A stretch of 64,000 bases of DNA. Source: Anaerolineales bacterium. GTDB lineage: Bacteria; Chloroflexota; Anaerolineae; Anaerolineales; UBA11579. The stretch lies in contig JAHBVC010000001.1 of assembly GCA_019637755.1 (NCBI GenBank), positions 1,521,104 through 1,585,103 of the forward strand, read 5' to 3'. This document shows, piece after piece, positions 1-64,000 of the stretch. The translations under genes and the position numbers were made by a program. The number at the start of each line of letters is the position of its first letter. Positions within the stretch are counted from its first letter, which is position 1. The notes beneath the pieces are model-generated. The model worked only from the letters and a program-made list of their open reading frames with translations, had not been told where the DNA came from and searched no databases.

Positions 1-395
1 AGGGTGGGGAAGCTGGCCGCGGCCAGCGCCAGGGCCAGCGCGGCTGCTTTGTGGCCCGTGCGCGCGTAGACTGCCGCACTGAGCACGAATACACACCCGA
101 AGGCGCTGGCTATGTTGAGTAGCGTAGTGCTGGTGAAAGGGTGCAGCCCGGCCTGCAGGCCGCCCGCCAACAGCCACGGGTATAGCGGCTGGTGCAGCGT
201 GAGCGGGCGGTAAACCCCCGCGGGGGAGAGCAGGCTCAGCCCGTGGCCAGCGGCCAGGTTGCGCGCCGCGGCAATGTAGGCCGCCGAATCACTGAAGGCC
301 CAAGGCCCCCAGTGCATTTGCCACCACACCGCCCAGGCGGCCAGCAGACCCAGCGCCGCCAGCAGCCAGTAGAAACGATCCTTGATGATGGCCAT
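1..395 (-). CDS. integral membrane protein, N-terminal part (GT-C / ArnT-PMT-like glycosyltransferase suspected); remainder lies outside the window
   Basis: Not in the ORF track because it runs off the edge. Reverse-strand ATG at 395..393 gives MAIIKDRFYWLLAALGLLAAWAVWWQMHWGPWAFSDSAAYIAAARNLAAGHGLSLL..., which is helix-rich. It starts 2 nt after the stop of gene 398..2083. Confidence 0.5.
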   Translation of the reverse strand, partial: MAIIKDRFYWLLAALGLLAAWAVWWQMHWGPWAFSDSAAYIAAARNLAAGHGLSLLSPAGVYRPLTLHQPLYPWLLAGGLQAGLHPFTSTTLLNIASAFGCVFVLSAAVYARTGHKAAALALALAAASFPT

Positions 396-397
396 GC

Positions 398-2083
398 TCA
401 CTCAGCAAACGTGTAGACGCGCACGCCCCCTTGTTCGCTCAGCAGGCGTAGGCCGAGGGACAGCATCGTCTGTTCAGTGGCGGCGAAGTCGCTGTAATCG
501 TGCGGGTCGATCAGTACATACTCCACGCGGTATTCGCGCAAGGTGGCAATGCTGTGCGCATCCGGAAAGTGCTCGAGGATCGGTGCCAGGTACTGATACT
601 GCGCTGGCTGGTTGGCATTGAAGAAGCCCCCGGTGAAGGGCTTCTGGTGAGTCAGGGCGTAATACACTTGCTCCTGGTCTACCGAGCGGCTAAACGGCAA
701 TTGCACCACTGCGCCATTGCCCGGCTGCTGTGCCAACCAAGCATCCACTGGCCGCGCTTCGACGGGCAGGATATGCCGATCCGGACCGGGGTAAAAATCG
801 AGCAGCACCAGCGCCAGCAGGGCCACGGTAGCCCAGCGCTGCCAACGCTGCGGCAGCCGGCGCAGTAGTAGATCGGCCCCCAGGCCGGCGATCAGCGCCG
901 CAAACAGCAGCGCAAAGACGCCCATGCGCATGATCGCGCGCATTTTTGCAAAGAAGGGCACATATTCATATAGCCATAGGCTGGGCAAAGGCACGCGCTG
1001 GCCTGCCACGAGCACCAGCTCGCCATTCCAGTGTAGGTGCGGGCCCATGGCGATCAGCACCGCGGCCAGCATGCTGATGGCGGCGAGGGTGAGTAGGCTG
1101 CGCTCCGCAAGCTCTTTGCGGCGCACAAAGGCTACGGCCAGCAGGGCAAGCGTGATAACGCCAATATACAGTGAGCCTTCGATCCATTGCGAACGATCGA
1201 GAACCTGGCTAATCCAGCCACCCCACAGAAAATGACTGGACGCCGGCGCCAGAAAATCGGTCAGGCTGGCAGCATACGCGTCCATATAGTCCACACTACG
1301 ATCCGCCAGGCCGCCCTGGCCCGCCAACGCCAGGAAGGGGCGTAAGGCGAGGTAAAGGACGGGGGCGCTGAGCAATGCGGTGGCGCCCAGCCGCAGCCAG
1401 GTGGCGAGCTGGCGGTACGCCGGGCGCGTGAGCAGGAAAAAACTGCCCACGAATACCACGCTGATCAGCAAGGTGAACAGCAGGTAATACATCGAAGTGA
1501 AGGCGATCAGGCCTAGCGCGCCTGCGCAGAGCAGCGCCCAACCCCAATGGAACTTCTTTCCGGCGCGCAGCACTTCGTACAGGCCCAGAAAATACAGCGG
1601 AAACCAGGCGGTGGCCGAGAGATTCAGATGGCCGGCTTGATAATGGGCGATGCGATTGGGGAAAAAGGCATATAGCGTGCCCGCCAGCAGGCTGGCGGCG
1701 GCGGAACGCGTATAGCGGTAGACCCAGACATACATCGCCAGGCCGGAGAATACAAAGCTCAACCACATCCCGATGTTGTAGCCCGCCACCGGCCCCCACA
1801 GCAGGCTAAACGGCAGGCTGGGCAGCAAGGCCGCCAGGCTGGTATCCGTCGTGGAAAGGTTCCAGCCCTGCGGGTAATTCATCAGCGGGTTGAAGAAGAT
1901 GTGTGGGTTCTCGCCAGTAAAGAAGCCCTGATACCAGCGCACCAGCCACACAAAATAGATCCCATCCCCCTGGGTGCCCCCGCGTATGGCTTCAGTAAAG
2001 TTCAGTACCAGTGGATAGGTAAAAATGAGGGCTACGAGCAGGAAAAAGAGCCCCGCAAGGACAAAGTATTTCAGCCTTGGCAT
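398..2083 (-). CDS. polytopic membrane protein (YfhO/GT-C-like, putative glycosyltransferase)
   Basis: 561-aa ORF with many hydrophobic helices (MPRLKYFVLAGLFFLLVALIFTYPL...) and a soluble C-terminal domain. High GC3 frame. The function is only a family-level guess. Confidence 0.6.
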   Translation of the reverse strand: MPRLKYFVLAGLFFLLVALIFTYPLVLNFTEAIRGGTQGDGIYFVWLVRWYQGFFTGENPHIFFNPLMNYPQGWNLSTTDTSLAALLPSLPFSLLWGPVAGYNIGMWLSFVFSGLAMYVWVYRYTRSAAASLLAGTLYAFFPNRIAHYQAGHLNLSATAWFPLYFLGLYEVLRAGKKFHWGWALLCAGALGLIAFTSMYYLLFTLLISVVFVGSFFLLTRPAYRQLATWLRLGATALLSAPVLYLALRPFLALAGQGGLADRSVDYMDAYAASLTDFLAPASSHFLWGGWISQVLDRSQWIEGSLYIGVITLALLAVAFVRRKELAERSLLTLAAISMLAAVLIAMGPHLHWNGELVLVAGQRVPLPSLWLYEYVPFFAKMRAIMRMGVFALLFAALIAGLGADLLLRRLPQRWQRWATVALLALVLLDFYPGPDRHILPVEARPVDAWLAQQPGNGAVVQLPFSRSVDQEQVYYALTHQKPFTGGFFNANQPAQYQYLAPILEHFPDAHSIATLREYRVEYVLIDPHDYSDFAATEQTMLSLGLRLLSEQGGVRVYTFAE

Positions 2084-2092
2084 AACCAGAGA

Positions 2093-2098
2093 ATTATA
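2093..2098 (-). promoter_or_regulatory. -10-like TATAAT, 9 nt upstream of the start at 2083
   Basis: Reverse strand reads aacTATAATtctctggttATG. Confidence 0.4.
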
Positions 2099-2106
2099 GT
2101 TTCTAT

Positions 2107-2152
2107 TAAAAAAGAGTCTGCTGGCCGGTTAGTTGACTAACCGGCCAGCAGA
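2107..2152 (-). terminator. rho-independent terminator downstream of rex
   Basis: Perfect 15-bp stem TCTGCTGGCCGGTTA / TAACCGGCCAGCAGA (2117..2131 and 2138..2152). It is followed on the minus strand by a T-run (the plus-strand A-run at 2108..2113). Confidence 0.75.
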
Positions 2153-2177
2153 TGTAGATGCTGAAACTTGGCTTAGT

Positions 2178-2795
2178 TCAGTCCAGATAATAGGTCATGC
2201 GCTGCAAGTGGATCGAGGGATCGATGTTCTGCACGCGGATGCCGGGCGGCACGGTGAGGTTCACCGGCGCGTAGCTAAGGATCGCCTGGATGCCGGCCGC
2301 CACCAATTGGTCGGCCACGGTTTGGGCCGCTTGGGCCGGCACGGCGATCATGGCCATTTTGACCCCGGCCGCCTGCACCTCATCCTTCAAGGTGGCTGAA
2401 TCTTTGATCACGAAATCGCCGTGTTTTTCGCCAATACGCGCCGGCGAATTATCGAAAATATCGCGGATCTTGAAGCCGCGTTCGCTAAAGCCGCTGTAGC
2501 CGGCCAAGGCGCGGCCAATATCACCGGCGCCCACAATGATCACTTCCCAATTTTTGTTGACGCGCAAGATCTCGCGCACCTGATTGGCCAGGTATTCGAT
2601 GTTGTAGCCGGTGCCCTGTTTGCCGAATTCGCCAAACTGCGAGAGATCCTTGCGGATCTGTGCCGCCGAGATGCCCAAGCGCTCACCCAGTTCTTGTGAG
2701 CTGGTTACCTGGCGCCCCTCGGCCAGCATGTGTTGCAGCGCCCGCAGGTACACCGGCAGGCGGCCGATCACGATATCGGGGATTTGTTTTGCCAT
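2178..2795 (-). CDS. rex: redox-sensing transcriptional repressor Rex
   Basis: IPDIVIGRLPVYLRAL...QELGERLGISAAQIRKDLSQFGEFGKQGTGYNI, plus a Rossmann motif IIVGAGDIGRAL. The start was moved to MAKQ (ATG at 2795), which has a GGGAGA SD 9 nt upstream. The longer ORF start at 2846 was rejected. Confidence 0.9.
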   Translation of the reverse strand: MAKQIPDIVIGRLPVYLRALQHMLAEGRQVTSSQELGERLGISAAQIRKDLSQFGEFGKQGTGYNIEYLANQVREILRVNKNWEVIIVGAGDIGRALAGYSGFSERGFKIRDIFDNSPARIGEKHGDFVIKDSATLKDEVQAAGVKMAMIAVPAQAAQTVADQLVAAGIQAILSYAPVNLTVPPGIRVQNIDPSIHLQRMTYYLD

Positions 2796-2838
2796 CTTCG
2801 TTTGTCTCCCGCCAAAAACTCTAACATTAAAATCCATC

Positions 2839-2856
2839 TTGTGCAATTACCCACAA
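2839..2856. promoter_or_regulatory. candidate Rex operator (TTGTG-N8-CACAA)
   Basis: TTGTGCAATTACCCACAA lies in the rex-obg intergenic region, 44 nt upstream of the rex start. The outer pentamers match the Rex box TTGTGAA-N4-TTCACAA. Confidence 0.55.
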
Positions 2857-3022
2857 TGAGAGTACAAGCAGGGTGCAAATTGAACCATACGCGTTTGGAG
2901 AAAAGTTGCCGTTAGCGTGCGAATTCAGATCGCGAGTGTGGGGCTTTTCATTCCGCACACACAACATTTGGCGCGGCGCTCGCCCAGCCAGGCGTCCCTC
3001 GAGCGAGTATCATTCCCTATCT

Positions 3023-4291
3023 ATGGATAGCCATTTCATCGATGAAGTAGAAATTACCGTCAGCTCCGGCAAGGGCGGCGACGGCATGGTGCACTTCCGC
3101 CGGGAGCGCTTTGTGCCGCGCGGCGGGCCGGATGGCGGCGACGGGGGCCGCGGCGGTTCAGTGATCCTGGAAGTGGAAGATTCCATGCGCACCCTGTACA
3201 ACTTCCGCCGCCAGAAGAAATTCGCGGCTGAGGAAGGCCGTCCCGGTGGCCCCAGCAATCGCAGCGGGCGCGGCGCCCCCGATCTGGTGCTAAAAGTGCC
3301 CGTGGGCACGCTGGTGTATGACGCCAGCCGCGGTGACCTATTGGCCGATCTGGTGCATGCCGGGGAGCGTTACGAGGCCGCCCGCGGCGGCCGTGGCGGG
3401 CGTGGCAACCAGCATTTCGCCAACTCGCGCAACCAGGCACCGCGCATTGGCGAAAAAGGTGCCCCCGGCGAAGAAAAGACCCTACGCCTGGAGCTCAAGC
3501 TGCTGGCAGATATTGGCATCGTCGGCGTGCCCAATGCCGGCAAATCCACCCTGCTCGCGGCGCTCACCAATGCGCGCCCGCGCATCGCCAACTATCCCTT
3601 CACCACCCTGGCGCCCAACCTCGGCGTAGCCGTGCTGGATGAAGAGACTGATCTGGTATTGGCGGATATCCCTGGCCTTATCGAGGGCGCCCATACCGGC
3701 AAAGGGTTGGGGCATGACTTTTTGCGCCATATCCAGCGCACGCGTGTATTGATCCATCTATTGGACGGCATGGCCGAGGCGCCGCTAGCGGATTACACCC
3801 AGATCAATAGCGAGCTGGCTTTGTTTGACCCGCAGTTGGGTAGCAAGCCCCAGGTGGTGGCGGTCAATAAGATCGATCTGCCCGATGTGCAAGCACGTTG
3901 GCCGGAATTGCAAGCCGGCCTGAAGAAGCTCGGCGTAGCTTCGCCGCTGGCCATCTCCGCCGTCAGCGGCCAGGATGTGCGCCGCCTGCTGGGGCGCGCC
4001 GCCGAGGCTTTGCGCGCCCTGCCCGAACCGGTGGCCGATGAGTTGCCGGTCTACCGGCCCGAAACGGACCCAACGGAGTTCGAGATCACCCGCGAGCCCG
4101 ACGGTTGGCGCCTGCACGGCGCCGCCATTGAACGCGCCGCGGCGATGACCTATTGGGAGCATGACCAATCGGTCAGCCGCTTCCAGCGTATTCTGCGCCA
4201 GCTCAAGATCGATGTTGCCCTGCGAGAAAAGGGCGTGGTGGATGGTGATACCGTGTTTATCGGTGAGTATGAACTGGAATGGAAAGACTGA
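3023..4291 (+). CDS. obg: GTPase Obg/CgtA
   Basis: FIDEVEITVSSGKGGDGMVHFRRERFVPRGGPDGGDGGRGG (Obg fold). G-domain motifs GVPNAGKST, DIPGLIEGA and NKID. OCT-like C-terminal domain. Start taken at MDSHFIDE (ATG 3023). Confidence 0.95.
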   Translation: MDSHFIDEVEITVSSGKGGDGMVHFRRERFVPRGGPDGGDGGRGGSVILEVEDSMRTLYNFRRQKKFAAEEGRPGGPSNRSGRGAPDLVLKVPVGTLVYDASRGDLLADLVHAGERYEAARGGRGGRGNQHFANSRNQAPRIGEKGAPGEEKTLRLELKLLADIGIVGVPNAGKSTLLAALTNARPRIANYPFTTLAPNLGVAVLDEETDLVLADIPGLIEGAHTGKGLGHDFLRHIQRTRVLIHLLDGMAEAPLADYTQINSELALFDPQLGSKPQVVAVNKIDLPDVQARWPELQAGLKKLGVASPLAISAVSGQDVRRLLGRAAEALRALPEPVADELPVYRPETDPTEFEITREPDGWRLHGAAIERAAAMTYWEHDQSVSRFQRILRQLKIDVALREKGVVDGDTVFIGEYELEWKD

Positions 4292-4299
4292 GCGCGCGG

Positions 4300-5751
4300 C
4301 TATTCGCCAAAATACTCGTTGATGATCTCATCCAACGCCTGGCCACTGCTGGCTTGTAGTAAGGCCAGGAAGCTGGCGCCATCGGCCAATTGGCCGCGGT
4401 AGCGCGTGGCATAGGCCTGCAAGAAGTCTAAGAAGGCTTCGTCGCCGATGCGCTGGCGCACCGCATGCAGGAACTGGGCGCCGCGTAAATAATTGGCATT
4501 CACATAGGGGCGGAAGCCCTCCAGCTCGTAGGCGCTGCGCCCCACGCGGCCTTGCGGTTCCCACTGCTCGACGCGGAACTGCCACCACCAGTCCTGCGCG
4601 TTGGGATGCGCCTCCTGGTAATACAGCAATTCAGCATAGGTGGCCAGCGCCTCATCCAGCCAGGCTTCATGGGCTGCATCGTTGCCTACTGCACCGAACC
4701 ACCAGTTGTGCGCGGTTTCATGCGCGCTGAGCGTGGTGAGCAGGTTGCGCGGCGTGCCGTCATAGCTCTTGAAGTAACCCATATCCAAGAAGAACATGCC
4801 GTCCGATTCCATGCCGTCTGGAAAGATGCACTCCACCAGCACCAAGTGCTCGTAGGGATAGGTGCCGAACAAGCGCTCGTAGATTTCCAGTGCTTTGGCG
4901 GCGGTGCGCACGGCCGCCTGCGCCGCGGCGCGCTCCTCTTCAAAGTAATACACCGTCACCGGAATGTTGCCTTCCCCGGCGCGGAGCGTCTCGGCCTGGT
5001 AGTGGCCGCTGGCAGCCCAGACAAAGCGGCGTGCGTGTGCCAATTGGTAGTGCCAGCCGCCCTCACGCCGCGTCTCGGGCGCGGGCGCAGCGATTTGCAA
5101 CAGGGCCGGCGGGTGCACGGTGTATAGCGAAACGTCAAAATCGGCGCTTTCGTACACCAGGTATTCGCCTTGCGGCGTGGGCTCGTTGATCACCCAGCCG
5201 CGCTCGGCCAGATAGGGTGGGATGAAGGGATACCAATCGATAAAGGTCATCTGGCGCGCGGTCCAGCCCAGTAGGGTTGGCCGTTCGGGCACCGCAATGG
5301 CATAGTCAATCTCGATGTGCAGCACCTCGCCTGGCAGCAGCGGGCGTGCGAGCAACAACTCCGCGGAACCGCCCTGGGCGCGGCCGTGGTAACTCCAGTC
5401 TGTGCCGCGGTCATACTCGATCGAGGTGATTGTGATCAGCTCGTCGGCCACGGGCACTACCAGCGGGATCATATCCAGCGGGAGGGCTTGGTTGTTCGTA
5501 TAGCGGATCTCTTGACTCACCGCCAAATAGTGCGCGGCAAAATCCAGCGTGGCGATCAGGCGATACTGTGGGCGCACCGCAGGCACGGGGGCGCGGTACG
5601 TGGGGCTGGGCGCCGCGCTGGGGCTGGCTGTTGCGCTGGCCTGGGGCGTTGGCGCCGCGGGTGTGGCTGCGAGGGGGCCAGGCGTCGCGGCTGGGCCGCG
5701 GCAGGCCGCTAGCAGCAGCAGCGCCAGCCACATCCGCACGGGGCGTTTCAT
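4300..5751 (-). CDS. M1-family zinc metallopeptidase, lipoprotein
   Basis: HETAHNWWFG...WLDEALATY (HExxH-18-E gluzincin motif). Signal peptide with lipobox MKRPVRMWLALLLLAAC. The ATG at 5751 overlaps the rnhB stop (ATGA). The longer ORF reaching 6132 was rejected because it overlaps rnhB. Confidence 0.8.
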   Translation of the reverse strand: MKRPVRMWLALLLLAACRGPAATPGPLAATPAAPTPQASATASPSAAPSPTYRAPVPAVRPQYRLIATLDFAAHYLAVSQEIRYTNNQALPLDMIPLVVPVADELITITSIEYDRGTDWSYHGRAQGGSAELLLARPLLPGEVLHIEIDYAIAVPERPTLLGWTARQMTFIDWYPFIPPYLAERGWVINEPTPQGEYLVYESADFDVSLYTVHPPALLQIAAPAPETRREGGWHYQLAHARRFVWAASGHYQAETLRAGEGNIPVTVYYFEEERAAAQAAVRTAAKALEIYERLFGTYPYEHLVLVECIFPDGMESDGMFFLDMGYFKSYDGTPRNLLTTLSAHETAHNWWFGAVGNDAAHEAWLDEALATYAELLYYQEAHPNAQDWWWQFRVEQWEPQGRVGRSAYELEGFRPYVNANYLRGAQFLHAVRQRIGDEAFLDFLQAYATRYRGQLADGASFLALLQASSGQALDEIINEYFGE

Positions 5752-6404
5752 GCGGGCGCCTTCATTGGTGCGAAGCTGCGCCGGTGGTGGGCACACGGCC
5801 CGTACGTGGCGATGGCGGCGCGGTGGGCGGCGGTGGCGTAGCCCTTGTGCTGGGCGAAGCCATAGTGGGGAAACTCGGCGTCCAGGCGGCTTAATTCGGC
5901 ATCGCGTGCGGTTTTGGCCAGCACTGAGGCTGCGGCAATGCTCAGGCTGCGTGCATCGCCGCCGATCAAGGCGGTTTGCGGCAAGGGGTTCTCCGCCAGG
6001 CGAATTGCATCCAGCAGCAAGTGCTGCGGGGCCAGCGTCAAGGCGGCCAGCGCCCGGCGGGTGGCGAGGTAGCTGGCCTGCAGGATATTGATCGTATCGA
6101 TTTCGTCTACGCTGGCGCTGGCGACTGCCCAAGCCAACGCATACTGGCGAATGCGTGGGGCCAACTGCTGGCGTTCGCGGGCAGTGAGCTGCTTGGAATC
6201 GCGTACGCCGCGCAACTGGCGGTGCAGATCGCTGGGCAGGATCACCGCGGCGGCGTAGACCGGGCCGGCCAGGGCGCCGCGCCCGGCTTCATCGGCGCCG
6301 GCCACATACACAATTCCTTGCGCCCATAACTTGCGCTCGTAGCGCAGGCTGGGCCATTTGGGCACTTTTTTCCGCGGGCGTGGCACAGCCGGCCGGCTAG
6401 CCAT
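5748..6404 (-). CDS. rnhB: ribonuclease HII
   Basis: VAGADEAGRGALAGPVYAAAVIL ... DSKQLT ... typical RNase HII motifs. The start overlaps the GT2 stop by 8 nt (ATGGCTAG). Confidence 0.9.
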   Translation of the reverse strand: MASRPAVPRPRKKVPKWPSLRYERKLWAQGIVYVAGADEAGRGALAGPVYAAAVILPSDLHRQLRGVRDSKQLTARERQQLAPRIRQYALAWAVASASVDEIDTINILQASYLATRRALAALTLAPQHLLLDAIRLAENPLPQTALIGGDARSLSIAAASVLAKTARDAELSRLDAEFPHYGFAQHKGYATAAHRAAIATYGPCAHHRRSFAPMKAPA

Positions 6405-7125
6405 AGCGTCCTTGCCAATCGTTGAGGCGAATGCGCAAAATATCGCGCAGCATATGCAGCGTATCGGTCAGCGGGCGCACATGGCTGTGGTCACTGTAGT
6501 ACCAGGGGATCGGCAGTTCCATGATTGCCAGGCCTTGCTTGCGCGCCAGGTACAGGACTTCTACGTCAAATGACCAACCGTCCATGGTTTGCAGGGGGAA
6601 CAACGCCTGCGCGGCGCGGGCGCTGAAGCATTTGAAGCCGCATTGGGTATCCTGCAGGCCGGGCAGCGCCAACGCGCGGATCAGGGCGTTGATCACGCGC
6701 CCACCCACATGGCGCACATCGGGCTCGTTGTAACGCACCGCGCCGGGGGCTTCGCGCGAGGCAATGATCACTTCTGCGCCATTTTGCTGCGGGGGCAGGA
6801 AGCGCGGGATCTCGCTGACTGGCATCGAAAGATCCGCGTCGAGCATCATGCGCCATTCGCCACGCGCCGCCAGCATGCCCAGGCGTACCGCCAGGCCCTT
6901 GCCGCGCCCTGGCGAGGTGAGTACCCGGAAGCCAGCATGCTCGGCGGCGAAGGCCTCGGCGATCGCCAGGGTGCGATCCTGGCTGCCGTTCTCGACGACG
7001 AGAACTTCGTAGGGGTAGCTTTGCTGGCTGACGAAGGCATGCACGCGCGCCAGGCTCTCCGGTAGGCGTTGCTCTTCGTTATAGGCAGGGATGATCAGCG
7101 AGAGGAAGGGGGTAGTAGCAGACAC
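6397..7125 (-). CDS. family 2 glycosyltransferase (polyprenyl-phosphate glycosyltransferase-like)
   Basis: LSLIIPAYNEEQRLPESL...YEVLVVENGSQDRT...DADLS GT-A signature. GTG start at 7125. Confidence 0.85.
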   Translation of the reverse strand: MSATTPFLSLIIPAYNEEQRLPESLARVHAFVSQQSYPYEVLVVENGSQDRTLAIAEAFAAEHAGFRVLTSPGRGKGLAVRLGMLAARGEWRMMLDADLSMPVSEIPRFLPPQQNGAEVIIASREAPGAVRYNEPDVRHVGGRVINALIRALALPGLQDTQCGFKCFSARAAQALFPLQTMDGWSFDVEVLYLARKQGLAIMELPIPWYYSDHSHVRPLTDTLHMLRDILRIRLNDWQGRYG

Positions 7126-7131
7126 ACGGGG

Positions 7132-7137
7132 ATTATA
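7132..7137 (-). promoter_or_regulatory. -10 TATAAT, 6 nt upstream of the GT2 GTG start (leaderless candidate)
   Basis: Reverse strand reads gcgTATAATccccgtGTG. Confidence 0.5.
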
Positions 7138-7160
7138 CGCAGGCCGAGGCGTGCTGTGGT

Positions 7161-7166
7161 TATACT
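7161..7166 (+). promoter_or_regulatory. -10 TATACT, 6 nt upstream of the dtd ATG (leaderless candidate)
   Basis: ggtTATACTgcccctATG. Confidence 0.5.
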
Positions 7167-7172
7167 GCCCCT

Positions 7173-7610
7173 ATGCGAGCTTTGGTGCAACGCGTGCGCG
7201 CCGCTGCGGTGCGTGTGGAAGGGCAGGAGATCGCCCGCATCGCGCAGGGCGTGGTGGTGCTGCTGGGCGTAGGCCCGCAGGATGATGAAAGCCAGGCGCG
7301 CTATCTGGCCGAGAAGATCGCCAACTTACGCATCTTCGAAGATGCCGCGGGCAAAATGAATCGCTCGCTGCTGGAGGTGGGCGGGGCGGCGATTGTGGTT
7401 TCGCAGTTCACGCTGTACGCCGATAGCGAACGCGGCCGGCGGCCCTCCTTTGTCCGTGCCGCCGCACCGCAGCATGCCGAGCCCCTAGTGGCGCGTTTTG
7501 CCGAGTTAGTAGCCGAGCAGGGCGTGGCGGTACAAACCGGGCGCTTTGGGGCCGAGATGCTGGTAGAGATCCACAATGATGGGCCGGTCACCTTGTGGCT
7601 GGAAAAATAA
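7173..7610 (+). CDS. dtd: D-aminoacyl-tRNA deacylase
   Basis: MRALVQRV...VVLLGV...VSQFTLYAD...RGRRPSF...GPVTLWLE, full-length Dtd pattern. Confidence 0.95.
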   Translation: MRALVQRVRAAAVRVEGQEIARIAQGVVVLLGVGPQDDESQARYLAEKIANLRIFEDAAGKMNRSLLEVGGAAIVVSQFTLYADSERGRRPSFVRAAAPQHAEPLVARFAELVAEQGVAVQTGRFGAEMLVEIHNDGPVTLWLEK

Positions 7611-7643
7611 ATCCTGAATTTCTGAGTACTTGTTAGTTACAAA

Positions 7644-8381
7644 CTACTTCCACAGCGCCGCCTCCACCTGAACGGCCAGCGCCCCCGCTGCCAAAAACGC
7701 CTCGGCCTGCTGCGCTGTCTCCACGCCGCCGGCGGCGATCACGGGCGCGCCGGCGCGCTGCAGCGCCTGGGTGACCGCCAGTGCTTGTGGGTAGAGTGCC
7801 GGCCCATAGAGGCGCCCGCTGACCAGCCTACCCGCCCCATCCGGCAGGCTGCCGCGCGGCGGCCCCAGGCTGATGGCGCTGGCCCCGGCGGCCAGGCAGG
7901 CCGTGGCCAATTCTTCGGCCCGCGCCAGGCTAAGCTGGGCGATCAGTGGCCACTTGCTCTGTGCCGCGCGCACCAGCTCGCCCGCCAGTTGTGCGCTGGC
8001 ATCCGCCGCAATGCTGAGTTCCAGGCCGGCCAGGTTATCCAATGCTTCGAGGGGCGGCATCACCTGTGCCAGGCTGGCCGGCTCGTCAATCAATAGATTG
8101 AGAATGATGGGCTGGCTGGCACGCGCCCAGGCCGCGGCGTGCTGCTGCACGGCGCGGCGCAGCCCCGGGTTGGGCCAGCCGGTGTGCAGTAACGCACCGC
8201 CCGGAAACGTGAGCAGGCGCGGCCCCTGGCTGGCGCGGCGTGGCTGCAGGCTGATCGGGTTGGTGACGAAGGCGGCCAGCGGCGGCCAGGCAGGCTGGGC
8301 GGCCTTTGGCGCGAAGCCCAGGCTGCCCGCCGCATTCATGTACGGCCCGGCCAGTTCCAGGCGCGGCACATCGTTTTGCAT
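7644..8381 (-). CDS. dihydroorotate dehydrogenase-like TIM-barrel protein (catalytic residues not conserved)
   Basis: Collinear with class 1 PyrD: LAGPYMNAAGSLGF, NPGL, GRLYGPALYP, VIAAGGV. The catalytic Cys/Ser position (ELNISCPN in PyrD) reads ELSIAADA here. Start chosen at ATG 8381 (MQNDV) because of the -10 spacing. Confidence 0.6.
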   Translation of the reverse strand: MQNDVPRLELAGPYMNAAGSLGFAPKAAQPAWPPLAAFVTNPISLQPRRASQGPRLLTFPGGALLHTGWPNPGLRRAVQQHAAAWARASQPIILNLLIDEPASLAQVMPPLEALDNLAGLELSIAADASAQLAGELVRAAQSKWPLIAQLSLARAEELATACLAAGASAISLGPPRGSLPDGAGRLVSGRLYGPALYPQALAVTQALQRAGAPVIAAGGVETAQQAEAFLAAGALAVQVEAALWK

Positions 8382-8387
8382 GGCGGC

Positions 8388-8397
8388 ATTATATAAT
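8388..8397. promoter_or_regulatory. palindromic ATTATATAAT that supplies a TATAAT on both strands
   Basis: Plus-strand TATAAT at 8392..8397 lies 7 nt before ATG 8405. Minus-strand TATAAT (8393..8388) lies 6 nt before ATG 8381. Confidence 0.55.
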
Positions 8398-8404
8398 CGC
8401 CCGC

Positions 8405-9157
8405 ATGGCAACCGCAAAAAGGACCGCGCGCACGCAAAAGCGCCAGCCAGCTACAGGCGATGAAATTTTGCACATCCAGATCAAACGCCGCCACCTGTGG
8501 GCGCTGATTGCACCGCTGGCCTTCCTTTTGGGCTTATGGGCCGGCTACTTGCTGTGGGGGCGCGCCCCGGCCGCCGCGGCGCCCAGCGCCGCCGACAGTG
8601 CCGATGTGGGCACGCAGATCGAAGGCCTGCAGCGCTATGACATCAACCTGGAGGGCGACCCCGTGCTGGGGCCGGCGGATGCACCGGTGACGATCGTGGA
8701 GTTTGCGGATTTTCAGTGCCCGTATTGTGTGCGCCACTTTGAGCAGACCATGCCGCAACTGATGGAACGATATGGTGACCAGGTGCGCTTTGTGTTTAAG
8801 AATTACCCGCTCAACAGCATTCATCCGGATGCCGATGCAGCCGCCCAGGCGGCCGAATGTGCCAATGAACAAGGCATGTTCTGGGAGTATCACGACCTGC
8901 TGTTTGGCGGCACGCTGGGCTTGGGCCCGAGCGCCTATACTAGCTATGCTGAGCAACTGGGCCTGGATGTAGCCGCACTGAGCACCTGCCTGGCGGAGGG
9001 GCGCTATGCCGATGCCGTCAAGCAGGATTTGGCGCTGGGGCAGCAGTACGGGGTGAGCTCTACGCCTACCTTTTTCATCAACGGGATCGCCCTGGTGGGC
9101 GCTTACCCCTTTGATACCTTTGCTTCGATCATCGATTACGAATTAGCCAACCGCTAA
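8405..9157 (+). CDS. DsbA-family thiol:disulfide oxidoreductase, membrane-anchored
   Basis: FADFQCPYCVRHF (CPYC active site) with an N-terminal TM helix LWALIAPLAFLLGLWAGYLLW. Start at MATAK (8405). Confidence 0.85.
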   Translation: MATAKRTARTQKRQPATGDEILHIQIKRRHLWALIAPLAFLLGLWAGYLLWGRAPAAAAPSAADSADVGTQIEGLQRYDINLEGDPVLGPADAPVTIVEFADFQCPYCVRHFEQTMPQLMERYGDQVRFVFKNYPLNSIHPDADAAAQAAECANEQGMFWEYHDLLFGGTLGLGPSAYTSYAEQLGLDVAALSTCLAEGRYADAVKQDLALGQQYGVSSTPTFFINGIALVGAYPFDTFASIIDYELANR

Positions 9158-9161
9158 CCGC

Positions 9162-9192
9162 AACAAAAAAGCCGCTCAACGAGCGGCTTTTT
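9162..9192. terminator. bidirectional rho-independent terminator
   Basis: AAAAAAGCCGCTCaacGAGCGGCTTTTTTT, placed between convergent genes. Confidence 0.8.
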
Positions 9193-10098
9193 TTATCTTG
9201 TGGGGCTGGCTTGTTTGAAGTTGTAAATACCGTTGTGGATGCCCCAGTGACGTCCACAGGCACACTGCAGCCCCTTGCCTTGCGGCGCACCCAGGGGCGC
9301 ACCACATTCTGGGCATTTGAAAAAGGCCCCCGGGGCCGCTACGCTACTGCTGGCCGCGGCGCGGGCGCGCACGAAAATGCTGGGGGTGTACTTCCACAGC
9401 GCACCCAGCGGCTGGAACAGCGCATCCAGCGCCACCAGCAGGCGGGTGGGCACATGGCGCTTGAGCCAGCCCACGCGGAAGTGCGAAACGGCCAGTTGGC
9501 GCTCGATCGCAAAACCCAGCTGGCGCAGCCAGCCATTGATCGCCTTGGGGTGGAAATCAAAATTGAGCGGGATGTACTCCACCGGCTCCAGGCTGAACGG
9601 GCTCCACTTCTGGCGGTCCAGCAGCCAACGGAGGATCGATTTTAGGTTGCGCTTGTTGGCATATTCCAGGATCAGCGTCGCCTGCGGTTGCAAGGTGTTG
9701 CGCACCTGCTGCAAGGCGGCAGGTGCATCGGCCATGTGGTGCAAGACGCGGATGATGGTAGCGCCATCAAACAAGCCATCTACAAAGGGCAGCTTGTACA
9801 CATCGGCGGCTACGTAAATATAGCGTTCACTGCTGCCCAGGTATTGCTGGGCTTGCTCAAGCTGGGTGGTGGAGTAATCCATCACCACGATGCGCTCGTA
9901 GCCCGCGTAGCGTGGCGTGTTGCGCCCAGCGCCGGCGCCGACTTCCAGCATCAGTTGGCCGTGCGCCGGCAGCAGGCGGCGCAACGCCACCGCTTCGGCG
10001 CCGTCTTCGTAGGCGCGGCCGCCCTGCTCCCAGAAGCGGGTTTGATAGTCCGACCCCTCATAATCGCAGATGGGCGGGTGCTGAGGGTCAGTTGCCAT
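9193..10098 (-). CDS. class I SAM-dependent methyltransferase with a C-terminal zinc ribbon
   Basis: [12 protein letters not shown] (motif I). C-terminal segment [11 protein letters not shown]...LQCACGRHW. The start MATDP (10098) overlaps the ugd stop by 11 nt. Confidence 0.8.
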
Positions 10099-11431
10099 TG
10101 ACGTGTGCTTTGATCTTGGTCTTGGCGCCGGCGGCATTGCCGCGGCCTACGCCGTAGTAGGTGAAGCCCAAATTGCGCATCACTTCGGGCGTGTAAATGT
10201 TGCGGCCATCCAGCAACACCGGTTGCTTCATACTGGCATGCACGCGGGCGAGATCCAAATTCTTGAATTCGTTCCATTCGGTAGCCACCAGCAGTGCGTC
10301 CACGCCTTCGGCTAGCGAGTAGGCATCGTTGAACAGTTCTACCCCGGGCAATAGGCCGCGGGCCACGTCCATCGCCACCGGGTCATAGCCGCGCACGCTG
10401 GCACCAGCGGCTTGCAGGGCTTGCGCGATGTCGATCGAAGGTGCATCGCGCATATCGTCGGTATTGGCTTTGAAGGCCAGGCCCAGCAGGCCCACGGTCT
10501 TGCCTTGCAGGCCGCCCAGCATTTCATCCAGCTTGTCTACGATGGCTTGGCGGCGAGCGCTGTTGACCTGCATCACTGAATTGAGAATGCGCGTATCCAC
10601 GCCCATCTCATCGCCCATGAAGGCCAGCGCTTTGACGTCTTTGGGGAAGCACGAGCCACCGTAGCCTAAGCCGGCCTCAAGGAATTGCTTGCCGATGCGG
10701 CTATCAAAGCCCATGCCGGCGGCGACCTCTTTTACATCCGCACCCAGGCGCTCGCAGATATCGGCAATCTCGTTGATGAAGGAGATCTTAGTCGCCAGGA
10801 AGGCATTGGAGGCGTACTTGATCATCTCGGCGGTGCGCAGATCGGTGATCACGATCGGGGCGCGCAGGGTGAGGTGCAGTTGCGCTACCTTGTCCGCGGC
10901 TTCACGATTGGTGGAGCCTAACACCGTGCGATGCGGGTTCATAAAATCGGCAATCGCCACGCCCTCGCGCAGGAACTCAGGGCAGGAGACTACCCAGAAA
11001 TCGATGGGCTGGGGCTGGGCTTCGTGTACGATCTCGGCTACCCAGTCACCCGTGCCAACTGGCACGGTGGATTTATTGATCACGATCAGCGGCGCCACCA
11101 TGTTCTGAGCAATGCTGCGCGCCGCCGCCTCCACATACTTCAGATCGGCTTCGCCATCTTCGCCCGAGGGGGTGCCCACGCAGATGAACACGAATTCGCT
11201 GTCTTTGAGCGCGTCCTTGTACGAAGTGGTGAAGTGCAGCCGGCCGGCAGCGACATTGCGCTTCACCAGCTCTTCCAGCCCCGGTTCGTAGATCGGCATT
11301 TCGCCGCGTTTGAGCCCAGCGACGCGCTCTTCGTTCACATCCAGGGCGATGACCTGATTGCCCAGGTCGCTAAAGCAGGCGGCCGTGACCAGGCCCACAT
11401 AGCCCACCCCGATTACGCTAATCTTCCGCAT
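10088..11431 (-). CDS. ugd: UDP-glucose 6-dehydrogenase
   Basis: [25 protein letters not shown]..., GGSCFPKD catalytic Cys motif. GGAGG SD upstream. Confidence 0.93.
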
Positions 11432-11506
11432 TCAAATGCCTCCACAGCCTAAAACGAAATCGAATCATAACACCGGCCCCCCGCCAGGCGCAAAAAACCA
11501 AAAGGT

Positions 11507-11512
11507 TACAAT
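11507..11512 (+). promoter_or_regulatory. -10 TACAAT, 6 nt upstream of GTG 11519 (leaderless candidate)
   Basis: ggtTACAATcacaggGTG. Confidence 0.45.
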
Positions 11513-11518
11513 CACAGG

Positions 11519-12310
11519 GTGAAGCTGCAATACTACCGTGCGCTGCGGTTGTTTGGGCTGGGCCTGGCCGCTTGCCAGCTGGCCGCTTGCCAGCCGGCTG
11601 CGGTGCCGCAGCCCACGCTAACTCCCAGCGCCACGGCCGCACCCAGCCATACGCCGCAACCCAGTGCCACCTTCACGCCTAGTGCCACCGTGCGGCCGCT
11701 CAGCGCAGTGTGCAGCCCGCTGGCCGAGCACGACATCCACAGCCTGATCACGCTTTACCTGACCCAGCCCTTCATCCCACCCCAGGGTGAGAACAAAGAA
11801 ACCGGCCATCACGGCGTAGATTTTGCTTACTACCGCGGCGGGCCAACTGGCGGCCACATCAATGGCACCCCGGTGCAAGCGATGCTGGATGGCTGGGTGG
11901 CTGGCCTGGGCTACAACCCGGTCTATGGCAATTATGTGATCCTAGAAACGCCGGCTGCGTGGCTGCCCGCCGCCGTGGCACAACTTTATGCACTGGGCAC
12001 GGATGATGCGCTGTATCTACTGTATGCCCATCTGCAGCAACCGGCGCCCTTTGCGCTTGGCGCGGAGCTGAGCTGTGCCGAGGTGCTCGGCCATGTGGGC
12101 GATTCGGGCGACCGCTTCTTCGTCAGCGATCCGCACCTGCACCTGGAGACGCGCCACGGCCCGGCGGGCCTGCAGATCGGCGCGATGTCGTATTACAGCA
12201 CCAGCGCCAGCGAAGCGGAGCAGCAAAACTATCTGCTTTGGCGCACCAGTGATACATTTATATTGAGCGATCCGCTGTGGTTGCTCACCTACGCCGCCGA
12301 GACCCCATAG
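11519..12310 (+). CDS. M23-family metallopeptidase lipoprotein
   Basis: HHGVDFAY ... DPHLHLE (M23/LytM HxxxD and HxH motifs). N-terminal signal with a duplicated lipobox LAACQLAACQ. Confidence 0.8.
   Translation: MKLQYYRALRLFGLGLAACQLAACQPAAVPQPTLTPSATAAPSHTPQPSATFTPSATVRPLSAVCSPLAEHDIHSLITLYLTQPFIPPQGENKETGHHGVDFAYYRGGPTGGHINGTPVQAMLDGWVAGLGYNPVYGNYVILETPAAWLPAAVAQLYALGTDDALYLLYAHLQQPAPFALGAELSCAEVLGHVGDSGDRFFVSDPHLHLETRHGPAGLQIGAMSYYSTSASEAEQQNYLLWRTSDTFILSDPLWLLTYAAETP
11564..11593 (+). repeat. perfect 15-nt tandem duplication (CTGGCCGCTTGCCAG x2) inside the signal peptide
   Basis: Read directly; it duplicates the residues LAACQ. Confidence 0.9.
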
Positions 12311-12316
12311 GATGCC

Positions 12317-13972
12317 ATGACTCAACCCCGAACGCTGCGCGCCCCGCGCGGCCAAGCCCTGACTTGCAAAAACTGGCAGATCGAAGCCGTCTATCGCATG
12401 CTGCAAAATAACTTGGATCCGGAGGTGGCCGAGCGCCCTGAGGATCTGGTGGTGTACGGTGGCCGCGGCCAGGCGGCGCGTAGTTGGGAGGCGCTGGACG
12501 CCATCCTTGAGACGCTGCGCAACCTGGAGCCGGATGAAACCCTGTTGGTGCAATCGGGCAAGCCGGTGGTGGTGTTTCGCTCGCACAGCGATGCGCCGCG
12601 GGTGCTGATTGCCAATTCCAACCTGGTGCCGTATTGGGCCACACAACAGCACTTTGATGAGCTGGCGGCCAAGGGCTTAATCATGTACGGGCAGATGACC
12701 GCTGGCTCGTGGATCTACATCGGCACGCAAGGCATTTTGCAAGGCACCTATGAGACGCTGGGCGCCCTGGCGCGCCAACGCGGCTGGGCCTCCCTGCGCG
12801 GCAAGTTTGTGCTCACCGCCGGCTTGGGCGGTATGGGCGGCGCCCAGCCACTGGCGATCACCATGAACGAGGGCGTGGGCCTGGTGGTGGAGATCGATCC
12901 GGCGCGCGCCAAGCGCCGCCAGGAGATCGGCTACGTAGATGATGTCGTCGATACCCTTGAAGAAGCGATGACCCTGGTGGAAGACTATGTTGCCAAGGGC
13001 CAGCCGCGCTCGATCGGTTTGATCGGCAACGCCGCCGAGCTTTTCCCGGAGCTGTTGCAGCGCGGTGTGGTGCCCGATGTAGTGACCGATCAAACCCCGG
13101 CGCACGACCTGCTGGCCTATGTGCCCGCCCGCATGAGCCTCGCCGCGGCACAGGCGCTGCGCAGTAGTGACCCGGCCGAGTTTGAGCGCCGCGCCCAGGC
13201 CAGCATGGCTGCCCATGTGGAGGCGATGCTGGGCTTCCAGCGGAAGGGCAGCGAAGTCTTCGATTACGGTAACAACTTACGCCAACGCGCCTTGGAGTAT
13301 GGCGTCACGAATGCGTTCGACTTCCCCGGGTTTGTACCCGCCTACATTCGCCCGCTGTTCAGCGAAGGCAAAGGCCCGTTCCGCTGGGTGGCACTGAGCG
13401 GTGACCCTGAAGATATCTACAAGACCGATGCCGCCATCAAGGCCCTCTTCCCTGAGGATGCCCACCTGCATCGCTGGCTGGATATGGCGCGTGAGCGCAT
13501 CCCTTTTCAGGGGCTGCCGGCGCGGATTTGCTGGCTGGGCTATGGCGAGCGCGCCAAGGCGGGCCTGCGTTTCAATGAGATGGTGGCCAGCGGTGAATTG
13601 AGCGCGCCGATCGCCATCGGGCGTGACCATCTTGACTCTGGCTCGGTGGCCTCGCCCAATCGTGAGACCGAAGCGATGAAAGATGGCACCGACGCAGTCA
13701 GTGACTGGCCGATCCTCAACGCGCTGATCAACGCCGTCAACGGCGCCACATGGGTGTCGTTCCATCATGGCGGTGGCGTGGGCATTGGCTACAGCCAGCA
13801 TGCTGGCCAAGTGATCGTGGCCGACGGTACGCCGGAGGCGACGGCGCGCATTGCCCGCGTGCTCACCAGCGATCCCGGCATGGGCGTGGTGCGCCACGCC
13901 GATGCCGGCTACCCTGAGGCGATTGCCGCGGCGCAGCGCCACGGCATCCATATGCCGATGCTCAAGCGCTAG
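12317..13972 (+). CDS. hutU: urocanate hydratase
   Basis: [42 protein letters not shown]..., full-length urocanase. Confidence 0.95.
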
Positions 13973-13986
13973 CCTGCGTACCTGCG

Positions 13987-15159
13987 ATGGCCGCGCGCAA
14001 AGACTCGCTGCGCCTGCAACTGGTGTTTTTCACACTGGTACGCATGCTGATCAGCACCATCTTCCGTATGGTGTATCCCTTCTTGCCAGTATTCCGTGAC
14101 GCGCTTAACGTGCCCCTGGATACCTTGACGCGTGCGGTGGGCTTGCGCTCGCTGGCCGCCGCCCTCCTGGCGCCGTTCTTCGGCACCCTGGGCGACAGCC
14201 GCGGCCGCCGCACGGGCATGTTGGTGGGTATGGGCATCTTTGTAGGGGGCGCGGTTGTGGTCAGCCTGCTGCCAAGCTTCGCGGGCTTTGTGGCGGCGAT
14301 GGTGTTGATGTTGCTGGGCAAGGTGACCTACGACCCGTCCGTGCAGGCCTACATTGGCGATCGGGTGCCGTATGCGCGCCGCAGTGCTGCCATTACCGTC
14401 ACCGAATTCAGTTGGTCCACCGCATTTATCATCGGCGTGCCGGCGATGGGTTGGGTGATCGGCCGGGCGGGTTGGCTGGCTCCCTTCCAGTTGGTGGGGC
14501 TGCTGGTGTTGGCCTGCCTGGTGTTTCTGTTGTTTCTACTGCCCAAGGATCAGCCGCATCCGCAGGCGGCCAGCAGCACCTTTTCCAAGTTCCGCCTGGT
14601 GCTGCAATCCCCCGCGGCGCGCGCCGCACTGCTGTTTACGCTGTTTACCTGCATCGCTAACGAATTGGTGGGGCTCTCGTTTGGCGTCTGGCTTGAGGAT
14701 CGCTTCAGTTTGCAACTGCAGGCCTTAGGCTGGGCCGCGGCCGCCCTGGGCATCGCCGAGCTGAGCGGCGAGGGACTGGTGGCCTTGTTCACTGACCGGC
14801 TGGGTAAACGCCGCGCCATCTTTTTGGGAGTGGTGCTGAATTGCCTGGCCTGCCTGCTGCTGCCGCTGATGGGCCACAGTTACCTCGGGGCGTTGCTGGC
14901 CCTGATCCTCTTCTATATCAGCTTTGAATTCACCATCGTCAGCTCGATCCCGCTGATGACCGAGGTGCTGCCGCATGCGCGTGCCACCGTGATGGCCAGC
15001 TTCTTCATCCTGGCTTCGATCGGGCGTGCTACTGCCAGCCTGGTGACGCCAGCTCTGTATGCCCAGGGGTTTGGTTTCAATGCTGGCGTGGCGATCCTTT
15101 TCAATCTGGTGGCGCTGGCCTGCCTGGGCCGCCTGGTCTTGAGTGAGCACGATCGCTAA
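13987..15159 (+). CDS. MFS transporter
   Basis: About 12 predicted TM helices with the MFS loop motif GTLGDSRGRR. Confidence 0.8.
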   Translation: MAARKDSLRLQLVFFTLVRMLISTIFRMVYPFLPVFRDALNVPLDTLTRAVGLRSLAAALLAPFFGTLGDSRGRRTGMLVGMGIFVGGAVVVSLLPSFAGFVAAMVLMLLGKVTYDPSVQAYIGDRVPYARRSAAITVTEFSWSTAFIIGVPAMGWVIGRAGWLAPFQLVGLLVLACLVFLLFLLPKDQPHPQAASSTFSKFRLVLQSPAARAALLFTLFTCIANELVGLSFGVWLEDRFSLQLQALGWAAAALGIAELSGEGLVALFTDRLGKRRAIFLGVVLNCLACLLLPLMGHSYLGALLALILFYISFEFTIVSSIPLMTEVLPHARATVMASFFILASIGRATASLVTPALYAQGFGFNAGVAILFNLVALACLGRLVLSEHDR

Positions 15160-15199
15160 ATACCCACGCTTCGTTAACCTCCCCGCGCAAGCAGGCCGC

Positions 15200-15205
15200 T
15201 ATAAT
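15200..15205 (+). promoter_or_regulatory. -10 TATAAT, 6 nt upstream of ATG 15212 (leaderless candidate)
   Basis: gcTATAATttcggcATG. Confidence 0.5.
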
Positions 15206-15211
15206 TTCGGC

Positions 15212-16420
15212 ATGATGCGTACCCTGCACCTTGCACTCTTGCTGGCCTTCGGCCTGGCGCTGTGGCCCAGCACGGCCCTGGCTGCGCCTGCGGCGCAGCC
15301 GCTGCAGGCCGACCCCTTGTGCCTGCCGCCCACCTTCGCCGGCAGCAGCAGCGCCGATTGCACTCCGCTCGGCTCGTATGGCTACTTTCAGCGCCTGAGC
15401 CAGTTGGGCATGAGCTTGCCCGTGCGCCCGTTGGTGGCGCAGACGGTAGACCCGGCGCTGAGCGATTTGCCGGTGAGCTATGCCATGGTCAACACTATGT
15501 CGGGCGGTGCGGTGATCGAGCGCCCGGTGTATCCCTCCCTGGCGGATGCCGCCGCGGGCACCAATCCCAGTTTTTACATCAAGGCTGGCGAGAGCCCGCA
15601 TTATGTCACTTACAGCGCGGTGCAGGAACTGGATGGCAAGAGCTACTACTACACCAACCTGGGCTGGATGCGGCGTAGCGACCTTTCGCCAGCCGAGGTG
15701 CGCCGCTTTAGCATGGGCCAGCTCTTCGACACCGCGCCGACGCGTACCTTTGGCTGGGTGTTGGAGCACGCCGCTGGCGAGGCGGCGCCCTTCGCCCCCT
15801 ATGCCGCCCCGAGCCTGAGCGCGCCGCGCGGCAGCACGGGCCAGGCTGCCTACACGGTGCTGGAGGTATTTGATACGCAGCAGGTGGGCGATTTGAGCTG
15901 GTACTTGGTGGGGCCGGATGAATGGCTGAACTCGTTGCAGATGCGCCTGGTGGTGCCGATGAGCGCACCGCCCGAAGGCGTAGAGAACGGCCGCTGGATC
16001 GAGATCAACCTGGAGCAGCAATCGCTGGCGGTCTACGAGAACAACCAGATGATCTTTGCCACCTTGGTGGCTACTGGCCTCGACAATCTCTGGACGCGGC
16101 CAGGCTTATTCCAGATCTATGAGAAGCACGAAGAAACCCCGATGAGCGGAGACTTCTCCGCCGGCATTGGTGGCTACTACTATCTGGCCAATGTGCCCTG
16201 GACGATGTACTACGACCAGGCGCGGGCGATCCACGGTGCCTACTGGCGCCAGAAGCAATTCTTCGGCTTCCAGGGCTCGCATGGTTGCGTGAACCTGGCG
16301 ATCGGCGATGCCCGCTGGGTCTACGACTGGGCTACGCTAGGCGACTGGGTCTATGTGCATGACCCCTCGGGGCGCACCCCGACCGATGCGGAGTTCCAGT
16401 ACGGCGAGGGTGGGGCGTAA
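15212..16420 (+). CDS. L,D-transpeptidase (YkuD domain), secreted
   Basis: Signal peptide MMRTLHLALLLAFGLALWPSTALA. The C-terminal YkuD motif ...IHGAYW...GSHGCVNL contains the catalytic His and Cys. Confidence 0.85.
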   Translation: MMRTLHLALLLAFGLALWPSTALAAPAAQPLQADPLCLPPTFAGSSSADCTPLGSYGYFQRLSQLGMSLPVRPLVAQTVDPALSDLPVSYAMVNTMSGGAVIERPVYPSLADAAAGTNPSFYIKAGESPHYVTYSAVQELDGKSYYYTNLGWMRRSDLSPAEVRRFSMGQLFDTAPTRTFGWVLEHAAGEAAPFAPYAAPSLSAPRGSTGQAAYTVLEVFDTQQVGDLSWYLVGPDEWLNSLQMRLVVPMSAPPEGVENGRWIEINLEQQSLAVYENNQMIFATLVATGLDNLWTRPGLFQIYEKHEETPMSGDFSAGIGGYYYLANVPWTMYYDQARAIHGAYWRQKQFFGFQGSHGCVNLAIGDARWVYDWATLGDWVYVHDPSGRTPTDAEFQYGEGGA

Positions 16421-16424
16421 AGGC

Positions 16425-16465
16425 AGCTGTCAGCGTAAAGAAGCTGTCAGCTTTCAGTTTTAAGC
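16425..16465. repeat. AGCT-N3 heptad tracts (AGCTGTC AGCG...; AGCTGTC AGCTTTC AGTTTTA AGC)
   Basis: Read directly. AGCTGTCAGC occurs at 16425 and 16442. Confidence 0.8.
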
Positions 16466-16539
16466 AAATATCCGGCTGTGTTCTTAATTCTAGTAATGCG
16501 CTGCCTTCTAGCGGAGGTGGACCTGTCCCGCGTGTTCGA

Positions 16540-16557
16540 AGCTGATAGCTTACAGCT
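16540..16557. repeat. AGCT-N3 heptad tract (AGCTGAT AGCTTAC AGCT)
   Basis: Read directly, 36 nt upstream of the -10 of the Fe-S gene. Confidence 0.8.
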
Positions 16558-16592
16558 ATTGGCTTAGAGCATACGGCTTTCCTTGCCTATGC

Positions 16593-16598
16593 TAGAAT
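16593..16598 (+). promoter_or_regulatory. -10 TAGAAT, 7 nt upstream of ATG 16606 (leaderless candidate)
   Basis: gcTAGAATttttgtcATG. Confidence 0.5.
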
Positions 16599-16605
16599 TT
16601 TTGTC

Positions 16606-18609
16606 ATGCTCACACTTCCAGAGAAGATCGTCTTTGTCCTCGCCGCGGCCGCCAGCGGGTATGCGGCTTTGCAGGTGGCCTTGCGCGTCATCCGCATCAT
16701 TGGCCGCGGCCACGGCCGGCCGGATTGGTCGCTGATCCCTAAACGCCTGCTGCCTACGGGCGTCAAGGCGGTGGCGCTCACGCCCACCTGGCGCAAGCGC
16801 CTGCTGGTCAGCGTGCTGCACGCCATGGTGGTGTGGGCCTTCATGTTCTATCTGCTGGTCAACATTGGCGATGTGCTCGAAGCGCTGTTTGCTGGCTTCA
16901 TCTTCCTGGGCCAGGGCACTTTGGGCAACCTGTACCGCCTGGTGGCGGATCTGCTCACCGTGGCGGGCATCAGCGGCATGCTGGCCTTGCTGCTGCGCCG
17001 CTTTGTGCTGCGCGCCAAAGAGCTCACCACGCGTGAGAGTACGCTGCTGCATCCCAAGGCGCGTGCCGGCATCCGCCGCGATTCGTTGATCGTGGGCTTG
17101 TTCATCGTCTTCCACCTGGGCGGACGCTTCCTGGGTAACAGCTTTAAGCTCGCCCTGCACGGGGCCGACGCGTGGCAGCCGCTGTCTTCCGCCGCGGCAC
17201 AGTTGTGGGCCGGGCTCTCGCCCCAAGCGCTGACGGTCGGCGAGCATGTGGGTTTTTGGCTGGCCATCGGCCTGATCATGGCCTTCTTCCCGTATTTCTT
17301 GTATTCCAAGCACATCCACATCTTCATGGCGCCGCTCAATTTCCTGCTGCGCCCCGAACGCACTGCCCCTGGTGCGCTGGATAAGCTGAATTTTGACGAT
17401 AACTCCATCGAGCAGTTTGGCGCCACGCGTGTAGAAGATTTTGCCTGGCACCAGATTCTGGATGGCTATGCCTGCATTATGTGTAACCGCTGCCAGGATG
17501 CCTGCCCGGCCTACAACACCGGCAAGGTGCTCTCGCCCGCCGCGCTGGAGATCAACAAACGCTACTTCTTCAACCAAGAGGGCGCGCGCCTGGCGGCCGG
17601 CGAAGCCAGTAGCCAAACGCTGCTGGAATTTGCCATCAGCGAAGAAGCCGTGCTGGCTTGCACCGCCTGTGGCGCCTGCACGGAGATCTGCCCGGTGGGC
17701 AATGACCCGATGCGCGACATCATGGACATCCGCCGTTCGATGGTGCTGATGGAAGACAAAGCCCCGGCCCAATGGCAAACCGCCTTCCGCGGCATGGAAC
17801 GCAGCATGAACCCCTGGAACGTGCCGCCCACTGAGCGCATGAAGTGGGCTGAGGGGTTGAACGTGCAGACCATCGAGCAGAACCCTGAGCCCGAAGTGCT
17901 GTGGTGGGTGGGCTGTGCCCCGGCGACCGACCCGCGCGCTCAGAAGACTGCCCAAGCCCTGGCGCAGGTGCTGCAGGCGGCCGGCGTCAATTTTGCCGTG
18001 CTGGGCCAGAACGAGCAGTGCACCGGCGATTCGGCGCGGCGGGCGGGCAACGAGTTCCTGTTCAATGAGTTGGCTACGGCCAACGTGGAAGTTCTCAATG
18101 AGGTGGCGCCCAAACGCATCCTCACCACTTGCCCGCACTGCATGCACACGCTCAAGAATGAGTACCCGCAATTTGGCGGCCACTATGAGGTGGTGCACCA
18201 CACCAGCTTTATTGATGAACTGATCAATACGGGGCGCCTCAAGGTGAAGGCCGGCGCCGATACGCAGACCGCCATGCACGACCCGTGCTACCTGGGCCGG
18301 CAAAATGATGTGGTTATCGAGCCACGCAACGTGCTCAACGCCGTCAACGCCGATGTGGTCGAGATGGCGCGTACCAAGAAGCAATCCTTCTGTTGCGGCG
18401 CCGGCGGTGCCCAGATGTGGAAGGAAGAAGAGCATGGCACCAGCCGCGTTAATAGCGAGCGCATCCGCCAGGCGCAGGAGGTCGGCGTCGAGACGTTGGC
18501 GGTGGGCTGCCCGTACTGCATGATCATGCTCTCGGATGCCGCCAAGACCGATGCGCCGCAAATGCGTGTGCGTGACGTGGTGGAGATCGTCTTCGAGAAT
18601 TTGGAATAA
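16606..18609 (+). CDS. membrane-anchored (Fe-S)-binding oxidoreductase, HdrD/GlpC/DsrK-like with a fused N-terminal polytopic domain
   Basis: Two ferredoxin-type motifs, CIMCNRCQDACP and CTACGACTEICP. Two CCG-type Cys-rich domains (WVGCAP..., TTCPHCMHT, HDPCYLGR, FCCGAGG, GCPYCMIM). About 6 N-terminal TM helices. Confidence 0.85.
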   Translation: MLTLPEKIVFVLAAAASGYAALQVALRVIRIIGRGHGRPDWSLIPKRLLPTGVKAVALTPTWRKRLLVSVLHAMVVWAFMFYLLVNIGDVLEALFAGFIFLGQGTLGNLYRLVADLLTVAGISGMLALLLRRFVLRAKELTTRESTLLHPKARAGIRRDSLIVGLFIVFHLGGRFLGNSFKLALHGADAWQPLSSAAAQLWAGLSPQALTVGEHVGFWLAIGLIMAFFPYFLYSKHIHIFMAPLNFLLRPERTAPGALDKLNFDDNSIEQFGATRVEDFAWHQILDGYACIMCNRCQDACPAYNTGKVLSPAALEINKRYFFNQEGARLAAGEASSQTLLEFAISEEAVLACTACGACTEICPVGNDPMRDIMDIRRSMVLMEDKAPAQWQTAFRGMERSMNPWNVPPTERMKWAEGLNVQTIEQNPEPEVLWWVGCAPATDPRAQKTAQALAQVLQAAGVNFAVLGQNEQCTGDSARRAGNEFLFNELATANVEVLNEVAPKRILTTCPHCMHTLKNEYPQFGGHYEVVHHTSFIDELINTGRLKVKAGADTQTAMHDPCYLGRQNDVVIEPRNVLNAVNADVVEMARTKKQSFCCGAGGAQMWKEEEHGTSRVNSERIRQAQEVGVETLAVGCPYCMIMLSDAAKTDAPQMRVRDVVEIVFENLE

Positions 18610-18611
18610 GC

Positions 18612-18642
18612 AGCTGTTAGCTGTCAGCTTGTAGCGTTCAGC
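18612..18642. repeat. AGCT-N3 heptad tract (AGCTGTT AGCTGTC AGCTTGT AGCGTTC AGC)
   Basis: Read directly, starting 3 nt after the stop of the Fe-S gene. Confidence 0.8.
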
Positions 18643-18662
18643 AAAGGCAAACAATAAATAAA

Positions 18663-18688
18663 AACAGCGTAGCCGATGCTACGCTGTT
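18663..18688 (+). terminator. rho-independent terminator-like hairpin
   Basis: AACAGCGTAGC-cgat-GCTACGCTGTT followed by TAATTT. Confidence 0.7.
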
Positions 18689-18700
18689 TAATTTACCCTT

Positions 18701-18838
18701 GTCATCTTGAGCGGGTAGTGGAGTTGCCACCCGGACGCCGAAGCCACGCCAGCGAAGGATCCTTATGGGCATATCTTCTACGCAGCGCGTATTTTTCAGT
18801 CATGCCAAATGAGGATCCCTCGCTGCGCTCGGGATGCA
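18701..18838. repeat. REP/MITE-like inverted-repeat element; the left arm is split by a 35-nt insert
   Basis: The right arm GGATCCCTCGCTGCGCTCGGGATG (18813..18836) is the reverse complement of CATCTTGAGCG (18703..18713) plus CCAGCGAAGGATCC (18749..18762), allowing G:U pairs and one mismatch. Located between convergent genes. Confidence 0.5.
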
Positions 18839-18846
18839 CACCGATA

Positions 18847-19875
18847 CTACGCCACCCCGCCCAGATCCTCCAGAAATGCCTGCACGGCGTGCTCGGGCGT
18901 AGCCCATGATGTCACTAGCCGTATCGCCGAAGAGCCCTCGCCTGCTGGTGCCCACACGTAAAAGCCATAGTCTTGCTGCAACTGGGCGATGAGCTCATCG
19001 GGCAGGATCGGGAAGAGCTGATTGGATTGCGGTGCGGTTAGAAACTTAAACCCCAGCTCCTGTAGCCCGCCTGCTAGCTGCTCGGCCATGCGGTTGGCGT
19101 GCTGGGCCAGCTCAAAATACAACTCGTCGGCGAAGAGCTCCAGGAACTGCGCACCGATGACGCGTCCCTTGGCCAGCATGGCGCCGCGCTGCTTGATGTG
19201 CCAGCGGAATTCGGGCTGCAGCGCGGGGTTGGGGATCACGATCGCTTCCCCCAGTAGCGCTCCGTTTTTGGTGCCGCCTATGTAGAACATATCCGTCAAG
19301 GTGGCGATATCCGCCAGGCTCAAGTCGCTATCCCGGGCGGTCAACGCCGTACCAAGGCGGGCCCCATCCAGATAAAGATACAAATTGTGCTGCTGGCAGA
19401 ACGCGTAGAGTGCTTCGAGTTCAGCCTTGGAGTAGATCGTGCCGACTTCGCTGGCGTGCGAGATGAACACTACCTTGGGCTTGGTCATATGCTCGTCACG
19501 GCCAGGGCCGAAGAACCCGGCCAGCAACTGGGGGCGCAACTTGCCGTCGACGCTGGCCACAGTTTCGATCTTATGGCCGGTGGCCTCGATGGCGCCGGCC
19601 TCATGCACAAAAATGTGCCCACTGCTGGCGGCGATCACGGCTTCGTGCGGCCGCAACATGGCTGCCAGGCACACCAGGTTGGCTTGCGTGCCGCCGGAAA
19701 CAAAGTGCACCGCGGCAGCGACGTTGCCGGCCGCCTCCTGGATCAAGGCTTGTGCCTGCCGCGAGAGTTCGTCTTCACCATAGCCGGTCATCTGGTCTGC
19801 GTTACTGGCGGCCAGGCGGGCAAGGATCTTGGGGTGAGCACCTTCTGCGTAGTCGTTAAAGAATTGATACTTCAT
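18847..19875 (-). CDS. ltaE: low-specificity L-threonine aldolase (PLP-dependent beta-eliminating lyase family)
   Basis: MKYQFFNDYAEGAHPKIL...; GGTKNG (PLP lysine region); length 342 aa. Confidence 0.85.
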   Translation of the reverse strand: MKYQFFNDYAEGAHPKILARLAASNADQMTGYGEDELSRQAQALIQEAAGNVAAAVHFVSGGTQANLVCLAAMLRPHEAVIAASSGHIFVHEAGAIEATGHKIETVASVDGKLRPQLLAGFFGPGRDEHMTKPKVVFISHASEVGTIYSKAELEALYAFCQQHNLYLYLDGARLGTALTARDSDLSLADIATLTDMFYIGGTKNGALLGEAIVIPNPALQPEFRWHIKQRGAMLAKGRVIGAQFLELFADELYFELAQHANRMAEQLAGGLQELGFKFLTAPQSNQLFPILPDELIAQLQQDYGFYVWAPAGEGSSAIRLVTSWATPEHAVQAFLEDLGGVA

Positions 19876-19881
19876 GGGCTG

Positions 19882-19887
19882 ATTATG
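19882..19887 (-). promoter_or_regulatory. -10-like CATAAT, 6 nt upstream of ATG 19875 (leaderless candidate)
   Basis: Reverse strand reads gcCATAATcagcccATG. Confidence 0.4.
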
Positions 19888-19928
19888 GCTGCCAAGCGGT
19901 TGTGCTGCAAGCGGCCATGTTCCTCAGT

Positions 19929-19934
19929 TAGAAT
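19929..19934 (+). promoter_or_regulatory. -10 TAGAAT, 6 nt upstream of ATG 19941 (leaderless candidate)
   Basis: gtTAGAATtaacccATG. Confidence 0.5.
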
Positions 19935-19940
19935 TAACCC

Positions 19941-21479
19941 ATGGCCGTAAAAGTTACCCTCCCACAGATGGGCGAAGGCGTTACTGACGCCACCGTCACC
20001 AAATGGCTCAAACAAGAAGGCGAGCAGGTCAAGGAATATGACCCCTTGGTTGAGGTCAACACGGATAAGGTCGATACCGAGATCCCCAGCCCGGCCAGCG
20101 GCACGATTTTAAGGATTCTGCAGGCCGAAGGCGCGGTGGTGCCGGTCAACGCTACGCTCGTTTGGATCGGTGAACCTGGCGAAGCCCTGCCTGAGGATGA
20201 AGGCGCCGCGGCTCCGGCAGCAGCCCCCAAGGCGGCCGCGCCCGAGGTGACGCAGCAGCCTGTGGCCACCGTACCCGTTCCGGCCGCCCCGATTGCTGTT
20301 AAGCCTATTCCCGCCGCGCAACCGGCTACCCCGCAGCCGATACCTGCCGCCAGCCAGCCAGCGGCCACGCCGGCAGGCGGCCCCGTCTCGGCCCTGGCGG
20401 CCAAGGTGGCCGCCGAGCACGGCGTAAACCTGGCGGCGGTACACGGCAGTGGCCCTGGCGGCCGCATCACCAAAGAGGATGTGCTGGCCGCGGCCCAGGC
20501 GGGCACCGCGCGCTTTGTGGCCGGTAACGCAGCTGCCCTCAGCGGCCCCGTGAGCTTGCCCAGTTTTGATGGGCACAATATGGCCACCTTCCTCTCGCCG
20601 GTGGTGCGCAAGCTGGCTAACGAGCACAATCTTGACGTTAGCCGCATTCGCGGTACGGGCGAGGGTGGGCGCGTGACTAAGGCGGATGTTGAAGCCGCGC
20701 TGGCCAATGGGTCAGCCTATGCCCCGCTGCAATTCGCTGCGCCTGCGGCGCAAGCTGCTGCACCCAAGCCGCAGTTCCCGCCTGCGTTCCCCGAAGCCAT
20801 TCCCGGCACAGTGATGAAGCTCAACCCGGTGCGCCGCGCCATTGCGGAGCACATGGTGCGCAGCAAGCACACCTCGCCGCACGTCACCACGGTGATGGAA
20901 GTTGACATGAGTCGCGTCGGCGCGCACCGCGCTGCCAACAAGGCGGCCTTTGCTCAGCAGGGCGTCAATCTCACCTTCACTGCCTATTTTGTGAACGCCA
21001 TCGTGGCGGCTTGCAATGCCTACCCCATCGTGAACTCCTCATGGAGCGACGAGGGCGTAGCAGTGCACGGCGCGATCAACATTGGCATTGCCACAGCGCT
21101 GGAGCCCGACGGGCTGATCGTGCCCGTGGTCAAGAACGCGGGCAGCCTGACTTTGCTGGAGATGGCGCGGGCGGTCAACGATCTCTCCGGCCGGGCGCGC
21201 GGCAAGCAACTCAAGACGGATGAAGTACAAGGCGGCACGATCACGCTCACCAATCACGGCACCAGCGGCTCGCTGTTTGCTACCCCGATCATCAACCAGC
21301 CGCAGTGCGCCATCATTGGCACGGGTGCCATTCAAAAGCGCGCTGTAGTGATCGACGATGCCATCGCCATCCGGCCGATGGCGTATACCACCCTCACGTT
21401 CGATCATCGCATCCTGGATGGTGCGGTGGCTGATTATTTCCTCGGCACGATCAAATTCACCCTGGAGCATTGGGCGTAG
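19941..21479 (+). CDS. 2-oxoacid dehydrogenase E2 (dihydrolipoamide acyltransferase)
   Basis: Lipoyl domain with VEVNTDKVDTEIPSP. Two E3-binding-type segments (AAKVAAEHGVNLAAVHGSGPGGRITKEDV and VVRKLANEHNLDVSRIRGTGEGGRVTKADV). Catalytic DHRILDG. Confidence 0.9.
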   Translation: MAVKVTLPQMGEGVTDATVTKWLKQEGEQVKEYDPLVEVNTDKVDTEIPSPASGTILRILQAEGAVVPVNATLVWIGEPGEALPEDEGAAAPAAAPKAAAPEVTQQPVATVPVPAAPIAVKPIPAAQPATPQPIPAASQPAATPAGGPVSALAAKVAAEHGVNLAAVHGSGPGGRITKEDVLAAAQAGTARFVAGNAAALSGPVSLPSFDGHNMATFLSPVVRKLANEHNLDVSRIRGTGEGGRVTKADVEAALANGSAYAPLQFAAPAAQAAAPKPQFPPAFPEAIPGTVMKLNPVRRAIAEHMVRSKHTSPHVTTVMEVDMSRVGAHRAANKAAFAQQGVNLTFTAYFVNAIVAACNAYPIVNSSWSDEGVAVHGAINIGIATALEPDGLIVPVVKNAGSLTLLEMARAVNDLSGRARGKQLKTDEVQGGTITLTNHGTSGSLFATPIINQPQCAIIGTGAIQKRAVVIDDAIAIRPMAYTTLTFDHRILDGAVADYFLGTIKFTLEHWA

Positions 21480-21500
21480 GCCCACAAGTGGAGTAGACGC

Positions 21501-22901
21501 ATGGCAAATTATGATGTGTTGGTTATTGGTGCTGGCCCGGGCGGCTATGTAGCTGCCATTCGTGCGGCACAACTGGGCAACAAGGTTGGCATTATCGACC
21601 GCGCTTTCTTGGGCGGCGTGTGCTTGAACATTGGCTGCATTCCATCCAAAGCGCTGCTGAAGAACGCCGAGGTGGCACACACCTTGCTGCATCGCGGCGA
21701 AGAATTTGGTTTCAGCTTCGATAACCTCAAGCTGGATTACGGCGCGGCGGTCAAGCGCAGCCGCCAGGTCTCTGAACGCCTGGTCAAGGGCGTTGAGTTC
21801 CTGATGAAGAAGAACAAGATCGATGTGATTTGGGGCAGCGCTAAGCTGACGGCCAAAGACACCGTGTCGGTAACCCCCAATGATGGCGGCAAGGCTAGCG
21901 AGCACAAGGCCAAACACATCATCATTGCCACCGGCGCCAGCCCGATCGCGGTGCCCGGTGTGGATGTGGACGGCAAGCAGGTGCTCACATACAAAGAAGC
22001 CATCCTGCAGGAGACGCTGCCCAAATCCGCGGTGATCGTCGGCGGTGGCGCCATCGGCCTGGAGTTTGCCACGGTGTGGAGCTCCTACGGGGTCGAGGTC
22101 ACCCTGGTTGAGATGCTCGATCGCATCGCTCCGCTGGAAGACGAAGAAGTGAGCAAAGAACTGGCCAAGCAGATGGGCAAGAACGGCATCACTGTGCTCA
22201 CCGGCACCAAGCTCGAGAAGGTAGAGAAGGGCAAGGGCGGCGCCAAAGTCAGCGTGTCTGGCAAGGACGGCCAAAAGACCATTGAAGCTGAGCAAGTCTT
22301 GATGGCGATCGGCTTCCGCCCGAATACGAAAGACATCGGCCTCGAGGCGGCCGGCGTCAAGCTCGGCCAGCGAGGCGAGATTGAGATCGACGAGCGCATG
22401 GCCACCAACGTGCCGGGCATCTGGGCGGTGGGCGACGTGACCGCCAAGCTCATGCTGGCGCATGTCGGCTCGGCGATGGGGATTGTGTGTGCGGAGAACA
22501 TTGCCGGCGTGGAAACCATCAAGCTGGATTACCGCATGATGCCGCGCGCCACTTACTGCCACCCGCAGGTGGCTTCGTTTGGCCTGAGCGAAGCACAAGC
22601 CAAAGAAGCCGGCCACCAGGTGAAAGTGGGCCGCTTCAACTTCCAGGCCAACGGCAAGGCGCTGGGCCTGGGCGACTACAGCGGCTGGGTCAAACTGATC
22701 ACCGATGAGCGCTATGGCGAAATCCTCGGCGCGCACATGATCGGCCCTGAGGTCACCGAGCTGCTGCCGGAGCTGACCATCGCTCAGATGGCCGAGCTGA
22801 CTGCCGCCGAGGTGGCGCGCAACGTGCATGCCCACCCCAGCCTGAGCGAAGTGCTGATGGAGATGGCGCACGCCGCCGAGGGCCAGGCGATTCACTCGTA
22901 G
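21501..22901 (+). CDS. lpdA: dihydrolipoyl dehydrogenase (E3)
   Basis: YDVLVIGAGPGGYVAA...GGVCLNIGCIPSKALL redox-active disulfide. C-terminal HAHPSLSE. Confidence 0.95.
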   Translation: MANYDVLVIGAGPGGYVAAIRAAQLGNKVGIIDRAFLGGVCLNIGCIPSKALLKNAEVAHTLLHRGEEFGFSFDNLKLDYGAAVKRSRQVSERLVKGVEFLMKKNKIDVIWGSAKLTAKDTVSVTPNDGGKASEHKAKHIIIATGASPIAVPGVDVDGKQVLTYKEAILQETLPKSAVIVGGGAIGLEFATVWSSYGVEVTLVEMLDRIAPLEDEEVSKELAKQMGKNGITVLTGTKLEKVEKGKGGAKVSVSGKDGQKTIEAEQVLMAIGFRPNTKDIGLEAAGVKLGQRGEIEIDERMATNVPGIWAVGDVTAKLMLAHVGSAMGIVCAENIAGVETIKLDYRMMPRATYCHPQVASFGLSEAQAKEAGHQVKVGRFNFQANGKALGLGDYSGWVKLITDERYGEILGAHMIGPEVTELLPELTIAQMAELTAAEVARNVHAHPSLSEVLMEMAHAAEGQAIHS

Positions 22902-22961
22902 ACTAAGCTAGCGGCCAGACCACTTGCACCCAAAGCCTCGTTAGCCGAGGTGGAGGTGCCT

Positions 22962-23171
22962 ATGCCTTATGAAACTCTGGCTGATTTGCCTAAGGGCGTG
23001 AAGGACAATCTACCTACGCACGCCCAAGAGATTTACTTGGCGGCATTCAACAATGCCTTCGAGGAGTACGACAAGGATGAGGACCGTGCTCGCCGCGTGG
23101 CATGGAGTGCAGTCAAGAAAGCTGGCTACGAGAAAGACGAAGCCAGTGGTGACTGGAAGAAGACCCGTTAA
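22962..23171 (+). CDS. ChaB-family protein
   Basis: MPYETLADLPKGVKDNLPTHAQEIYLAAFNNAFEEY...RVAWSAVKKAGYEK. GGAGG SD upstream of ATG 22962. Confidence 0.8.
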   Translation: MPYETLADLPKGVKDNLPTHAQEIYLAAFNNAFEEYDKDEDRARRVAWSAVKKAGYEKDEASGDWKKTR

Positions 23172-23202
23172 AAATGAGCCCCGCATATGCGGGGCTCATT
23201 TT
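23171..23202. terminator. bidirectional rho-independent terminator
   Basis: AAAATGAGCCCCGCatatGCGGGGCTCATTTT. Confidence 0.85.
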
Positions 23203-23208
23203 GGTTAG

Positions 23209-23712
23209 CTACTTCGGCGGGGTTGCGCCCGCGCGGCGTATGCTCAGCCCTGAATTGGGTGCGCCCAGGCCATATTGGCTGGGCTGCTCGAAGTTCGTCT
23301 GGCGCAGATCAGCCAACAGCGCAGTGGGCGCCACACGCCGCCCAATGCGCTCGTCGGCCGAATGCCGCGGCGTGCTGACGGCTTTGGCGCGATAGAGCTC
23401 CACGGCGGGAGCGGCTTGCTGGATGGCGGCACGGCACACGGCGCGCATGTAGTAGCGATTGAACTCGCCCGCCGCTACGGTGTGAGCGTAGTTGGCGGGT
23501 AGCCGGGCCGTGACCTGGCGGCCCTGCCTTAGGTAGCGATGTTCGGCTAGCAGCAGGTCTGCGGTCGCCAGCGCTTCGCCAAAACTTTGCGAAGTGCCTG
23601 CCTCCAGCGCGGCGAGCAGGAGCGGCAAATAGGTTGCGGTGCTATCGGGCTTTAGCAGGGGGTTGATGTACAGCGAATGATGTTCTGCATCGTATTGCAA
23701 CTCGTCCAGCAT
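23209..23712 (-). CDS. hypothetical protein (167 aa), last gene of the glycosyltransferase operon
   Basis: C-terminal part of ORF 23209..24192. The first in-frame ATG not overlapping the upstream GT is at 23712 (MLDELQYDAEHH...). No motif recognised. Confidence 0.5.
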   Translation of the reverse strand: MLDELQYDAEHHSLYINPLLKPDSTATYLPLLLAALEAGTSQSFGEALATADLLLAEHRYLRQGRQVTARLPANYAHTVAAGEFNRYYMRAVCRAAIQQAAPAVELYRAKAVSTPRHSADERIGRRVAPTALLADLRQTNFEQPSQYGLGAPNSGLSIRRAGATPPK

Positions 23713-23756
23713 GACAGTGCGCAGCTCGGCGGGGACGGGCTCGTAATCAACATGCG

Positions 23757-24920
23757 TTAGCGGCTCAGGATGGCTTGGTAAAACGCTTCGGCGCGCCGCA
23801 TGCCCGTGGAATAGTCGGCGCGCTCGGCGATTAGAGCTGCATTCTGTGCGGCGGCTTGGCGGCGCAAGCTTAGGTCTTGCAGCCCGCGCAGGATGGCGGC
23901 CGCCAGAACCTCGGCATGGTTGGGGTCGGCCAGCAGGCCGTTCTCGCCCGGCGTGATCCACTCGCGGATCGAGTCCAGGTCGCCCGCGACGGGCAGTAGG
24001 CCGCAGGCCATCGCTTCGAGCAGGGTGTTGGGCGTGCCGTCGTGCGTGCTGGGCGAGACCATCAGCTGGGCGCGGCGATAGGCCTGGGCAAGCTCTGCGG
24101 GAACCAGCTTGGGCAGCAGCGTAACGTGCGACTGCAGGCTGTGCTGGCGCACCCAGGCCTCGGCCTGCGGCTCGCCTTGCATGGCTGGGCACTCCACGCG
24201 CAGGGCGGGTACTTGTTTTGCCACGATGGCGATGGCCTTGAAGAAAACATCATTGCGCACGTAAGCGCGTAGGCCACGCGGGTTGATGATATGTGGCGTG
24301 TTTACAAGGTGCCGGGCAGGGTGAAAGAGCTCGCTGCGCACGCCGCCGTTGCCGGGCACGGCCAAGGTTGGCGTGTTGGCAAGCAGACTCCAGTGGTGTG
24401 CCAGGCGCAGATCGCGCTGCGTATCGGCCAGCAGGCCATCGGCGCGGCGCAGGGCGCGGCGCGTAGCGCTGGCCATCAGGGGCGTGCTGCGCGCATGCAG
24501 CGTGAAATCATTGCCCCATACAGAAAGCAGCAGCGGCCGCCGGCGGCCGCTGAGCGCGGCCGCGGCCAACATGCCTTCGTAAGGGATGCGCAGCGCATGC
24601 ATCAGTTGGGGCTGGATGCGGCTGATGGCCGCTTCGAGCGCGATTGCCGCCCGCGGCAGGGTGAGCGGGCCGGCTAGGTTGCGCAAACGCGTGCGTAGCC
24701 CGGTAGGCAGCAGGGCGCGTAAGCCGCTGGCGGCAGTACTGGCTTCAGCGCTGACAGCGCCACTGTAGGCTACCGGCGTGTGTTGCCATGAGGCCAGGCC
24801 GGCTTGCGGCTCGCAGGCGAAGGTGCTGGCAAGATGCACCTCGTGTTTGTGTTCGATGAAATAGTGCAGCCACTGCTGCGTAATAGGGGAGCGGCCATCG
24901 GCTACAAAAAGAATGCGCAT
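23757..24920 (-). CDS. family 4 (GT-B) glycosyltransferase
   Basis: MRILFVADGRSPIT... and the C-terminal motif PSTHDGTPNTLLEAMACGLLPVAGD. Confidence 0.85.
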   Translation of the reverse strand: MRILFVADGRSPITQQWLHYFIEHKHEVHLASTFACEPQAGLASWQHTPVAYSGAVSAEASTAASGLRALLPTGLRTRLRNLAGPLTLPRAAIALEAAISRIQPQLMHALRIPYEGMLAAAALSGRRRPLLLSVWGNDFTLHARSTPLMASATRRALRRADGLLADTQRDLRLAHHWSLLANTPTLAVPGNGGVRSELFHPARHLVNTPHIINPRGLRAYVRNDVFFKAIAIVAKQVPALRVECPAMQGEPQAEAWVRQHSLQSHVTLLPKLVPAELAQAYRRAQLMVSPSTHDGTPNTLLEAMACGLLPVAGDLDSIREWITPGENGLLADPNHAEVLAAAILRGLQDLSLRRQAAAQNAALIAERADYSTGMRRAEAFYQAILSR

Positions 24921-26014
24921 CAGCGGCTCACCGTGTGGATGGCCTCAATAAATGCGGCGGCCATGGTTTCCAGGTTGTAGCGGGTTTGCAACAGGGAGTA
25001 GTTCGTGGCGCCCATCGCATGCAATGCGGCCCGGTCTTGCAGGGCGCTGGCCAGCGTGGCGAACAGGACTTCATCATCGCCCGGGGGCAGTTGCCAGCCG
25101 TTGGCCGCTTGCACCAGATCGGCCTGGCTGCCATCGCCCTCGCCTACGATCACGGCTAGACCGTGGGCCATCGCTTGTTGCACAGCCAGCCCGCCGGTAC
25201 CGGGCAAGACGAACAACTCGGCCCGGTCAAACTGGTGTGCCAGGGCTTCCCCCTGCAAGTGCCCGGTGAATTCAGTGCGCGGATAGATACGCTGTGCCAG
25301 GCGTTCGAGCTTGGCCCGCTCCGGCCCATCGCCCACTAGCACCAGGCGCGGTTGTTGCCCGCTGGGTAGTTTGGCACAGGCGCGCAGCAGCGCGTGGAGC
25401 CGTTTGCGGGCCTGCAGGCGGCCCACATACAGCACGGTGAGCGGGCCGCGGGTGGGACGGCTGGCCAGTGGCGCGCGCGGGCGCGGCGCCACCGCGTTGG
25501 GGGCCACGAAAATACGCTCGGCGGGCAGGCCCAAGGCGCGGTACTGGGCGGCGCCGTGCTGGCTGTAGGCGATCAGGCCGTCAAACTGCCGCAGGAACTG
25601 AAGACGGCGGGCATGGCGTAGCGCCGCCAGCGGGCCACCTAGCGGCGGCGCACCCAGCCCCCAAGCGAGCACACGACGGCCCCGGGCTTTCATCCAGCGC
25701 AGCGCCTGTGGCGTGCTCAGGTAGCGCGGATTGGCTTCGACGATCAACACATCCGGATTGAATTGCTCCAGCCAGGCAGTAACGTCGCGCTGGTAGCACA
25801 GATATAACGCGCCGCGGAAAAAATGCAGGTTGGTGGCGTGCTGCCAGTGAGCGATGTCTAGATGCGTAGCGGAGCGGATGGCTTCACTGCGTCGCGGCTG
25901 CCCGGCAAAGACGCTGAGGGTAGCCGTATGTTGGGCCAGCAGATCAAAGAAAGGCGCGCGATAGCTCGGCAAGACGCGTTGCATGATGCCGAACCGGCCA
26001 GCAAACGATTTCAT
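24920..26014 (-). CDS. family 4 (GT-B) glycosyltransferase
   Basis: FVLPGTGGLAVQQAMAHGLAVIVGEGDG. Start at MKSFAG (ATG 26014). The stop overlaps the downstream start (TGATG). Confidence 0.8.
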   Translation of the reverse strand: MKSFAGRFGIMQRVLPSYRAPFFDLLAQHTATLSVFAGQPRRSEAIRSATHLDIAHWQHATNLHFFRGALYLCYQRDVTAWLEQFNPDVLIVEANPRYLSTPQALRWMKARGRRVLAWGLGAPPLGGPLAALRHARRLQFLRQFDGLIAYSQHGAAQYRALGLPAERIFVAPNAVAPRPRAPLASRPTRGPLTVLYVGRLQARKRLHALLRACAKLPSGQQPRLVLVGDGPERAKLERLAQRIYPRTEFTGHLQGEALAHQFDRAELFVLPGTGGLAVQQAMAHGLAVIVGEGDGSQADLVQAANGWQLPPGDDEVLFATLASALQDRAALHAMGATNYSLLQTRYNLETMAAAFIEAIHTVSR

Positions 26015-26154
26015 GCGGGCCTCGCATAGATGCCCAGCCAATAGTCTTTCTCGCTTTGCAGATCCAGCAGCAACCTTGCATCCCCCAGCCCGCGCTTGAC
26101 CGGCGCAGGCAGCAGGCGCGCCGCCGCCGCGAACCCCAGCAATGGGTTAGCCAT
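26011..26154 (-). CDS. candidate 47-aa small protein bridging two GT genes
   Basis: Below the ORF-track size cut-off. MANPLLGFAAAARLLPAPVKRGLGDARLLLDLQSEKDYWLGIYARPA. The start overlaps the upstream stop (ATGGCTAA) and the stop overlaps the downstream start (ATGA). GC-rich third positions. Confidence 0.35.
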   Translation of the reverse strand: MANPLLGFAAAARLLPAPVKRGLGDARLLLDLQSEKDYWLGIYARPA

Positions 26155-27169
26155 GCAAGGCCTCGATGTATGCATCCACCATCTGGTCCAGGCTCAGGTG
26201 TGCTTCGGCATGAGCGCGAGCCGCCTGGCGCATCGCGGCCTGTTGCGCGGCGGGCGCGGTCAGCAGCTCGTTGGCCGCGGCGGCCAGGCCAGCCGCATCA
26301 GGCGCATCCAGCTTCCACGGGTCGCCGCCGTAGGGCACCAGGCGGCCGGCTGCGGCTGGCACCAGCTCATTCAGCGCGCCGGTGTCGTACGCTAGCACCG
26401 GCAAGCCGCAGGCCAGGGCCTCGATGACTGAGTTCGGGCAGGCGGCGTTGATGTCGGTGGAGTACAGCAAGTGGGCACTGCGATTGAGCGCGGGTACCTG
26501 CTCATTCGCCACCACTCCAAGCCAGGTGATGGGCCGCTGCGTGCGCGCCGCGTAATGGGCGCGCTGCATTTCGCTTACCAGGCCGGCCACGGCGAGCTCT
26601 ACATCCAGCCTGTATTCGTGCTCCAGCCTGCGCGCCAACTGGACCGCGCTCTCGAGCCCGGATTCGTAGCCGCCGCGCAGGCTGCCTTCCACCACCAGGA
26701 TGCGAAAGTAGCTGCCCGGCGGAGTTTCAGGCCCGTGCGGGGTGAACGTGTTGAGGTCAACCCCGTTGTGGATGATGCGCGCGTCAGGCCCGGGCCCAAA
26801 TTGGCGTTGCCACCACGCGTGCACAAAGTGGCTTTGGTAGATGATGCCAGTGGCCAGGCGGCTGCGGATGTGGGCCAGCACGCGGTTGCCGCGCTCGGCC
26901 CGCAGCCAGTGTAGCGGGCCAGTGGGCAGGCGACGGTGCAGCCAATTGATACCATCCAGCCGTTGGATCACGGGGAGGTTGCGTTGGCGCGCCTGGCGCA
27001 GTGTATTGAAATGCCGCGTGCCGCCGATGACCAGCAAGCTGTCAATGCTCTCGTCTGGGGCGAAGGTATGTTGAATCTGGCGCTGCTCAAGGCCACGGAT
27101 GAACTTGGCCTGGAAGGAAACCATGCCGCCGATGCCAGACACTTTAGGGATGATGCCGATGCGTTTCAC
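26147..27169 (-). CDS. family 4 (GT-B) glycosyltransferase
   Basis: MKRIGIIPKVSGIGGMVSF... and ACPNSVIEALACGLPVLAYDTG. Confidence 0.85.
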   Translation of the reverse strand: MKRIGIIPKVSGIGGMVSFQAKFIRGLEQRQIQHTFAPDESIDSLLVIGGTRHFNTLRQARQRNLPVIQRLDGINWLHRRLPTGPLHWLRAERGNRVLAHIRSRLATGIIYQSHFVHAWWQRQFGPGPDARIIHNGVDLNTFTPHGPETPPGSYFRILVVEGSLRGGYESGLESAVQLARRLEHEYRLDVELAVAGLVSEMQRAHYAARTQRPITWLGVVANEQVPALNRSAHLLYSTDINAACPNSVIEALACGLPVLAYDTGALNELVPAAAGRLVPYGGDPWKLDAPDAAGLAAAANELLTAPAAQQAAMRQAARAHAEAHLSLDQMVDAYIEALHG

Positions 27170-27174
27170 GCGCT

Positions 27175-27972
27175 CTACTCTACTTGCAAATCACGGAATT
27201 CGACCCAGCTGCCGGGCTGGGGCGTTTCTACGCCGTACTGCAGGCGGCCACTCGGCAACCAGGCGGCATACTGATTATCCAGCCATAGCAGTACGCTGAG
27301 CGGCGGCTGCGGTGCAATTGGGCTATGCAAGACTAAGTTTCCGTCCACTTTGAACTCCACAAAGCCTGCCTGCCAAAGCAGCTCGTACGTGTGCCATGCG
27401 GTCACATCGCTTGTCAGCGCCACGGCGGCCTGGCGCACCCATTGGCTGGCGGCACGACGCAGGCTGCGGGCGCCCGCTGGCCAGGCCAAGAGCGGTGCGG
27501 CCAGGAGGCCAGGGGTGAGTAGCAGGCTGGGGGTGCGCGGCGAACGGTACACGGCGGCTTGGCCGCCGTTACCGGGCAGGGCATCATCCAGGCTGAGGTG
27601 ATTGCGCCCTGAGGCAAACATAAACCAGGCGGCGTTGGGCAATGCGGGCAACTGCACGCCGCCGCCCTGGCCTACGCCAAACCCGAAGGGATCGTTCCAC
27701 ACCCCGAAGCCCCAGGTGCCCGGGAGCTGAGGGTGCGAGGCGCGTGCCTGAAGGCGCAGCTGAAACGGCGCATGCCGCGGGAAGCGGTGGCGCGCTACGT
27801 GAGCGTACTCATCGCATTGCGCCAGTTGGTAGCCGCGCCCGGCGCCGAGTGAAAAGCGCCACACCGCGCCGTCTTGCACGGCGCGCCCGGCGCCGGCCGT
27901 GCGCAGCGTCATCTCTGGCAGCATTACGCTATTATACGGTTCGTGTCGCTGCGCCTGTAGGAGTTGGTTCAA
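27175..27972 (-). CDS. hypothetical protein, possible beta-jelly-roll (concanavalin A-like/GH16-like) fold
   Basis: 265-aa ORF with a TTG start (uncertain). WGFGVWNDPFG, AWFMFAS and WHTYELLW..FVEFKVDG resemble lectin/glucanase-fold strands. First gene of the GT operon. Confidence 0.5.
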   Translation of the reverse strand: MNQLLQAQRHEPYNSVMLPEMTLRTAGAGRAVQDGAVWRFSLGAGRGYQLAQCDEYAHVARHRFPRHAPFQLRLQARASHPQLPGTWGFGVWNDPFGFGVGQGGGVQLPALPNAAWFMFASGRNHLSLDDALPGNGGQAAVYRSPRTPSLLLTPGLLAAPLLAWPAGARSLRRAASQWVRQAAVALTSDVTAWHTYELLWQAGFVEFKVDGNLVLHSPIAPQPPLSVLLWLDNQYAAWLPSGRLQYGVETPQPGSWVEFRDLQVE

Positions 27973-28033
27973 AATGTTATAATCGTTTGGTTACAACGTT
28001 TTAGCAGCACATCACCCCCTGAAAGAGCATTGA

Positions 28034-28660
28034 ATGGAAATCACCTGGTACGGAAACTCTTGCTTTCGCATTACGGAGCGCAGTATGCCCACCGTAGTGA
28101 CTGACCCCTATGATCATGCCAGTGCAGGGTTTAAGGCGCTGAAACTCAAGGCGGATATCGTTTCGGTGAGCCACGATGCCCCGGGGCATAACTTTGTTAA
28201 AGGCGCCAAGGGGGCTTCGTGGGAAATCCGTGGGGCGGGGGAGTATGAGATCGGCGGCGTATTTGTTACTGGGGTTGCCATCAAAGAAGGCAAAGACACG
28301 AACCTGGTGTTCACCTTTGATTACGGCGGTGTAACCGTTTGCCACCTGGGCGATATGCGCAGCGTGCCCAGCCGCGCCCAGGTGGAAGCGTTGGGCAGCG
28401 TGCACGTCTTGCTGGTGCCGGTGGGCGGCGGGAATGCACTCTCGGCGGCCAAGGCAGCTGAGGTGATCGCCATGATCGAACCGGGCATCGTCGTGCCAAT
28501 GCACTACAAGGTGGATGGTAGTAACCTGAAGCTCAACCCGCTTAAGCAGTTTCTGCAAGAGATGGGCTTGAGCAAAGAGAAGGCCGAGCCTTCACTGAAG
28601 ATCACCTCTTCGAGCGTGCCCAGCGAAACCAAAGTGGTTGTGCTGGATGTGGCCAGCTAA
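28034..28660 (+). CDS. MBL-fold metal-dependent hydrolase (UPF0173-like)
   Basis: MEITWYGNSCFRITE...VTDPYD...VSHDAPGHN. Confidence 0.85.
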   Translation: MEITWYGNSCFRITERSMPTVVTDPYDHASAGFKALKLKADIVSVSHDAPGHNFVKGAKGASWEIRGAGEYEIGGVFVTGVAIKEGKDTNLVFTFDYGGVTVCHLGDMRSVPSRAQVEALGSVHVLLVPVGGGNALSAAKAAEVIAMIEPGIVVPMHYKVDGSNLKLNPLKQFLQEMGLSKEKAEPSLKITSSSVPSETKVVVLDVAS

Positions 28661-28661
28661 C

Positions 28662-28967
28662 ATGTCTGGCATTAAATTATTGATGACCTGGGATATTCAG
28701 CCCGGGCGTGAAGAAGATTACTTTGAGTTTCACATCCGCAAGTTTGTGCCCGCGCTTGAGGGCTTGGGCGTGGCGCTGAGCGAAGCCTGGCTCACCGTCT
28801 ACGGTGAGCAGCCCCGCCTGCTGGCCGAGGCGGTCATCCCCAGCATGGATAATGCCCGCCGTGTGCTGGGCAGCAGTGCCTGGCAAGATTTGGGCGTGCA
28901 GATGCAAGAGCTGGTGGATAACTTTGATTACAAACTGGTGCCCGCGCGCGGCGGCTTCCAGCTTTAA
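28662..28967 (+). CDS. hypothetical small protein (101 aa)
   Basis: MSGIKLLMTWDIQPGREEDYFEFHIRKFVPALE.... The ATG lies 1 nt after the upstream stop. No motif recognised. Confidence 0.6.
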   Translation: MSGIKLLMTWDIQPGREEDYFEFHIRKFVPALEGLGVALSEAWLTVYGEQPRLLAEAVIPSMDNARRVLGSSAWQDLGVQMQELVDNFDYKLVPARGGFQL

Positions 28968-28994
28968 GCCTTGTGGCCAAGCGGCCACCCTTCC

Positions 28995-30062
28995 ATGAAG
29001 AAAAGCAAGCTTGCTACACCTCTGCTACGCTGGTACCACGCCCGCAAGCGCAGCTTGCCCTGGCGCGACCAGCCGCAGCCGTATGCGGTGTGGGTGGCTG
29101 AGATCATGGCCCAGCAAACACGCCTGGAGACGATGCTGCCGTACTATCAACGCTGGATGCAGCAGTTTCCCAGCGTGGCGGCGTTGGCGGCGGCCAGTGA
29201 GCAGCAAGTGCTGAGTGCCTGGGAGGGCCTGGGGTATTACAGCCGCGCCCGCAATCTGCACAAGGCCGCCCGCCAGCTGCGCGCCGCCAACGGCGGGCAA
29301 CTGCCGCGGCGTGCCGCGGAGTTGCGCCAACTGCCCGGTATCGGCGCGTATACTGCAGGCGCCATCGCCTCGATGGCGTTTGGGGAGGATGTGCCCGCGG
29401 TGGATGGCAATGCCATCCGCGTCCTTTCACGCGTGTTTGATGTAAGTGTGCCAGTGCACTCGGCCGCCGGCCAGCAGCACCTGTGGGCGCTGGCTGCCGA
29501 GCACCTGCCGCGCGGCCGGGCCGCTGAGTACAACCAGGCCCTGATGGAACTGGGGGCTACGCTGTGCAGCCCGCGCCCCAAGTGTGATACCTGCCCGCTG
29601 GCGGCGCACTGCCTGGCCAAGCAGCGCAGCACGCAACTGCTGCGCCCGGTAAAGCGGCAGGCCGCGGCGCTGCCTGTGCGTTTTGCGGCCGCGGCGGTGG
29701 TGTGGCAAGCCGGCAAAGTGTTGCTCTTGCAGCGCCCCGCGCGTGGGTTGCTGGCAGGGATGTGGGAGTTTCCCTCGGTAGCGCTGGAAGAGCAAGCAAA
29801 AGCGAAATCATATCTGCGCACCGGCCTGAAGGCGGAGCTTGGTTCCGCACTAAAAATTGGCACACTGCGCGGCAATTTTGAGCACACCTATAGCCATTTT
29901 CACGCTCAACTGAGCGTATATGATTGCCCCGTGCATGAGGAAACCCCTCTTCGTATTCAACGCCCGCACAAGTGGCTGGCGCCGCGCAGCCTGGGCCGCG
30001 TGCCGATGGGCAAGTTAGACCGCGGCGTGGCTTTGAGCTTGCTGGAGCGCAAGGATGGCTAG
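28995..30062 (+). CDS. mutY: A/G-specific adenine DNA glycosylase
   Basis: LLRWYHARKRSLPWR...PYAVWVAEIMAQQTR...GLGYYSRARNL; Fe-S loop CSPRPKCDTCPLAAHC; NUDIX-like C-terminal domain. Confidence 0.9.
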   Translation: MKKSKLATPLLRWYHARKRSLPWRDQPQPYAVWVAEIMAQQTRLETMLPYYQRWMQQFPSVAALAAASEQQVLSAWEGLGYYSRARNLHKAARQLRAANGGQLPRRAAELRQLPGIGAYTAGAIASMAFGEDVPAVDGNAIRVLSRVFDVSVPVHSAAGQQHLWALAAEHLPRGRAAEYNQALMELGATLCSPRPKCDTCPLAAHCLAKQRSTQLLRPVKRQAAALPVRFAAAAVVWQAGKVLLLQRPARGLLAGMWEFPSVALEEQAKAKSYLRTGLKAELGSALKIGTLRGNFEHTYSHFHAQLSVYDCPVHEETPLRIQRPHKWLAPRSLGRVPMGKLDRGVALSLLERKDG

Positions 30063-30372
30063 CTTTACTCGGCGCATCGAAGACTTTGTGTGCCAGCAAT
30101 GTGGGCGCGCCGTCAGCGGGGATGGGTACACCAACCATTGCCCCGCCTGCCTGTGGAGCCAGCATGTCGATGTGGCGCCCGGTGACCGGGCGGCGGGCTG
30201 CGGTGGCATGATGCAGCCGGTGGAAGTGGAGAGCCGCTCCCGTGGCTACCGCATCCTGCATCGCTGTGTTGTGTGTGGTGCGGAAAAGTGGAACCAGACG
30301 GCCCCAGGGGATGATTTTGAACACCTGTTAGCCGCAATGCGAGCCAGCGCCAACCGCAAGCTGGGGCTTTGA
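30055..30372 (+). CDS. RNHCP domain-containing zinc-ribbon protein
   Basis: CQQCGRAVSGDGYTNHCPACLWSQHVD ... CGGMM ... HRCVVCG. The start overlaps the mutY stop by 8 nt (ATGGCTAG). Confidence 0.8.
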   Translation: MASFTRRIEDFVCQQCGRAVSGDGYTNHCPACLWSQHVDVAPGDRAAGCGGMMQPVEVESRSRGYRILHRCVVCGAEKWNQTAPGDDFEHLLAAMRASANRKLGL

Positions 30373-30920
30373 TGTTTGTAGAGGGTGAACCGCAGACCTT
30401 ACTGTCTGCCGGCGAGAAGAGATGGCGCGCCATTTTGGCAAACAGAGGCATCCAACCTTGGCCTGACCTTCGATTGCGTTTTGTTGTTGGCGCATGGAAG
30501 CGCAGGGGACATTTCTTTGATTTGGATAATCTAGTGAGCCCTGTGCTTGATGCCATTGGTAGCAAGCTGTCTGAGCGCGAGTCAATTTGGGCTACTGTTG
30601 AATTGGGAGACAAGCCAGGAGTTGAGATCACGAATGGGTCCCCTCCGCCTTCGCCCATAGGCGGCTTGCGAGTAGTTCTAAAAAATCCACCCCTTCGTTC
30701 AATTCGCACTAGTAAGCCGTTGTTAGAGCTTGTGGAAGCAAACTTGTTCGGCGAGCCAAGCCAGCCCTGTGGTTGTGAAATCCGAATCGGCATGAATGCT
30801 TCTGGCATCGCCTTTGGTTTTGAAGGCCCGATCAAGCCAACCATTGATGCGCTCTGGCCCTTGTTGGGAGGAACGTTTAAGAGTCCTGCGGACCATCGCG
30901 TGCGGGACTTGAGGTTATAA
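30372..30920 (+). CDS. hypothetical protein with RusA-like motif(s), low-GC
   Basis: The ATG overlaps the RNHCP stop (TGATG). FVEGEPQ...LRLRFVVGAWKRRGHFFDLDNLVSPVLDAIG resembles the RusA core (R-x-DLDNL-x-K-x-x-x-DAL). The second half repeats a weaker version, GFEGPIKPTIDALWPLLGG. G+C is about 50-55% in two hand-counted 100-nt samples. Confidence 0.55.
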   Translation: MFVEGEPQTLLSAGEKRWRAILANRGIQPWPDLRLRFVVGAWKRRGHFFDLDNLVSPVLDAIGSKLSERESIWATVELGDKPGVEITNGSPPPSPIGGLRVVLKNPPLRSIRTSKPLLELVEANLFGEPSQPCGCEIRIGMNASGIAFGFEGPIKPTIDALWPLLGGTFKSPADHRVRDLRL

Positions 30921-30979
30921 GACAAACTCAAGTCAGTGGCATTCAGGTTGCACTTTGGCTCTTAGATACTGAGGTGGGA

Positions 30980-30985
30980 TAGAAT
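30980..30985 (+). promoter_or_regulatory. -10 TAGAAT, 8 nt upstream of ATG 30994 (leaderless candidate); lies within the imperfect palindrome TAGAATTTCTA
   Basis: ggaTAGAATttctacaaATG. Confidence 0.45.
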
Positions 30986-30993
30986 TTCTACAA

Positions 30994-32001
30994 ATGAAAC
31001 GCGTTTTCAATACCCTCGGCATTCTTGGTTTGGCGGTGTTGGGGGTGGTGACTGTGTTGGTGTTGCAGAACTGGGTGGCGCGTGGTTTTGAGCTACCGGC
31101 TCAATTTTTTACATTCACTACGATCTTCCTCGGAATCTTTATTGAAGCAGCCCCTTTTTTGTTGCTCGGCACGCTGGCCTCTGGGGTGGTTGAAGTTTTC
31201 TTCAAGAAGGAAACCCTGCAACGGCTGATGCCGCGCAATCGCTTTCTGGGTGCACTGGCTGGCGGCTTGCTGGGTTTTGTGTTCCCGGTGTGCGAATGCG
31301 GTGTGGTGCCACTGACCCGGCGCTTATTTCGTAAGGGCATGGCGCCGGCGATGGGCGTGGCGTTTCTGCTGGCTTCGCCAGTGCTCAACCCGATCGTGCT
31401 GGCCAGTACCTATGCAGCCTACGGCTGGGGGCCGGTATTGTGGCTGCGCCTCGGCCTGAGCTTGACGATCGCGGTGGCTACCGGCTTGATCTTTGCGGTC
31501 GAGGAGCAGCCGCTGCAGCTATTGCGGCCCGCCAGTATCGGGCCGCTGCAGGGCGCGGCGTGGGCGGCGCCGGTGATTGCCCCGTCGCTGGCGGTGCGCT
31601 GGCGGGAGGCGCTGGGCATTGCCGGCGAAGAATTCTTCGAGATGGGGCGTTATCTGATCATCGGCGCCATGTTGGCGGCGGCGCTGCAAACCGTGGTGCC
31701 GCAAGCCACCCTGCTGGCGTTAGGCAGTGGGCCGCTGCTCTCGGTGCTGGTGATGATCGCCCTGGCGGTGCTGCTCTCGATCTGCTCCACCGTGGATGCA
31801 TTTGTTTCGCTGGCTTTCGTCGGCACCTTTACCTCTGGCTCGATCCTTGCTTTTCTTGTCTTCGGCCCCATGGTGGACATCAAAAGCGTATTGCTGTACT
31901 TGCAGGTCTTTCGCCGGCGCACGGTAGGCTACATGGTGATCTTGCCATTGCTAATGATCATTCTGGCCGCGGTCTTTATCAACCTGAATGTTGGGATTTG
32001 A
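30994..32001 (+). CDS. permease (PF03773/UPF0718-type, paired with a TIGR03943 protein)
   Basis: Polytopic. Has the conserved FPVCECGVVPLTRRL motif. Confidence 0.85.
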   Translation: MKRVFNTLGILGLAVLGVVTVLVLQNWVARGFELPAQFFTFTTIFLGIFIEAAPFLLLGTLASGVVEVFFKKETLQRLMPRNRFLGALAGGLLGFVFPVCECGVVPLTRRLFRKGMAPAMGVAFLLASPVLNPIVLASTYAAYGWGPVLWLRLGLSLTIAVATGLIFAVEEQPLQLLRPASIGPLQGAAWAAPVIAPSLAVRWREALGIAGEEFFEMGRYLIIGAMLAAALQTVVPQATLLALGSGPLLSVLVMIALAVLLSICSTVDAFVSLAFVGTFTSGSILAFLVFGPMVDIKSVLLYLQVFRRRTVGYMVILPLLMIILAAVFINLNVGI

Positions 32002-32003
32002 AA

Positions 32004-32741
32004 ATGAGCGACTGGCAATACAAACGTGCTCACAGCATGATCTTGTTCGGCCTGGGTGTGTACTTGCTCTACAAAGTAGTATCCGGCACGCTCTACTTTT
32101 ACATCAACGCCCGTTTCACTTGGCTGGTGGTGCTGGGCGGGGTAGGCTTGCTGCTGCTGGGCCTGGTCGCCTGGCCGCGTGGCAGCACCGCCGCAGCTAG
32201 TCACTCCCACGCCCACGAGCACACCCCGCGCGGCACACGCTGGGCGCTGTTTGTGCTAGGCGCCCCCCTATTGCTGGGCTTTCTGGTGCCGGCACGCCCC
32301 TTGGATGGCAGCGCCCTGGATACGCGCGGTTTGACCACGCGGGCGTTGATGAGTGTGGGCGGCCAAAACACAATTCAGCTTGACCAACCCTCAGACCAGC
32401 GCAGTGTGCTGGATTGGGTGCGCGCCTTCAACTATGCCAGCGACCCGCAAACCTATGTGGGTGAACAAGCCGATGTTGTGGGTTTTGTGTATCAGGATGA
32501 GCGTTTGCCCGCCGGGCAATTTTTGGTGGGGCGTTTTGCGGTGAGTTGTTGTGTGGCGGATGCGTTCGCAGTGGGCGTGATCGTGCAAAGTGACGATGCC
32601 GCTCAGTGGGCCGCTAACCAATGGGTGCATGTGGCTGGCACGGTCGCAGTCGGCAGCCTGGAAGGCGTAGCCATACCACTGATTGAAGCCACCAGCATCA
32701 AAGCCGTTCCCATTCCGCCACAACCCTATTTGTTCCCATGA
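32004..32741 (+). CDS. TIGR03943/DUF1980-family membrane protein with a His-rich loop
   Basis: MSDWQYKRAHSMILFGLGVYLLYK.... His-rich segment SHSHAHEHTP. C-terminal FAVSCCVADAF. The longer ORF from 31440 was rejected because it overlaps the permease. Confidence 0.8.
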   Translation: MSDWQYKRAHSMILFGLGVYLLYKVVSGTLYFYINARFTWLVVLGGVGLLLLGLVAWPRGSTAAASHSHAHEHTPRGTRWALFVLGAPLLLGFLVPARPLDGSALDTRGLTTRALMSVGGQNTIQLDQPSDQRSVLDWVRAFNYASDPQTYVGEQADVVGFVYQDERLPAGQFLVGRFAVSCCVADAFAVGVIVQSDDAAQWAANQWVHVAGTVAVGSLEGVAIPLIEATSIKAVPIPPQPYLFP

Positions 32742-34093
32742 AATCTTGGCGCCCGTTTGAACGTGCGGTAGCTTTCAGCGCCCTGCTGTTGGTGGGCGCG
32801 ATCGCGCTTGTCTTGTGGCGCGGCGATCACGTCGGGGCGCGCGTGCTACGCAGCAGCCCGGCGCCGGGTAGCCAGGTGGCGGCGCGTGCCCCGGTGGTGA
32901 TCGAGTTTGCCCAGGCAATGGATACCGCCAGCGTGGAAAGTGGCTTTTCCATCCAGCCCGCCACGCCCGGCGAATTTATCTGGGAGGGGGATACGCTTCG
33001 CTTCATTCCCCGCACCCCCTGGCAGATCGGCGCCGAGTACCAGGTGCAATTGGCGGCCGGCGTGCGCGATCAGCGCGGCCAGCGCCTCTTGCGCCCAGTG
33101 GAGTTGGCTTTCTCAGTACGCACACCGGGTGTGGCTTTCCTGCGCCTGGCCGATTCGGGTTATACGCTGTGGGCTGCCAGTGCGCTGGATGCCGCCGCGC
33201 GCCAACTCTCCCCTGGGGATGGTGTGTTTGATTTCACCGTCACCCCAGATGGAGAGCAATTGATCTTCTCTGTGGTTAACGATCAGGCGGGGATCGATCT
33301 GTGGATCGTGGGGCGCGGCGGCGGAGACGCGCGCCGCTTGTTGGACTGTGGCGCTGACCGTTGCTTTGCCCCCGACGTGGCACCCAATGACCAAATAGCC
33401 TACAACCGCGTGTTGGCGCCGCTTTCCCCGGCGGAGCCCTATGGGCCGCCGCGCATCTGGTTGCTCAATTTGCGCTCGGGGGAAAATTTGCGCTTGCACG
33501 CCGATACCCAGAAGATCGGCTATGGCCCGCACTGGTCACCGGATGGGCGCTGGCTGGCTTACTACGATGGGGTGGCAGGACGCATAGTGATCCTCAATAG
33601 TTCCAGCGGTGAGGAGCTGGCGTTGCCCTCACAGGCCGGGGAGGTGGGCAGTTGGGCGCCGGAGGCCGAGTACATGCTCTTTGCGGATATGCGCCGCGCG
33701 GGCGAGCAGGTGCGCTCCCAGATCTTTCGTGCCAGCCTGGCCACACAGGATATTCTGCCGTTCTTTGATCCGCAGCCCGAGGATGCCGAATTCAGCGGCC
33801 CAGTGGTCTCTCCGGATGGGCAGTGGGTGGCGATGAAGATGCGCGCTCAGAACCTGACCGCCGAACAACTCTGGGTGCTGCCACCGGATGGCAGCTTTGC
33901 AATGGTGGCGGTTGAAGAAGCCGGCTATCTATATAGCCGTTACCAATGGGGCAGTGATTCGCAGGCGTTGTTGTACCACCGCCTGCAACTGGGCCGCGCC
34001 GATAGCCAGCCGAGTGTGTGGCTGTGGGAGCGCGCCACCAGCAGCCAGCGGCTGCTGGTGACTGAGGCCAGCCAGCCACTCTGGCTGCCCTGA
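32738..34093 (+). CDS. membrane-anchored protein with an Ig-like (SbsA-type) domain and a TolB-like beta-propeller
   Basis: N-terminal TM helix. SPAPGSQVAARAPVVIEFAQAMDTASVESGFSIQP. Repeated PD40-like segments (SPDGRWLAY, SPDGQWVAM). The start overlaps the upstream stop (ATGA). Confidence 0.7.
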   Translation: MKSWRPFERAVAFSALLLVGAIALVLWRGDHVGARVLRSSPAPGSQVAARAPVVIEFAQAMDTASVESGFSIQPATPGEFIWEGDTLRFIPRTPWQIGAEYQVQLAAGVRDQRGQRLLRPVELAFSVRTPGVAFLRLADSGYTLWAASALDAAARQLSPGDGVFDFTVTPDGEQLIFSVVNDQAGIDLWIVGRGGGDARRLLDCGADRCFAPDVAPNDQIAYNRVLAPLSPAEPYGPPRIWLLNLRSGENLRLHADTQKIGYGPHWSPDGRWLAYYDGVAGRIVILNSSSGEELALPSQAGEVGSWAPEAEYMLFADMRRAGEQVRSQIFRASLATQDILPFFDPQPEDAEFSGPVVSPDGQWVAMKMRAQNLTAEQLWVLPPDGSFAMVAVEEAGYLYSRYQWGSDSQALLYHRLQLGRADSQPSVWLWERATSSQRLLVTEASQPLWLP

Positions 34094-34096
34094 GCG

Positions 34097-34102
34097 TATA
34101 AT
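34097..34102 (+). promoter_or_regulatory. -10 TATAAT, 7 nt upstream of the zur ATG (leaderless candidate)
   Basis: gcgTATAATcattgcaATG. Confidence 0.45.
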
Positions 34103-34109
34103 CATTGCA

Positions 34110-34565
34110 ATGAGCCGTGCCCATATCAGTAGCGAAGCAGAGATCAAGCAGCGCACCAGCGGTTGGCTGGCGCGGCTGGCCGAATTGGGCTACCGCATCA
34201 CCGGTTCGCGCCGTGCCGTGGTGGATGTGCTGGCAGAAGCCGGTACCTCGCTCTCGCCGGCCGAGATTTACGAGCACGGGCGCGTCTTGCACAAGCAACT
34301 CGGCCTGGTGACGGTTTACCGCACGCTCGAGAAGCTGGAAGAGCTTGGCCTAGTGCAGCGCGTGCACCGCCCGGATGGGTGCCACGCCTACATCCCTGCC
34401 CTGCATGGCCACGAACACTTGCTGCTGTGCCAGCAATGCGGCCGCGTAGAGTATTTCCGCGGTGATGACCTCTCAGAGCTCAGTCGCCGGCTGGAAGGCG
34501 AAAGCGGCTTCACCATTCAGGATCACTGGCTGCAATTTTTTGGGTTGTGCGCCCAATGCCAATAA
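34110..34565 (+). CDS. zur: Fur-family metalloregulator, probably Zur
   Basis: RITGSRRAVVDVL...LVTVYRTLEKLEELGLV..HEHLLLCQQCG...GLCAQC (Fur fold with CxxC pairs). Adjacent to znuCB-like genes. Confidence 0.8.
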   Translation: MSRAHISSEAEIKQRTSGWLARLAELGYRITGSRRAVVDVLAEAGTSLSPAEIYEHGRVLHKQLGLVTVYRTLEKLEELGLVQRVHRPDGCHAYIPALHGHEHLLLCQQCGRVEYFRGDDLSELSRRLEGESGFTIQDHWLQFFGLCAQCQ

Positions 34566-34583
34566 CCCCGCCTGCGGGTATAA

Positions 34584-34600
34584 TTGAAAATCACTTTCAA
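34584..34600. promoter_or_regulatory. candidate Zur box TTGAAAATCACTTTCAA, abutting a TATAAT (34579..34584)
   Basis: Inverted repeat TTGAAA-N5-TTTCAA. Close to the actinobacterial-type Zur consensus TGAAAATGATTTTCA. Lies 28 nt upstream of znuC. Confidence 0.6.
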
Positions 34601-34627
34601 TAGACGCGCTAGCGTCTGGCAGGCGGC

Positions 34628-35461
34628 ATGCAACCGAATTCCCCATTAACTCACCATCACTCCCCAGGCGTCGCAGCGGTAGCGCTGGATAAAGTCAGCG
34701 TGGCCTATGGGCGCAATCTGGCGCTGCAAGACTTTACGCTCACTGTGGAGCCTGGGTTGCGCGTGGCGATCGTTGGCCCCAATGGCGCCGGTAAATCCAC
34801 CTTCTTTAACTTGGTCAGCGGCCTCATAGCGCCCACGCAGGGCCAGGTGCGCGTACATGGCCACGCACCTGGCGAGCACCTGTGCCTGGCCTACGTGCCG
34901 CAGGCCAACCAGGTAGACCTGAGCTTCCCGGTGAGCGTGTGGGACGTGGCGATGATGGGGCGGGTAGGCCAACTCGGCTTGCTGCGCCGCCCCAAAGCCG
35001 CCGATCGCGAGCTGGTGCGCAGTAGCTTGCAGCGCGTCGGCATGCTGGATCTGGCGCGCCGCCAGATCGGTGAGCTTTCCGGGGGGCAACGCCAGCGCCT
35101 GTTCATCGCCCGCGCGCTCACCCAACGGGCAGACCTGTTATTGCTGGACGAACCTTTTGCCGGGCTGGACCTGCCGGCACAAGAGCAGATTCTGGCAATC
35201 TTGAATGACCTCAAGCAGCACGGCGTCACCGTACTGTTTGCTACCCATGATCTAGAGCTGGCTGGCCAGCAGTTCGATAGCGTGCTGCTGATCAACCGGC
35301 GCTGCGTGGCCTATGGCTCCGCCAGCGCGGTGCTCACCCCTGCGAACCTGGCCGCCGCGTATGGAGGCCAGGTGCAGTGGATCGATACCCGCGAGGGGCG
35401 CGTGCTGGTGGAGATCGGTGGCGGGCACCCTCACCACGCAGGGGAGGGGCAGCATGACTGA
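34628..35461 (+). CDS. znuC: metal (Zn/Mn) ABC transporter ATP-binding protein
   Basis: GPNGAGKST, LSGGQRQR, LLLDEP. Confidence 0.85.
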   Translation: MQPNSPLTHHHSPGVAAVALDKVSVAYGRNLALQDFTLTVEPGLRVAIVGPNGAGKSTFFNLVSGLIAPTQGQVRVHGHAPGEHLCLAYVPQANQVDLSFPVSVWDVAMMGRVGQLGLLRRPKAADRELVRSSLQRVGMLDLARRQIGELSGGQRQRLFIARALTQRADLLLLDEPFAGLDLPAQEQILAILNDLKQHGVTVLFATHDLELAGQQFDSVLLINRRCVAYGSASAVLTPANLAAAYGGQVQWIDTREGRVLVEIGGGHPHHAGEGQHD

Positions 35462-36317
35462 GTGGCTGTTGGAGCCCCTCGGCTTCGCCTTCATGCAGCG
35501 CGGAGTGTTGGCGGCGGTGCTGGTGGGGGTAGTGTGCGCCGTAGTGGGCAGCTATATGATCCTGCGCGGCATGGCTTTTTTGGGGGAGGCGCTGGGCCAT
35601 GCCATCTTGCCCGGTCTGGCCGCCGGCTACCTGCTCTCCAATGGCGATCGCGCGGTCACCTTCGTGTGGGCGCTGGCCACCGCGATCGTAGCTTCGGTCA
35701 CGATGGGTGCGCTCAGCCGTAGCACCAAGCTGCGCCAGGATACCGCGATTGGCATCGTCTTCGCGGGCATGTTTGCCCTGGGCATCGCATTGATCTCAAG
35801 TATGCGCAGCTACGCCGTCGATCTGACCCATATGCTGTTTGGCAACATCCTCGGTGTGGCCAATCAAGATATGTGGCTGATTGTGGGTATGGGTGTGGCG
35901 GTACTGCTCGCCGTGGCGCTCTTTTACAAAGAATTGACCGTGATCGCCTTTGATCCCGTGCTGGCAGTAACCTTGCGCCTGCCGGTGCGCGCCCTGGATA
36001 TTTTGCTGCATGTGATGGTGGCGATCGCGATCGTGATTTCGCTGCAGACGGTGGGCGTGGCGCTGGTGGTGGCGATGTTGCTCACCCCGGCGGCCACCGC
36101 CTTCCTGCTCACCAAGCGCTTGAAGCGCATGATGGCACTGGCGGCCGGCTTGGCGGCGATCAGCGGCGTGGTGGGGCTGTATGCTTCGTATTATTTGAAC
36201 ATTGCCTCCGGCGCCGCCATCGTGCTTGTATCAACATTGCTATTTGTGGCTGTGTATGCGGCCCGCGCGCTACGCGCAGCCTTGCCCTTGCGCCAAACAA
36301 AAAGCCCCGCTAGCTAG
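35454..36317 (+). CDS. znuB: metal ABC transporter permease
   Basis: MTEWLLEPLGFAFMQRG...GEALGHAILPG, ABC-3 family. The start overlaps the znuC stop. The longer ORF from 35313 was rejected. Confidence 0.85.
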   Translation: MTEWLLEPLGFAFMQRGVLAAVLVGVVCAVVGSYMILRGMAFLGEALGHAILPGLAAGYLLSNGDRAVTFVWALATAIVASVTMGALSRSTKLRQDTAIGIVFAGMFALGIALISSMRSYAVDLTHMLFGNILGVANQDMWLIVGMGVAVLLAVALFYKELTVIAFDPVLAVTLRLPVRALDILLHVMVAIAIVISLQTVGVALVVAMLLTPAATAFLLTKRLKRMMALAAGLAAISGVVGLYASYYLNIASGAAIVLVSTLLFVAVYAARALRAALPLRQTKSPAS

Positions 36318-36336
36318 CGGGGCTTTTTTGTTTTTG
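36301..36336. terminator. bidirectional rho-independent terminator
   Basis: AAAAGCCCCGCTAGCTAGCGGGGCTTTTTTGTTTTT. Confidence 0.85.
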
Positions 36337-36346
36337 GCTGCACAAG

Positions 36347-37456
36347 TTAAGGCTTGGTGTAGGTGATGATCAGTTTGAAGCCATTGTTAAGCATGCGCAC
36401 CAGGGCATTGCCACTGGGGGCGCCACTGAAGGCCAGGCGGTATTCCAGGATCTTGCTGGGCGAATCTACAGCGGCTTGCACGCGCGCCTTGACGCTGTCA
36501 CTGGCGCTCACCGTGGACAGCGCGCCACTGCTGCACCACTCGATGTCCTGGCCGCTAGCCGAGGCGTCGTATTCGCTGCCGTCCAGCGGGAAGTAGCTGC
36601 CGGGGATGGCACGCAGGCAGCCCATCACGAACGGGTTCGCGATGGTGTCGTACTTGCTAAAATCTACGCGCACCTGATCGATCTTGGAACCCGCCGGAAT
36701 GGCAGAAAGATCGAACAAGGCGAAGGCCTGAATGCCGCCCTGCGCGTCGGCCCCCGCGTGCGGAGCGCCGCCGGGCGTACCTGAGGCGTTCACCTGGCCC
36801 ACCTGTGAGGCGATGAAGGTTTCACCGCCTCCCGCGCTGCCGGCGCCAGTTACATCGATAACTACATAGAAGCTGCCGAAGGTTTGGCCGGCTGCATTGC
36901 GCAGCATCCAATACCCGGTGTGTGAGCCAGCGGTGCTGGGCGCGGTGAGGTTGACCGAAACATCCAGCGTGCTGTTGGGAGCAATCGTGGCGGTGAGCGC
37001 CTGGCTGGCCGGGCCGTTCATCGCCGCGCCGCTGCTGAACACCACCGCGTAGGACGTTGTCCACGAGCAAGTGCCAGAATTGCGAATGCGCCAGGTCTTG
37101 GTGAAGGTTGCGCCGGGGGCGAAGTCGGTACCGTCAGGCACGGTAACATCGCTGACAAACGCCATCGCATCGCAGGCGGGATTGACACCGGAGCCACCAC
37201 TGCCGCCACTGCTGGCGCTGGTGGCCGCAATGGTTTGGGTGACCACTGGGGTCTCGGTGGCGGGTTGCGTGGCGGTGGGTTCAGGAGTGAAAGTGGCCGT
37301 AGGCACCAGCAAGGCGGCCTCGGTCAACTGGGCGCTAACGGTGGAGGCGGCCGCGGTCAACACCATTGAAGAGGAGGGTGTATTGCTGCCAGGGAAACTG
37401 CAAGCTGCCAGTAGAAGCGATGCCATCATCGCCAGAATACATAGTTTGTTTTTCAT
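36347..37456 (-). CDS. lipoprotein with an NBR1-like Ig domain
   Basis: MKNKLCILAMMASLLLAAC lipobox. DVTVPDGTDFAPGATFTKTWRIRNSGTCSW...GYWMLRNAAGQTFG. AGGAG SD upstream. Confidence 0.7.
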   Translation of the reverse strand: MKNKLCILAMMASLLLAACSFPGSNTPSSSMVLTAAASTVSAQLTEAALLVPTATFTPEPTATQPATETPVVTQTIAATSASSGGSGGSGVNPACDAMAFVSDVTVPDGTDFAPGATFTKTWRIRNSGTCSWTTSYAVVFSSGAAMNGPASQALTATIAPNSTLDVSVNLTAPSTAGSHTGYWMLRNAAGQTFGSFYVVIDVTGAGSAGGGETFIASQVGQVNASGTPGGAPHAGADAQGGIQAFALFDLSAIPAGSKIDQVRVDFSKYDTIANPFVMGCLRAIPGSYFPLDGSEYDASASGQDIEWCSSGALSTVSASDSVKARVQAAVDSPSKILEYRLAFSGAPSGNALVRMLNNGFKLIITYTKP

Positions 37457-37523
37457 AGCACTCCTAAAATGAACCATTTTGAGGATTCTAGCAGAGCGGG
37501 CGCAGAAGTGCCCTGCACAGGGC

Positions 37524-37886
37524 TTAGATTTCGCTTAATAGGGCGCCGATGCGCGTGAGTAGGCGTTCGAGCTCAAACGGTTTGCGCAGATACTCGCGTG
37601 CCCCGGCCTGCAGGCTGGCGTGCACCTCTGCCGGGCTGGCGCAGCCAGAGATGAGCAAGATGCTGGCCTGCTCAGCCTGCTGCCGCAGGCGGGCGCACAG
37701 GGCTGGCCCATGCAGGCCGGGGAGATTGAAATCGAGCACGATCAGATCAGGAGCAAAGTGAGCTGCGGCGTTCAGGGCCCCCGCGCCCTCGGCGGCGGTG
37801 CGCACCTGGTAGCCGGAGAGCAGCAGGCCAGCCTGCATCATCTCGCGCAGTTCCGCTTGATCATCAACCACCAGCACTTTAGGCAT
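37524..37886 (-). CDS. single-domain response regulator (CheY-like)
   Basis: VLVVDD...LIVLDFNLPGLHG...YLRKP. Confidence 0.9.
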   Translation of the reverse strand: MPKVLVVDDQAELREMMQAGLLLSGYQVRTAAEGAGALNAAAHFAPDLIVLDFNLPGLHGPALCARLRQQAEQASILLISGCASPAEVHASLQAGAREYLRKPFELERLLTRIGALLSEI

Positions 37887-37993
37887 TGCTGCCCAAAACG
37901 TGCTGGCGATGGTTTTATTCTAGGAGTTTTGGTGGATTAGGCGTCTGGCCGCGGGAGACTTAACCAGCGCTAAGCTTTTGTTAAACTTGCCCG

Positions 37994-38542
37994 TTAGGCT
38001 TCCAGTTCGGCCAGAATGTTTTCCAGCAATTGCAGCAGCACGGTCTTAACAGCTTCTTTATCGGTGGAAACACAGGGCAGGATGGGCACATCCTCGTCTA
38101 CGCGCAGGGCCACGCGCAGATCCTCCACCTCCCAGGCATCGGGCAGGTCTTGCTTGCTGGCGGCGACGACATAAGGGGTGGGCGAGAAAGCGCGGAAGGC
38201 CTCCATGATGTTGCGGGCTTCCTGGAAGGTTTCGGGGCGGGTGCTATCCACCATGACAATGAAGCCCAGCATGCCTTCGGAGAGGATCTCCCACATGAAG
38301 TCAAAGCGCTTTTGGCCGGGGGTGCCGAACAGATACAGCACCAGGCTGTCATCCACCGTGATGCGGCCAAAGTCCATCGCCACGGTGGTGGTTTCCTTCA
38401 CACGCTCGGCATCCGAGCTGATCTTGCGTTCGGTGGAGACTACATCGATCTCGCTGACAGTTTGGATGAACTCGGTTTTACCGGCATTGAAGGGGCCGGT
38501 GACCACCATCTTGACTGTCAGAGTGCGTGCGTCGTTTTCCAT
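37994..38542 (-). CDS. MglA/CvnD-like small GTPase
   Basis: P-loop GPFNAGKTEF. Switch II FGTPGQ has Thr in place of the canonical Asp, as in MglA TxxGQ. G4 motif SKQD. Confidence 0.85.
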   Translation of the reverse strand: MENDARTLTVKMVVTGPFNAGKTEFIQTVSEIDVVSTERKISSDAERVKETTTVAMDFGRITVDDSLVLYLFGTPGQKRFDFMWEILSEGMLGFIVMVDSTRPETFQEARNIMEAFRAFSPTPYVVAASKQDLPDAWEVEDLRVALRVDEDVPILPCVSTDKEAVKTVLLQLLENILAELEA

Positions 38543-38545
38543 GCG

Positions 38546-39379
38546 CTAGATTGAACGGATACGCGCCATCAGGCGATTGACCAGGCTCTTTTGCTCCTGG
38601 CGATCCTTGCCGGGGAAGGCGCTCTGCAAGCCATCCAACTGCGTGGCGGCCCCCGCGGGGCGAATCAGCTTGATCAGCCCGGCCTGCAGCAGGCCATACA
38701 CGATGCGACGAATTTCTACTTCGCTCATCTTGGTGGCTTTGGCGATCTGGCGGATGCTGTTCTTGGGATTGATGTAAGAGACCACGCGCCATTCTTCGAC
38801 ATTGAGGTTTACTTTTTTGAGATTGACCCCGGGGCGATCGGTGAAGGCCAGCGCCATGTCCAGGTTGGGAATCTCATTGCTGAGCTTTTCCCATTCGCCC
38901 ACTTGGCGTGAGCCTTCCATGATGATGTCTTCCAGTGCCATGCGCACCGGGATCTTGCTTTCGGGCACGTCTTGCTCGGTGTCGAAAGCGAAGCGCCCCT
39001 CCACCCAAGTGAACAACTGCTGGATGACGTGCACGAAATAGCCCTGCAAACTTTCCAGAATGTCTTGCTGGGTGACGTAGCCGGAATTGATCAGCAGTAA
39101 GCCCAGCTCTTTGTCGCTCATCGCTGCGGCGCGTGCTTGCAAGGTGTTCAGTTGGGCATTGTTGATCTTTTCGGCGCGATGCAGGATGTTGGGCAGGCTG
39201 GCCTGGCGTTGGCCGCCCTCGCTGGTGAGTTGGGCAAAGGCCAGTTTGCCGGCGCGGAAAAATAGCCGGGCGCCCTCGTTGGGGCCCTGCACCAGCAGCG
39301 CCCCGCTTTTGCCAGCCAGGTTAATTAAATTGAGCAACTGGGTAACCGAAAAATCCTGCAGATTTCCTTTTAAGGCCAT
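38546..39379 (-). CDS. DUF4388 (PATAN-type) domain protein with a C-terminal HTH-like segment
   Basis: MALKGNLQDFSVTQLLNLINLAGKSGALLV... is a typical DUF4388 N-terminus. IRQIAKATKMSEVEIRRIVYGLLQAGLI. Confidence 0.8.
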   Translation of the reverse strand: MALKGNLQDFSVTQLLNLINLAGKSGALLVQGPNEGARLFFRAGKLAFAQLTSEGGQRQASLPNILHRAEKINNAQLNTLQARAAAMSDKELGLLLINSGYVTQQDILESLQGYFVHVIQQLFTWVEGRFAFDTEQDVPESKIPVRMALEDIIMEGSRQVGEWEKLSNEIPNLDMALAFTDRPGVNLKKVNLNVEEWRVVSYINPKNSIRQIAKATKMSEVEIRRIVYGLLQAGLIKLIRPAGAATQLDGLQSAFPGKDRQEQKSLVNRLMARIRSI

Positions 39380-39442
39380 AGCGTCTCCGCGCGCCTAGCG
39401 ATTATACATGTTTGCATCTGCCCACTCAGCTGCGCTGGTTTC

Positions 39443-39471
39443 TTGACACGCTTCTAGCCCCTGACTATAAT
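39443..39471 (+). promoter_or_regulatory. consensus sigma-70 type promoter for tRNA-Asn
   Basis: TTGACA-17 nt-TATAAT, about 30 nt upstream of the tRNA 5' end. Confidence 0.7.
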
Positions 39472-39500
39472 CGCCCCTTGCCCTGTAGATTAGGCATCCT

Positions 39501-39572
39501 TCCTCGGTAGCTCAATGGCAGAGCGGGCGGCTGTTAACCGCTAGGTTGTAGGTTCGAGTCCTACCCGAGGAG
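39501..39572 (+). tRNA. tRNA-Asn (anticodon GTT)
   Basis: Acceptor stem TCCTCGG/CCGAGGA. D arm GCTCAATGGCAGAGC. Anticodon loop CTGTTAA. T arm GTAGGTTCGAGTCCTAC. CCA is not encoded. Confidence 0.9.
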
Positions 39573-39815
39573 CTAAAGTAATGTAAGCCTACCATGCCGC
39601 CGGGTAGGCACCCTTCCCCGTCTAGATTGACTGGCCTGCTTCGTCCCATCTAATCTCCCCAACAATGGAAGTATTCACTCTGTCGCTTCGGCGCCTGGGG
39701 CGCCGCTCCTGCGGCGCGTGCTACCGGAAGCGAGCCGGCAGCAGATGCCGTATAGTTTGGCAGGCTCGGTATACGAATGCGCCCCATCCTCCCTACGCCC
39801 GATCCATTGGCAGTA

Positions 39816-40544
39816 ATGCCCATGCTTGAAGTGCACCAGCTCAGCAAAGATTTTGACGGTTTGCGCGCCGTGGACGCGGTCAGTTTTATGCTAGCGGGCG
39901 CGGAGATCGTTGGCTTGATCGGCCCCAATGGGTCGGGAAAATCGACTTTGTTTAATTTACTAGCCGGCGTCACTCCGCCCAGTTCGGGGGCCATCTTTTT
40001 CAATGGGCACGACATCACCGGTTTGCCTGCGCATGCGGTAGCGCGGCTTGGCATGGCGCGCACCTTTCAGCTGGTGCGCCCATTTTTGCAGCTTACCGTG
40101 CGTGAGAACGTAGAGGCAGGCCTGCTGTTTGGCGCCGGCCATGCGCACATCCATGGTGACTTGCAGGCCCAAGCGCACCAGGTGCTAGCGCGCGTGGGGC
40201 TGGTGGACAAAATGGATCTGCGCGCTGCCCAACTCTCCGTTGTGGAGCGCAAATGGCTCGAGATCGCCCGCGCTCTGGCCGGGCAGCCCAAGCTATTGCT
40301 GCTGGATGAGTTTATGGCGGGGTTGAGCACCGCGGAGATTCCGCGTGCCCTGAATTTGATCCGCTCTGTGCGCGAAAGTGGCATTGCGATCATCCTCGTC
40401 GAGCACATCGTCAAGGCCATCACCAGTGTGTGTGAGCGTGTGATCGTACTCAATGCCGGCAGGAAACTGGCCGAGGGCCGCGTTGCGCAGATAGTCAACG
40501 ATCCGGCAGTGATCGATGCATACCTGGGGAGCAGGCATGCTTAG
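39816..40544 (+). CDS. livG: branched-chain amino acid ABC transporter ATP-binding protein
   Basis: GPNGSGKSTLFN, LSVVERKWLEIARAL, LLLDE. Start uncertain (39777, 39816 or 39822). Confidence 0.85.
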   Translation: MPMLEVHQLSKDFDGLRAVDAVSFMLAGAEIVGLIGPNGSGKSTLFNLLAGVTPPSSGAIFFNGHDITGLPAHAVARLGMARTFQLVRPFLQLTVRENVEAGLLFGAGHAHIHGDLQAQAHQVLARVGLVDKMDLRAAQLSVVERKWLEIARALAGQPKLLLLDEFMAGLSTAEIPRALNLIRSVRESGIAIILVEHIVKAITSVCERVIVLNAGRKLAEGRVAQIVNDPAVIDAYLGSRHA

Positions 40545-41244
40545 CGTCGCTAATCTGCAAGTCGCTTATGGCGACATCCAGGTGGTGTGGGATGTAAGCC
40601 TGGAGGTGCCCGCCGGCAAAATAGTGGCCTTGATCGGCCCTAATGGCGCCGGCAAGAGCACATCGTTGCGCGCCATCCTGGGGCTATTGCCGGTGAAAGC
40701 TGGCGAGATCAACTTTGATGGGGTCTCGATTCGCAACAAACCCACCCATGCAATCGTGCAGTCTGGATTGGCGATGGTGCCCGAGTCGGGGGCCACCTTC
40801 GCGCGCCTGAGCGTGCTGGATAACCTGCGCCTGGGGGCAATGCCATCGGCGCAAGCGCGCGCCCAACGATCTGCCAGCTTGCAAACAGTGTTCGCTATGT
40901 TTCCGCGGCTGGCCGAACGCCAAACGCAGCAAGCGGGCACCCTGAGCGGCGGCGAACGCCAGATGCTGGCGATCGGCAAGGCGCTTATGGCGCGGCCGCG
41001 TTTGCTGGTGTTGGATGAGCCTTCGCTGGGCTTGGCCCCGTTGGTGGTAGAGCAAATCTTTGGCGTGATCCAACACATTCGCCAGCAAGGCGTAGCCATT
41101 CTGCTGGTGGAGCAAAATGTACAGCACAGCCTGGAGATCGCAGATTACGGCTATGTCATCGAGTTCGGGCGCATTCGTAAAGCTGCCGCCGCGGCCACTC
41201 TGCTCGCTGACGAGAATATCAAGGAAGCCTACCTCAGCCTCTAG
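40537..41244 (+). CDS. livF: branched-chain amino acid ABC transporter ATP-binding protein
   Basis: GPNGAGKSTSLR, LSGGERQMLAIGKAL, LVLDEPS. The start overlaps the livG stop. Confidence 0.9.
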   Translation: MLSVANLQVAYGDIQVVWDVSLEVPAGKIVALIGPNGAGKSTSLRAILGLLPVKAGEINFDGVSIRNKPTHAIVQSGLAMVPESGATFARLSVLDNLRLGAMPSAQARAQRSASLQTVFAMFPRLAERQTQQAGTLSGGERQMLAIGKALMARPRLLVLDEPSLGLAPLVVEQIFGVIQHIRQQGVAILLVEQNVQHSLEIADYGYVIEFGRIRKAAAAATLLADENIKEAYLSL

Positions 41245-41259
41245 GCTGGGCGAGTTGCC

Positions 41260-42153
41260 ATGATCCATCTCGATGCACTTGCACAAGTTGCCGTTTCCGG
41301 GGTGCTGCTCGGCGGCCTATATGGCTTGGCCGCTTTGGGCCTTTCGTTGATGTTTGGCGTGCTTAAGATCCTCAATGTGGCCCATGGAGAACTGATCATG
41401 CTGGGGGGCTATGCTGCCTTCTGGGGCTTTTCTCTTTACGGGCTTGACCCCTTCGTAGCATTGCTGCTCATCGTGCCATTAATGTTCGCGCTGGGCCTCG
41501 GCTTGCATCTTGGGTTGTTTCAATGGATCGTGCGTGCGGAGGAGCAGCCACGCATCAAGAACTCGCTGTTGATCGGCTTTGGATTAACGCTGATACTGCA
41601 CAATGTGGTTATCTTTATGTGGGGGGCGGATGATCGCGCCATCACGACTGCCTATTCACTTAATGCGCTGACGCTCGCCGGGGTGCGCATTCCGGTTGCT
41701 CGCGCGGCGGGCTTCTTGATCTCTATGCTGTGTGCTTTTGGCATGGAGTGGCTTTTGGAGCGCACCGATTTTGGCAACTCCATTCGCGCCACTGCCGAAG
41801 ACTGGCGCCATGCCGCACTAACCGGCATCAATATCCAGCGCGTATATCTATGGACAGTAGCCATCGGCTCGGCACTCGCCGGCGTGGCTGGCATGCTGGT
41901 CAGCCTGGGCTACAGCGTCAGCCCTTCAGTCGGCCTAGCGTGGACACTGAAAGCGTTGATCGTAGTGGTGCTGGCGGGGTTGGGCAGTATGCGCGGTACG
42001 TTTTTTGCTGGCATCCTGCTGGGTGTGGCGGAAAGTGTTGGCACATATCTCATTCCTAATGGCGGCCAGTATCGCGAGGCGATTGGCATCCTCTTGTTTC
42101 TTGTGGTGCTAAGCCTGCGCCCGCAAGGATTATTTGGTGCCAAACTTGGCTAA
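41260..42153 (+). CDS. livH: branched-chain amino acid ABC transporter permease
   Basis: Polytopic, BPD_transp_2 type (LNVAHGELIMLGGY). Confidence 0.9.
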   Translation: MIHLDALAQVAVSGVLLGGLYGLAALGLSLMFGVLKILNVAHGELIMLGGYAAFWGFSLYGLDPFVALLLIVPLMFALGLGLHLGLFQWIVRAEEQPRIKNSLLIGFGLTLILHNVVIFMWGADDRAITTAYSLNALTLAGVRIPVARAAGFLISMLCAFGMEWLLERTDFGNSIRATAEDWRHAALTGINIQRVYLWTVAIGSALAGVAGMLVSLGYSVSPSVGLAWTLKALIVVVLAGLGSMRGTFFAGILLGVAESVGTYLIPNGGQYREAIGILLFLVVLSLRPQGLFGAKLG

Positions 42154-43090
42154 GCCCGCTACGCGCACCCTGGGCCTGGGATTGCTGTTGGCTGCCGCGC
42201 TGGCCCTGCCGTGGTATGGCGCCAATGACAGCCTGATCACTACGCTGGTGCACGCGTTGATCCTGGCTACGTTGGCAATCAGCTGGAATATTCTGGCGGG
42301 GTTTGCCGGCCAGATCAACCTGGGGCACGCGGCCCTCTTTGGCATCGGTGCGCTGGCCACCCGCCAGTTATGGTTAGCCCAGGGCTGGGGTTTGTGGGCC
42401 AGCTTGGCTGCCGGTGGTTTGGCTGCGGCCTTGTTTGCGCTATGTATCGGCGCGCCGGCGCTGCGCTTGCGCGGCATCTACTTTTCCATTGCCACGCTGG
42501 CGATCGCGCAGGCATTACGCGCCACCGTCAGTTCGCTGCTGCCCAAGGTTACGCGCCTGCCGGGGGCGGTGCTTGCGCAGTATGCGCTGAGTGAGCGCTA
42601 TTGGCTGGCCCTGGGCGTATTTTTGGCGGCGCTGGTAGCAGCCAATCTGCTGCGGCATTCCAAGCTCGGCTTGGGAATGCGCGTCGTGCGCGAAGATGAG
42701 CACGCGGCCGAAGCGATCGGCGTTAATATCTTCGCGCACAAACTTAGCGCGTTCGTGATCAGCGCTTTCTGGGCTGGCCTGGCCGGGGGCGTGTTCGCCT
42801 TTTATCATCCCAGTTATTACTACAGCCTGACCTTTGAGCCGGCCTGGACCTTTGATGCGGTGCTGGTCACCTTTATCGGTGGCATTGGTAGCTTGGTCGG
42901 CCCGGTGCTCGGTACCGCTTTCTTTGTCTTCCTGCGCGATGTGTTGGCAGCCCATTGGGTGGATTTTCATCTGATCCTTTTTGGCAGCGTGTTTATCTTG
43001 GTGGTACTGCTGATGCCCGGCGGCTTTGTTGAATTCTGGCATAGCGTAAAATCCAAGCGGGCGCAGGGGGCCGCTCAGGAGAAGCGATGA
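42134..43090 (+). CDS. livM: branched-chain amino acid ABC transporter permease
   Basis: Polytopic (GQINLGHAALFGIGA). TTG/GTG start uncertain. Confidence 0.85.
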   Translation: MVPNLAKPATRTLGLGLLLAAALALPWYGANDSLITTLVHALILATLAISWNILAGFAGQINLGHAALFGIGALATRQLWLAQGWGLWASLAAGGLAAALFALCIGAPALRLRGIYFSIATLAIAQALRATVSSLLPKVTRLPGAVLAQYALSERYWLALGVFLAALVAANLLRHSKLGLGMRVVREDEHAAEAIGVNIFAHKLSAFVISAFWAGLAGGVFAFYHPSYYYSLTFEPAWTFDAVLVTFIGGIGSLVGPVLGTAFFVFLRDVLAAHWVDFHLILFGSVFILVVLLMPGGFVEFWHSVKSKRAQGAAQEKR

Positions 43091-44346
43091 AAAACCTACT
43101 GAAGATAATTGCCGCCGTGGTTGTGCTGGGCCAACTGCTATTGGCTTGCGCCCCGGCACCTGTAACGGCACAGGCTACCGCGCCCGCTTCCGTGTGGCAG
43201 GGCGCAGTGCCAGCCGCCATTAACATCGGCGCCACGATCCCGCTCACTGGCGCCTTCGCCGCCGGGGGTGCCCAGGTGCTGATCGGCTACCAATATGCGG
43301 TCGATGCGATCAACCAGGCAGGCGGCATCTATGTCGCCGAATACGACGCCCACCTTCCGATCCGGCTGATCGTCAAGGATGATGGATCGAAGCCGGAGAA
43401 CGTCGTTAGCAATTTGGAGGCGCTCTACGCCGCCGACAATGTCGCCGTGTATCTGGGCGGGTTTGGTAGCAGCTTGCATTCCGCTGCCGCGGCGATTGCA
43501 GAAAAGAATCAAGTGCCCTATCTCGGTATCGCCTTCGCTCAATATGATATTCACCAGCAGGGCTATCAGTATTTGTTCTCGCCATTCTGGAAATCTCCAC
43601 AAATGGCTACCGATGTCTTTGAAATGCTCAATGGCCTTTTGCCTGAGGGCCAACGCCCCACCAAAGTTGCCATCATCCATGAGCAAACCGACTGGGGCAT
43701 TGAGCTGGGCGGCATGTGGGCCGAAGCCGCACCGACCTATGGATACGAGATCGTGGCCACCGAAAGCTATGCAGTCGGCACGGCAGATTTCACCGATATC
43801 ATTTTGCGCGTGCAACAAGCCGGTGCTAATGCGGTGCTCTCGCTACCCGTACCCCCGGATGGGTTTACATTGTTCCGCCAGATGGCAGAGCTGGGCTATA
43901 CGCCCGAATTTGCCCTGGTGGTGCGCGCCCCCGACAATACGCCGGTGTGGATCGAGAATTTGGGGCGCGCCGGTGATTATGTTGTGCTGGCTCCGGGATG
44001 GCACAGTTCGATGAACTATGCGGGTGTGGCGGCGATCAACGCACGCTATCAGGCGGAATATGGCAGCCCGGCGCTGGCGCAAGTGGGCAACGCCTATGCA
44101 GTCATCCAGATCATGGCGGATGCGATCGAGCGTGCCGGCGCACTGGACCGTCAGGCCATCCGTGATGCCATCGCCGCCACGGATCTCGATACCGTCACGG
44201 GCCATATCACTTTCTTCGCCGATGGCACCAGCAGCGTCGCCAACCCCTTAGTGCAGATCGTCAATGGCACACAGCAGGTGATCTGGCCGGCTGAGTTTTC
44301 CACGGCAGATTTTGTCTTCCCGGCTCCGCCGTTTGACCAGCGTTGA
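43087..44346 (+). CDS. ABC transporter substrate-binding lipoprotein (Leu/Ile/Val-binding family)
   Basis: MKNLLKIIAAVVVLGQLLLAC lipobox. Type I periplasmic binding fold. The start overlaps the livM stop (ATGA). Confidence 0.85.
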   Translation: MKNLLKIIAAVVVLGQLLLACAPAPVTAQATAPASVWQGAVPAAINIGATIPLTGAFAAGGAQVLIGYQYAVDAINQAGGIYVAEYDAHLPIRLIVKDDGSKPENVVSNLEALYAADNVAVYLGGFGSSLHSAAAAIAEKNQVPYLGIAFAQYDIHQQGYQYLFSPFWKSPQMATDVFEMLNGLLPEGQRPTKVAIIHEQTDWGIELGGMWAEAAPTYGYEIVATESYAVGTADFTDIILRVQQAGANAVLSLPVPPDGFTLFRQMAELGYTPEFALVVRAPDNTPVWIENLGRAGDYVVLAPGWHSSMNYAGVAAINARYQAEYGSPALAQVGNAYAVIQIMADAIERAGALDRQAIRDAIAATDLDTVTGHITFFADGTSSVANPLVQIVNGTQQVIWPAEFSTADFVFPAPPFDQR

Positions 44347-44374
44347 GCGCTCAACCCTAAAAGTTGCTTCCTAA

Positions 44375-44404
44375 GACGGGCTGCTTAGCAGCCCGTCTTT
44401 TTTT
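44375..44404 (+). terminator. rho-independent terminator
   Basis: GACGGGCTGC-tta-GCAGCCCGTC followed by TTTTTTT. Confidence 0.85.
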
Positions 44405-44599
44405 GTCTCCATCGCTATCGTGACAAAAAACACATGCACATGAGTAATTTTTCTGGCGGAAACTTTAGAGGAAAATTAGTGTTACTATCTTTAGGTATAT
44501 GTGCAACGCATGCAATTCTGTGCAGACGAAGCCGTATATGCAAGGGGGCGCCTGGGGTCTTTTACCCGGCGCGTTTTTGCAAGCGAGGGCCGTGTGACG

Positions 44600-45562
44600 A
44601 TGCAAGATTATGAGCGCATGGCTCTGCTGGCACAAATTGCAGAGCTGTATTACATGCAAAACATGAGCCAAGCTGAAATCGCGCACCGTTTTGGGTTCTC
44701 TCGCTCCAAGGTTTCGCGCCTGATCACCGAATCGCGTGAAACTGGCCTGGTCCAAATCCGCATCAATCATCCCGTGCGGCGCGACTCCATTCTCGAAGAG
44801 CGCCTGGCCAAAACTTTCGGCCTGCACAGCGCCCACGTCCTGCAAACCAGCCTGTATACCGAAAGCCAGAGCCTGCGCACCCTGGGCCGCCTGGGCGCCT
44901 ACTACCTCAGCGAGCATTTGGCGCCCAACAGCACCCTGGGCATCTCCTGGGGCACGGCCATTTTTGAAGTCGCCCAGGCGCTGCGCAAACGCAACTACCC
45001 CGAATTACGCATCGTGCAGATCATCGGCTCCATCGGTTACGGTGACCCTGCGGTGGATGGGCCAGAGCTGGCGCGCAACATCGCCGCGGTCTTCTCAGGC
45101 AAGTATTTCACCCTCAACGCTCCAGTGATCGTACAAGACCAGCATGCACGGGATACCTTGCTCAATGAGCGCCATATTCAAGAAGTGCTGGCGCTCGGCC
45201 TGCGCGCGGATTACTACCTGGTGGGCATCGGCTCCACCACACCCGGCTATTCTGCCCTGGTGCGCGCCGGCAGCCTGCCCGCCGCCGAGATGGATGCGAT
45301 CATTCAGGCTACAGGCGCCGTGGGCGATATCTGCGCCCGGGTGTATGACCAGAACGGGAATTTCTCCGGCTTCGATTTCAACCAGCGCGTCGTGGGCATC
45401 TCGTTGCAGGAGCTGCGCGATGCCAAGGGGACGGTGGTGGGCATCGCCGGTGGCGAAGCCAAGGCACCGGCCATCCTTGGCGCCTTGCGCGGCCGCCTGA
45501 TCGACGTGCTTATTACGGACGACAAGGCGGCGGAGAAGGTGCTGGAGTTGCACTCCAACTAG
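44600..45562 (+). CDS. SorC/DeoR-type sugar-binding transcriptional regulator
   Basis: LLAQIAELYYMQNMSQAEIAHRFGFSRSKVSRLITESRETGLVQIRI plus a sugar-phosphate-binding C-terminal domain. Start at MQDYE (44600). Confidence 0.85.
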   Translation: MQDYERMALLAQIAELYYMQNMSQAEIAHRFGFSRSKVSRLITESRETGLVQIRINHPVRRDSILEERLAKTFGLHSAHVLQTSLYTESQSLRTLGRLGAYYLSEHLAPNSTLGISWGTAIFEVAQALRKRNYPELRIVQIIGSIGYGDPAVDGPELARNIAAVFSGKYFTLNAPVIVQDQHARDTLLNERHIQEVLALGLRADYYLVGIGSTTPGYSALVRAGSLPAAEMDAIIQATGAVGDICARVYDQNGNFSGFDFNQRVVGISLQELRDAKGTVVGIAGGEAKAPAILGALRGRLIDVLITDDKAAEKVLELHSN

Positions 45563-45583
45563 ACCATCAGCGAAAGACGGACT

Positions 45584-45859
45584 ATGGGCATTCTCAGAAC
45601 CACCATCCAACATGAAGCCGGCCTGCATGCAAGACCGTTAGCCCAATTCGTCAAGACCGTTAGAGCCTATGATGCCGAGGTGCAGGTGACCAACCTCACT
45701 CGCGGCAAAGGGCCCGTGCCGGGGGCCAGCCCGGTGAAGCTACTCCTGCTGGCTGTCCTCAAAGATCACGTAGTTGAAATCCAGGCCGATGGCCCGCAAG
45801 CGCAAGAAGTGCTGCAGGCCTTGCAGACCTTGATCCACGAAAACTTTGGAGAGCACTGA
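45584..45859 (+). CDS. ptsH: phosphocarrier protein HPr
   Basis: IQHEAGLHARPLAQFV (active-site His). Confidence 0.9.
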   Translation: MGILRTTIQHEAGLHARPLAQFVKTVRAYDAEVQVTNLTRGKGPVPGASPVKLLLLAVLKDHVVEIQADGPQAQEVLQALQTLIHENFGEH

Positions 45860-46281
45860 TGCTGGATTTCCTTTCTGAAAATATCGCCGTTCTTGGCGTA
45901 GCCCTTTTGCTGATGTGGGGCTTGCAATTTGCCTTCACCTACATCCAGATGCGCAAATTCTACGCACGCCTCAAAGTGGTGCGCCAGGCGGGGCTGACTG
46001 CGGTGGGCAAAGGCGGCGGCCAATACCGCGGCCGCGTCTATGGAGTGCTCACCGTGAATAATGCCAAGCAGGTCATCCATGCCGAGAAAATGTCCGGCTG
46101 GTCAAACTTCTCTGGCTTGAAGCCCGTGCCCGAACTGATCGGTTTATCCCTACATGACATAGTGGATGAGACCAAGCCCTTACCGGTCTCTCAAAAACTT
46201 TCTGATGCCTTCCGCGATGCCGCGGCGTATCTGCTTGATGCTGAAAAGCAGACCCTCCCCGAAGCAGACCCCGGTAAATAA
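45859..46281 (+). CDS. gutM: GutM-like glucitol operon activator
   Basis: N-terminal TM helix, then FAFTYIQMRKFYARLKVVRQAGLTAVGKGGGQYRGRVYGVLTV, collinear with E. coli GutM. The start overlaps the ptsH stop. Confidence 0.75.
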   Translation: MLDFLSENIAVLGVALLLMWGLQFAFTYIQMRKFYARLKVVRQAGLTAVGKGGGQYRGRVYGVLTVNNAKQVIHAEKMSGWSNFSGLKPVPELIGLSLHDIVDETKPLPVSQKLSDAFRDAAAYLLDAEKQTLPEADPGK

Positions 46282-46376
46282 ATCCCAAGCACAAGTAATA
46301 GGAGGAACCCACCCAGCGATTGCCGAAATGTCTCACCTACACCCCTAATCGACTTATTAGAGGAGAGTCTCAGACT

Positions 46377-46916
46377 ATGGATGCTTTAGTACATGCAGCA
46401 GAATGGTTCATTGGTTTGTTCCAACAGGGCGGGGCTGTGTTCCTTTCATTGGTCGGCGGCATTATTCCGCTGCTGATTGTTTTGCTTACCGGTGTCAACG
46501 CCCTCGTGGCCCTGATCGGCCCCGAGAAGATTGACAAGGTGGGTGAATGGGCCGCCCGCGACGGGATTATCTACTACCCCGTGCGCTACATCTTGCTCCC
46601 CTTCCTGGCCGTGTTCTTCCTGACCAACCCTATGGCTTACACCATGGGGCGCTTCCTCCCCGAGCGCTTCAAGCCGGCGTTTTACGATGCCGCCGTGTCT
46701 TACGTTCACCCGCCGCTGGGTATCTTCCCCCACATCAATCCGGGTGAATTGTTCGTCTGGCTGGGTATCGCCGCGGGCATTGAATCGCTGGGCCTCTCCA
46801 CCGTGCCTCTGGCGCTGTGGTACCTGGTTGTCGGCCTGATCGTCATCTTCATCCGTGGCATTGTGACTGAGCGCATTACCGCCATCATGTGGGCGCGCCG
46901 CACGGCTGCGAAGTAA
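46377..46916 (+). CDS. srlA: PTS glucitol/sorbitol-family EIIC component
   Basis: MDALVHAAEWFIGLFQQGGAVF...NPMAYTMGRFLPE..FPHINPGELF, collinear with SrlA. AGAGGAGAG SD upstream. Confidence 0.9.
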   Translation: MDALVHAAEWFIGLFQQGGAVFLSLVGGIIPLLIVLLTGVNALVALIGPEKIDKVGEWAARDGIIYYPVRYILLPFLAVFFLTNPMAYTMGRFLPERFKPAFYDAAVSYVHPPLGIFPHINPGELFVWLGIAAGIESLGLSTVPLALWYLVVGLIVIFIRGIVTERITAIMWARRTAAK

Positions 46917-46938
46917 GAGAAGAAGGAGAAACTAAACA

Positions 46939-47472
46939 ATGAATGCATTCCTTGTAAAAGTTGGCCGTGGCGTTGGTGGTGTGGTCGGTGCTTTGTACCA
47001 GGCCGGCCGCGATGCCGTTGATCAGGTCGTTGTAAACATTCTGCCCTTCATGGCTTTCATCAGCCTGGTGATCGGTATCATCCTCGCCACTGGCGTGGGT
47101 GACTGGATCGCCAACATGCTCGCCCCGCTGGCGGGCAGCCTGGTGGGCCTGCTGATCCTCTCCGTGATCATCGCCATTCCGGTGCTCTCGCCCCTGTTGG
47201 GCCCCGGCGCGGTGATCGCCCAGATCATCGGCACCCTGTTGGGCAGCACCCTGCTGGCCAATGGCAGCATCCCCCCGGCGTACGCGCTGCCGGCGCTGTT
47301 CGCCATCAACCCGCAGGTGGGTTGTGACTTCATCCCCGTCGGTCTGGCGCTGGGTGAAGCCGAGCCCGAGACGGTGGAAGTAGGCGTTCCGGCGGTGTTG
47401 TTCTCCCGCCTCATCACCGGCCCTGTGGCGGTGTTGATCGCCTTCCTGTTCATGCCCCTGCTTCCCTACTAA
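46939..47472 (+). CDS. srlE: PTS glucitol-family EIIC2 membrane domain (equivalent to the SrlE C-terminal half) as a separate gene
   Basis: [32 protein letters not shown]...[16 protein letters not shown]...[21 protein letters not shown] matches the C-terminal half of E. coli SrlE. Confidence 0.85.
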
Positions 47473-47484
47473 GCACTGCTTTGA

Positions 47485-47513
47485 GCCGGGAGGGGAATCT
47501 TTCCCCTCCCGGC
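47485..47513 (+). promoter_or_regulatory. strong intercistronic hairpin (13-bp GC-rich stem, no U-tract)
   Basis: GCCGGGAGGGGAA-tct-TTCCCCTCCCGGC, in the 88-nt gap between the two srlE-derived genes. Confidence 0.5.
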
Positions 47514-47560
47514 CTCAACCCATCTACAAACGGAACTTCGGACAAGAGAGGATTAAGACG

Positions 47561-47941
47561 ATGAGCAAGCAATACAAAAAGGTCAAAATTTCCGCCGGGC
47601 CACGCGGCTGGGGCGGGCCCCTGGTGATCGAGCCCAAGCCGGGTAAGGATCTGATCTATTGCGTCACCGGCGGCGGCATCCACCCCCTGGCCCAACACAT
47701 TGCCGATCTAACCGGTGGCACCGCTTTTGATGGCTTTCGCTCCAAGGCCGGCTTTGACGAGATCGCCGTCGCCATCATCGACTGTGGCGGTACGGCGCGG
47801 GTGGGCGTATACCCAATGAAGGGTGTGCTCACCGTGGATGTGTATGCCACCAAGCCGTCTGGCCCGCTGTTCCGCTTCATCAAAGAGAACGTGTTCGTTT
47901 CTGGCGTCACCGCGGACCAGGTCGAACTGATCGAAGACTAA
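47561..47941 (+). CDS. srlE: PTS glucitol-family EIIB domain (equivalent to the SrlE N-terminal half) as a separate gene
   Basis: GPRGWGGPLVIEP..GKDLIYCVTGG...AIIDCGGTARVGVYP (phospho-Cys motif). Confidence 0.9.
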   Translation: MSKQYKKVKISAGPRGWGGPLVIEPKPGKDLIYCVTGGGIHPLAQHIADLTGGTAFDGFRSKAGFDEIAVAIIDCGGTARVGVYPMKGVLTVDVYATKPSGPLFRFIKENVFVSGVTADQVELIED

Positions 47942-47959
47942 TTCGCAGAGCTAGGCAGC

Positions 47960-48325
47960 ATGGTTAAGTATCAGGCACGCGTTACTCACATCGGCCCATA
48001 TGTTGCCGAATTTATTGCAGAAAATGTGTTGGTGTTCTTTGGCGGGCAGGCGCCCGAAGAGCTGGCCGAATTTGCCATTTTGCACGATGGCCAGCAGCTA
48101 GAGGGGCAAGTGATGGCGGGCGACCGCCTGTTCTTGAATGACGAGGCCTTTCAAGTGTTGGCGGTGGGCGAGGTGGCGAATGCCAACCTGGCCAGCCTGG
48201 GCCATCTGGTGGTCAAAGTCAACGGCCAGCCTGAGCCTGAAATGCCAGGGGATGTATGTGTGGAAATGAAGGCGCTGCCCACTATTGAGGTGGGCACCCA
48301 GTTGCGGATTGAGGATCCTGAGTAG
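47960..48325 (+). CDS. srlB: PTS glucitol-family EIIA component
   Basis: Collinear with SrlB: ...AVGEVANANLASLGHLVVKVNG...MPGDVCVE. Confidence 0.9.
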   Translation: MVKYQARVTHIGPYVAEFIAENVLVFFGGQAPEELAEFAILHDGQQLEGQVMAGDRLFLNDEAFQVLAVGEVANANLASLGHLVVKVNGQPEPEMPGDVCVEMKALPTIEVGTQLRIEDPE

Positions 48326-48329
48326 AAAA

Positions 48330-49640
48330 ATGAAAACATTGCGCGAGCGTTTGCGAGAGTTTGAAGCCCGCCAGGGCCACCCAATTCGGGTGGGCTTGGT
48401 GGGAGCCGGCCAGATGGGGACTGGCCTGATTGGTCAAATGGAATTAATGGACGGCATGAAGGCCGTTGCCGTGACCGACGTGCTACCACGCCGCGCCTAT
48501 GACGCCTTCCACGAAGCCGAAGTCGATCCGCAGCTCATCGCTGAGGCCGCTAGCGCCGCCGAAGCGGATGCCCTCATCGCTGCCGGCAAGCGCGCCGCGC
48601 TGCAATCTACCGCGGAGTTGCTGAAAATTGCCAACCTGGATGTCATCGTTGAATCGACCGGCATTCCTGAAATTGGCGCCGAAGTGTGCCTGGGCGCCAT
48701 CCAAGCCGGCAAACACATCGTCAATATGAATGTGGAGGCCGATGCCACGATTGGCTATTACCTCGGGCAGCAGGCCAAGGCCGCCGGGGTGGTCTACACC
48801 CTGGCCGCCGGCGATGAGCCGGGGGCGATCAAGGAAATTTACGATTTTGCCGATGCGCTGGGTTTTCGCATCGTTGCCGTAGGCAAAGGCAAGAACAACC
48901 CGCTCAACCGTGCTTCCAATCCGGACAGCGTGGCGGAGAAGGCGCGCAGCCGCAAGATGAGCCCCAAGATGCTCGCCTCGTTCGAAGATGGCACCAAGAC
49001 GATGGTGGAGATGACCAGCATTGCCAACGGTATCGGTTTTGTACCCGAGGTGCGCGGTGCCCACGGGCCGGATGTTACCGTCAAGGACCTGGCCAAAGTC
49101 TTTGTGCCCAAGGCGGATGGTGGCTTGCTGGAGGGCAGCGGCGTGGTGGACTATGCCGTTGGCCCGGCGCCCGGCGTGTTCGTGATCATCACCACCGATC
49201 GTGAGAAAGTGATCCGCGATTTGAACTATCTCGGCGTGAGCAGCGGCGGCAACGGCTATTGGAGCCTGTACCGCCCTTATCACCTGGCTAACCTGGAGAC
49301 GCCGATCTCGATCGCCCACGCCGCGTTGGAGGGGCTCTCGACCCTGGTGACGCTGCAGCCGCCCACCGCTGAGACGATCACGGCAGCCAAGCGCGATCTC
49401 AAAGCCGGCGAGCGCATTGATGCGCTGGGTGGTTTTACCGTCTACGGCATGATCGAGAAAGCCAGTGTGGCGCGCCAGCAAAACTTGCTGCCGCTGGGTT
49501 TGGCGGTGGGCGCCACCCTGGTGAACGATGTGCCGATGGGCCAGGCCTTGCGCTATGAGGATGTGCAGTTGGATGAAAGCCAACTGATCGTCAAGCTGCG
49601 CCGCGCTCAGGATGAATTGGTGGCGGCCCAACAGGGCTAA
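48330..49640 (+). CDS. NAD(P)-binding oxidoreductase with a SAF domain (COG4091, homoserine dehydrogenase-like)
   Basis: IRVGLVGAGQMGTG Rossmann motif. C-terminal SAF-like segment AAKRDLKAGERIDALGGFTVYG. Start at MKTL (48330). Confidence 0.75.
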   Translation: MKTLRERLREFEARQGHPIRVGLVGAGQMGTGLIGQMELMDGMKAVAVTDVLPRRAYDAFHEAEVDPQLIAEAASAAEADALIAAGKRAALQSTAELLKIANLDVIVESTGIPEIGAEVCLGAIQAGKHIVNMNVEADATIGYYLGQQAKAAGVVYTLAAGDEPGAIKEIYDFADALGFRIVAVGKGKNNPLNRASNPDSVAEKARSRKMSPKMLASFEDGTKTMVEMTSIANGIGFVPEVRGAHGPDVTVKDLAKVFVPKADGGLLEGSGVVDYAVGPAPGVFVIITTDREKVIRDLNYLGVSSGGNGYWSLYRPYHLANLETPISIAHAALEGLSTLVTLQPPTAETITAAKRDLKAGERIDALGGFTVYGMIEKASVARQQNLLPLGLAVGATLVNDVPMGQALRYEDVQLDESQLIVKLRRAQDELVAAQQG

Positions 49641-49641
49641 T

Positions 49642-50331
49642 ATGCGCAAACCGGCATCTGTCGCCCAGGCGACGGGCATCGTCGAGCGGTTATCGGCTAC
49701 CTATGGCCACTTGTGGGGGCGTAAGCCGCACACGGATGGCCAGTTGGCCGGGCGCCTGGGCGCCGAGCTGCGCGAAGTCTTCGCCAGCCCGGCCCAGTTG
49801 CAGGCACTGAGTACGCATGCCCGCCAGGCGGCCGAATTGGGCCTGGTGGCGGGCCGCTTGGGTGAAATCAGCCAGCGGCTGGAGCAAGGCAAGTTTCTGG
49901 TGACGGCCGCCGAGAGCTGGTTTTACCAACTTGCGGATGCCGAGCTATTGCTGGCCGGTGAACGCAACCCTGCCGGCCCGCAAGGCGCGGCACTGCCGGC
50001 TCATTGGGCCTGGCACCTGCTCGGCTACCAGCAGCACCCGGCTGCGGGCGCCAGCTTGCTGGGCCAGCCGGCGGCCGCCATGGCGCTGCTGGCCGCTGGC
50101 CGCCTGCCCGATCTGGGCCCTTTGCCGCGTGCCAGCCACTTGGGCACGCTGGCCTATTGCGCTTCGGCCAGTACACCCTCGCCCGCGAGCATCGGCGCAG
50201 CGCGGGTTCTCTTTATTCAAGGAGCCGGCGTACTGGTATTGGCCAGCAGCGCCGCGCAGGCCATTAGTGACCTGCATTTAGTCAACCGCCTGTCTGAGAT
50301 CAGCCTATTGCAGACCCGCGGCATCGATTGA
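49642..50331 (+). CDS. hypothetical protein, degenerate class II aldolase/adducin-like fold
   Basis: Collinear by eye with FucA-type aldolases (GLVAGRLGEISQRLEQGKFLVTAA.., ..VLFIQGAGVLVLASSAAQA..). The His metal ligands and the catalytic Glu are replaced. Confidence 0.5.
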   Translation: MRKPASVAQATGIVERLSATYGHLWGRKPHTDGQLAGRLGAELREVFASPAQLQALSTHARQAAELGLVAGRLGEISQRLEQGKFLVTAAESWFYQLADAELLLAGERNPAGPQGAALPAHWAWHLLGYQQHPAAGASLLGQPAAAMALLAAGRLPDLGPLPRASHLGTLAYCASASTPSPASIGAARVLFIQGAGVLVLASSAAQAISDLHLVNRLSEISLLQTRGID

Positions 50332-50344
50332 GGTTTGACAGAGC

Positions 50345-51337
50345 ATGGCAAAGACCAAAAACTCTAAGACGTCCCCAGTGGCCGCAGCAAGCACGCTGAG
50401 TGACGCGCAGCTGCACGAAATGCTGTACACGATGATGGTGATCCGGCGCTTCGAAGAAAAAGCCCTGGAGCTGTATTCATTGGGCAAAGTGCACGGCACG
50501 ATGCACCTCTCCATCGGGCAAGAGGCCACCGCCGTGGGCGCTTCCGCGGCGCTCACCCAGCAAGACTATTTGCTGAATACGCACCGCGGCCACGGCCATT
50601 GCCTGGCCTGGGGCAGCCAGGCCGATTTGATGATGGCTGAATTCATGGGCAAGGAAACTGGCTACTGCCGCGGCCGCGGTGGCTCGATGCACATTGCCAA
50701 TGTAGACGCCAACAACCTGGGCGCTAACGGCATTGTGGCCGGCGGCCTGCCGATCTCGGTCGGCGTGGGGCTGAGCATCAAATCGCGCAACACGGAACAG
50801 GTTGTGATGGTGGTCTTTGGCGATGGCGCCTCGAATGAGGGCGCCTTCCATGAATCGCTCAATATGGCCAGCATTTGGAACCTGCCAGTCATTTTCCTGT
50901 GTGAGAACAACCAATACGCCATGTCCATGCCCGTCGAAAAGAGCATGCGCGTCGAGCGCATCAGTGAGCGGGCGGCGGCATACGGCATGTACGGGGTAAC
51001 TGTGGATGGCAACGATCCGCAGGCCGTCTTTGCCGCGGTGCTGCGGGCACGCCAACAGGCGGTGGCAGGCCATGGCCCTACGTTGATCGAATGCAACACC
51101 TATCGCTATATGGGCCACTCGAAGAGTGATCGCCAGGCCTATCGCACCCGCGAAGAAGTCAAGGCCTGGATGGATAAAGATCCGATCGAGCGCCTGGCCG
51201 GCAATTTGGGGCTGAAGGAAAGCGCCAAAGAGGCCTTGTTCAAGAAAGCCGAAGCCGAAATTGCCGAGGCAGTGAGTTTTGCTGAGGCCAGCCCCGAGCC
51301 GGACCCGGCTGACATTATGGAGGGCGTGTATGCCTAG
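50345..51337 (+). CDS. TPP-dependent dehydrogenase E1 alpha subunit (pyruvate/acetoin dehydrogenase type)
   Basis: [30 protein letters not shown]...[10 protein letters not shown]...GDGASNEG...ENNQYAMS. Confidence 0.9.
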
Positions 51338-52334
51338 CGCCAACGGTACCCGCGAGATCACTTATGTTGAAGCCGTCCGCGAGGCGCTGACCCAGGCGAT
51401 GCAGGCGGATGAGCGCGTCTTCCTTATCGGCGAAGATATTGGCGTATACGGTGGTGCCTTTGGCGTCTCCGCCGGGATGCACGCCCAGTTTGGTGATCAG
51501 CGCGTGATCGATACCCCGATCTCCGAGGCGGCCATCGTGGGCGCCTGCGTGGGTTCGGCGCTCACCGGTATGCGCCCGGTGGGCGAGATCCAGTTTATGG
51601 ATTTCATTACCCTGGGCATGGAGCAGTTGGTGCTGCAGGCCGCCAAGGTGCGCTTTATGTTTGGCGGCAAAGCCAGCGTGCCGATGGTGCTACGCACCCC
51701 CGGCGGCTCTGGCACTGGCGCGGCGGCCCAGCACTCCGAGAGCCTGGAGACCTGGTTCACGCATGTGCCTGGCCTCAAAGTCGTCATGCCCAGCTCCCCG
51801 TATGATGCCAAGGGCCTGCTGCTGGCGGCGATTGCCGATGAGAACCCGGTGATCTTTGTAGAGCACAAGCTGCTCTACAAGATCAGCGGCCCGGTACCCG
51901 AAGAACCCTACACCATTCCGCTGGGCCAGCCCAACATTGTGCGCAGTGGCCAGCATCTCACCGTGGTGGCTACCTCGATCATGGTGCAGCGCGCCAAGCA
52001 GGCCGCCGAGGAACTGGCCAAAGAGGGCATTGAGCTCGAGATCGTTGATCCGCGCACCCTCAATCCGCTGGATGACACGCTAATGATCCAATCGGTGATG
52101 AAGACCGGCAAAGCGCTGATCGTGCACGAATCGGTCAAGACCAGCGGCTATGGCGCCGAATTGGCGGCACGCATTGTGGAGAGCGAAGCGTTCGATTACC
52201 TGGATGCCCCTGTGCGCCGCCTGGCTGGGTTGGATATCCCGATCCCCTATAACCGCAACCTCGAATACCATGCCGTACCCCAGGTGGAGAACATCGTGGC
52301 CGAGGCGCGCAAACTTGTGCGCGGGGAATACTAA
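51330..52334 (+). CDS. TPP-dependent dehydrogenase E1 beta subunit
   Basis: [38 protein letters not shown]...[11 protein letters not shown]. The start overlaps the E1 alpha stop. Confidence 0.9.
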
Positions 52335-53746
52335 TGGCCAAAGAAGTCATCATGCCGGTCTTCGGCTTCAATCAGGAGAGCAGCCAGATCGTCTCCTGGC
52401 TGGTGCAGGATGGCCAGGCAGTGGAGCAAGGCGACCCAATCGCTGAGGTCACCACGGATAAGATCAACATGGAGATCGAGGCCCCGGCCAGCGGCGTGTT
52501 CCGCGCGCTGGGCTACGCCGCTGGCGAAACCGTGCCAGTCACCACGGTGATCGCCTACATCCTGGCGCCCGGCGAAAAAGCACCGGCGGCGCCCGCCAAA
52601 GCGCCCGTCAGCCCTGCAGCGGTCGTGCAGGCTGCTGAAGTGCCAGCGCCGCGCCCCGCACCAGGTATCGAGCAGCCCCAACAAGCGCCCCCAGCGGCCC
52701 TGCCGGCCTATGCGCCGCCGGCCGCAGAGGGGCGCGTGGCCGCCGTGTCGGACCTGGCGGCCAAAGTAGCCAGCGAGCACGGTATCGACTTGGCGGCGGT
52801 GCGCGGCAGCGGAGTGGGTGGGCGCATAACCCGCAAGGATGTGGAGCAATACCTTGGTGCTGCGCAGCCCCCGGCTAGTGCCTCTGATGCCAAGGTGCGT
52901 GCCACGCCCGCGGCACGCCAAGCGGCACGCCAGGGGAACATTGCCTTGCACGCCGTACGCGGCAGTGGCCCACGCGGGCGCGTGCAGGCGGCCGATGTGG
53001 CCGCCGCGCCTCGCGCGGTACAGGCGGCTCCAGGCGCGCAAACCCACCAGCCAGGGGGCGTGCAGCACATCCCGCTTAGCCAGATGCGCCGCACGATTGC
53101 GGCCAACTTACAGCGTAGCGCACAGGAAGCGCCACACATTTATTTTCAGGTGGATGTGGACATCAGCGCGCTCAACGATATGGTGGCGGTGGCCAACCGC
53201 CAGGCGGCCAGCGGCAGCCCGAAAGTGACCCTGACCGCCGTGCTGGCCAAGGCCGTGGCCTGGGCGCTCACGCGCCATCCCCGGCTCAATAGCCACCTCG
53301 CCGCGCAGGAGATCTTGCAGTACGCCGATATTCACCTCGGTCTGGCGGTGGCGCTGGAGGATGGCCTGATCGTGCCGGTCATTCATCAGGCGCAGAGCAA
53401 AAGCATCAGCACCCTGGCCAGCGAAGTGAATGACTTGGCGCAGCGCGCTCGCAGTGGTAAGCTCAAGCCCGCAGATTTGCAAGGCGCAACCTTTACCATC
53501 TCCAACCTCGGCATGTTCCGCGTCGATCGCTTCACCGCCATCATCAACCCGCCCCAGGTAGGCATTCTGGCGGTGGGGCGGGCCAGCCAGCGGGTCCTGC
53601 CGGATGCAAGCGGACAGCCGCAGGTGCGGCCCGTTGCCACGCTGACCCTCTCGGTGGACCATCGCGTGATTGATGGCGCCGTAGCCGCGGCCTTCCTCGA
53701 TGAGCTCAGCACAGTTTGTGAACGGCCGCATTTGATGGTACTGTAA
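52334..53746 (+). CDS. dihydrolipoamide acyltransferase E2
   Basis: Lipoyl motif AEVTTDKINMEIEAP. Two E3-binding-type segments. Catalytic DHRVIDG. The start overlaps the E1 beta stop (TAATG). Confidence 0.9.
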   Translation: MAKEVIMPVFGFNQESSQIVSWLVQDGQAVEQGDPIAEVTTDKINMEIEAPASGVFRALGYAAGETVPVTTVIAYILAPGEKAPAAPAKAPVSPAAVVQAAEVPAPRPAPGIEQPQQAPPAALPAYAPPAAEGRVAAVSDLAAKVASEHGIDLAAVRGSGVGGRITRKDVEQYLGAAQPPASASDAKVRATPAARQAARQGNIALHAVRGSGPRGRVQAADVAAAPRAVQAAPGAQTHQPGGVQHIPLSQMRRTIAANLQRSAQEAPHIYFQVDVDISALNDMVAVANRQAASGSPKVTLTAVLAKAVAWALTRHPRLNSHLAAQEILQYADIHLGLAVALEDGLIVPVIHQAQSKSISTLASEVNDLAQRARSGKLKPADLQGATFTISNLGMFRVDRFTAIINPPQVGILAVGRASQRVLPDASGQPQVRPVATLTLSVDHRVIDGAVAAAFLDELSTVCERPHLMVL

Positions 53747-53776
53747 GCGCCAATCTAAACTCATTAGGCGACTTGA

Positions 53777-55516
53777 ATGGAAACCATGCTGGACAATCTG
53801 GCCATCAAGGGGGTGCCTGCTGCTTCAGGTATTGCAATAGGGAGACCGTGGGTGTACCAACCCCACGCGGCGCGCGTGGAGCGGCGCAGCATCAGTGATG
53901 TAGCGGCTGAGTTGGCGCGGCTGGCGGCGGCCAAGCAGACCGCCAAACAGCAACTGGCTGAACTGCAGCAAAAAACGCTGGCTGAGATCGGCGAGCAGGA
54001 AGCGGCGATCTTTGAAGCGCACCAAATGTTTCTGGAAGACCCCGAGCTGGATAAAGCCATTCACCAGCGCATCGAAAGCCAGCAGATCTGCGCTGAGGCC
54101 GCGGTGGAGGATGCGATCGAGCATGCTGCGGCAGAACTGGCCGCCTTGGAAGACGAATACTTCCAGGCGCGCGCCGTGGACCTGCGTGATGTTGGCCGCC
54201 GCTTGATCCAATTGCTCCTCGGCGTAGATACGCAGCTCAAAGGGTTCCCGGATGAGCCCGTGATCGTTTTCGCCGAGGATCTGACCCCTTCCGATACCGT
54301 GCAATTTGACCGCAGCCGTTTGCTGGCTCTGGTCACCATTCAGGGCGGGCCAACCTCGCACACCGCCATCCTGGCCAATAGCATGGGCATTCCTGCGGTG
54401 GTCAGTGCCCCCTTGGAGCTGGCTCAGGCCAAAGCCGCCGCGCTGGCCATCGTGGATGGGCGCAATGGCGAAGTGATCTTTGCCCCCAGCGAAGCCAAAC
54501 TGGCTGAGATGCACAGCCAGCAGGCCGCCTGGCTGGCCCAGCGCGCCGCCGCACAAACCCGCAGCCACGAGGCCGCCATCACCACCGATGGTCACCAGGT
54601 GGAAGTGGTAGCCAATATCGGCAATGTGCAAGATGCGCAGCAAGGCTTGGAGTACGGCGCGGAGGGCGTGGGCCTGTTTCGCACCGAATTCCTGTTCCTT
54701 GACCGCCATAGTATGCCCACAGAAGATGAGCAGACGGCCGCCTATGGCGCGATCTTTGAGGTACTGCGCGGCAAGCCGGTGGTAGTGCGCACGCTGGATA
54801 TCGGCGGCGATAAATCGGTTGATTATTTGGGCTTCAAAACTGAAGCCAATCCCTTCTTGGGCTGGCGTGCCATCCGCATGATGAGTGAGCGCCCGGATCT
54901 GCTACTTTCCCAGTTCCGCGCCCTGTTGCGCGCCGGCGTGGATACGGATCTGCGCATCATGGTGCCGATGGTCTCGCGCCTCACCGAGGTGGAGCAGGCG
55001 CGCGGCTTGTTACGCGTCGCCCAAGAGGAGCTGGCCAGCGAAGGTACCCCGTTCTGCCAGACGCTGCAGTTTGGCATCATGATCGAAGTACCCTCGGCAG
55101 TACTGGTGGCCGAGCACATTGCCCCACTGGTTGATTTCTTCAGTATCGGCACGAATGACCTGACCCAGTACACCATGGCGGTGGACCGTACCAACGAGCG
55201 TGTGGTCAACATTGCCAGCCCCTTTCACCCCAGCGTGCTGCGTTTGATCAAGCTCACCATCGATGCCGCGCATGCGCAGGGCAAATGGGTGGGGGTGTGC
55301 GGCGAATTCGCCGGCAACCCGCTGGCCGTGCCGTTGTTGCTGGGCATGGGGCTGGACGAGTTCAGTATGTCGCCGGTGAGCGTGCCGGTGGTCAAAGATT
55401 TGATCCGGCGCTTCTCGTTGGAGGAAGCACAGGATATTGCCAGCCGGGCCTTGCGCCTGCCCAAGAGTGAGGCGGTGCAGACCTACTTGCAATCCGTGGT
55501 GAGTGCCAAACAATAA
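53777..55516 (+). CDS. ptsI: phosphoenolpyruvate-protein phosphotransferase (PTS Enzyme I)
   Basis: GVPAASGIAIG..., GGPTSHTAILANSMGIPAVV (active-site His), FFSIGTNDLTQY, and a C-terminal Cys in WVGVCGE. Confidence 0.95.
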   Translation: METMLDNLAIKGVPAASGIAIGRPWVYQPHAARVERRSISDVAAELARLAAAKQTAKQQLAELQQKTLAEIGEQEAAIFEAHQMFLEDPELDKAIHQRIESQQICAEAAVEDAIEHAAAELAALEDEYFQARAVDLRDVGRRLIQLLLGVDTQLKGFPDEPVIVFAEDLTPSDTVQFDRSRLLALVTIQGGPTSHTAILANSMGIPAVVSAPLELAQAKAAALAIVDGRNGEVIFAPSEAKLAEMHSQQAAWLAQRAAAQTRSHEAAITTDGHQVEVVANIGNVQDAQQGLEYGAEGVGLFRTEFLFLDRHSMPTEDEQTAAYGAIFEVLRGKPVVVRTLDIGGDKSVDYLGFKTEANPFLGWRAIRMMSERPDLLLSQFRALLRAGVDTDLRIMVPMVSRLTEVEQARGLLRVAQEELASEGTPFCQTLQFGIMIEVPSAVLVAEHIAPLVDFFSIGTNDLTQYTMAVDRTNERVVNIASPFHPSVLRLIKLTIDAAHAQGKWVGVCGEFAGNPLAVPLLLGMGLDEFSMSPVSVPVVKDLIRRFSLEEAQDIASRALRLPKSEAVQTYLQSVVSAKQ

Positions 55517-55526
55517 AGGAACCAGC

Positions 55527-56366
55527 GTGGCTGCAGATCTTGATCAGCAAGTGATGGAAGACTATCTCGAGTTTGCGATAGGCGCCGCCCGCGAGGCTGG
55601 CGCCCTGTTGCTCGAAGGCTTTGATAAGCAAAACAAAGTAATGCACAAGAGTTCAGCGGTGGATTGGGTCACCGAGTACGACCGCGCCTCTGAGCAACTG
55701 GTGGTGGCGCGCATCACGGCCGCATACCCTACCCACGGCCTGGTGGGCGAAGAGGGTAGCCGCCGTGAGGGGCAAGACGGCTACACCTGGTACATCGATC
55801 CGCTGGATGGCACCACCAACTATGCCCATCATTTTCCGATGTTTGCTGTGTCGATCGCGCTGTATCAGGGGCAAACGCCGCTGGTAGGCGTGGTGTATGA
55901 CCCGCTGCGTGACGAGCTGTTCAGTGCACTGCGCGGGCAGGGCGCCTACCTAACGCGGGGCAGCGAACGCAAGCCGTTGCAGGTGACCCAGGCGCAGGTG
56001 CTGGCTACCAGCTTGCTGGCTACCGGCTTCCCGTATGATTCGCATACCAGCAGCCACAACAACGTCACCGAGGTGGGGGCGTTCGTGCGCCGGGCGCAAG
56101 GCTTGCGCCGGGCGGGTTCAGCCGCCCTGGATATGTGCTATGTGGCCGCCGGGCGCCTGGATGGCTATTGGGAGTTCAAGCTGTTCGCCTGGGATATGGC
56201 CGCGGCACGCCTGGTGGTGGAGGAAGCCGGCGGGCGCTTCACCCAGCCGGATGGCGCGCCGATCGAGATGGTGGAGAAAATGGCCGCCTGCGTGAGCAAC
56301 GCTCACATTCATGCTGAGATGCTGGCGGTGCTGGCCGAAGCGGCCCAGCAGCGCGGCGCAGAGTAG
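55527..56366 (+). CDS. inositol monophosphatase family protein
   Basis: WYIDPLDGTTNYAHHFP, WDMAAA. GTG start with an AAGGA SD 6 nt upstream. The ORF-track start 55503 overlaps ptsI. Confidence 0.85.
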   Translation: MAADLDQQVMEDYLEFAIGAAREAGALLLEGFDKQNKVMHKSSAVDWVTEYDRASEQLVVARITAAYPTHGLVGEEGSRREGQDGYTWYIDPLDGTTNYAHHFPMFAVSIALYQGQTPLVGVVYDPLRDELFSALRGQGAYLTRGSERKPLQVTQAQVLATSLLATGFPYDSHTSSHNNVTEVGAFVRRAQGLRRAGSAALDMCYVAAGRLDGYWEFKLFAWDMAAARLVVEEAGGRFTQPDGAPIEMVEKMAACVSNAHIHAEMLAVLAEAAQQRGAE

Positions 56367-56373
56367 TTTCCTT

Positions 56374-56379
56374 TATAAT
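56374..56379 (+). promoter_or_regulatory. -10 TATAAT, 6 nt upstream of ATG 56386 (leaderless candidate)
   Basis: ttTATAATttttgcATG. Confidence 0.5.
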
Positions 56380-56385
56380 TTTTGC

Positions 56386-56757
56386 ATGCATAGCGCACCG
56401 CACGTCTGCCCGGTTTGCCAAGGTGAGCTGGTCCTCACCCGCCTGGTATGCCGCGATTGTGAAACCGCCATTGAGGGCCGCTTTGAGGCCGGCCCATTTT
56501 CCCGGCTCAGCCCCGAGCAATTGCATTTTGTAGAAGCCTTTGTGCGCAATGAGGGCAAGATTACGCGCATGGAGGATGAGTTCAAGCTCTCTTACCCCAC
56601 CATCCGTAGCCGTTTGCATGAAGTCATCCGCGCCCTGGGATATGAGCCCGGTAAAGACAGCGCGGTTCCACTGACGGAAGAAGAGCGCCGCAGGATACTG
56701 GAAGATCTGGATAGTGGCAAGATCACTTCCGAAGAAGCGATGCGCATGTTGGAATAG
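56386..56757 (+). CDS. DUF2089 domain protein (zinc ribbon plus HTH)
   Basis: CPVCQGELVLTRLVCRDCETAIEGRF...LSPEQLHFVEAFVRNEGKITRME. Confidence 0.8.
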   Translation: MHSAPHVCPVCQGELVLTRLVCRDCETAIEGRFEAGPFSRLSPEQLHFVEAFVRNEGKITRMEDEFKLSYPTIRSRLHEVIRALGYEPGKDSAVPLTEEERRRILEDLDSGKITSEEAMRMLE

Positions 56758-56768
56758 CAATACAAAGC

Positions 56769-56796
56769 AAAATGCTGCCCTTGGGCAGCATTTTTT
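56769..56796. terminator. bidirectional rho-independent terminator
   Basis: AAAATGCTGCCCttGGGCAGCATTTT. Confidence 0.85.
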
Positions 56797-56798
56797 GT

Positions 56799-57086
56799 TT
56801 AACTTTCTGTGCTGGGCTTGCTGGCCGGCTTTTCGCTTTTGCTCTCGCTGGCTGGGCTGGCCTCTTTGCCTTTTTTGCCGTTGCTCGGGGCCGGGCTGGC
56901 CGCCTTGTGGCTCTTATCGGTCACATAGAAGCCGGAGCCTTTGAACACCACGCCCGCGGCGCGGTACACCTTGTGCAGCGCATGTTTGCGGCATTCAGGG
57001 CATACCTTGAGTGGGCTGTCATCAAAACTTTGTTGGCGGTCAAATTCATGGCCGCAGTTGTCACAACGATAGGTATAGACCGGCAT
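56799..57086 (-). CDS. FmdB-family zinc-ribbon protein
   Basis: MPVYTYRCDNCGHEFD...CPECR with a low-complexity Lys/Ser/Pro tail. Confidence 0.85.
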   Translation of the reverse strand: MPVYTYRCDNCGHEFDRQQSFDDSPLKVCPECRKHALHKVYRAAGVVFKGSGFYVTDKSHKAASPAPSNGKKGKEASPASESKSEKPASKPSTES

Positions 57087-57147
57087 AGTTTCAGTGAACC
57101 TTAACGGCGAGATTATAGCCCTGCGAAAGTGGCTTTGCAAGCAGGCG

Positions 57148-58833
57148 CTACGGTTGCAGGTGTTGTTGGGCTTCGTCGCGCCAGGCGGCGGGCATACTGG
57201 CGGCGGGCAGGGTCAGCAGGCTTTGCCAATCGGCCTTGGCCGTGTTGGGCTGGCCCAGGGTTTCCAGCGCGGTGGCACGCCAGTAAAACAACTGGGCGCG
57301 TTGGGCGGCCGCTTTGGCCAGCGGGGCAGCCGCATTGATCTCGAAAAAGGCCGCGCTGGGGCTGCCGGTGGCCAGCAGGGCGCGGCCGAGATAGATGCGC
57401 GCTTCGAACCAATCGGGCGCCCCGCTTACCGCTACGCGGAAATCGCTCAACGCCAGTTCGCTGCGCCCCGCTTCGAGTTCCTGGATGCCGCGATAGTACG
57501 ACGCCGAGGGCAAATTAGCATCCAGCTCCAGGGCGCGCTCAAACGCTTCGCGAGCAAATGATTCGTTGCCGTTCAATTGGTGCGCCAGCCCGAGCAGTTC
57601 CCAGCCGCGCCCATCTTCACCAGCGAAGCCGAGGTAGGTTTGCAGGGTCTGCACTGAGGCTTCGTAATTGCCCAGGCCTTGCTGGGCACTGGCGATCGTA
57701 AGATAGCTTGACAGTAGGGTCAGATCTTGCTGCTGGGCTTGCACGGCGGCCTGCAATGCCTCTTGATACTCCCCGCGCACCAGGTACACCTGGGCGATCT
57801 GTTCCAACACTTGGGCGTTGTTGGGTGCCAGGGCTTCGGCCGCCAAGGCATCCTCCAGAGCACGGTTGGGGTTGGCGCGCTTGAGGTTAAAGGCGGCTCG
57901 TTCCAGGTAACCTTCGATCAGCTTGTCATCCAGCAGCAGGCTGGTGTTTAGATCCGTAAGGATGCTGGCCGTATTGGCATCCTGGGCGATCAGCGCCCGG
58001 GCGCGGCCCAGGTACCCATAGGCAAAGGAGCTATCGGCGGCGATGGCTTGCTCGTATGCTTGCAGGGCCGCAGCTGGCTGGCCCGCCTGCAAGTAGCTCT
58101 GCCCCAGATAGTAGGCAGCATCGGCGGTTTGTGGGTTAGCCGCCAGATAGGCGCTAAACAGCTCGATGGCGCGCGGCCCATTGCCCGCGTCGTAGGCGGC
58201 CAGGGCTTCCTTGAAGGCCGGGTCAGCATGCGGGGTGGCCAGGTAGCGCGGCGTGGCGGTATAGGTGGCCTGCAGCAGTTCTTCAGGATCGCGCGTGGCC
58301 AGTTGGATCTGGCGCGTGGCGGTGGCTTGCGGAGTGGTATTGAGAGTGCCGCCCAGGCTGGGGGTGGCGGTGTTGATAAAACTGGGCAGCAGCCCTTGCT
58401 GCGTGGCGAAGAACACCAGCCAAATGACCGCGATGCCGCCCGCCAGGCTGCCTAGGATCCAGCGGGCAGACCAGGCCGGATCGATGGCGCGTTTTTTGCG
58501 CTTGCGCAGTTTGGGGGCCGCAATCTCGCTGGTTTGCCATTCGCCAGGGTCTTCGGGGATGAAGGCGGGCACGCCTTGCTCGGGGATCTCGGCGCCGAGC
58601 AACTCAAGATCATGCCGGGCAGCGCTGTTGTCAGGGTCGAGGAAGAGCACATTTTGCAAGCAGTAGATGCGCTCCTGGCGTGATTCCACCGCGGTGCTCA
58701 TCAGCAACCAATAGAGCGGCTCGCGATTGTCGGTGCGCAGCAGTGCCAGCAGCAGCTCGCGTGCCCGGGCGGTGTCGCCCGTCTGGCCCGCCTGCACGGC
58801 CTCCTGAAGCATTTGCTCCTTCGTTAATGCCAT
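57148..58833 (-). CDS. TPR-repeat protein with one TM helix
   Basis: Multiple 34-residue TPR-like repeats (AYYLGQSYLQAGQPAAALQAYEQAI...). TM helix WILGSLAGGIAVIWLVFFA. Start at MALTKE (58833). Confidence 0.75.
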   Translation of the reverse strand: MALTKEQMLQEAVQAGQTGDTARARELLLALLRTDNREPLYWLLMSTAVESRQERIYCLQNVLFLDPDNSAARHDLELLGAEIPEQGVPAFIPEDPGEWQTSEIAAPKLRKRKKRAIDPAWSARWILGSLAGGIAVIWLVFFATQQGLLPSFINTATPSLGGTLNTTPQATATRQIQLATRDPEELLQATYTATPRYLATPHADPAFKEALAAYDAGNGPRAIELFSAYLAANPQTADAAYYLGQSYLQAGQPAAALQAYEQAIAADSSFAYGYLGRARALIAQDANTASILTDLNTSLLLDDKLIEGYLERAAFNLKRANPNRALEDALAAEALAPNNAQVLEQIAQVYLVRGEYQEALQAAVQAQQQDLTLLSSYLTIASAQQGLGNYEASVQTLQTYLGFAGEDGRGWELLGLAHQLNGNESFAREAFERALELDANLPSASYYRGIQELEAGRSELALSDFRVAVSGAPDWFEARIYLGRALLATGSPSAAFFEINAAAPLAKAAAQRAQLFYWRATALETLGQPNTAKADWQSLLTLPAASMPAAWRDEAQQHLQP

Positions 58834-58841
58834 TGCGCGTG

Positions 58842-58847
58842 AGTTTA
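58842..58847 (-). promoter_or_regulatory. -10-like TAAACT, 8 nt upstream of ATG 58833
   Basis: Reverse strand reads gcTAAACTcacgcgcaATG. Confidence 0.35.
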
Positions 58848-58884
58848 GCACACGCACTCCGCCTGGACAAGAAAAGGGCTTGGA

Positions 58885-58890
58885 TATAAT
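58885..58890 (+). promoter_or_regulatory. -10 TATAAT, 6 nt upstream of GTG 58897 (leaderless candidate)
   Basis: ggaTATAATcacggcGTG. Confidence 0.5.
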
Positions 58891-58896
58891 CACGGC

Positions 58897-59814
58897 GTGT
58901 TCTCACGTTGTGCACTCCTGAGCTTATGTTTGTGGCTGGCTGCGTGCCAAGCCGCACCTGAGCCGCAGCCCACCCCATTGGCTTCACTGGAAATTACTGA
59001 ATTTGTGCTGGCTACCCCCAGCGCCACGGCGGGCGGCGCGGCTACGCTGGAATTTGTGCCGCCCACGCCCACACCACAAATCTATGTGGTGGTGCCGAAC
59101 GACACCTTGTTCACGATTGCAGCCCGCCTTGAGATCACGCTGGATGCGTTGATGGCTGCCAACCCTGGGGTGGATGCCCGCGCGCTGGCCCCAGGCACCG
59201 AACTGCTGATTCCTTCCGGGGCAATGGCCGCCACTACCCCGCTGCCACAAATCACCCCGGTGCCGGTGGCCGCCCGCCCGCCGCGCTGTTTTGCCAGCCA
59301 GGCGGGCGAGTTGCGCTGTCTGGTGCTGGTGCAGAATGATGGCCAGTTGCCACTGGAGAACGTGACCGGCTATGTGCGCCTGCGCGATGCCAGTGGGAAC
59401 ACCCTGGCGGATGCAGAGGCAGTGCCGCCATTGAATTTGCTGCCGGTGGGCGCGGCTATGCCGTTGATAGCTTCCTTCTCTGTGGCCCCCGCAGGCTGGG
59501 CCAGCGCCCAAGCGGAAATCACTAGCGCCTTTGCGGTGCAAGAAGATCAGGCGCAGTATGTACGCGTGCAGAGTGTAAATTTCAGTTGGGAGGCGACCGC
59601 GCCGGCGGCCCAGGCCGCCCATGTGCGCGGCCGCGTGGAGTTGGCGGGTTCAGCCAGCAGCGTGTGGGTGCTGGCGGTGGCTTACGATGCCGGCGGCGAA
59701 CCGGTAGGCATGCGCCGCTGGGAGAGCGCAGGGCAGACGGAGTTTGATTTCTGGGTCTACAGCCTCGGCCCGCAGATCAGCGATGTGCAGGTGGTGGCGG
59801 AGGCGCATCCGTAG
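58897..59814 (+). CDS. LysM domain lipoprotein
   Basis: Lipobox LSLCLWLAAC. LysM segment YVVVPNDTLFTIAARLEITLDALMAANPG. Confidence 0.75.
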   Translation: MFSRCALLSLCLWLAACQAAPEPQPTPLASLEITEFVLATPSATAGGAATLEFVPPTPTPQIYVVVPNDTLFTIAARLEITLDALMAANPGVDARALAPGTELLIPSGAMAATTPLPQITPVPVAARPPRCFASQAGELRCLVLVQNDGQLPLENVTGYVRLRDASGNTLADAEAVPPLNLLPVGAAMPLIASFSVAPAGWASAQAEITSAFAVQEDQAQYVRVQSVNFSWEATAPAAQAAHVRGRVELAGSASSVWVLAVAYDAGGEPVGMRRWESAGQTEFDFWVYSLGPQISDVQVVAEAHP

Positions 59815-59816
59815 CC

Positions 59817-61034
59817 TTAGGGGCCACCGAATGGCCCAGTGATCAGCGTGAGTGGCAACGGAGTGAACACCAGGAAAAATAACAGAATGGCCAGAATGGC
59901 AACCGCTTTACGCGCCGGGTTGAGTGGGGTCACTTGATCGAGTGGTTCGGCGGATGCACGCCCCAAAAATAGAATCAAAAAGGTCCACACCCACCAGCCT
60001 GAATAAAAGAACCCCAGAATGGCGAGGAGCGCCACGATCACCGGCCACAGGGCGCGCACGCGTTTGCCCAACAGGGCATACAGGATATGCCCGCCATCCA
60101 ATTGGCCTACGGGGATCAGGTTCAACGACGTGACCAGCAGGCCGGCCCAGCCAGCCCAGGCCACGGGGTGCAAAAAGACATCCATGCCGCCCAGGGGGCT
60201 GGGGGCGCCGGTGAAGAGATAGCGCGCCCAGTACAGCAACGGCGGCACGCCAGCGTAGCTCTGTGGAGCCGGCAGCCACTGCCCAAAGACCGCGTATTTT
60301 GAAAGTAGATACAGGATCGAGTTGCCTTCCAGGCTGATTGCATCCCCGGCGGCCACGAAGCGCGGCAACGGTTCAAGGGTGGAGAGCTGCAAGCCCAGCA
60401 GTAGCACCGGGATGGCCACCAGTAGGCCAGCCAAGGGCCCGGCCACGCCAATATCGAACAGCACTTTTTTGTTACGCGGTACCTCTTTGAGTTGAATGAA
60501 AGCACCTAGCGTGCCGAAGGGGCTGAAGGGGGCGGGTAGCGGCAGGAAGTAGGGCAGGCTCACTTCGCTGCCGTGATAGCGCGCCGCTAAGTAGTGTCCA
60601 AATTCATGGGCCAGCAAGATGCTCAGCAAGGCGGCGGCAAACGGCAGCCCTTCACCCAGATGGCTGAACCAGCTTGCCAGGGTGGTGGGTAGCGGCTCCT
60701 CCAACCCGTAGAGCATGCCAGTGTAGAGCATGCTGGCCAGGGTGAGCAGAAAGAAGGCCAGATTGAGCCAGGGGTTGGAGCGGCGCGGCCGCGGCGGAAG
60801 GGGCGTGAGCACCAGTGCATGCTGCTTGCCATCGGCCAGCAAATGTACGCTGAGTTTTTGCGCCTTGAGCGCCGCGCTCAGTTCGCGATGGGCACGTTCT
60901 GACTCGACGCGCAGCTGGCCGTGATAGCGCATCACATAGGGCAACTTGCCGCCGCCCTGAACGACTTGCTCGATGTCCAAATAGCGGGCGATCAGCGGGG
61001 TGATCGTGTCGGTATCGGTATGGGGGGTGTGCAT
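59817..61034 (-). CDS. site-2 protease family (M50) membrane metalloprotease
   Basis: LLAHEFGHYLAARYHG (HExxH) and a downstream GQLDGGH motif. Start at MHTPH (61034). Confidence 0.85.
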   Translation of the reverse strand: MHTPHTDTDTITPLIARYLDIEQVVQGGGKLPYVMRYHGQLRVESERAHRELSAALKAQKLSVHLLADGKQHALVLTPLPPRPRRSNPWLNLAFFLLTLASMLYTGMLYGLEEPLPTTLASWFSHLGEGLPFAAALLSILLAHEFGHYLAARYHGSEVSLPYFLPLPAPFSPFGTLGAFIQLKEVPRNKKVLFDIGVAGPLAGLLVAIPVLLLGLQLSTLEPLPRFVAAGDAISLEGNSILYLLSKYAVFGQWLPAPQSYAGVPPLLYWARYLFTGAPSPLGGMDVFLHPVAWAGWAGLLVTSLNLIPVGQLDGGHILYALLGKRVRALWPVIVALLAILGFFYSGWWVWTFLILFLGRASAEPLDQVTPLNPARKAVAILAILLFFLVFTPLPLTLITGPFGGP

Positions 61035-61036
61035 AG

Positions 61037-61864
61037 TTAGAAAAGCAAGCCGGCCAGTTCTTTGCGGTAGGCGCGGCCCTCCGGGTCCTCTTCGCTCCAT
61101 AGGGTGAGCAGGCCCAAGGCTGCCTTGTGGGCTTGGCCGCCGGCGTAGCGTTTGTTTTGGCGCAATAGCTCCAGCAGGCCATCCATGCCCGCGGCGATCT
61201 GGCCGCGGCCCACCAGGCGTAGGCTGTTGGCGAATATGGGGCTCAGTGCGTCTTCGCTCAGCTCACCGTTGGCGGCATCCGCCATTGCTTGAGCCAGCGC
61301 GGCCAGTTGTTCGGCCTGGGTATACAGCTTGCTGACGGGAAAGTTGCGCAGGATCGGCAAGGCCCCGGCGAAGTCACCGCGGGCGATCTGGCTTTTGGCT
61401 ACCCCGAGCAGCGCAGCGGGATGGTCAGGATTGGTGTCCAGCACTTGGCGCAAGGTTACTTCGGCCGCGTCCCACTCGTGCTGGGCGAGCAAGTGCTCGG
61501 CGCGGCCTACTTCTATGTCCTGGGTGCTGGGGCCGAGGGCCGCCACGAACTCGCGCAGGCGCGCTTCACCAGGGTGGCCCTGGAACTCGGCGACCACTTG
61601 CCCGTTGCGAAAGGCTTTGACGGCCGGCACTTTGGCTGCGCCGAGTTGTTTGGCCAGACGCGGCTGGGCGTCGACATCCAGGCGCGCCAGGCGAAAGATG
61701 TGGCCGGCTTCGTTGGCCAGTTGCCACAGCGCATGATCCAGCCCGCGGCAGGGAATGCACCAATCGGCCGAGAAGCTCAGCACCACTACCTGCTGGCGCG
61801 AATGCTCCAGTACCTGGAGAGGAAAGTTGGCTTCGGTGATCTGAATGACTTCAGGCGTGGACAT
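61037..61864 (-). CDS. thioredoxin-domain / TPR co-chaperone (YbbN-like)
   Basis: VVVLSFSADWCIPCRGL (WCxPC) with a TPR-like C-terminal region. Start at MSTPEV (61864). Confidence 0.85.
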   Translation of the reverse strand: MSTPEVIQITEANFPLQVLEHSRQQVVVLSFSADWCIPCRGLDHALWQLANEAGHIFRLARLDVDAQPRLAKQLGAAKVPAVKAFRNGQVVAEFQGHPGEARLREFVAALGPSTQDIEVGRAEHLLAQHEWDAAEVTLRQVLDTNPDHPAALLGVAKSQIARGDFAGALPILRNFPVSKLYTQAEQLAALAQAMADAANGELSEDALSPIFANSLRLVGRGQIAAGMDGLLELLRQNKRYAGGQAHKAALGLLTLWSEEDPEGRAYRKELAGLLF

Positions 61865-61927
61865 GCAAGTACGTATGCTACCAAAATTCTGTGGCCCTAG
61901 TGGAAAATGGCCGCGCCAGTGCAAAAT

Positions 61928-61957
61928 TTGACATCCCCCAGAGCGGCATGCTAATAT
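61928..61957 (+). promoter_or_regulatory. sigma-70-like promoter (TTGACA-18 nt-TAATAT) upstream of a 5' leader of about 200 nt
   Basis: Read directly. The predicted TSS is near 61964, and the next start codon is at 62166. Confidence 0.5.
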
Positions 61958-62165
61958 ACCTGTGCTGTTTCATCCATTCGATTGATTCTTCGCACTTATT
62001 TGCCTCGGGTTAACCCTGGGCCGGCAACCTGCACTCATTTTGGCTCTACCGAAACAGCATTGAGAAACGGCAACTGAAAACCGGCCGGCGGCTACCCCTG
62101 CTGCCATGGGTTGGCAAGAGCGCTCCAGGTGAGCGCTGTTTGCGTTAGGCAAGGATAGGAGTTGC

Positions 62166-63251
62166 ATGAGTATCCAGTTTGTTCTGCGCTTGATAGGGAT
62201 GCTGATCTTCGGCACCTTGGGCGTATATGGCGGCGTGGAGTTGGCCAACCTGTCGGGCGAGGACCCGCAATGGTTCGCGCGCATCTTTGGCTTGGTCGGC
62301 GCGCTGGTGGGGTTGGTGCTAACGCCGTACATCACCGTGCATCCGTTGCGGGCCGTGCGCCGGGTGTTGGCGCAAATCTCGTCGCGGGCCTTGCTGGCGG
62401 GCCTGTTTGGGCTGATCATCAGTCTGGTGATCGCCGGCTTGCTGGCCTTCCCGCTCTCGCTGTTGCCACGGCCCTTTAGCCAGATCTTGCCGATCGTTTT
62501 CGCGGTCTTGATCAGCTATTTTGGTGTGACCGTGTTTATCTCACGCCAGAACGATATTCTCTCGTTCATGAATTTTTCAGGGCGCGGCACGGCGGATAGC
62601 CGCCCGCGGGCCGAGGGCGCCAATGCGGCCACCATCCTAATGGATACCAGCGTGATCATTGACGGCCGCATCGTGGATATTGCCCGTACCGGGTTTGTGC
62701 CCGGCGCGCTGCTGATCCCGCGCTTCGTGCTCAACGAGCTGCAGCACATCGCCGATTCAGGCGACAAGCTGCGCCGCCAGCGTGGCCGCCGCGGCCTTGA
62801 GGTTGTGGCTGCTCTGCAGAAAGATGCCAAGCTGGGCGTGCGCATTAGTGATGTAGATGTAGAGGGCACGCGCAATGTAGATGACAAGCTAGTGATCCTG
62901 GCGCGCCAGATGCATGTGCCCGTGCTGACCAATGATTTCAACCTCAACCGTGTGGCCGAGCTGCAGGGAGTGACGATCCTAAACATCAACGAGCTGGCCA
63001 ATGCCGTCAAGGCAGTGTTTCTGCCTGGCGAAGAGTTGACCGTCAAGGTGATCCAGGCCGGGCGCGAGCCGCGCCAAGGGGTGGGCTATTTGGATGACGG
63101 CACGATGGTGGTGATCCAGGATGGCAGCGACTACCTGGGCAACACTGTGCAGGCCTCGGTGACCAAGGTGCTGCAGACGGCTGCAGGCCGCATGGTATTC
63201 GCCAAACCCGAAGCTCCGGCGCGCAGCAACCGCCGCAAATTACAAAAGTGA
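62166..63251 (+). CDS. PIN/TRAM domain protein (YacL-like) with an N-terminal membrane anchor
   Basis: ILMDTSVIIDGRIVDIA..G.LLIPRFVLNELQHIADS (PIN) with a C-terminal TRAM-like beta domain. AGGAG SD upstream. Confidence 0.85.
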   Translation: MSIQFVLRLIGMLIFGTLGVYGGVELANLSGEDPQWFARIFGLVGALVGLVLTPYITVHPLRAVRRVLAQISSRALLAGLFGLIISLVIAGLLAFPLSLLPRPFSQILPIVFAVLISYFGVTVFISRQNDILSFMNFSGRGTADSRPRAEGANAATILMDTSVIIDGRIVDIARTGFVPGALLIPRFVLNELQHIADSGDKLRRQRGRRGLEVVAALQKDAKLGVRISDVDVEGTRNVDDKLVILARQMHVPVLTNDFNLNRVAELQGVTILNINELANAVKAVFLPGEELTVKVIQAGREPRQGVGYLDDGTMVVIQDGSDYLGNTVQASVTKVLQTAAGRMVFAKPEAPARSNRRKLQK

Positions 63252-63266
63252 CCCGGTAACTCAGTT

Positions 63267-64000
63267 ATGACCCTACGCATCTACAACACACTCACCCGCC
63301 AAACCGAGACGTTTGAAACCCTCCAGCCTAACCAGGTCAGCATGTACGTCTGCGGGCCTACCGTGTACGCCAATGCGCACATCGGGCACGCCATGTCGAG
63401 CTTGGTCTTTGACATCGTGCGCCGTTACCTTGAGTATCGCGGCTACCAGGTGCGCCATGCGATGAACTATACCGATGTGGACGACAAGATCATCATCCGC
63501 GCCAATGATGCCGGGGAGGACCCCTTGCACCTGGCCGAGCGTTACATTGAACAATACGCCGAGCACTTGCGCCAGTTGAATGTGCTGCCGGCCACGGTGT
63601 ACCCGCGTGCCACGGAAGAGATCCCCGCGATCATTGACATGGTCGCCGGCCTGATCGCATCGGGCCACGCGTATCCCGCCGAAGGCGACGTGTACTATCG
63701 CGTCGACAGCGACGAAGAGTACGGCAAGCTCTCGCATCGCAAGCTGGAAGATATGAACGCCGGTGCGCGCATCAATGTAGATGAACGCAAAGAGCACCCC
63801 ATGGATTTTGCACTGTGGAAGGCGGCCAAGCCCGGCGAGCCCGCCTGGGATAGCCCGTGGGGGCCGGGGCGCCCAGGCTGGCATATCGAGTGCTCGGCGA
63901 TGGTCTTCCACCATTTGGGGGAGCAGATCGATATTCATGGTGGCGGCAATGACCTGATCTTTCCGCATCACGAAAACGAGATCGCCCAAAGCGAAAGTTT
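63267..64000 (+). CDS. cysS: cysteine--tRNA ligase (N-terminal part; continues beyond the window)
   Basis: Not in the ORF track because there is no stop in the window. [17 protein letters not shown]...[17 protein letters not shown] (HIGH motif)...[15 protein letters not shown]. Confidence 0.95.

Follow-up and report, generated by a model that had tools for sequence, protein, structure and literature searches.

The locus raises the question of what a short gene of unusual composition does directly behind mutY, and whether it works together with the repair enzyme that precedes it. In the window (the whole 64-kb stretch of DNA that was analysed), mutY, a gene for an RNHCP-domain protein and a third open reading frame, here called ORF3, follow one another on the forward strand with overlapping ends (Table 1). 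The reading preferred here, with a probability of roughly 60%, is that ORF3 is an acquired accessory gene encoding a RusA pseudo-dimer with one composite active site and a defence-type role, and that it has no partnership with MutY.

The product of mutY passed the equivalog model TIGR01084 (E = 2e-93; 313 bits, cut-off 286.5) and contains both Pfam domains HhH-GPD and, at its C-terminus, NUDIX_4. Its longest open reading frame opens at TTG 28971, and the ATG at 28995 fits the 355-aa length of relatives; orthologues in the loci L009, L039, L040 and L042 measure 352–355 aa. The RNHCP product passed PF12647 (E = 2.4e-29; 101.6 bits, gathering cut-off 24), and a literature search found no biology for this domain. 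The junctions lie where the initial annotation had placed them. The RNHCP start codon is located inside the end of mutY, whose stop is the TAG at 30060–30062, resulting in an 8-nt overlap (30055–30062, ATGGCTAG), and the RNHCP stop codon TGA at 30370–30372 shares one nucleotide with the ATG of ORF3 at 30372 (TGATG). The overlapping mutY-RNHCP pair is kept in four further Anaerolineales loci (L009, L039, L040 and L042) and is absent from the Tistlia and Moranbacteria loci examined. As ORF3 stands directly behind this bicistron with a 1-nt stop/start overlap, it is probably transcribed from the host mutY-RNHCP operon. A scan for promoters and terminators gave no convincing signal between the three genes, and none of the RNA-seq runs searched for ORF3 contains the gene.

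Table 1. Features in and around the mutY-RNHCP-ORF3 locus (positions refer to the window).
Feature	Position	Strand	Basis or remark
mutY (adenine DNA glycosylase)	28995–30062	+	TIGR01084, HhH-GPD + NUDIX_4
RNHCP-domain zinc-ribbon gene	30055–30372	+	PF12647
ORF3 as assembled, 182 aa	30372–30920	+	predicted single-chain double RusA-fold protein
N-terminal RusA-like repeat, aa 1–92	30372–30647	+	hhalign, conserved residues
C-terminal RusA-like repeat, aa 93–182 (intact allele 93–203)	30648–30917	+	hhalign, fold model
Frameshift site	30912–30914	+	AGG in window, AGGG in intact alleles; one G fewer
ORF3 remainder in the +1 frame, VIRQTQVSGIQVALWLLDTEVG and stop	30914–30982	+	translation compared with family alignment
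Indel polymorphism	30370–30992	.	623 bp here, 41 bp in near-identical strain L040 (blastn)
Divergent patch around ORF3, about 2.2 kb	29555–31742	.	3–4% divergence from L040

ORF3 differs from its surroundings in composition and varies in presence between strains. Its GC content is 52.3%, compared to 65.1% in mutY, 63.2% in the RNHCP gene and a mean of 61.7% over the 64-kb window; its GC3 is 0.52 against 0.70–0.76 in the adjoining genes, and it falls within the lowest 0.9% of 549-bp windows across the 64 kb. The gene is missing in L040, which belongs to the same species as the window genome by the identity of the flanks (blastn, 98.0% up to 30369 and 99.2% from 30993), and also in L039 and L042; all three of these Anaerolineales loci retain mutY-RNHCP. 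In the sequencing run X4, a loose contig end after 30365 continues in the L040-like form that lacks ORF3. L009 has an intact ORF3 with the same 1-nt overlap with the RNHCP gene. Mismatches to L040 are concentrated on either side of ORF3, with 24 in 29555–30369 and 28 in 30993–31742, and nearly disappear beyond these borders (0 in 29055–29554 and 1 in 31743–34500), a histogram that places ORF3 inside a divergent patch of apparent recombination. Based on the outlier composition and the absence from a strain with 98–99% identical flanks, ORF3 is regarded as a foreign, horizontally acquired and strain-variable accessory gene of this sludge Anaerolineales bacterium. The low GC content and foreign origin suggested from hand-counted samples in the initial annotation are thereby borne out.

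RusA is a homodimeric Holliday-junction resolvase, and the same annotation had read ORF3 as two RusA-like units in tandem. Structural and profile comparisons both point in this direction. The AlphaFold (AF2) model used was that of a syntenic relative with 71% identity and not that of the truncated window protein; it has a pLDDT of 92 and a pTM of 0.90 and contains the order beta-alpha-beta-alpha-beta-beta twice, the order that in RusA forms a four-stranded sheet with two helices. The highest-probability Foldseek matches in the PDB are the RusA structures 2h8c, 2h8e and 1q8r (0.84–0.94; target TM 0.47–0.50), and among viral structures RusA resolvases stand on top with a probability of 1.0. These RusA matches have E values of 2e-3 to 0.03, none reaching 1e-3, and TM scores of 0.3–0.58. 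The C-terminal half modelled alone (pLDDT 92.7) again has RusA as its top viral Foldseek matches. In hhalign comparisons with a diverse 22-sequence RusA profile, which replaced a narrow E. coli-type profile, the N-terminal half gave P = 2.2e-6 (probability 89%; reversed control 0.31) and the C-terminal half P = 4.8e-6 (86%; reversed control 0.11). The narrow profile had given P = 5e-5 and 0.009, respectively. The two halves compared directly with each other match weakly (P = 0.011) and in register. Taken from the fold model and these profiles, ORF3 is best described as a fusion of two RusA folds that have diverged from each other, in effect a covalent pseudo-dimer, as the tandem proposal had it.

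At the level of single-sequence and family models, the similarity lies below the usual thresholds. ORF3 did not match the Pfam RusA family (PF05866) even at E values of 1–10 and did not attain its gathering score, nor did it match anything in Pfam as a whole, NCBIfam, PHROGs, PADLOC or the PDB sequences. RusA is the only Pfam family that more than one member of the ORF3 family matches weakly (3 of 61 members, best E = 0.017), and the family profile searched against PDB sequences returned no RusA chain and chance matches only. In longer, fused members no domain was found except DUF6946 in one protein. Close homologues number 41, and about 140 representative clusters result at 50% identity. Family members are single chains of 198–215 aa with two unlike repeats. 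A pattern scan of genome contigs, which reaches close relatives only, yielded two Acidimicrobiia MAGs and nothing more. No phage, plasmid or viral contig carrying the family was found in searches with three different members, and no paper was found on the ORF3 family, on tandem RusA or on RusA in defence. By these searches, the family is undescribed and lies outside Pfam, NCBIfam, PHROGs and PADLOC.

The shared features of ORF3 and RusA (known from the E. coli DLP12 prophage; PF05866; 1Q8R, 2H8C, 2H8E) extend from the beta-alpha-beta-alpha-beta-beta fold to a G/P-P motif after strand 1, D-L-D-N-L where helix 2 begins, K-x3-D-x-L inside that helix, an Asp right before strand 3 and the two-unit arrangement; Mg2+-dependent DNA chemistry would be expected of ORF3 as well. 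RusA pairs two identical subunits, each about 120 aa long, and has two symmetric active sites, whereas ORF3 is one chain of two diverged repeats, neither of which has the full catalytic set; probably only one site is left. Both motifs named in the initial annotation are present (FFDLDNLVSPVLDAIG and FGFEGPIKPTIDALWPLLGG). The N-terminal repeat has G5-x-P7, R44 and D50-L-D52-N53, in which D50, D52 and N53 align to D70, D72 and N73 of RusA and show 90% or higher conservation across 61 diverse members of the family. The C-terminal repeat has a PP-x-RS-x-R motif, and its K155, D159 and D174 correspond in the alignment to K76, D80 and D91 of RusA; in the same 61 members D159 is invariant and K155 and D174 are conserved to at least 90%. 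These six residues are the conserved polar positions of the family. RusA itself shows no variation at D70, D80 and D91 in its profile and hardly any at K76. Conserved equivalents of K76, D80 and D91 are lacking in the N-terminal repeat and those of D70 and D72 in the C-terminal one, so that the RusA set D70/D72/D91/K76 is complete only over both repeats.

In the D70N RusA dimer, a hydrogen bond joins N70 to D91 across the two subunits (PMC1636454). Because RusA residue 70 thus contacts D91 across the dimer and the corresponding residues are split between the repeats of ORF3, a single composite active site built from both repeats would be the natural arrangement. Most likely, one Mg2+ site would form at the repeat interface and the reciprocal site would be lost. 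The earlier suggestion of one intact site in the N-terminal half stands as far as the number of plausible sites is concerned and fails in its location, as the N-terminal half is incomplete and K76, D80 and D91 are supplied by the C-terminal half. A protein of this kind may bind DNA that is branched or distorted and cleave a single strand of it, unlike the paired cuts of RusA.

Two other functions would be compatible with the fold. ORF3 could be a true Holliday-junction resolvase that makes paired cuts like dimeric RusA and serves recombinational repair, e.g. by renewed dimerisation or by use of two sites. The RusA fold in both halves and one distant homologue in a phage-like module with RecT, NERD and PolA would agree with this. 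However, each half is short of part of the catalytic set, the N-terminal repeat lacks the RusA 15–28 loop in the alignment, and searches of 50,697 phage records and of viral contigs, among which RusA occurs frequently, brought up no family member. The family resides in chromosomal islands, most of its contexts being defence islands, and RusA in lambdoid replication or lysis modules. A resolvase of this type is decidedly unlikely. Alternatively, the fold could have been kept without catalysis, as a DNA-structure sensor or adaptor that partners neighbouring defence nucleases. Complementary loss of motifs is also the expected look of decaying catalysis, and the conserved neighbours, where present, include the predicted nucleases REase-ARP/PDDEXK_13 and NERD. 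Yet in members whose mean column identity is 26%, the residues that hardly vary coincide exactly with the metal-binding and catalytic ones of RusA, and no partner nuclease lies beside the gene in the window or in L009, which makes a purely non-catalytic role unlikely, if slightly less so than a resolvase.

A further complication is the 3' end of ORF3 in this assembly. One G is missing from a G run, and as a result the frame ends 21 codons early and the last beta-hairpin is removed. The continuation in the +1 frame is the conserved C-terminus of the family (GVxVALWLL in the alignment) and ends 11 nt upstream of the ArsP ATG at 30994. The extra G is found behind 30912 in contigs of the runs X3 (depth 38.7) and X4 (16.3) from another sludge study and is absent in the runs X1 and X2 (depth 4–5), which are probably the source sample. 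The missing G is therefore either an error of low-coverage assembly or a strain-specific inactivation. The loss of the hairpin, together with a gene that is dispensable in that some strains do not have it, would fit a pseudogene remnant in decay that no longer has a function in this genome. Against this, the sole defect is a single missing base in a run of G, read at 4–5x depth, near-identical contigs at 16–39x have an intact frame, and ORF3 contains no further stops or shifts. The family is in addition under long-term purifying constraint, as judged by a pN of 0.18 against a pS of 0.77 between ORF3 and its copy in L009. A pseudogene is thus rather unlikely, although it weighs more than either of the two functional alternatives above.

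The genomic contexts of the homologues bear on the link to mutY. Among about 30 homologue loci neither RNHCP nor mutY is found nearby, with the exception of one relative that has the same synteny. More distant homologues are commonly located near CBASS, Eleos (LeoA/LeoBC) and ADP-ribosylglycohydrolase/PTP-SAK systems. A recurrent order is ADP-ribosylglycohydrolase/PTP-SAK, then the homologue, then a protein of about 203 aa with an HTH, accompanied by a divergent REase-ARP gene and adjoined by CBASS or ThiF/JAB genes. Other neighbours are dynamin-like proteins that match LeoA/LeoBC; three family members themselves gave no match to the PADLOC-DB 2.0 models, in which LeoA/LeoBC were matched by neighbours only. 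Some family members lie amid ordinary metabolic genes. Visual inspection had suggested a PD-(D/E)xK nuclease for the downstream partner of about 203 aa, a reading that none of the tools applied bore out; only the HTH was supported. Nothing was found in the literature on PTP-SAK or REase-ARP.

These contexts disagree with the repair module that the linkage to a base-excision glycosylase had hinted at, in which ORF3, MutY and RNHCP would cooperate, e.g. in nicking or processing branched base-excision intermediates. In the window as in L009, all three genes do follow one another with tight stop/start overlaps, and all three products are DNA-related or of a nucleic-acid-type zinc ribbon. However, Anaerolineales keep the mutY-RNHCP pair whether or not ORF3 follows it (it does not in L039, L040 and L042), neither gene accompanies the roughly 30 other family loci, and the composition of ORF3 is foreign; such a module is very improbable. 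Since mutY-RNHCP is kept without ORF3 and no homologue in these loci stands by mutY beyond the syntenic relative, ORF3 would be an accessory gene and not a functional partner of MutY. The adjacency looks accidental because the family elsewhere sits in anti-phage defence islands. For the same reason, namely its position in defence or conflict islands, a defence-type nuclease role is the best guess for ORF3, and the alternative thought of an acquired nuclease, perhaps for defence, is the part of the initial proposal that fits the family contexts best. Like nuclease effectors of defence islands, ORF3 shows strain-variable presence and foreign composition; unlike them, it stands alone behind housekeeping genes.

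Perhaps the family as a whole represents a single-chain RusA with one cross-repeat site that acts as a structure-specific nickase, a mobile anti-phage or anti-plasmid effector or sensor. This wider reading is tentative, and the balance is against it. It would have the protein stand alone here and be wired elsewhere to ADP-ribosylglycohydrolase/PTP-SAK, REase-ARP and dynamin-like partners. If true, it would add a new class of defence nuclease, whose presence in some strains and absence from others is maintained through recombination within a species, and the complementary catalytic decay would illustrate the evolution of an asymmetric one-site enzyme from a symmetric one that makes two cuts. 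Such a protein would also offer a ready single-chain scaffold to the design of structure-guided nucleases; work on engineered RusA fusions is reportedly already under way (PMC12120656). The recurrent defence-island neighbourhood of the family points to candidate conflict systems. For this genome, mutY would not be part of a new repair module, and ORF3 would be a strain-variable passenger.

ORF3, which encodes a single chain of two RusA-like repeats, is the last of three abutting + strand genes. As the initial annotation had described, the RNHCP ATG lies 8 nt inside mutY (ATGGCTAG, 30055-30062) and the A of the ORF3 ATG is also the last base of the RNHCP stop TGA (TGATG). The low GC of ORF3 was likewise borne out by windowed GC, with 52.3% GC and a GC3 of 0.52 against 57-65% and 0.70-0.76 in its neighbours, placing it among the lowest 0.9% of 549-bp windows in the 64 kb scanned. 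Elsewhere in the window, GC as low (<=~52%) occurs only in two segments.

Coordinates of the genes and loci discussed
Sequence	Feature	Position	Strand	Details
Window	101-aa gene	28662-28967	+	just upstream of mutY; no Pfam or NCBIfam match
Window	mutY	stop TAG 30060-30062	+	TIGR01084 E 2e-93; HhH-GPD + NUDIX_4 domains
Window	RNHCP gene	30055-30372	+	PF12647 E 2e-29
Window	ORF3	30372-30920	+	start ATG at 30372
Window	low-GC segments	44130-44889; 45870-46419		549-bp windows
L012	four-gene cassette	2378-7241		REase-ARP/PDDEXK_13 688 aa (divergent), fusion 482 aa, double-RusA homologue 210 aa, HTH 203 aa
L030	family member, tandem dynamin-like GTPases	376-4024		overlapping start; also L036, L038
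L034	zinc-ribbon protein	359-571		CxxC...CxxC, 70-80 aa
L037	zinc-ribbon protein	444-686		CxxC...CxxC, 70-80 aa
L038	zinc-ribbon protein	579-821		CxxC...CxxC, 70-80 aa

ORF3 itself has no sequence match in Pfam, NCBIfam, PHROGs, PADLOC or PDB. Its relatives form 41 clusters (90% identity level) with 39-71% identity to ORF3 over the full length, and an exhaustive search yielded 140 representative clusters at 50% identity. RusA was the sole Pfam family matched by more than one member, weakly (3/61, best E 0.017). An AlphaFold2 model of the full-length, syntenic relative P0002 (71% identical to ORF3; 34-sequence alignment; pLDDT 92, pTM 0.90) shows a beta-alpha-beta-alpha-beta-beta unit twice in succession, at residues 1-87 and 99-197. 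In Foldseek searches of the PDB nothing fell below E 1e-3, and the highest-probability matches were E. coli RusA (2h8c, 2h8e, 1q8r; probability 0.84-0.94, target TM 0.47-0.50, ~110 aligned columns); among predicted viral structures, RusA resolvases ranked on top (probability 1.0, E from 2e-3). Predicted alone, the C half retained its secondary structure (pLDDT 92.7) and its top viral matches were again RusA (E 0.02-0.3).

Both halves also align by hhalign to a RusA profile of 22 sequences (E. coli-type proteins and 12 diverse phage RusA genes). The N half (P 2.2e-6, probability 89%; reversed-profile control P 0.31) places D50-L-D52-N53-L on RusA D70-L-D72-N73-L, and the C half (P 4.8e-6, probability 86%; control P 0.11) places K155, D159 and D174 on K76, D80 and D91. 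Compared directly, the halves match weakly (P 0.011) and in register. By eye, PP-x-RS-x-R after the first strand of the C half resembles RusA's PPS-x-N-x3-R, while RusA's 15-28 loop is missing from the N half. D70, D80, D90 and D91 are invariant in the RusA profile, and D72, N73 and K76 nearly so; in an alignment of 61 diverse ORF3-family members with a mean column identity of 26%, conservation among polar residues falls on D50, D52, N53, K155, D174 and the invariant D159. The proposed tandem RusA-like protein with one intact N-terminal site thus finds support for the two RusA-fold repeats and not for the site: judging from the alignments, neither repeat carries the full catalytic set, which appears complete only across both together.

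In RusA, D70, D72 and D91 form the cation site, K76 contacts D72, N73 contacts a DNA phosphate, and a hydrogen bond links N70 to D91 across the two subunits of the D70N dimer (PMC1636454). Were the repeats to pack like the RusA dimer, one composite site would form with D174 from the C repeat opposite D50, D52 and N53 from the N repeat, the reciprocal site of the pseudo-dimer would be degenerate, and the expected activity would be structure-selective single-strand cleavage instead of paired resolution. No publication or database family was found for single-chain RusA proteins of this kind.

Homologues are 198-215 aa long and share a conserved C-terminus (DLRV...GVxVALWLL), whereas ORF3 in the window stops at DLRL* and the +1 frame reads on as VIRQTQVSGIQVALWLLDTEVG* to 30982. 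A separate sludge study provides otherwise near-identical contigs from two runs (depth 39 and 16) in which one extra G after 30912 restores the frame. This G is missing from the two runs that probably represent the source sample, where depth is 4-5. Intact alleles exist, and the truncation in the window therefore reflects either a G run misread at low coverage or a lesion specific to the strain. Between the window and L009, a syntenic Anaerolineales locus, ORF3 has pN 0.18 and pS 0.77 with a dN similar to that of mutY and RNHCP, which indicates purifying selection.

The suspected foreign origin is strongly supported by the low GC and GC3 and by comparison with the near-identical strain L040. 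Identity is 98.0% up to 30369 and 99.2% from 30993, and the 623 bp between are replaced by 41 bp in L040. Differences cluster on either side (24 in 29555-30369, 28 in 30993-31742; none or one in bordering stretches), a pattern left by DNA import through homologous recombination. Run X4, the one at depth 16, also has a contig with the L040-type junction from 30365 onward; one community thus harbours both alleles. In L009, ORF3 sits at the same position with the same 1-nt overlap (TAATG), is 71% identical (RNHCP 77%, mutY 75%) and has GC3 0.41 against 0.72-0.82 in its neighbours; the presence/absence polymorphism is thus old and shuffled among relatives. More broadly, zero-difference stretches alternate with 3-6% patches across 26055-34500, e.g. 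26055-27554 (glycosyltransferase operon), a mosaic indicating frequent homologous recombination in this population.

RNHCP homologues show the source organism to be an Anaerolineales bacterium of activated sludge. The surrounding block (MBL-fold gene, 101-aa gene, mutY, RNHCP, ArsP-type permease, DUF1980, Big_5, Fur and ABC genes) is shared with other Anaerolineales genomes. The 101-aa gene, between the MBL-fold gene and mutY in 5/5 loci, is its most conserved member (96% identical to L009, dN/dS ~0.03). ORF3 is absent from L039 (complete genome CP075367.1; RNHCP 80% identical), from L040 (RNHCP 96%) and from L042, where PCMT and ZnuA follow mutY and RNHCP. Among 38 loci screened, an ORF3 homologue lies near RNHCP and mutY in L009 only, and the suggested functional link to MutY is unsupported. 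RNHCP is not adjacent to mutY in the loci checked outside Anaerolineales. Within the order its place is invariably between mutY and a zinc-uptake/Zur-type module (ArsP-like permease, DUF1980, Fur, ZnuABC; window 30055-36317, L039, L040, L042), and in a Moranbacteria genome (L045) it precedes a P-type cation ATPase; this 8-Cys/His protein may serve metal homeostasis rather than DNA repair.

Elsewhere, the neighbour seen most often is an HTH protein (~203 aa) encoded immediately downstream of the ORF3 homologue (L005, L006, L010, L012-14, L017, L018, L023-25). In L005, L006, L012-14 and L017 this pair is preceded by an ADP-ribosylglycohydrolase / PTP-SAK/Tc-R-P phosphatase fusion, its first part Tri1-like, opposite a divergent REase-ARP/PDDEXK_13 protein; the latter recurs in L001-4, where the fusion is reduced to a remnant. 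Cassettes with REase-ARP adjoin CBASS (SMODS, SAVED, Cap2), ThiF/JAB, Nmad3 or a kinase, the four-gene form lying next to a CBASS operon in L012-14. PADLOC models matched none of the four genes as a system, and the cassette is a candidate undescribed conflict system. On low-GC (0.33-0.38) hot-spring metagenome contigs, 26-31%-identical members precede two tandem dynamin-like GTPases matching LeoA/LeoBC of Eleos; a zinc-ribbon and a membrane protein recur ~1 kb upstream (L034, L037, L038). One further member lies among RecT, CSD, NERD and PolA genes and two among metabolic genes; none was found in the phage, plasmid or viral-contig collections searched. ORF3 is best read as an accessory nuclease-fold gene riding on a housekeeping operon, possibly related to defence.

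Follow-up and report, generated by a model that had tools for sequence, protein, structure and literature searches.

A glucitol-family PTS operon of an Anaerolineales bacterium with a DXR-II-family oxidoreductase and an embedded E1/E2 complex: a putative route for methylerythritol catabolism

In the 64-kb window of Anaerolineales DNA considered here (the whole stretch analysed, to which all coordinates refer), a run of 15 genes was identified that, in a reading we hold with moderate confidence, probably serves for the catabolism, with a possible salvage role, of 2-C-methyl-D-erythritol (ME) or of a very close analogue. The Gut-family PTS, served by an HPr and an Enzyme I encoded in the operon, would import ME and deliver methylerythritol 4-phosphate (MEP), which a type II DXP reductoisomerase (DXR-II), working in reverse, would convert to DXP. 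This compound, a methyl alpha-hydroxyketone like acetoin, may then be oxidatively cleaved by E1ab/E2, using TPP, lipoate and CoA, to acetyl-CoA and D-glyceraldehyde 3-phosphate (GAP), with E3 supplied in trans. The equilibrium of DXR lies on the MEP side, and the irreversible cleavage of DXP would pull the unfavourable reversal; expression would depend on the substrate through the SorC-type regulator and GutM. We infer here which substrate is used, in which direction the flux runs and that DXP is the substrate of E1. No description of ME degradation via a reversed DXR and an E1/E2 complex was found in the searchable literature. If true, the proposal would account for the presence of DXR-II in bacteria devoid of the MEP pathway, and methylerythritol, a sugar alcohol of plants and microbes, would be burned by the first steps of isoprenoid synthesis run backwards.

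Gene content and boundaries of the operon

Gene identities were assigned with Pfam and NCBIfam profiles (Table 1). All 15 genes lie on one strand within about 12 kb (44600–56757), in the order SorC-type regulator, HPr, GutM, four-part glucitol-family PTS, oxidoreductase and metal-less aldolase-like protein, followed by E1 alpha, E1 beta, E2, PtsI, an IMPase-family phosphatase and a DUF2089 protein, thus confirming the order that the initial annotation had given from the regulator to ptsI. The tight junctions it had described were also found, all of them being overlaps of 1–8 nt or gaps of at most 95 nt after refinement of the starts against homologues. The unit is flanked by two clean terminators. 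The one previously indicated as the only clean terminator (44375..44404) is indeed present, with its stem at 44373–44399 followed by a T run, and ends the branched-chain amino-acid ABC transporter genes located upstream. A second one was detected at 56769–56794, so that the unit likely runs past ptsI, where the array had been implied to end (55516), through the IMPase-family and DUF2089 genes up to 56757. A single transcription unit covering 44600–56757 is a plausible prediction from the sequence.

Table 1. Features of the predicted operon, its flanking terminators and the candidate E3 gene (window coordinates).
Feature	Position	Strand	Evidence and remarks
Dihydrolipoyl dehydrogenase (E3)	21501..22901	+	Pyr_redox_2 2.6e-78 and Pyr_redox_dim
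Intrinsic terminator, 5' boundary of unit	44373..44409	+	12-bp stem, 8 GC pairs, then TTTTTGT
SorC/DeoR-type sugar-phosphate-sensing transcriptional regulator	44600..45562	+	Pfam Sugar-bind 8.8e-65 plus HTH
HPr (ptsH)	45584..45859	+	PTS-HPr 2.5e-20; GLHARP active-site His motif
GutM-type activator	45859..46281	+	PF06923 5.1e-17; 1-nt overlap with ptsH stop codon
Gut-family PTS IIC (SrlA-like)	46377..46916	+	EII-GUT 1.5e-71; NCBIfam SrlA 233 bits vs cutoff 150
Gut-family PTS membrane part (C-terminal half of SrlE)	46939..47472	+	EIIBC-GUT_C 1.7e-42
Gut-family PTS IIB (N-terminal half of SrlE)	47561..47941	+	EIIBC-GUT_N 1.4e-47
Gut-family PTS IIA (SrlB-like)	47960..48325	+	PTSIIA_gutA 4.5e-35
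DXR-II/DRL-family NAD(P)-dependent oxidoreductase	48330..49640	+	DRL_cat + NAD_binding_3 + SAF, 1e-61
Class II aldolase-fold protein without metal site (AldL)	49642..50331	+	weak Aldolase_II 1.5e-9
TPP-dependent E1 alpha, GHSKSD subfamily	50345..51337	+	E1_dh 5.3e-88
E1 beta	51330..52334	+	Transket_pyr 1.4e-45; Transketolase_C 2.4e-36
E2 dihydrolipoyl acyltransferase	52334..53746	+	lipoyl domain, two E3-binding stretches, catalytic domain (2.3e-79)
Enzyme I (ptsI)	53777..55516	+	TIGR01417 623 bits; profile match 2.1e-116; GPTSHTA motif
IMPase-family phosphatase	55527..56366	+	Inositol_P 5.2e-72; start 55503, 55527 or 55554
DUF2089 zinc-ribbon/HTH protein	56386..56757	+	last gene before terminator; candidate system member
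Intrinsic terminator, likely 3' end of unit	56769..56804	+	11-bp stem (56769-56794), then TTGTTT

The regulator starts at the ATG in position 44600, with GAGGG upstream, and agrees in length with its homologues; it matches the LsrR model at 9.9e-42, and a SorC/DeoR-type regulator was found in most of the related loci. E. coli SrlA, SrlE and SrlB match window proteins at 33–56% identity: 48% for IIC with SrlA, 56% for the SrlE-C-like protein with SrlE residues 162–310 and 41% for the SrlE-N-like IIB with residues 4–122. SrlE is split in two genes, with the N-terminal part coming after the C-terminal one. As for the SDR gene, its reported absence holds true within the 64-kb window, where tblastn with E. 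coli SrlD gave zero matches at E ≤ 1e-3.

The oxidoreductase belongs to the DXR-II family

The protein originally described as a SAF-domain oxidoreductase is a member of the type II DXP reductoisomerase (DXR-II/DRL) family. With the start codon set by homologues, it matches the Brucella DRL structures 3UPY/3UPL (E = 6e-99, 40% identity), and it keeps both the fosmidomycin/substrate anchors K191, K193 and T229 and the residues G121, H250 and R320 discriminating DXR-II from DLO (residue roles from PMC3847144). Position 250/351 differs between cluster-linked members. Chloroflexus aurantiacus has the mevalonate pathway only, and its DXR-II complements a dxr-deficient E. coli, that is, shows DXP-to-MEP activity (PMC3847144); exactly this protein of strain J-10-fl (ABY34555.1) sits in a SorC-E1a-E1b-E2-GutM-PTS-DRL-PtsI arrangement. 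In complementation, the second Ochrobactrum DXR-II paralogue probably has genuine DXP-to-MEP activity as well, and the Brucella DXR-II is a proven biosynthetic enzyme (PMC3847144). The Brucella paralogues are split, the biosynthetic one standing alone (locus L093) and the second one lying within a cluster (L094).

The E1/E2 complex and its E3 supply

The cluster-linked E1 alpha can be placed in a subfamily of its own, neither bona fide PDH nor Aco-type. With the two NCBIfam equivalog models of PDH E1 alpha, the window protein stays under the cutoff each time (358 bits vs 393.85; 273 vs 411); it retains an intact TPP motif GDG...NN and carries the signature residues T52, H169, K260 and W275; T52 replaces human alpha-F61 and K260, beside the site-1 Ser, replaces alpha-M265, both positions being at the active-site entrance. 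The loop GHSKSD occurs in 40 of the 42 linked E1 alpha sequences, against GHSMSD of PDH and GHFEGD of Aco-type enzymes, the latter seen in a genuine Enterococcus plasmid aco operon (with sigma-54 regulator and butanediol dehydrogenase) and in an actinobacterial Aco-type paralogue. The E1 beta shares 55–92% identity with cluster-linked E1 beta of other phyla versus 47% with an Aco-type paralogue. As counterpoints to ME catabolism, no DXS-like phosphate-binding arginines were identified in E1 beta, its score with the NCBIfam subfamily model of PDH E1 beta is above the cutoff (371 vs 321), the best PDB matches of the E1 subunits are PDH E1 subunits and the nearest solved structure to E1 alpha is human PDH E1 alpha.

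The E2 shows the catalytic DHRVIDG and the lipoyl-lysine TDKI motifs. The operon has no E3 gene of its own, and the E3 gene located 23 kb upstream, adjoining a second E2 gene (19941–21479), is therefore a candidate donor; its product shares 41.5% identity with the cluster-linked Neobacillus E3.

Conservation of the linkage

Gene neighbourhoods were surveyed in 51 DXR-II loci having at least 5 kb of flanking DNA on each side. A gut-type PTS was present in 34 loci, E1ab in 32 and both in 30; a further counterpoint to ME catabolism comes from the 15 loci with neither. The PTS-oxidoreductase-E1ab linkage is kept in at least five phyla (Chloroflexota, Spirochaetota, Bacillota, Actinomycetota, Alphaproteobacteria), with gene order shuffled among the first four, and this recurrence around homologues indicates that the arrangement is not due to chance.

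E2 is part of most clusters and E3 of 13 loci. The S. meliloti plasmid pRM41A has no PTS and carries a sugar kinase and an ABC transporter beside regulator-DRL-E1a-E1b-E2-LpdA-LipA; Brucella intermedia combines Gat- and Gut-type PTS with DRL-E1ab and an AcoC-type E2 (lipoyl and alpha/beta hydrolase domains), and an extra Gat-type PTS occurs in some clusters. In 10 loci, which belong to several phyla, IspD-family cytidylyltransferase genes were found inside the cluster (best model ispD, 157–219 bits). The substrate of IspD is MEP, and a purely catabolic pathway would have little use for an IspD gene. In Thermanaerothrix, a SorC-E1ab-E2 module accompanies a Gat-type PTS with no DXR-II, and in a further locus (L086) SorC-E1ab-E2 has the IMPase gene alone nearby, with no PTS and no DXR-II. 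Thus, E1/E2 does not strictly depend on an upstream DXR-II, which fits direct uptake of deoxyxylulose but also a different substrate.

Alternative explanations

Oxidation of a polyol phosphate by the COG4091 enzyme, followed by TPP-dependent cleavage, had already been outlined in the initial annotation. This outline is supported by the DXR-II identity, by the conserved linkage and by an E1 alpha that is neither PDH nor Aco, and it is here sharpened to ME, MEP, DXP and finally acetyl-CoA plus GAP. Taken alone, the logic of a PTS, an oxidoreductase and an acyloin-cleaving E1/E2 leaves the substrate unfixed. The imported compound might instead be a different deoxy or branched polyol, for instance a 6-deoxyhexitol, a 1-deoxypentitol or a methyltetrol of other stereochemistry, with the DXR-II homologue forming a 1-deoxy-2-ketose phosphate and E1/E2 yielding acetyl-CoA and an aldose phosphate, as the variable position 250/351, the additional Gat-type PTS and the E1ab-E2 pairs with a Gat-type PTS but no DXR-II would allow. 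We consider this unlikely, though worth keeping in mind, given the conserved substrate anchors, the IspD-family genes pointing to MEP, the DXP-to-MEP activity of the cluster-embedded Chloroflexus enzyme and, probably, of the second Ochrobactrum paralogue (PMC3847144), and the uptake of ME by the Salmonella sorbitol PTS, a gut-type system (Testa et al. 2004, as cited in PMC3994034).

A biosynthetic or salvage function in place of catabolism appears improbable. ME could be salvaged as MEP for isoprenoids, E1ab could act as an alternative DXP synthase (from pyruvate and GAP) feeding DXR-II and, where present, IspD, or DXR-II could turn salvaged MEP into DXP for thiamine and PLP synthesis. The 10 loci with IspD-family genes would suit this idea, as would the biosynthetic Brucella enzyme (PMC3847144) and the PDH E1 (AceE) variants able to produce DXP in vivo (PMC3424233). 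However, the Brucella biosynthetic paralogue is the non-cluster one, Chloroflexus carries the cluster while relying on mevalonate only, high-capacity uptake together with sugar-responsive regulators is what one typically sees in catabolism, and E2, E3 and the LpdA and LipA of pRM41A imply a lipoate-dependent oxidative chemistry needless for a synthase. Least probable of all, in our view, is the other proposal of the initial annotation, an ordinary PDH disposing of the pyruvate derived from PEP, with DXR-II as an unrelated housekeeping passenger. The E1 beta score and the PDB matches speak for a PDH, and the SorC-E1ab-E2-IMPase unit of L086 is what a regulated PDH might look like; against it stand the sub-cutoff scores and invariant non-PDH signature of E1 alpha, the AcoC-type E2 of B. 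intermedia and a DXR-II-E1ab adjacency (up to DRL-E1ab-E2-E3) kept also where an ABC transporter plus kinase take the place of the PTS, so that no conversion of PEP to pyruvate takes place. The adjacency is likewise kept in actinobacteria and alphaproteobacteria, two groups with a housekeeping PDH E1 of the homodimeric AceE type, and in Thermanaerothrix E1ab-E2 would be the sole enzyme of a PTS operon. To our knowledge, no comparable PTS-E1ab linkage exists for other PTS families.

Comparison with known systems

The operon resembles srlAEBD-gutM-srlR-gutQ of E. coli and Salmonella (Gut family, TC 4.A.4) in its SrlA, SrlE and SrlB homologues, in the presence of GutM, in having the gene of the dehydrogenase that receives the polyol phosphate directly downstream of that for IIA and in that the Salmonella system already carries methylerythritol, as noted above. 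It differs in the DXR-II gene occupying the place of SrlD (SDR), in the split and permuted SrlE, in a SorC-type regulator instead of the DeoR-type SrlR and in the presence of HPr, Enzyme I and E1ab/E2 inside the operon. With AcoA/AcoB/AcoC/AcoL it shares the architecture of E1 alpha-beta and lipoyl E2 (plus E3), the AcoC-type E2 of the B. intermedia cluster and, as proposed here, the TPP-dependent oxidative split of a methyl alpha-hydroxyketone to acetyl-CoA and an aldehyde. Unlike Aco, it has the GHSKSD loop, a SorC-type regulator instead of AcoR, a sugar-phosphate uptake context and a putative substrate that is phosphorylated (DXP), with GAP as the aldehyde product.

DXP and MEP are also the intermediates of the two opening steps in the MEP pathway (DXS, DXR-I/DXR-II), whose Brucella enzyme is of the same DXR-II family, and E1, a TPP enzyme homologous to DXS, would in our proposal act on the same C2-C3 bond of DXP. 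In contrast, the direction proposed here is reversed, the cleavage would be oxidative, lipoate/CoA-dependent and yield acetyl-CoA rather than pyruvate, the genes cluster with uptake systems and sugar regulators, and the cluster is found in organisms without the MEP pathway (Chloroflexus). In autoinducer-2 processing (LsrK, LsrG, LsrF, LsrR), the splitting of a phosphorylated 1-deoxy C5 sugar derivative gives acetyl-CoA and triose phosphate, and LsrR is a SorC-family regulator sensing the phosphorylated intermediate. The analogy in outcome and regulator type is only functional, as Lsr uses a kinase, a cupin-less isomerase and the thiolase-like LsrF where a PTS, DXR-II and a TPP/lipoyl complex stand here.

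Accessory genes

AldL and the IMPase-family phosphatase are lineage-specific accessories. The description of AldL as a degenerate aldolase-like protein proved correct, since FucA E73, H92, H94 and H155 (the three Zn-binding His and the catalytic Glu) are all replaced in it and in its homologues. It belongs to a small family, with 80 representatives in 1.84 billion proteins, and among the loci it was found only in four close Chloroflexota ones, full-length in L001, L003 and L085 and shortened in L002. The IMPase-family gene, linked to the module in Chloroflexota, adjoins it in these four and in L086, and in L001 too it is followed downstream by the DUF2089 gene.

Organization of the operon

ORF listing combined with Pfam and NCBIfam scans returned the same gene order that the initial annotation had read directly from the sequence, with gene starts refined here by comparison with homologues. 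With these starts the genes are close-packed throughout the operon, as had been described, neighbours either overlapping by 1-8 nt or lying no more than 95 nt apart. A clean terminator does precede the regulator gene, but it is not the only one, as had been claimed: a second is found downstream of the DUF2089 gene, so that the array, comprised between terminators, probably ends about 1.2 kb past the end first assigned. Because clean intrinsic terminators border the array on both sides, a transcription unit of 15 genes and about 12.2 kb is probable. Scanning the operon for internal sigma-70 promoters and terminators gave no convincing signals, with counts near shuffle expectation, leaving co-transcription neither proven nor disproven, and when the whole window was compared with Rfam in search of a TPP riboswitch or another type of leader, a tRNA was the only match. 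Both HPr and EI are encoded within the operon, thus suggesting a self-sufficient, possibly mobile module.

The terminator preceding the regulator closes the genes of a branched-chain amino-acid ABC transporter (two permeases and a periplasmic binding protein), located directly 5' of the operon. At the other end, a gene coding for a TPR-repeat protein (581 aa) is convergent with the operon; a TPR-repeat gene is also a neighbour of the cluster in the closest relative (locus L001), thus local synteny reaches past the operon. Its closest relatives in the databases assign the window to a MAG of Anaerolineales (Chloroflexota).

Features of the operon and of its surroundings (positions in the window)
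Feature	Position	Strand	Match or motif
E2-E3 pair (orphan)	19941-22901	+
tRNA	39501-39572	+	Rfam
Branched-chain amino-acid ABC transporter genes	41260-44346	+
Terminator	44373-44399
SorC/DeoR-type regulator	44600-45562	+
HPr	45584-45859	+	catalytic motif intact
GutM	45859-46281	+
SrlA-like IIC	46377-46916	+	PF03608 1.5e-71; NCBIfam SrlA 233 bits (cutoff 150)
SrlE membrane half	46939-47472	+	PF07663 1.7e-42
SrlE IIB half	47561-47941	+	PF03612 1.4e-47
IIA-gut	47960-48325	+	PF03829 4.5e-35
DRL_cat/SAF oxidoreductase (DXR-II)	48330-49640	+	PF21135 1e-61, PF03447, PF08666
Class II aldolase-fold protein	49642-50331	+	fold-level match 1.5e-9
E1 alpha	50345-51337	+	catalytic motif intact
E1 beta	51330-52334	+
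E2	52334-53746	+	PF00364, PF02817 (two stretches), PF00198 2.3e-79; DHRVIDG at residue 442
PtsI (EI)	53777-55516	+	catalytic motif intact
IMPase-family phosphatase	about 55527-56366	+
DUF2089 protein	56386-56757	+
Terminator	56769-56794
TPR-repeat protein	57148-58893	-

The operon encodes a complete Gut-family transporter, comprising IIC (EII-GUT), the N- and C-terminal domains of IIBC and IIA-gut, and the E. coli SrlA, SrlE and SrlB proteins share 33-56% identity with their counterparts in the window. In the canonical gut/srl operon the sorbitol-6-phosphate dehydrogenase SrlD, a member of the SDR family, is linked to the transporter. Here, on the contrary, the gene following IIA codes for a type II deoxyxylulose phosphate (DXP) reductoisomerase (DXR-II, see below). 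The absence of an SDR gene, already remarked from the sequence, was borne out by the lack of any tblastn match to E. coli SrlD at E <= 1e-3 across the whole window. When the order of the SrlE halves was compared between the window (46939-47941) and loci L004-L083 from other genomes, they were found split and permuted, with the membrane C-part preceding IIB, in Chloroflexota, Spirochaetota and some actinobacteria (Nocardia, Mycolicibacterium), and in the order IIB then C-part in Bacillota, Streptomyces and Rubrobacteraceae; the final ~26 residues of the N-domain model stay on the C-part protein.

An oxidoreductase of the type II DXP reductoisomerase family

The only solved relatives of the oxidoreductase are the Brucella abortus DRL (DXR-II) structures 3UPL and 3UPY (E = 6e-99); the match to 3UPY covers residues 27-447 and identity with B. 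abortus DRL is 40%. Judged from its sequence, the protein, composed of an N-terminal NAD(P)-binding, a DRL catalytic and a C-terminal SAF domain, is a member of the type II DXP reductoisomerase family. Following the residue roles described for DRL (PMC3847144), the fosmidomycin/substrate anchors K191, K193 and T229 are all kept, together with four of the five positions discriminating DXR-II from DLO1/DLO2 (G121, T229, H250 and R320), V351 being replaced by Thr. K191, K193, G121 and R320 vary little or not at all among the 84 homologues collected: all four occur in each of the 41 DXR-II sequences linked to both PTS and E1 (T229 in 38), and G121 is replaced by Ala in two of the 25 having neither partner.

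The Chloroflexus aurantiacus homologue, 54-55% identical to the window protein, belongs to the same cluster type, the exact J-10-fl protein ABY34555.1 being encoded in the arrangement SorC-E1a-E1b-E2-GutM-PTS-DXR-II-PtsI. C. aurantiacus DXR-II complements a dxr-deficient E. coli, and Chloroflexus uses only the mevalonate pathway (PMC3847144); we infer that ABY34555.1 is the protein employed in that complementation (YP_001634944.1), both being of the same genome and family. The window DXR-II is predicted to interconvert DXP and methylerythritol 4-phosphate (MEP), with indirect support from this complementing homologue. It has also been reported that Finegoldia and Anaerococcus carry DXR-II without any other MEP gene, and that O. 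anthropi and M. loti possess additional paralogues functioning as DXR-II (PMC3847144).

A simple housekeeping DXR of Chloroflexota was rejected as the main reading of the oxidoreductase, because of its fixed place after IIA under sugar regulators, the presence of the cluster in the mevalonate-only Chloroflexus and the split of the Brucella paralogues into solo and clustered ones. As to nomenclature, Brucella DXR-II orthologues (P0345, P0347, P0349 and others) are named '1-deoxy-D-ribulose 5-phosphate reductoisomerase' by NCBI/UniProt, i.e., with ribulose and not xylulose, and the 75%-identical Brucella paralogues carry the name 'NAD(P)H-dependent oxidoreductase' only.

Linkage of DXR-II, PTS and E1ab across phyla

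A DXR-II alignment was searched against one genome per GTDB species, retrieving 80 loci that were annotated by tblastn with the window proteins; 51 of them, flanked on each side by 5 kb or more of sequence, were considered informative. A gut-type PTS was present in 34 of these 51 loci and E1 alpha plus E1 beta in 32, the two occurring together in 30 and both being absent in 15. The neighbourhood survey called for by the initial annotation, conducted here starting from DXR-II, therefore finds the linkage of PTS, oxidoreductase and E1ab kept in several phyla. The adjacency of DXR-II to an uptake/phosphorylation system and to an E1ab with the active-site loop GHSKSD, accompanied by E2, is shared by the window, the 30 loci and four further ones (L085, L088, L091 and L094). 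Carriers are found in Chloroflexota (Anaerolineae, Ardenticatenaceae, Caldilineaceae, Ktedonobacterales and Chloroflexus), Spirochaetota, Bacillota (Salibacterium, Marinococcus, Virgibacillus, Planococcus, Neobacillus, Brevibacillus, Halanaerobium and Tepidanaerobacteraceae) and Actinomycetota (Streptomyces, Nocardia, Mycolicibacterium, Prauserella, Tamaricihabitans and Rubrobacteraceae). In most of the loci with a PTS, DXR-II directly follows IIA-gut, and the E1ab(-E2) block, the regulator and HPr/PtsI are placed differently from locus to locus. Constant membership with shuffled order is a classical signature of functional coupling; by reasoning, and not by computation, chance alone should place a gut-type PTS within 10 kb of any one gene in well under 1% of cases.

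Flanking ORFs of all loci were clustered and the cluster representatives scanned with NCBIfam, showing as recurrent neighbours the dihydrolipoyl dehydrogenase E3 (13 loci), an IspD-family cytidylyltransferase (10 loci) and a galactitol-family EIIC (6 loci). The IspD-family (MEP cytidylyltransferase-like) genes are in or beside the cluster in L015, L019, L022, L024, L025, L031, L048, L060, L064 and L076, from several phyla, some directly upstream of GutM and others in operon with E1ab. It is difficult to see what such genes would do in a pathway that is purely catabolic, or in lineages possibly devoid of the rest of the MEP pathway.

A second conserved DXR-II context, without PTS and E1, was observed in L034, L037, L041, L043, L045, L071, L075 and L079, consisting of a KpsF-like SIS isomerase, a Zn-dependent polyol dehydrogenase, DXR-II and a XylB-like FGGY kinase, with an RpiR regulator in most. 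Seven or eight of the solo DXR-II loci have this setting, which may represent another route involving DXP or MEP.

Discriminating cluster variants

On plasmid pRM41A of Sinorhizobium meliloti Rm41, a sugar kinase and an ABC transporter are divergent from a regulator-DXR-II-E1a-E1b-E2-LpdA-LipA array. DXR-II of Brucella/Ochrobactrum falls in two groups. The B. abortus-type protein, the established biosynthetic DXR of Brucella, is encoded alone, without PTS or E1 neighbours (L093). The paralogue of B. intermedia, roughly 75% identical, is located between a Gat-type (galactitol-family) PTS and E1a-E1b-E2, after which come a SorC regulator, HPr and EI fused into one protein, and a gut-type PTS (L094, CP122439.1, 40724-60043); the E2 of this locus has the AcoC architecture (lipoyl, E3-binding and alpha/beta hydrolase domains).

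In Thermanaerothrix (L084 and L087; 9031-15754) a SorC-E1a-E1b-E2-IIA-IIB-EIIC(Gat) unit with a GHSKSD-type E1 was found, whose PTS is composed of EIIA_2, IIB and EIIC-GAT and which contains neither DXR-II nor any other catabolic enzyme; here E1/E2 may act directly on the product of the Gat-type PTS. Speculatively, the Gat-type systems lacking DXR-II could take up deoxyxylulose and deliver it straight as DXP. One metagenomic contig carries a SorC-E1a-E1b-E2-IMPase unit only.

Features of the E1ab/E2 complex

The E1 alpha of the window scores below both PDH E1 alpha equivalog models (TIGR03182, 358.3 against a cutoff of 393.85; TIGR03181, 273.3 against 411.35), its best structure match being human PDHA1. 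E1 beta passes the PDH E1 beta subfamily model (NF006667, 371 bits against 321), but the solved E1 beta structures of PDH and of BCKDH-like enzymes all lie at about the same distance from it (272-288 bits). Eight E1 alpha positions, conserved in at least 92% of 39 cluster-linked sequences and five of them in 39/39, differ from both human PDHA1 and the Aco-type paralogue of Tamaricihabitans. T52 replaces human alpha-Phe61, two residues before the active-site His63; H169, immediately following the GDG of the TPP motif, takes the place of a Phe; and K260, in the loop gating the active site, takes that of alpha-Met265, the residue next after the regulatory site-1 Ser264. The human numbering (alpha-61, 63, 264 and 265) is the established one, and the alignment numbering was checked through D167 and S264.

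Of the 42 E1 alpha sequences taken from the loci, 40 have the loop GHSKSD, and those of the Sinorhizobium and Brucella clusters have it too. In contrast, PDH (human PDHA1) has GHSMSD, with Phe at alpha-61 in place of Thr52, and the E1 alpha of an Enterococcus plasmid aco operon, 47.5-48% identical, has GHFEGD, as does the Tamaricihabitans paralogue. This aco operon comprises a sigma-54 regulator, lpdA, E1ab, E2 and a butanediol dehydrogenase; no gene for AcoR, AcoX or butanediol dehydrogenase was found near the window operon. On these residues, the cluster-linked E1 is of neither the PDH nor the Aco type. The smaller residue and the two added basic ones at the channel (T52, H169 and K260) would fit a larger, anionic substrate. 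DXS-like phosphate-binding residues were also searched for in E1 beta by profile alignment (E. coli DXS R420, R478, H431 and Y392) and no signal emerged, the aligned positions being either common to all E1 beta or not basic; cluster-specific E1 beta residues were few, mostly shared with the Aco-type paralogue and thus uninformative.

The E2 of the window has the lipoyl domain with a TDKI lipoyl-lysine motif, the E3-binding domain and the catalytic DHRxxDG motif. The operon has no E3 gene. An orphan pair elsewhere in the window, coding for an E2 (512 aa) directly followed by an E3 (466 aa), has no E1 beside it: upstream, on the other strand, is a beta-eliminating lyase, and the downstream ORFs checked code for a glycosyltransferase and for a protein without Pfam match. 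The E3 of this pair likely supplies the E1ab/E2 complex of the operon.

A putative route for methylerythritol degradation

Methylerythritol (ME) is reportedly transported by the Salmonella sorbitol PTS, according to Testa and colleagues (2004). In the scheme we propose, ME would enter via the gut-type PTS and be delivered as MEP, which DXR-II would oxidise and rearrange to DXP; this would be irreversibly cleaved by E1/E2/E3 into acetyl-CoA and GAP, with the net reaction ME + PEP + NADP+ + NAD+ + CoA -> pyruvate + acetyl-CoA + GAP + NADPH + NADH. The DXR reaction is reversible, with MEP favoured. DXP (CH3-CO-CHOH-CHOH-CH2OP) is, as acetoin, a methyl alpha-hydroxyketone; acetoin dehydrogenase converts acetoin into acetyl-CoA and acetaldehyde via hydroxyethyl-TPP and acetyl-lipoamide, and DXS forms DXP from hydroxyethyl-TPP and GAP. 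The scheme uses all the conserved components with no enzyme missing. It would account for E1/E2 standing beside DXR-II under either PTS or ABC plus kinase uptake, for the occasional recruitment of the MEP-using IspD, and for DXR-II in MEP-less bacteria. In its broadest form, type II DXR would be primarily, possibly ancestrally, catabolic, serving a widespread route that degrades environmental ME via MEP and DXP to acetyl-CoA and GAP with a new TPP/lipoyl E1 class acting on a sugar phosphate, and the biosynthetic DXR-II of Brucella and its relatives would be a recruited paralogue; to this reading we assign an about even chance of being right. Perhaps deoxyxylulose would also be degraded, via the Gat-type PTS variants.

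The same pathway logic would hold for another deoxy or branched polyol as substrate, which we consider unlikely. A salvage or biosynthetic function, with E1 acting as a DXP synthase, should be weighed in view of PDH E1 variants able to form DXP (PMC3424233); nevertheless, the presence of E2, E3 and LipA, as well as the separation of the Brucella paralogues into a solo and a clustered one, makes it improbable. That the complex is a plain PDH appears highly improbable, given the E1 alpha signature, the existence of a non-PTS variant and the taxa involved. The earlier suggestion of a PDH consuming the pyruvate derived from PEP during uptake finds no support: E1 alpha falls below the PDH equivalog cutoffs and the DXR-II/E1 module persists with the ABC transporter and kinase of pRM41A, where uptake consumes no PEP, which argues against mere pyruvate disposal.

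Our literature search, with most subscription journals outside its scope, retrieved nothing linking DXR-II to PTS, E1/E2 or catabolism, and nothing on the degradation of methylerythritol or DXP, including DXP cleavage by acetoin dehydrogenase and methyltetrol biodegradation. With parts from known families and a chemistry that would be Aco-like, the new elements would be the ME/DXP-degrading use of DXR-II and the predicted E1 substrate class. The patchy occurrence of DXR-II, present without the MEP pathway or beside a redundant DXR-I, has been a puzzle since 2010-2013, and a February 2026 review still found no defining pattern to its distribution (PMC13001223). If true, the catabolic reading would explain this sporadic distribution and the presence of DXR-II in bacteria without the rest of the MEP pathway, an answer testable in cultured carriers. 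It would also supply, for the first time, a means of breaking down methylerythritol, MEP and DXP, compounds released by plants and stressed bacteria, and 2-methyltetrols are abundant isoprene oxidation products in aerosols. The 2-oxoacid/acetoin dehydrogenase complexes would gain a sugar-phosphate-cleaving member, with the GHSKSD signature usable for annotation. DXR-II and DXP metabolism have practical relevance as targets of antibiotics (fosmidomycin), and an enzyme draining DXP or MEP would be relevant to isoprenoid metabolic engineering.

Accessory genes

Class II aldolases/epimerases such as FucA and AraD have a Zn-binding His triad and Glu73; the protein encoded after DXR-II shares with them a fold-level similarity, but not those residues. 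It is indeed degenerate, as had been noticed, with the FucA triad (H92, H94 and H155) and the catalytic Glu73 all replaced, and the same residues are missing in all 25 aligned members (the window protein and 24 family representatives), which keep instead a GxLxEAS / WH...Y / QP pattern. A sequence search of solved structures gave marginal FucA matches only (E about 0.005). The family is very small (80 representatives in 1.84 billion proteins) and the gene was encountered only among the window's close Chloroflexota relatives; the protein is regarded as accessory. The IMPase-family gene accompanies the module in Chloroflexota only, and its product might act as a relief valve for sugar phosphates or as an enzyme of the FBPase type.

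The full architecture of the window, including the aldolase-like and IMPase genes, is common to the close relatives L001, L003 and L085. In L003, from a related MAG contig, ptsI is called as two adjacent ORFs (15648-17369), and in L002 the same applies to E1 alpha (18826-19792), with the aldolase-like gene shortened to 127 aa; the split ORFs reflect either frameshifts, assembly errors or decay.
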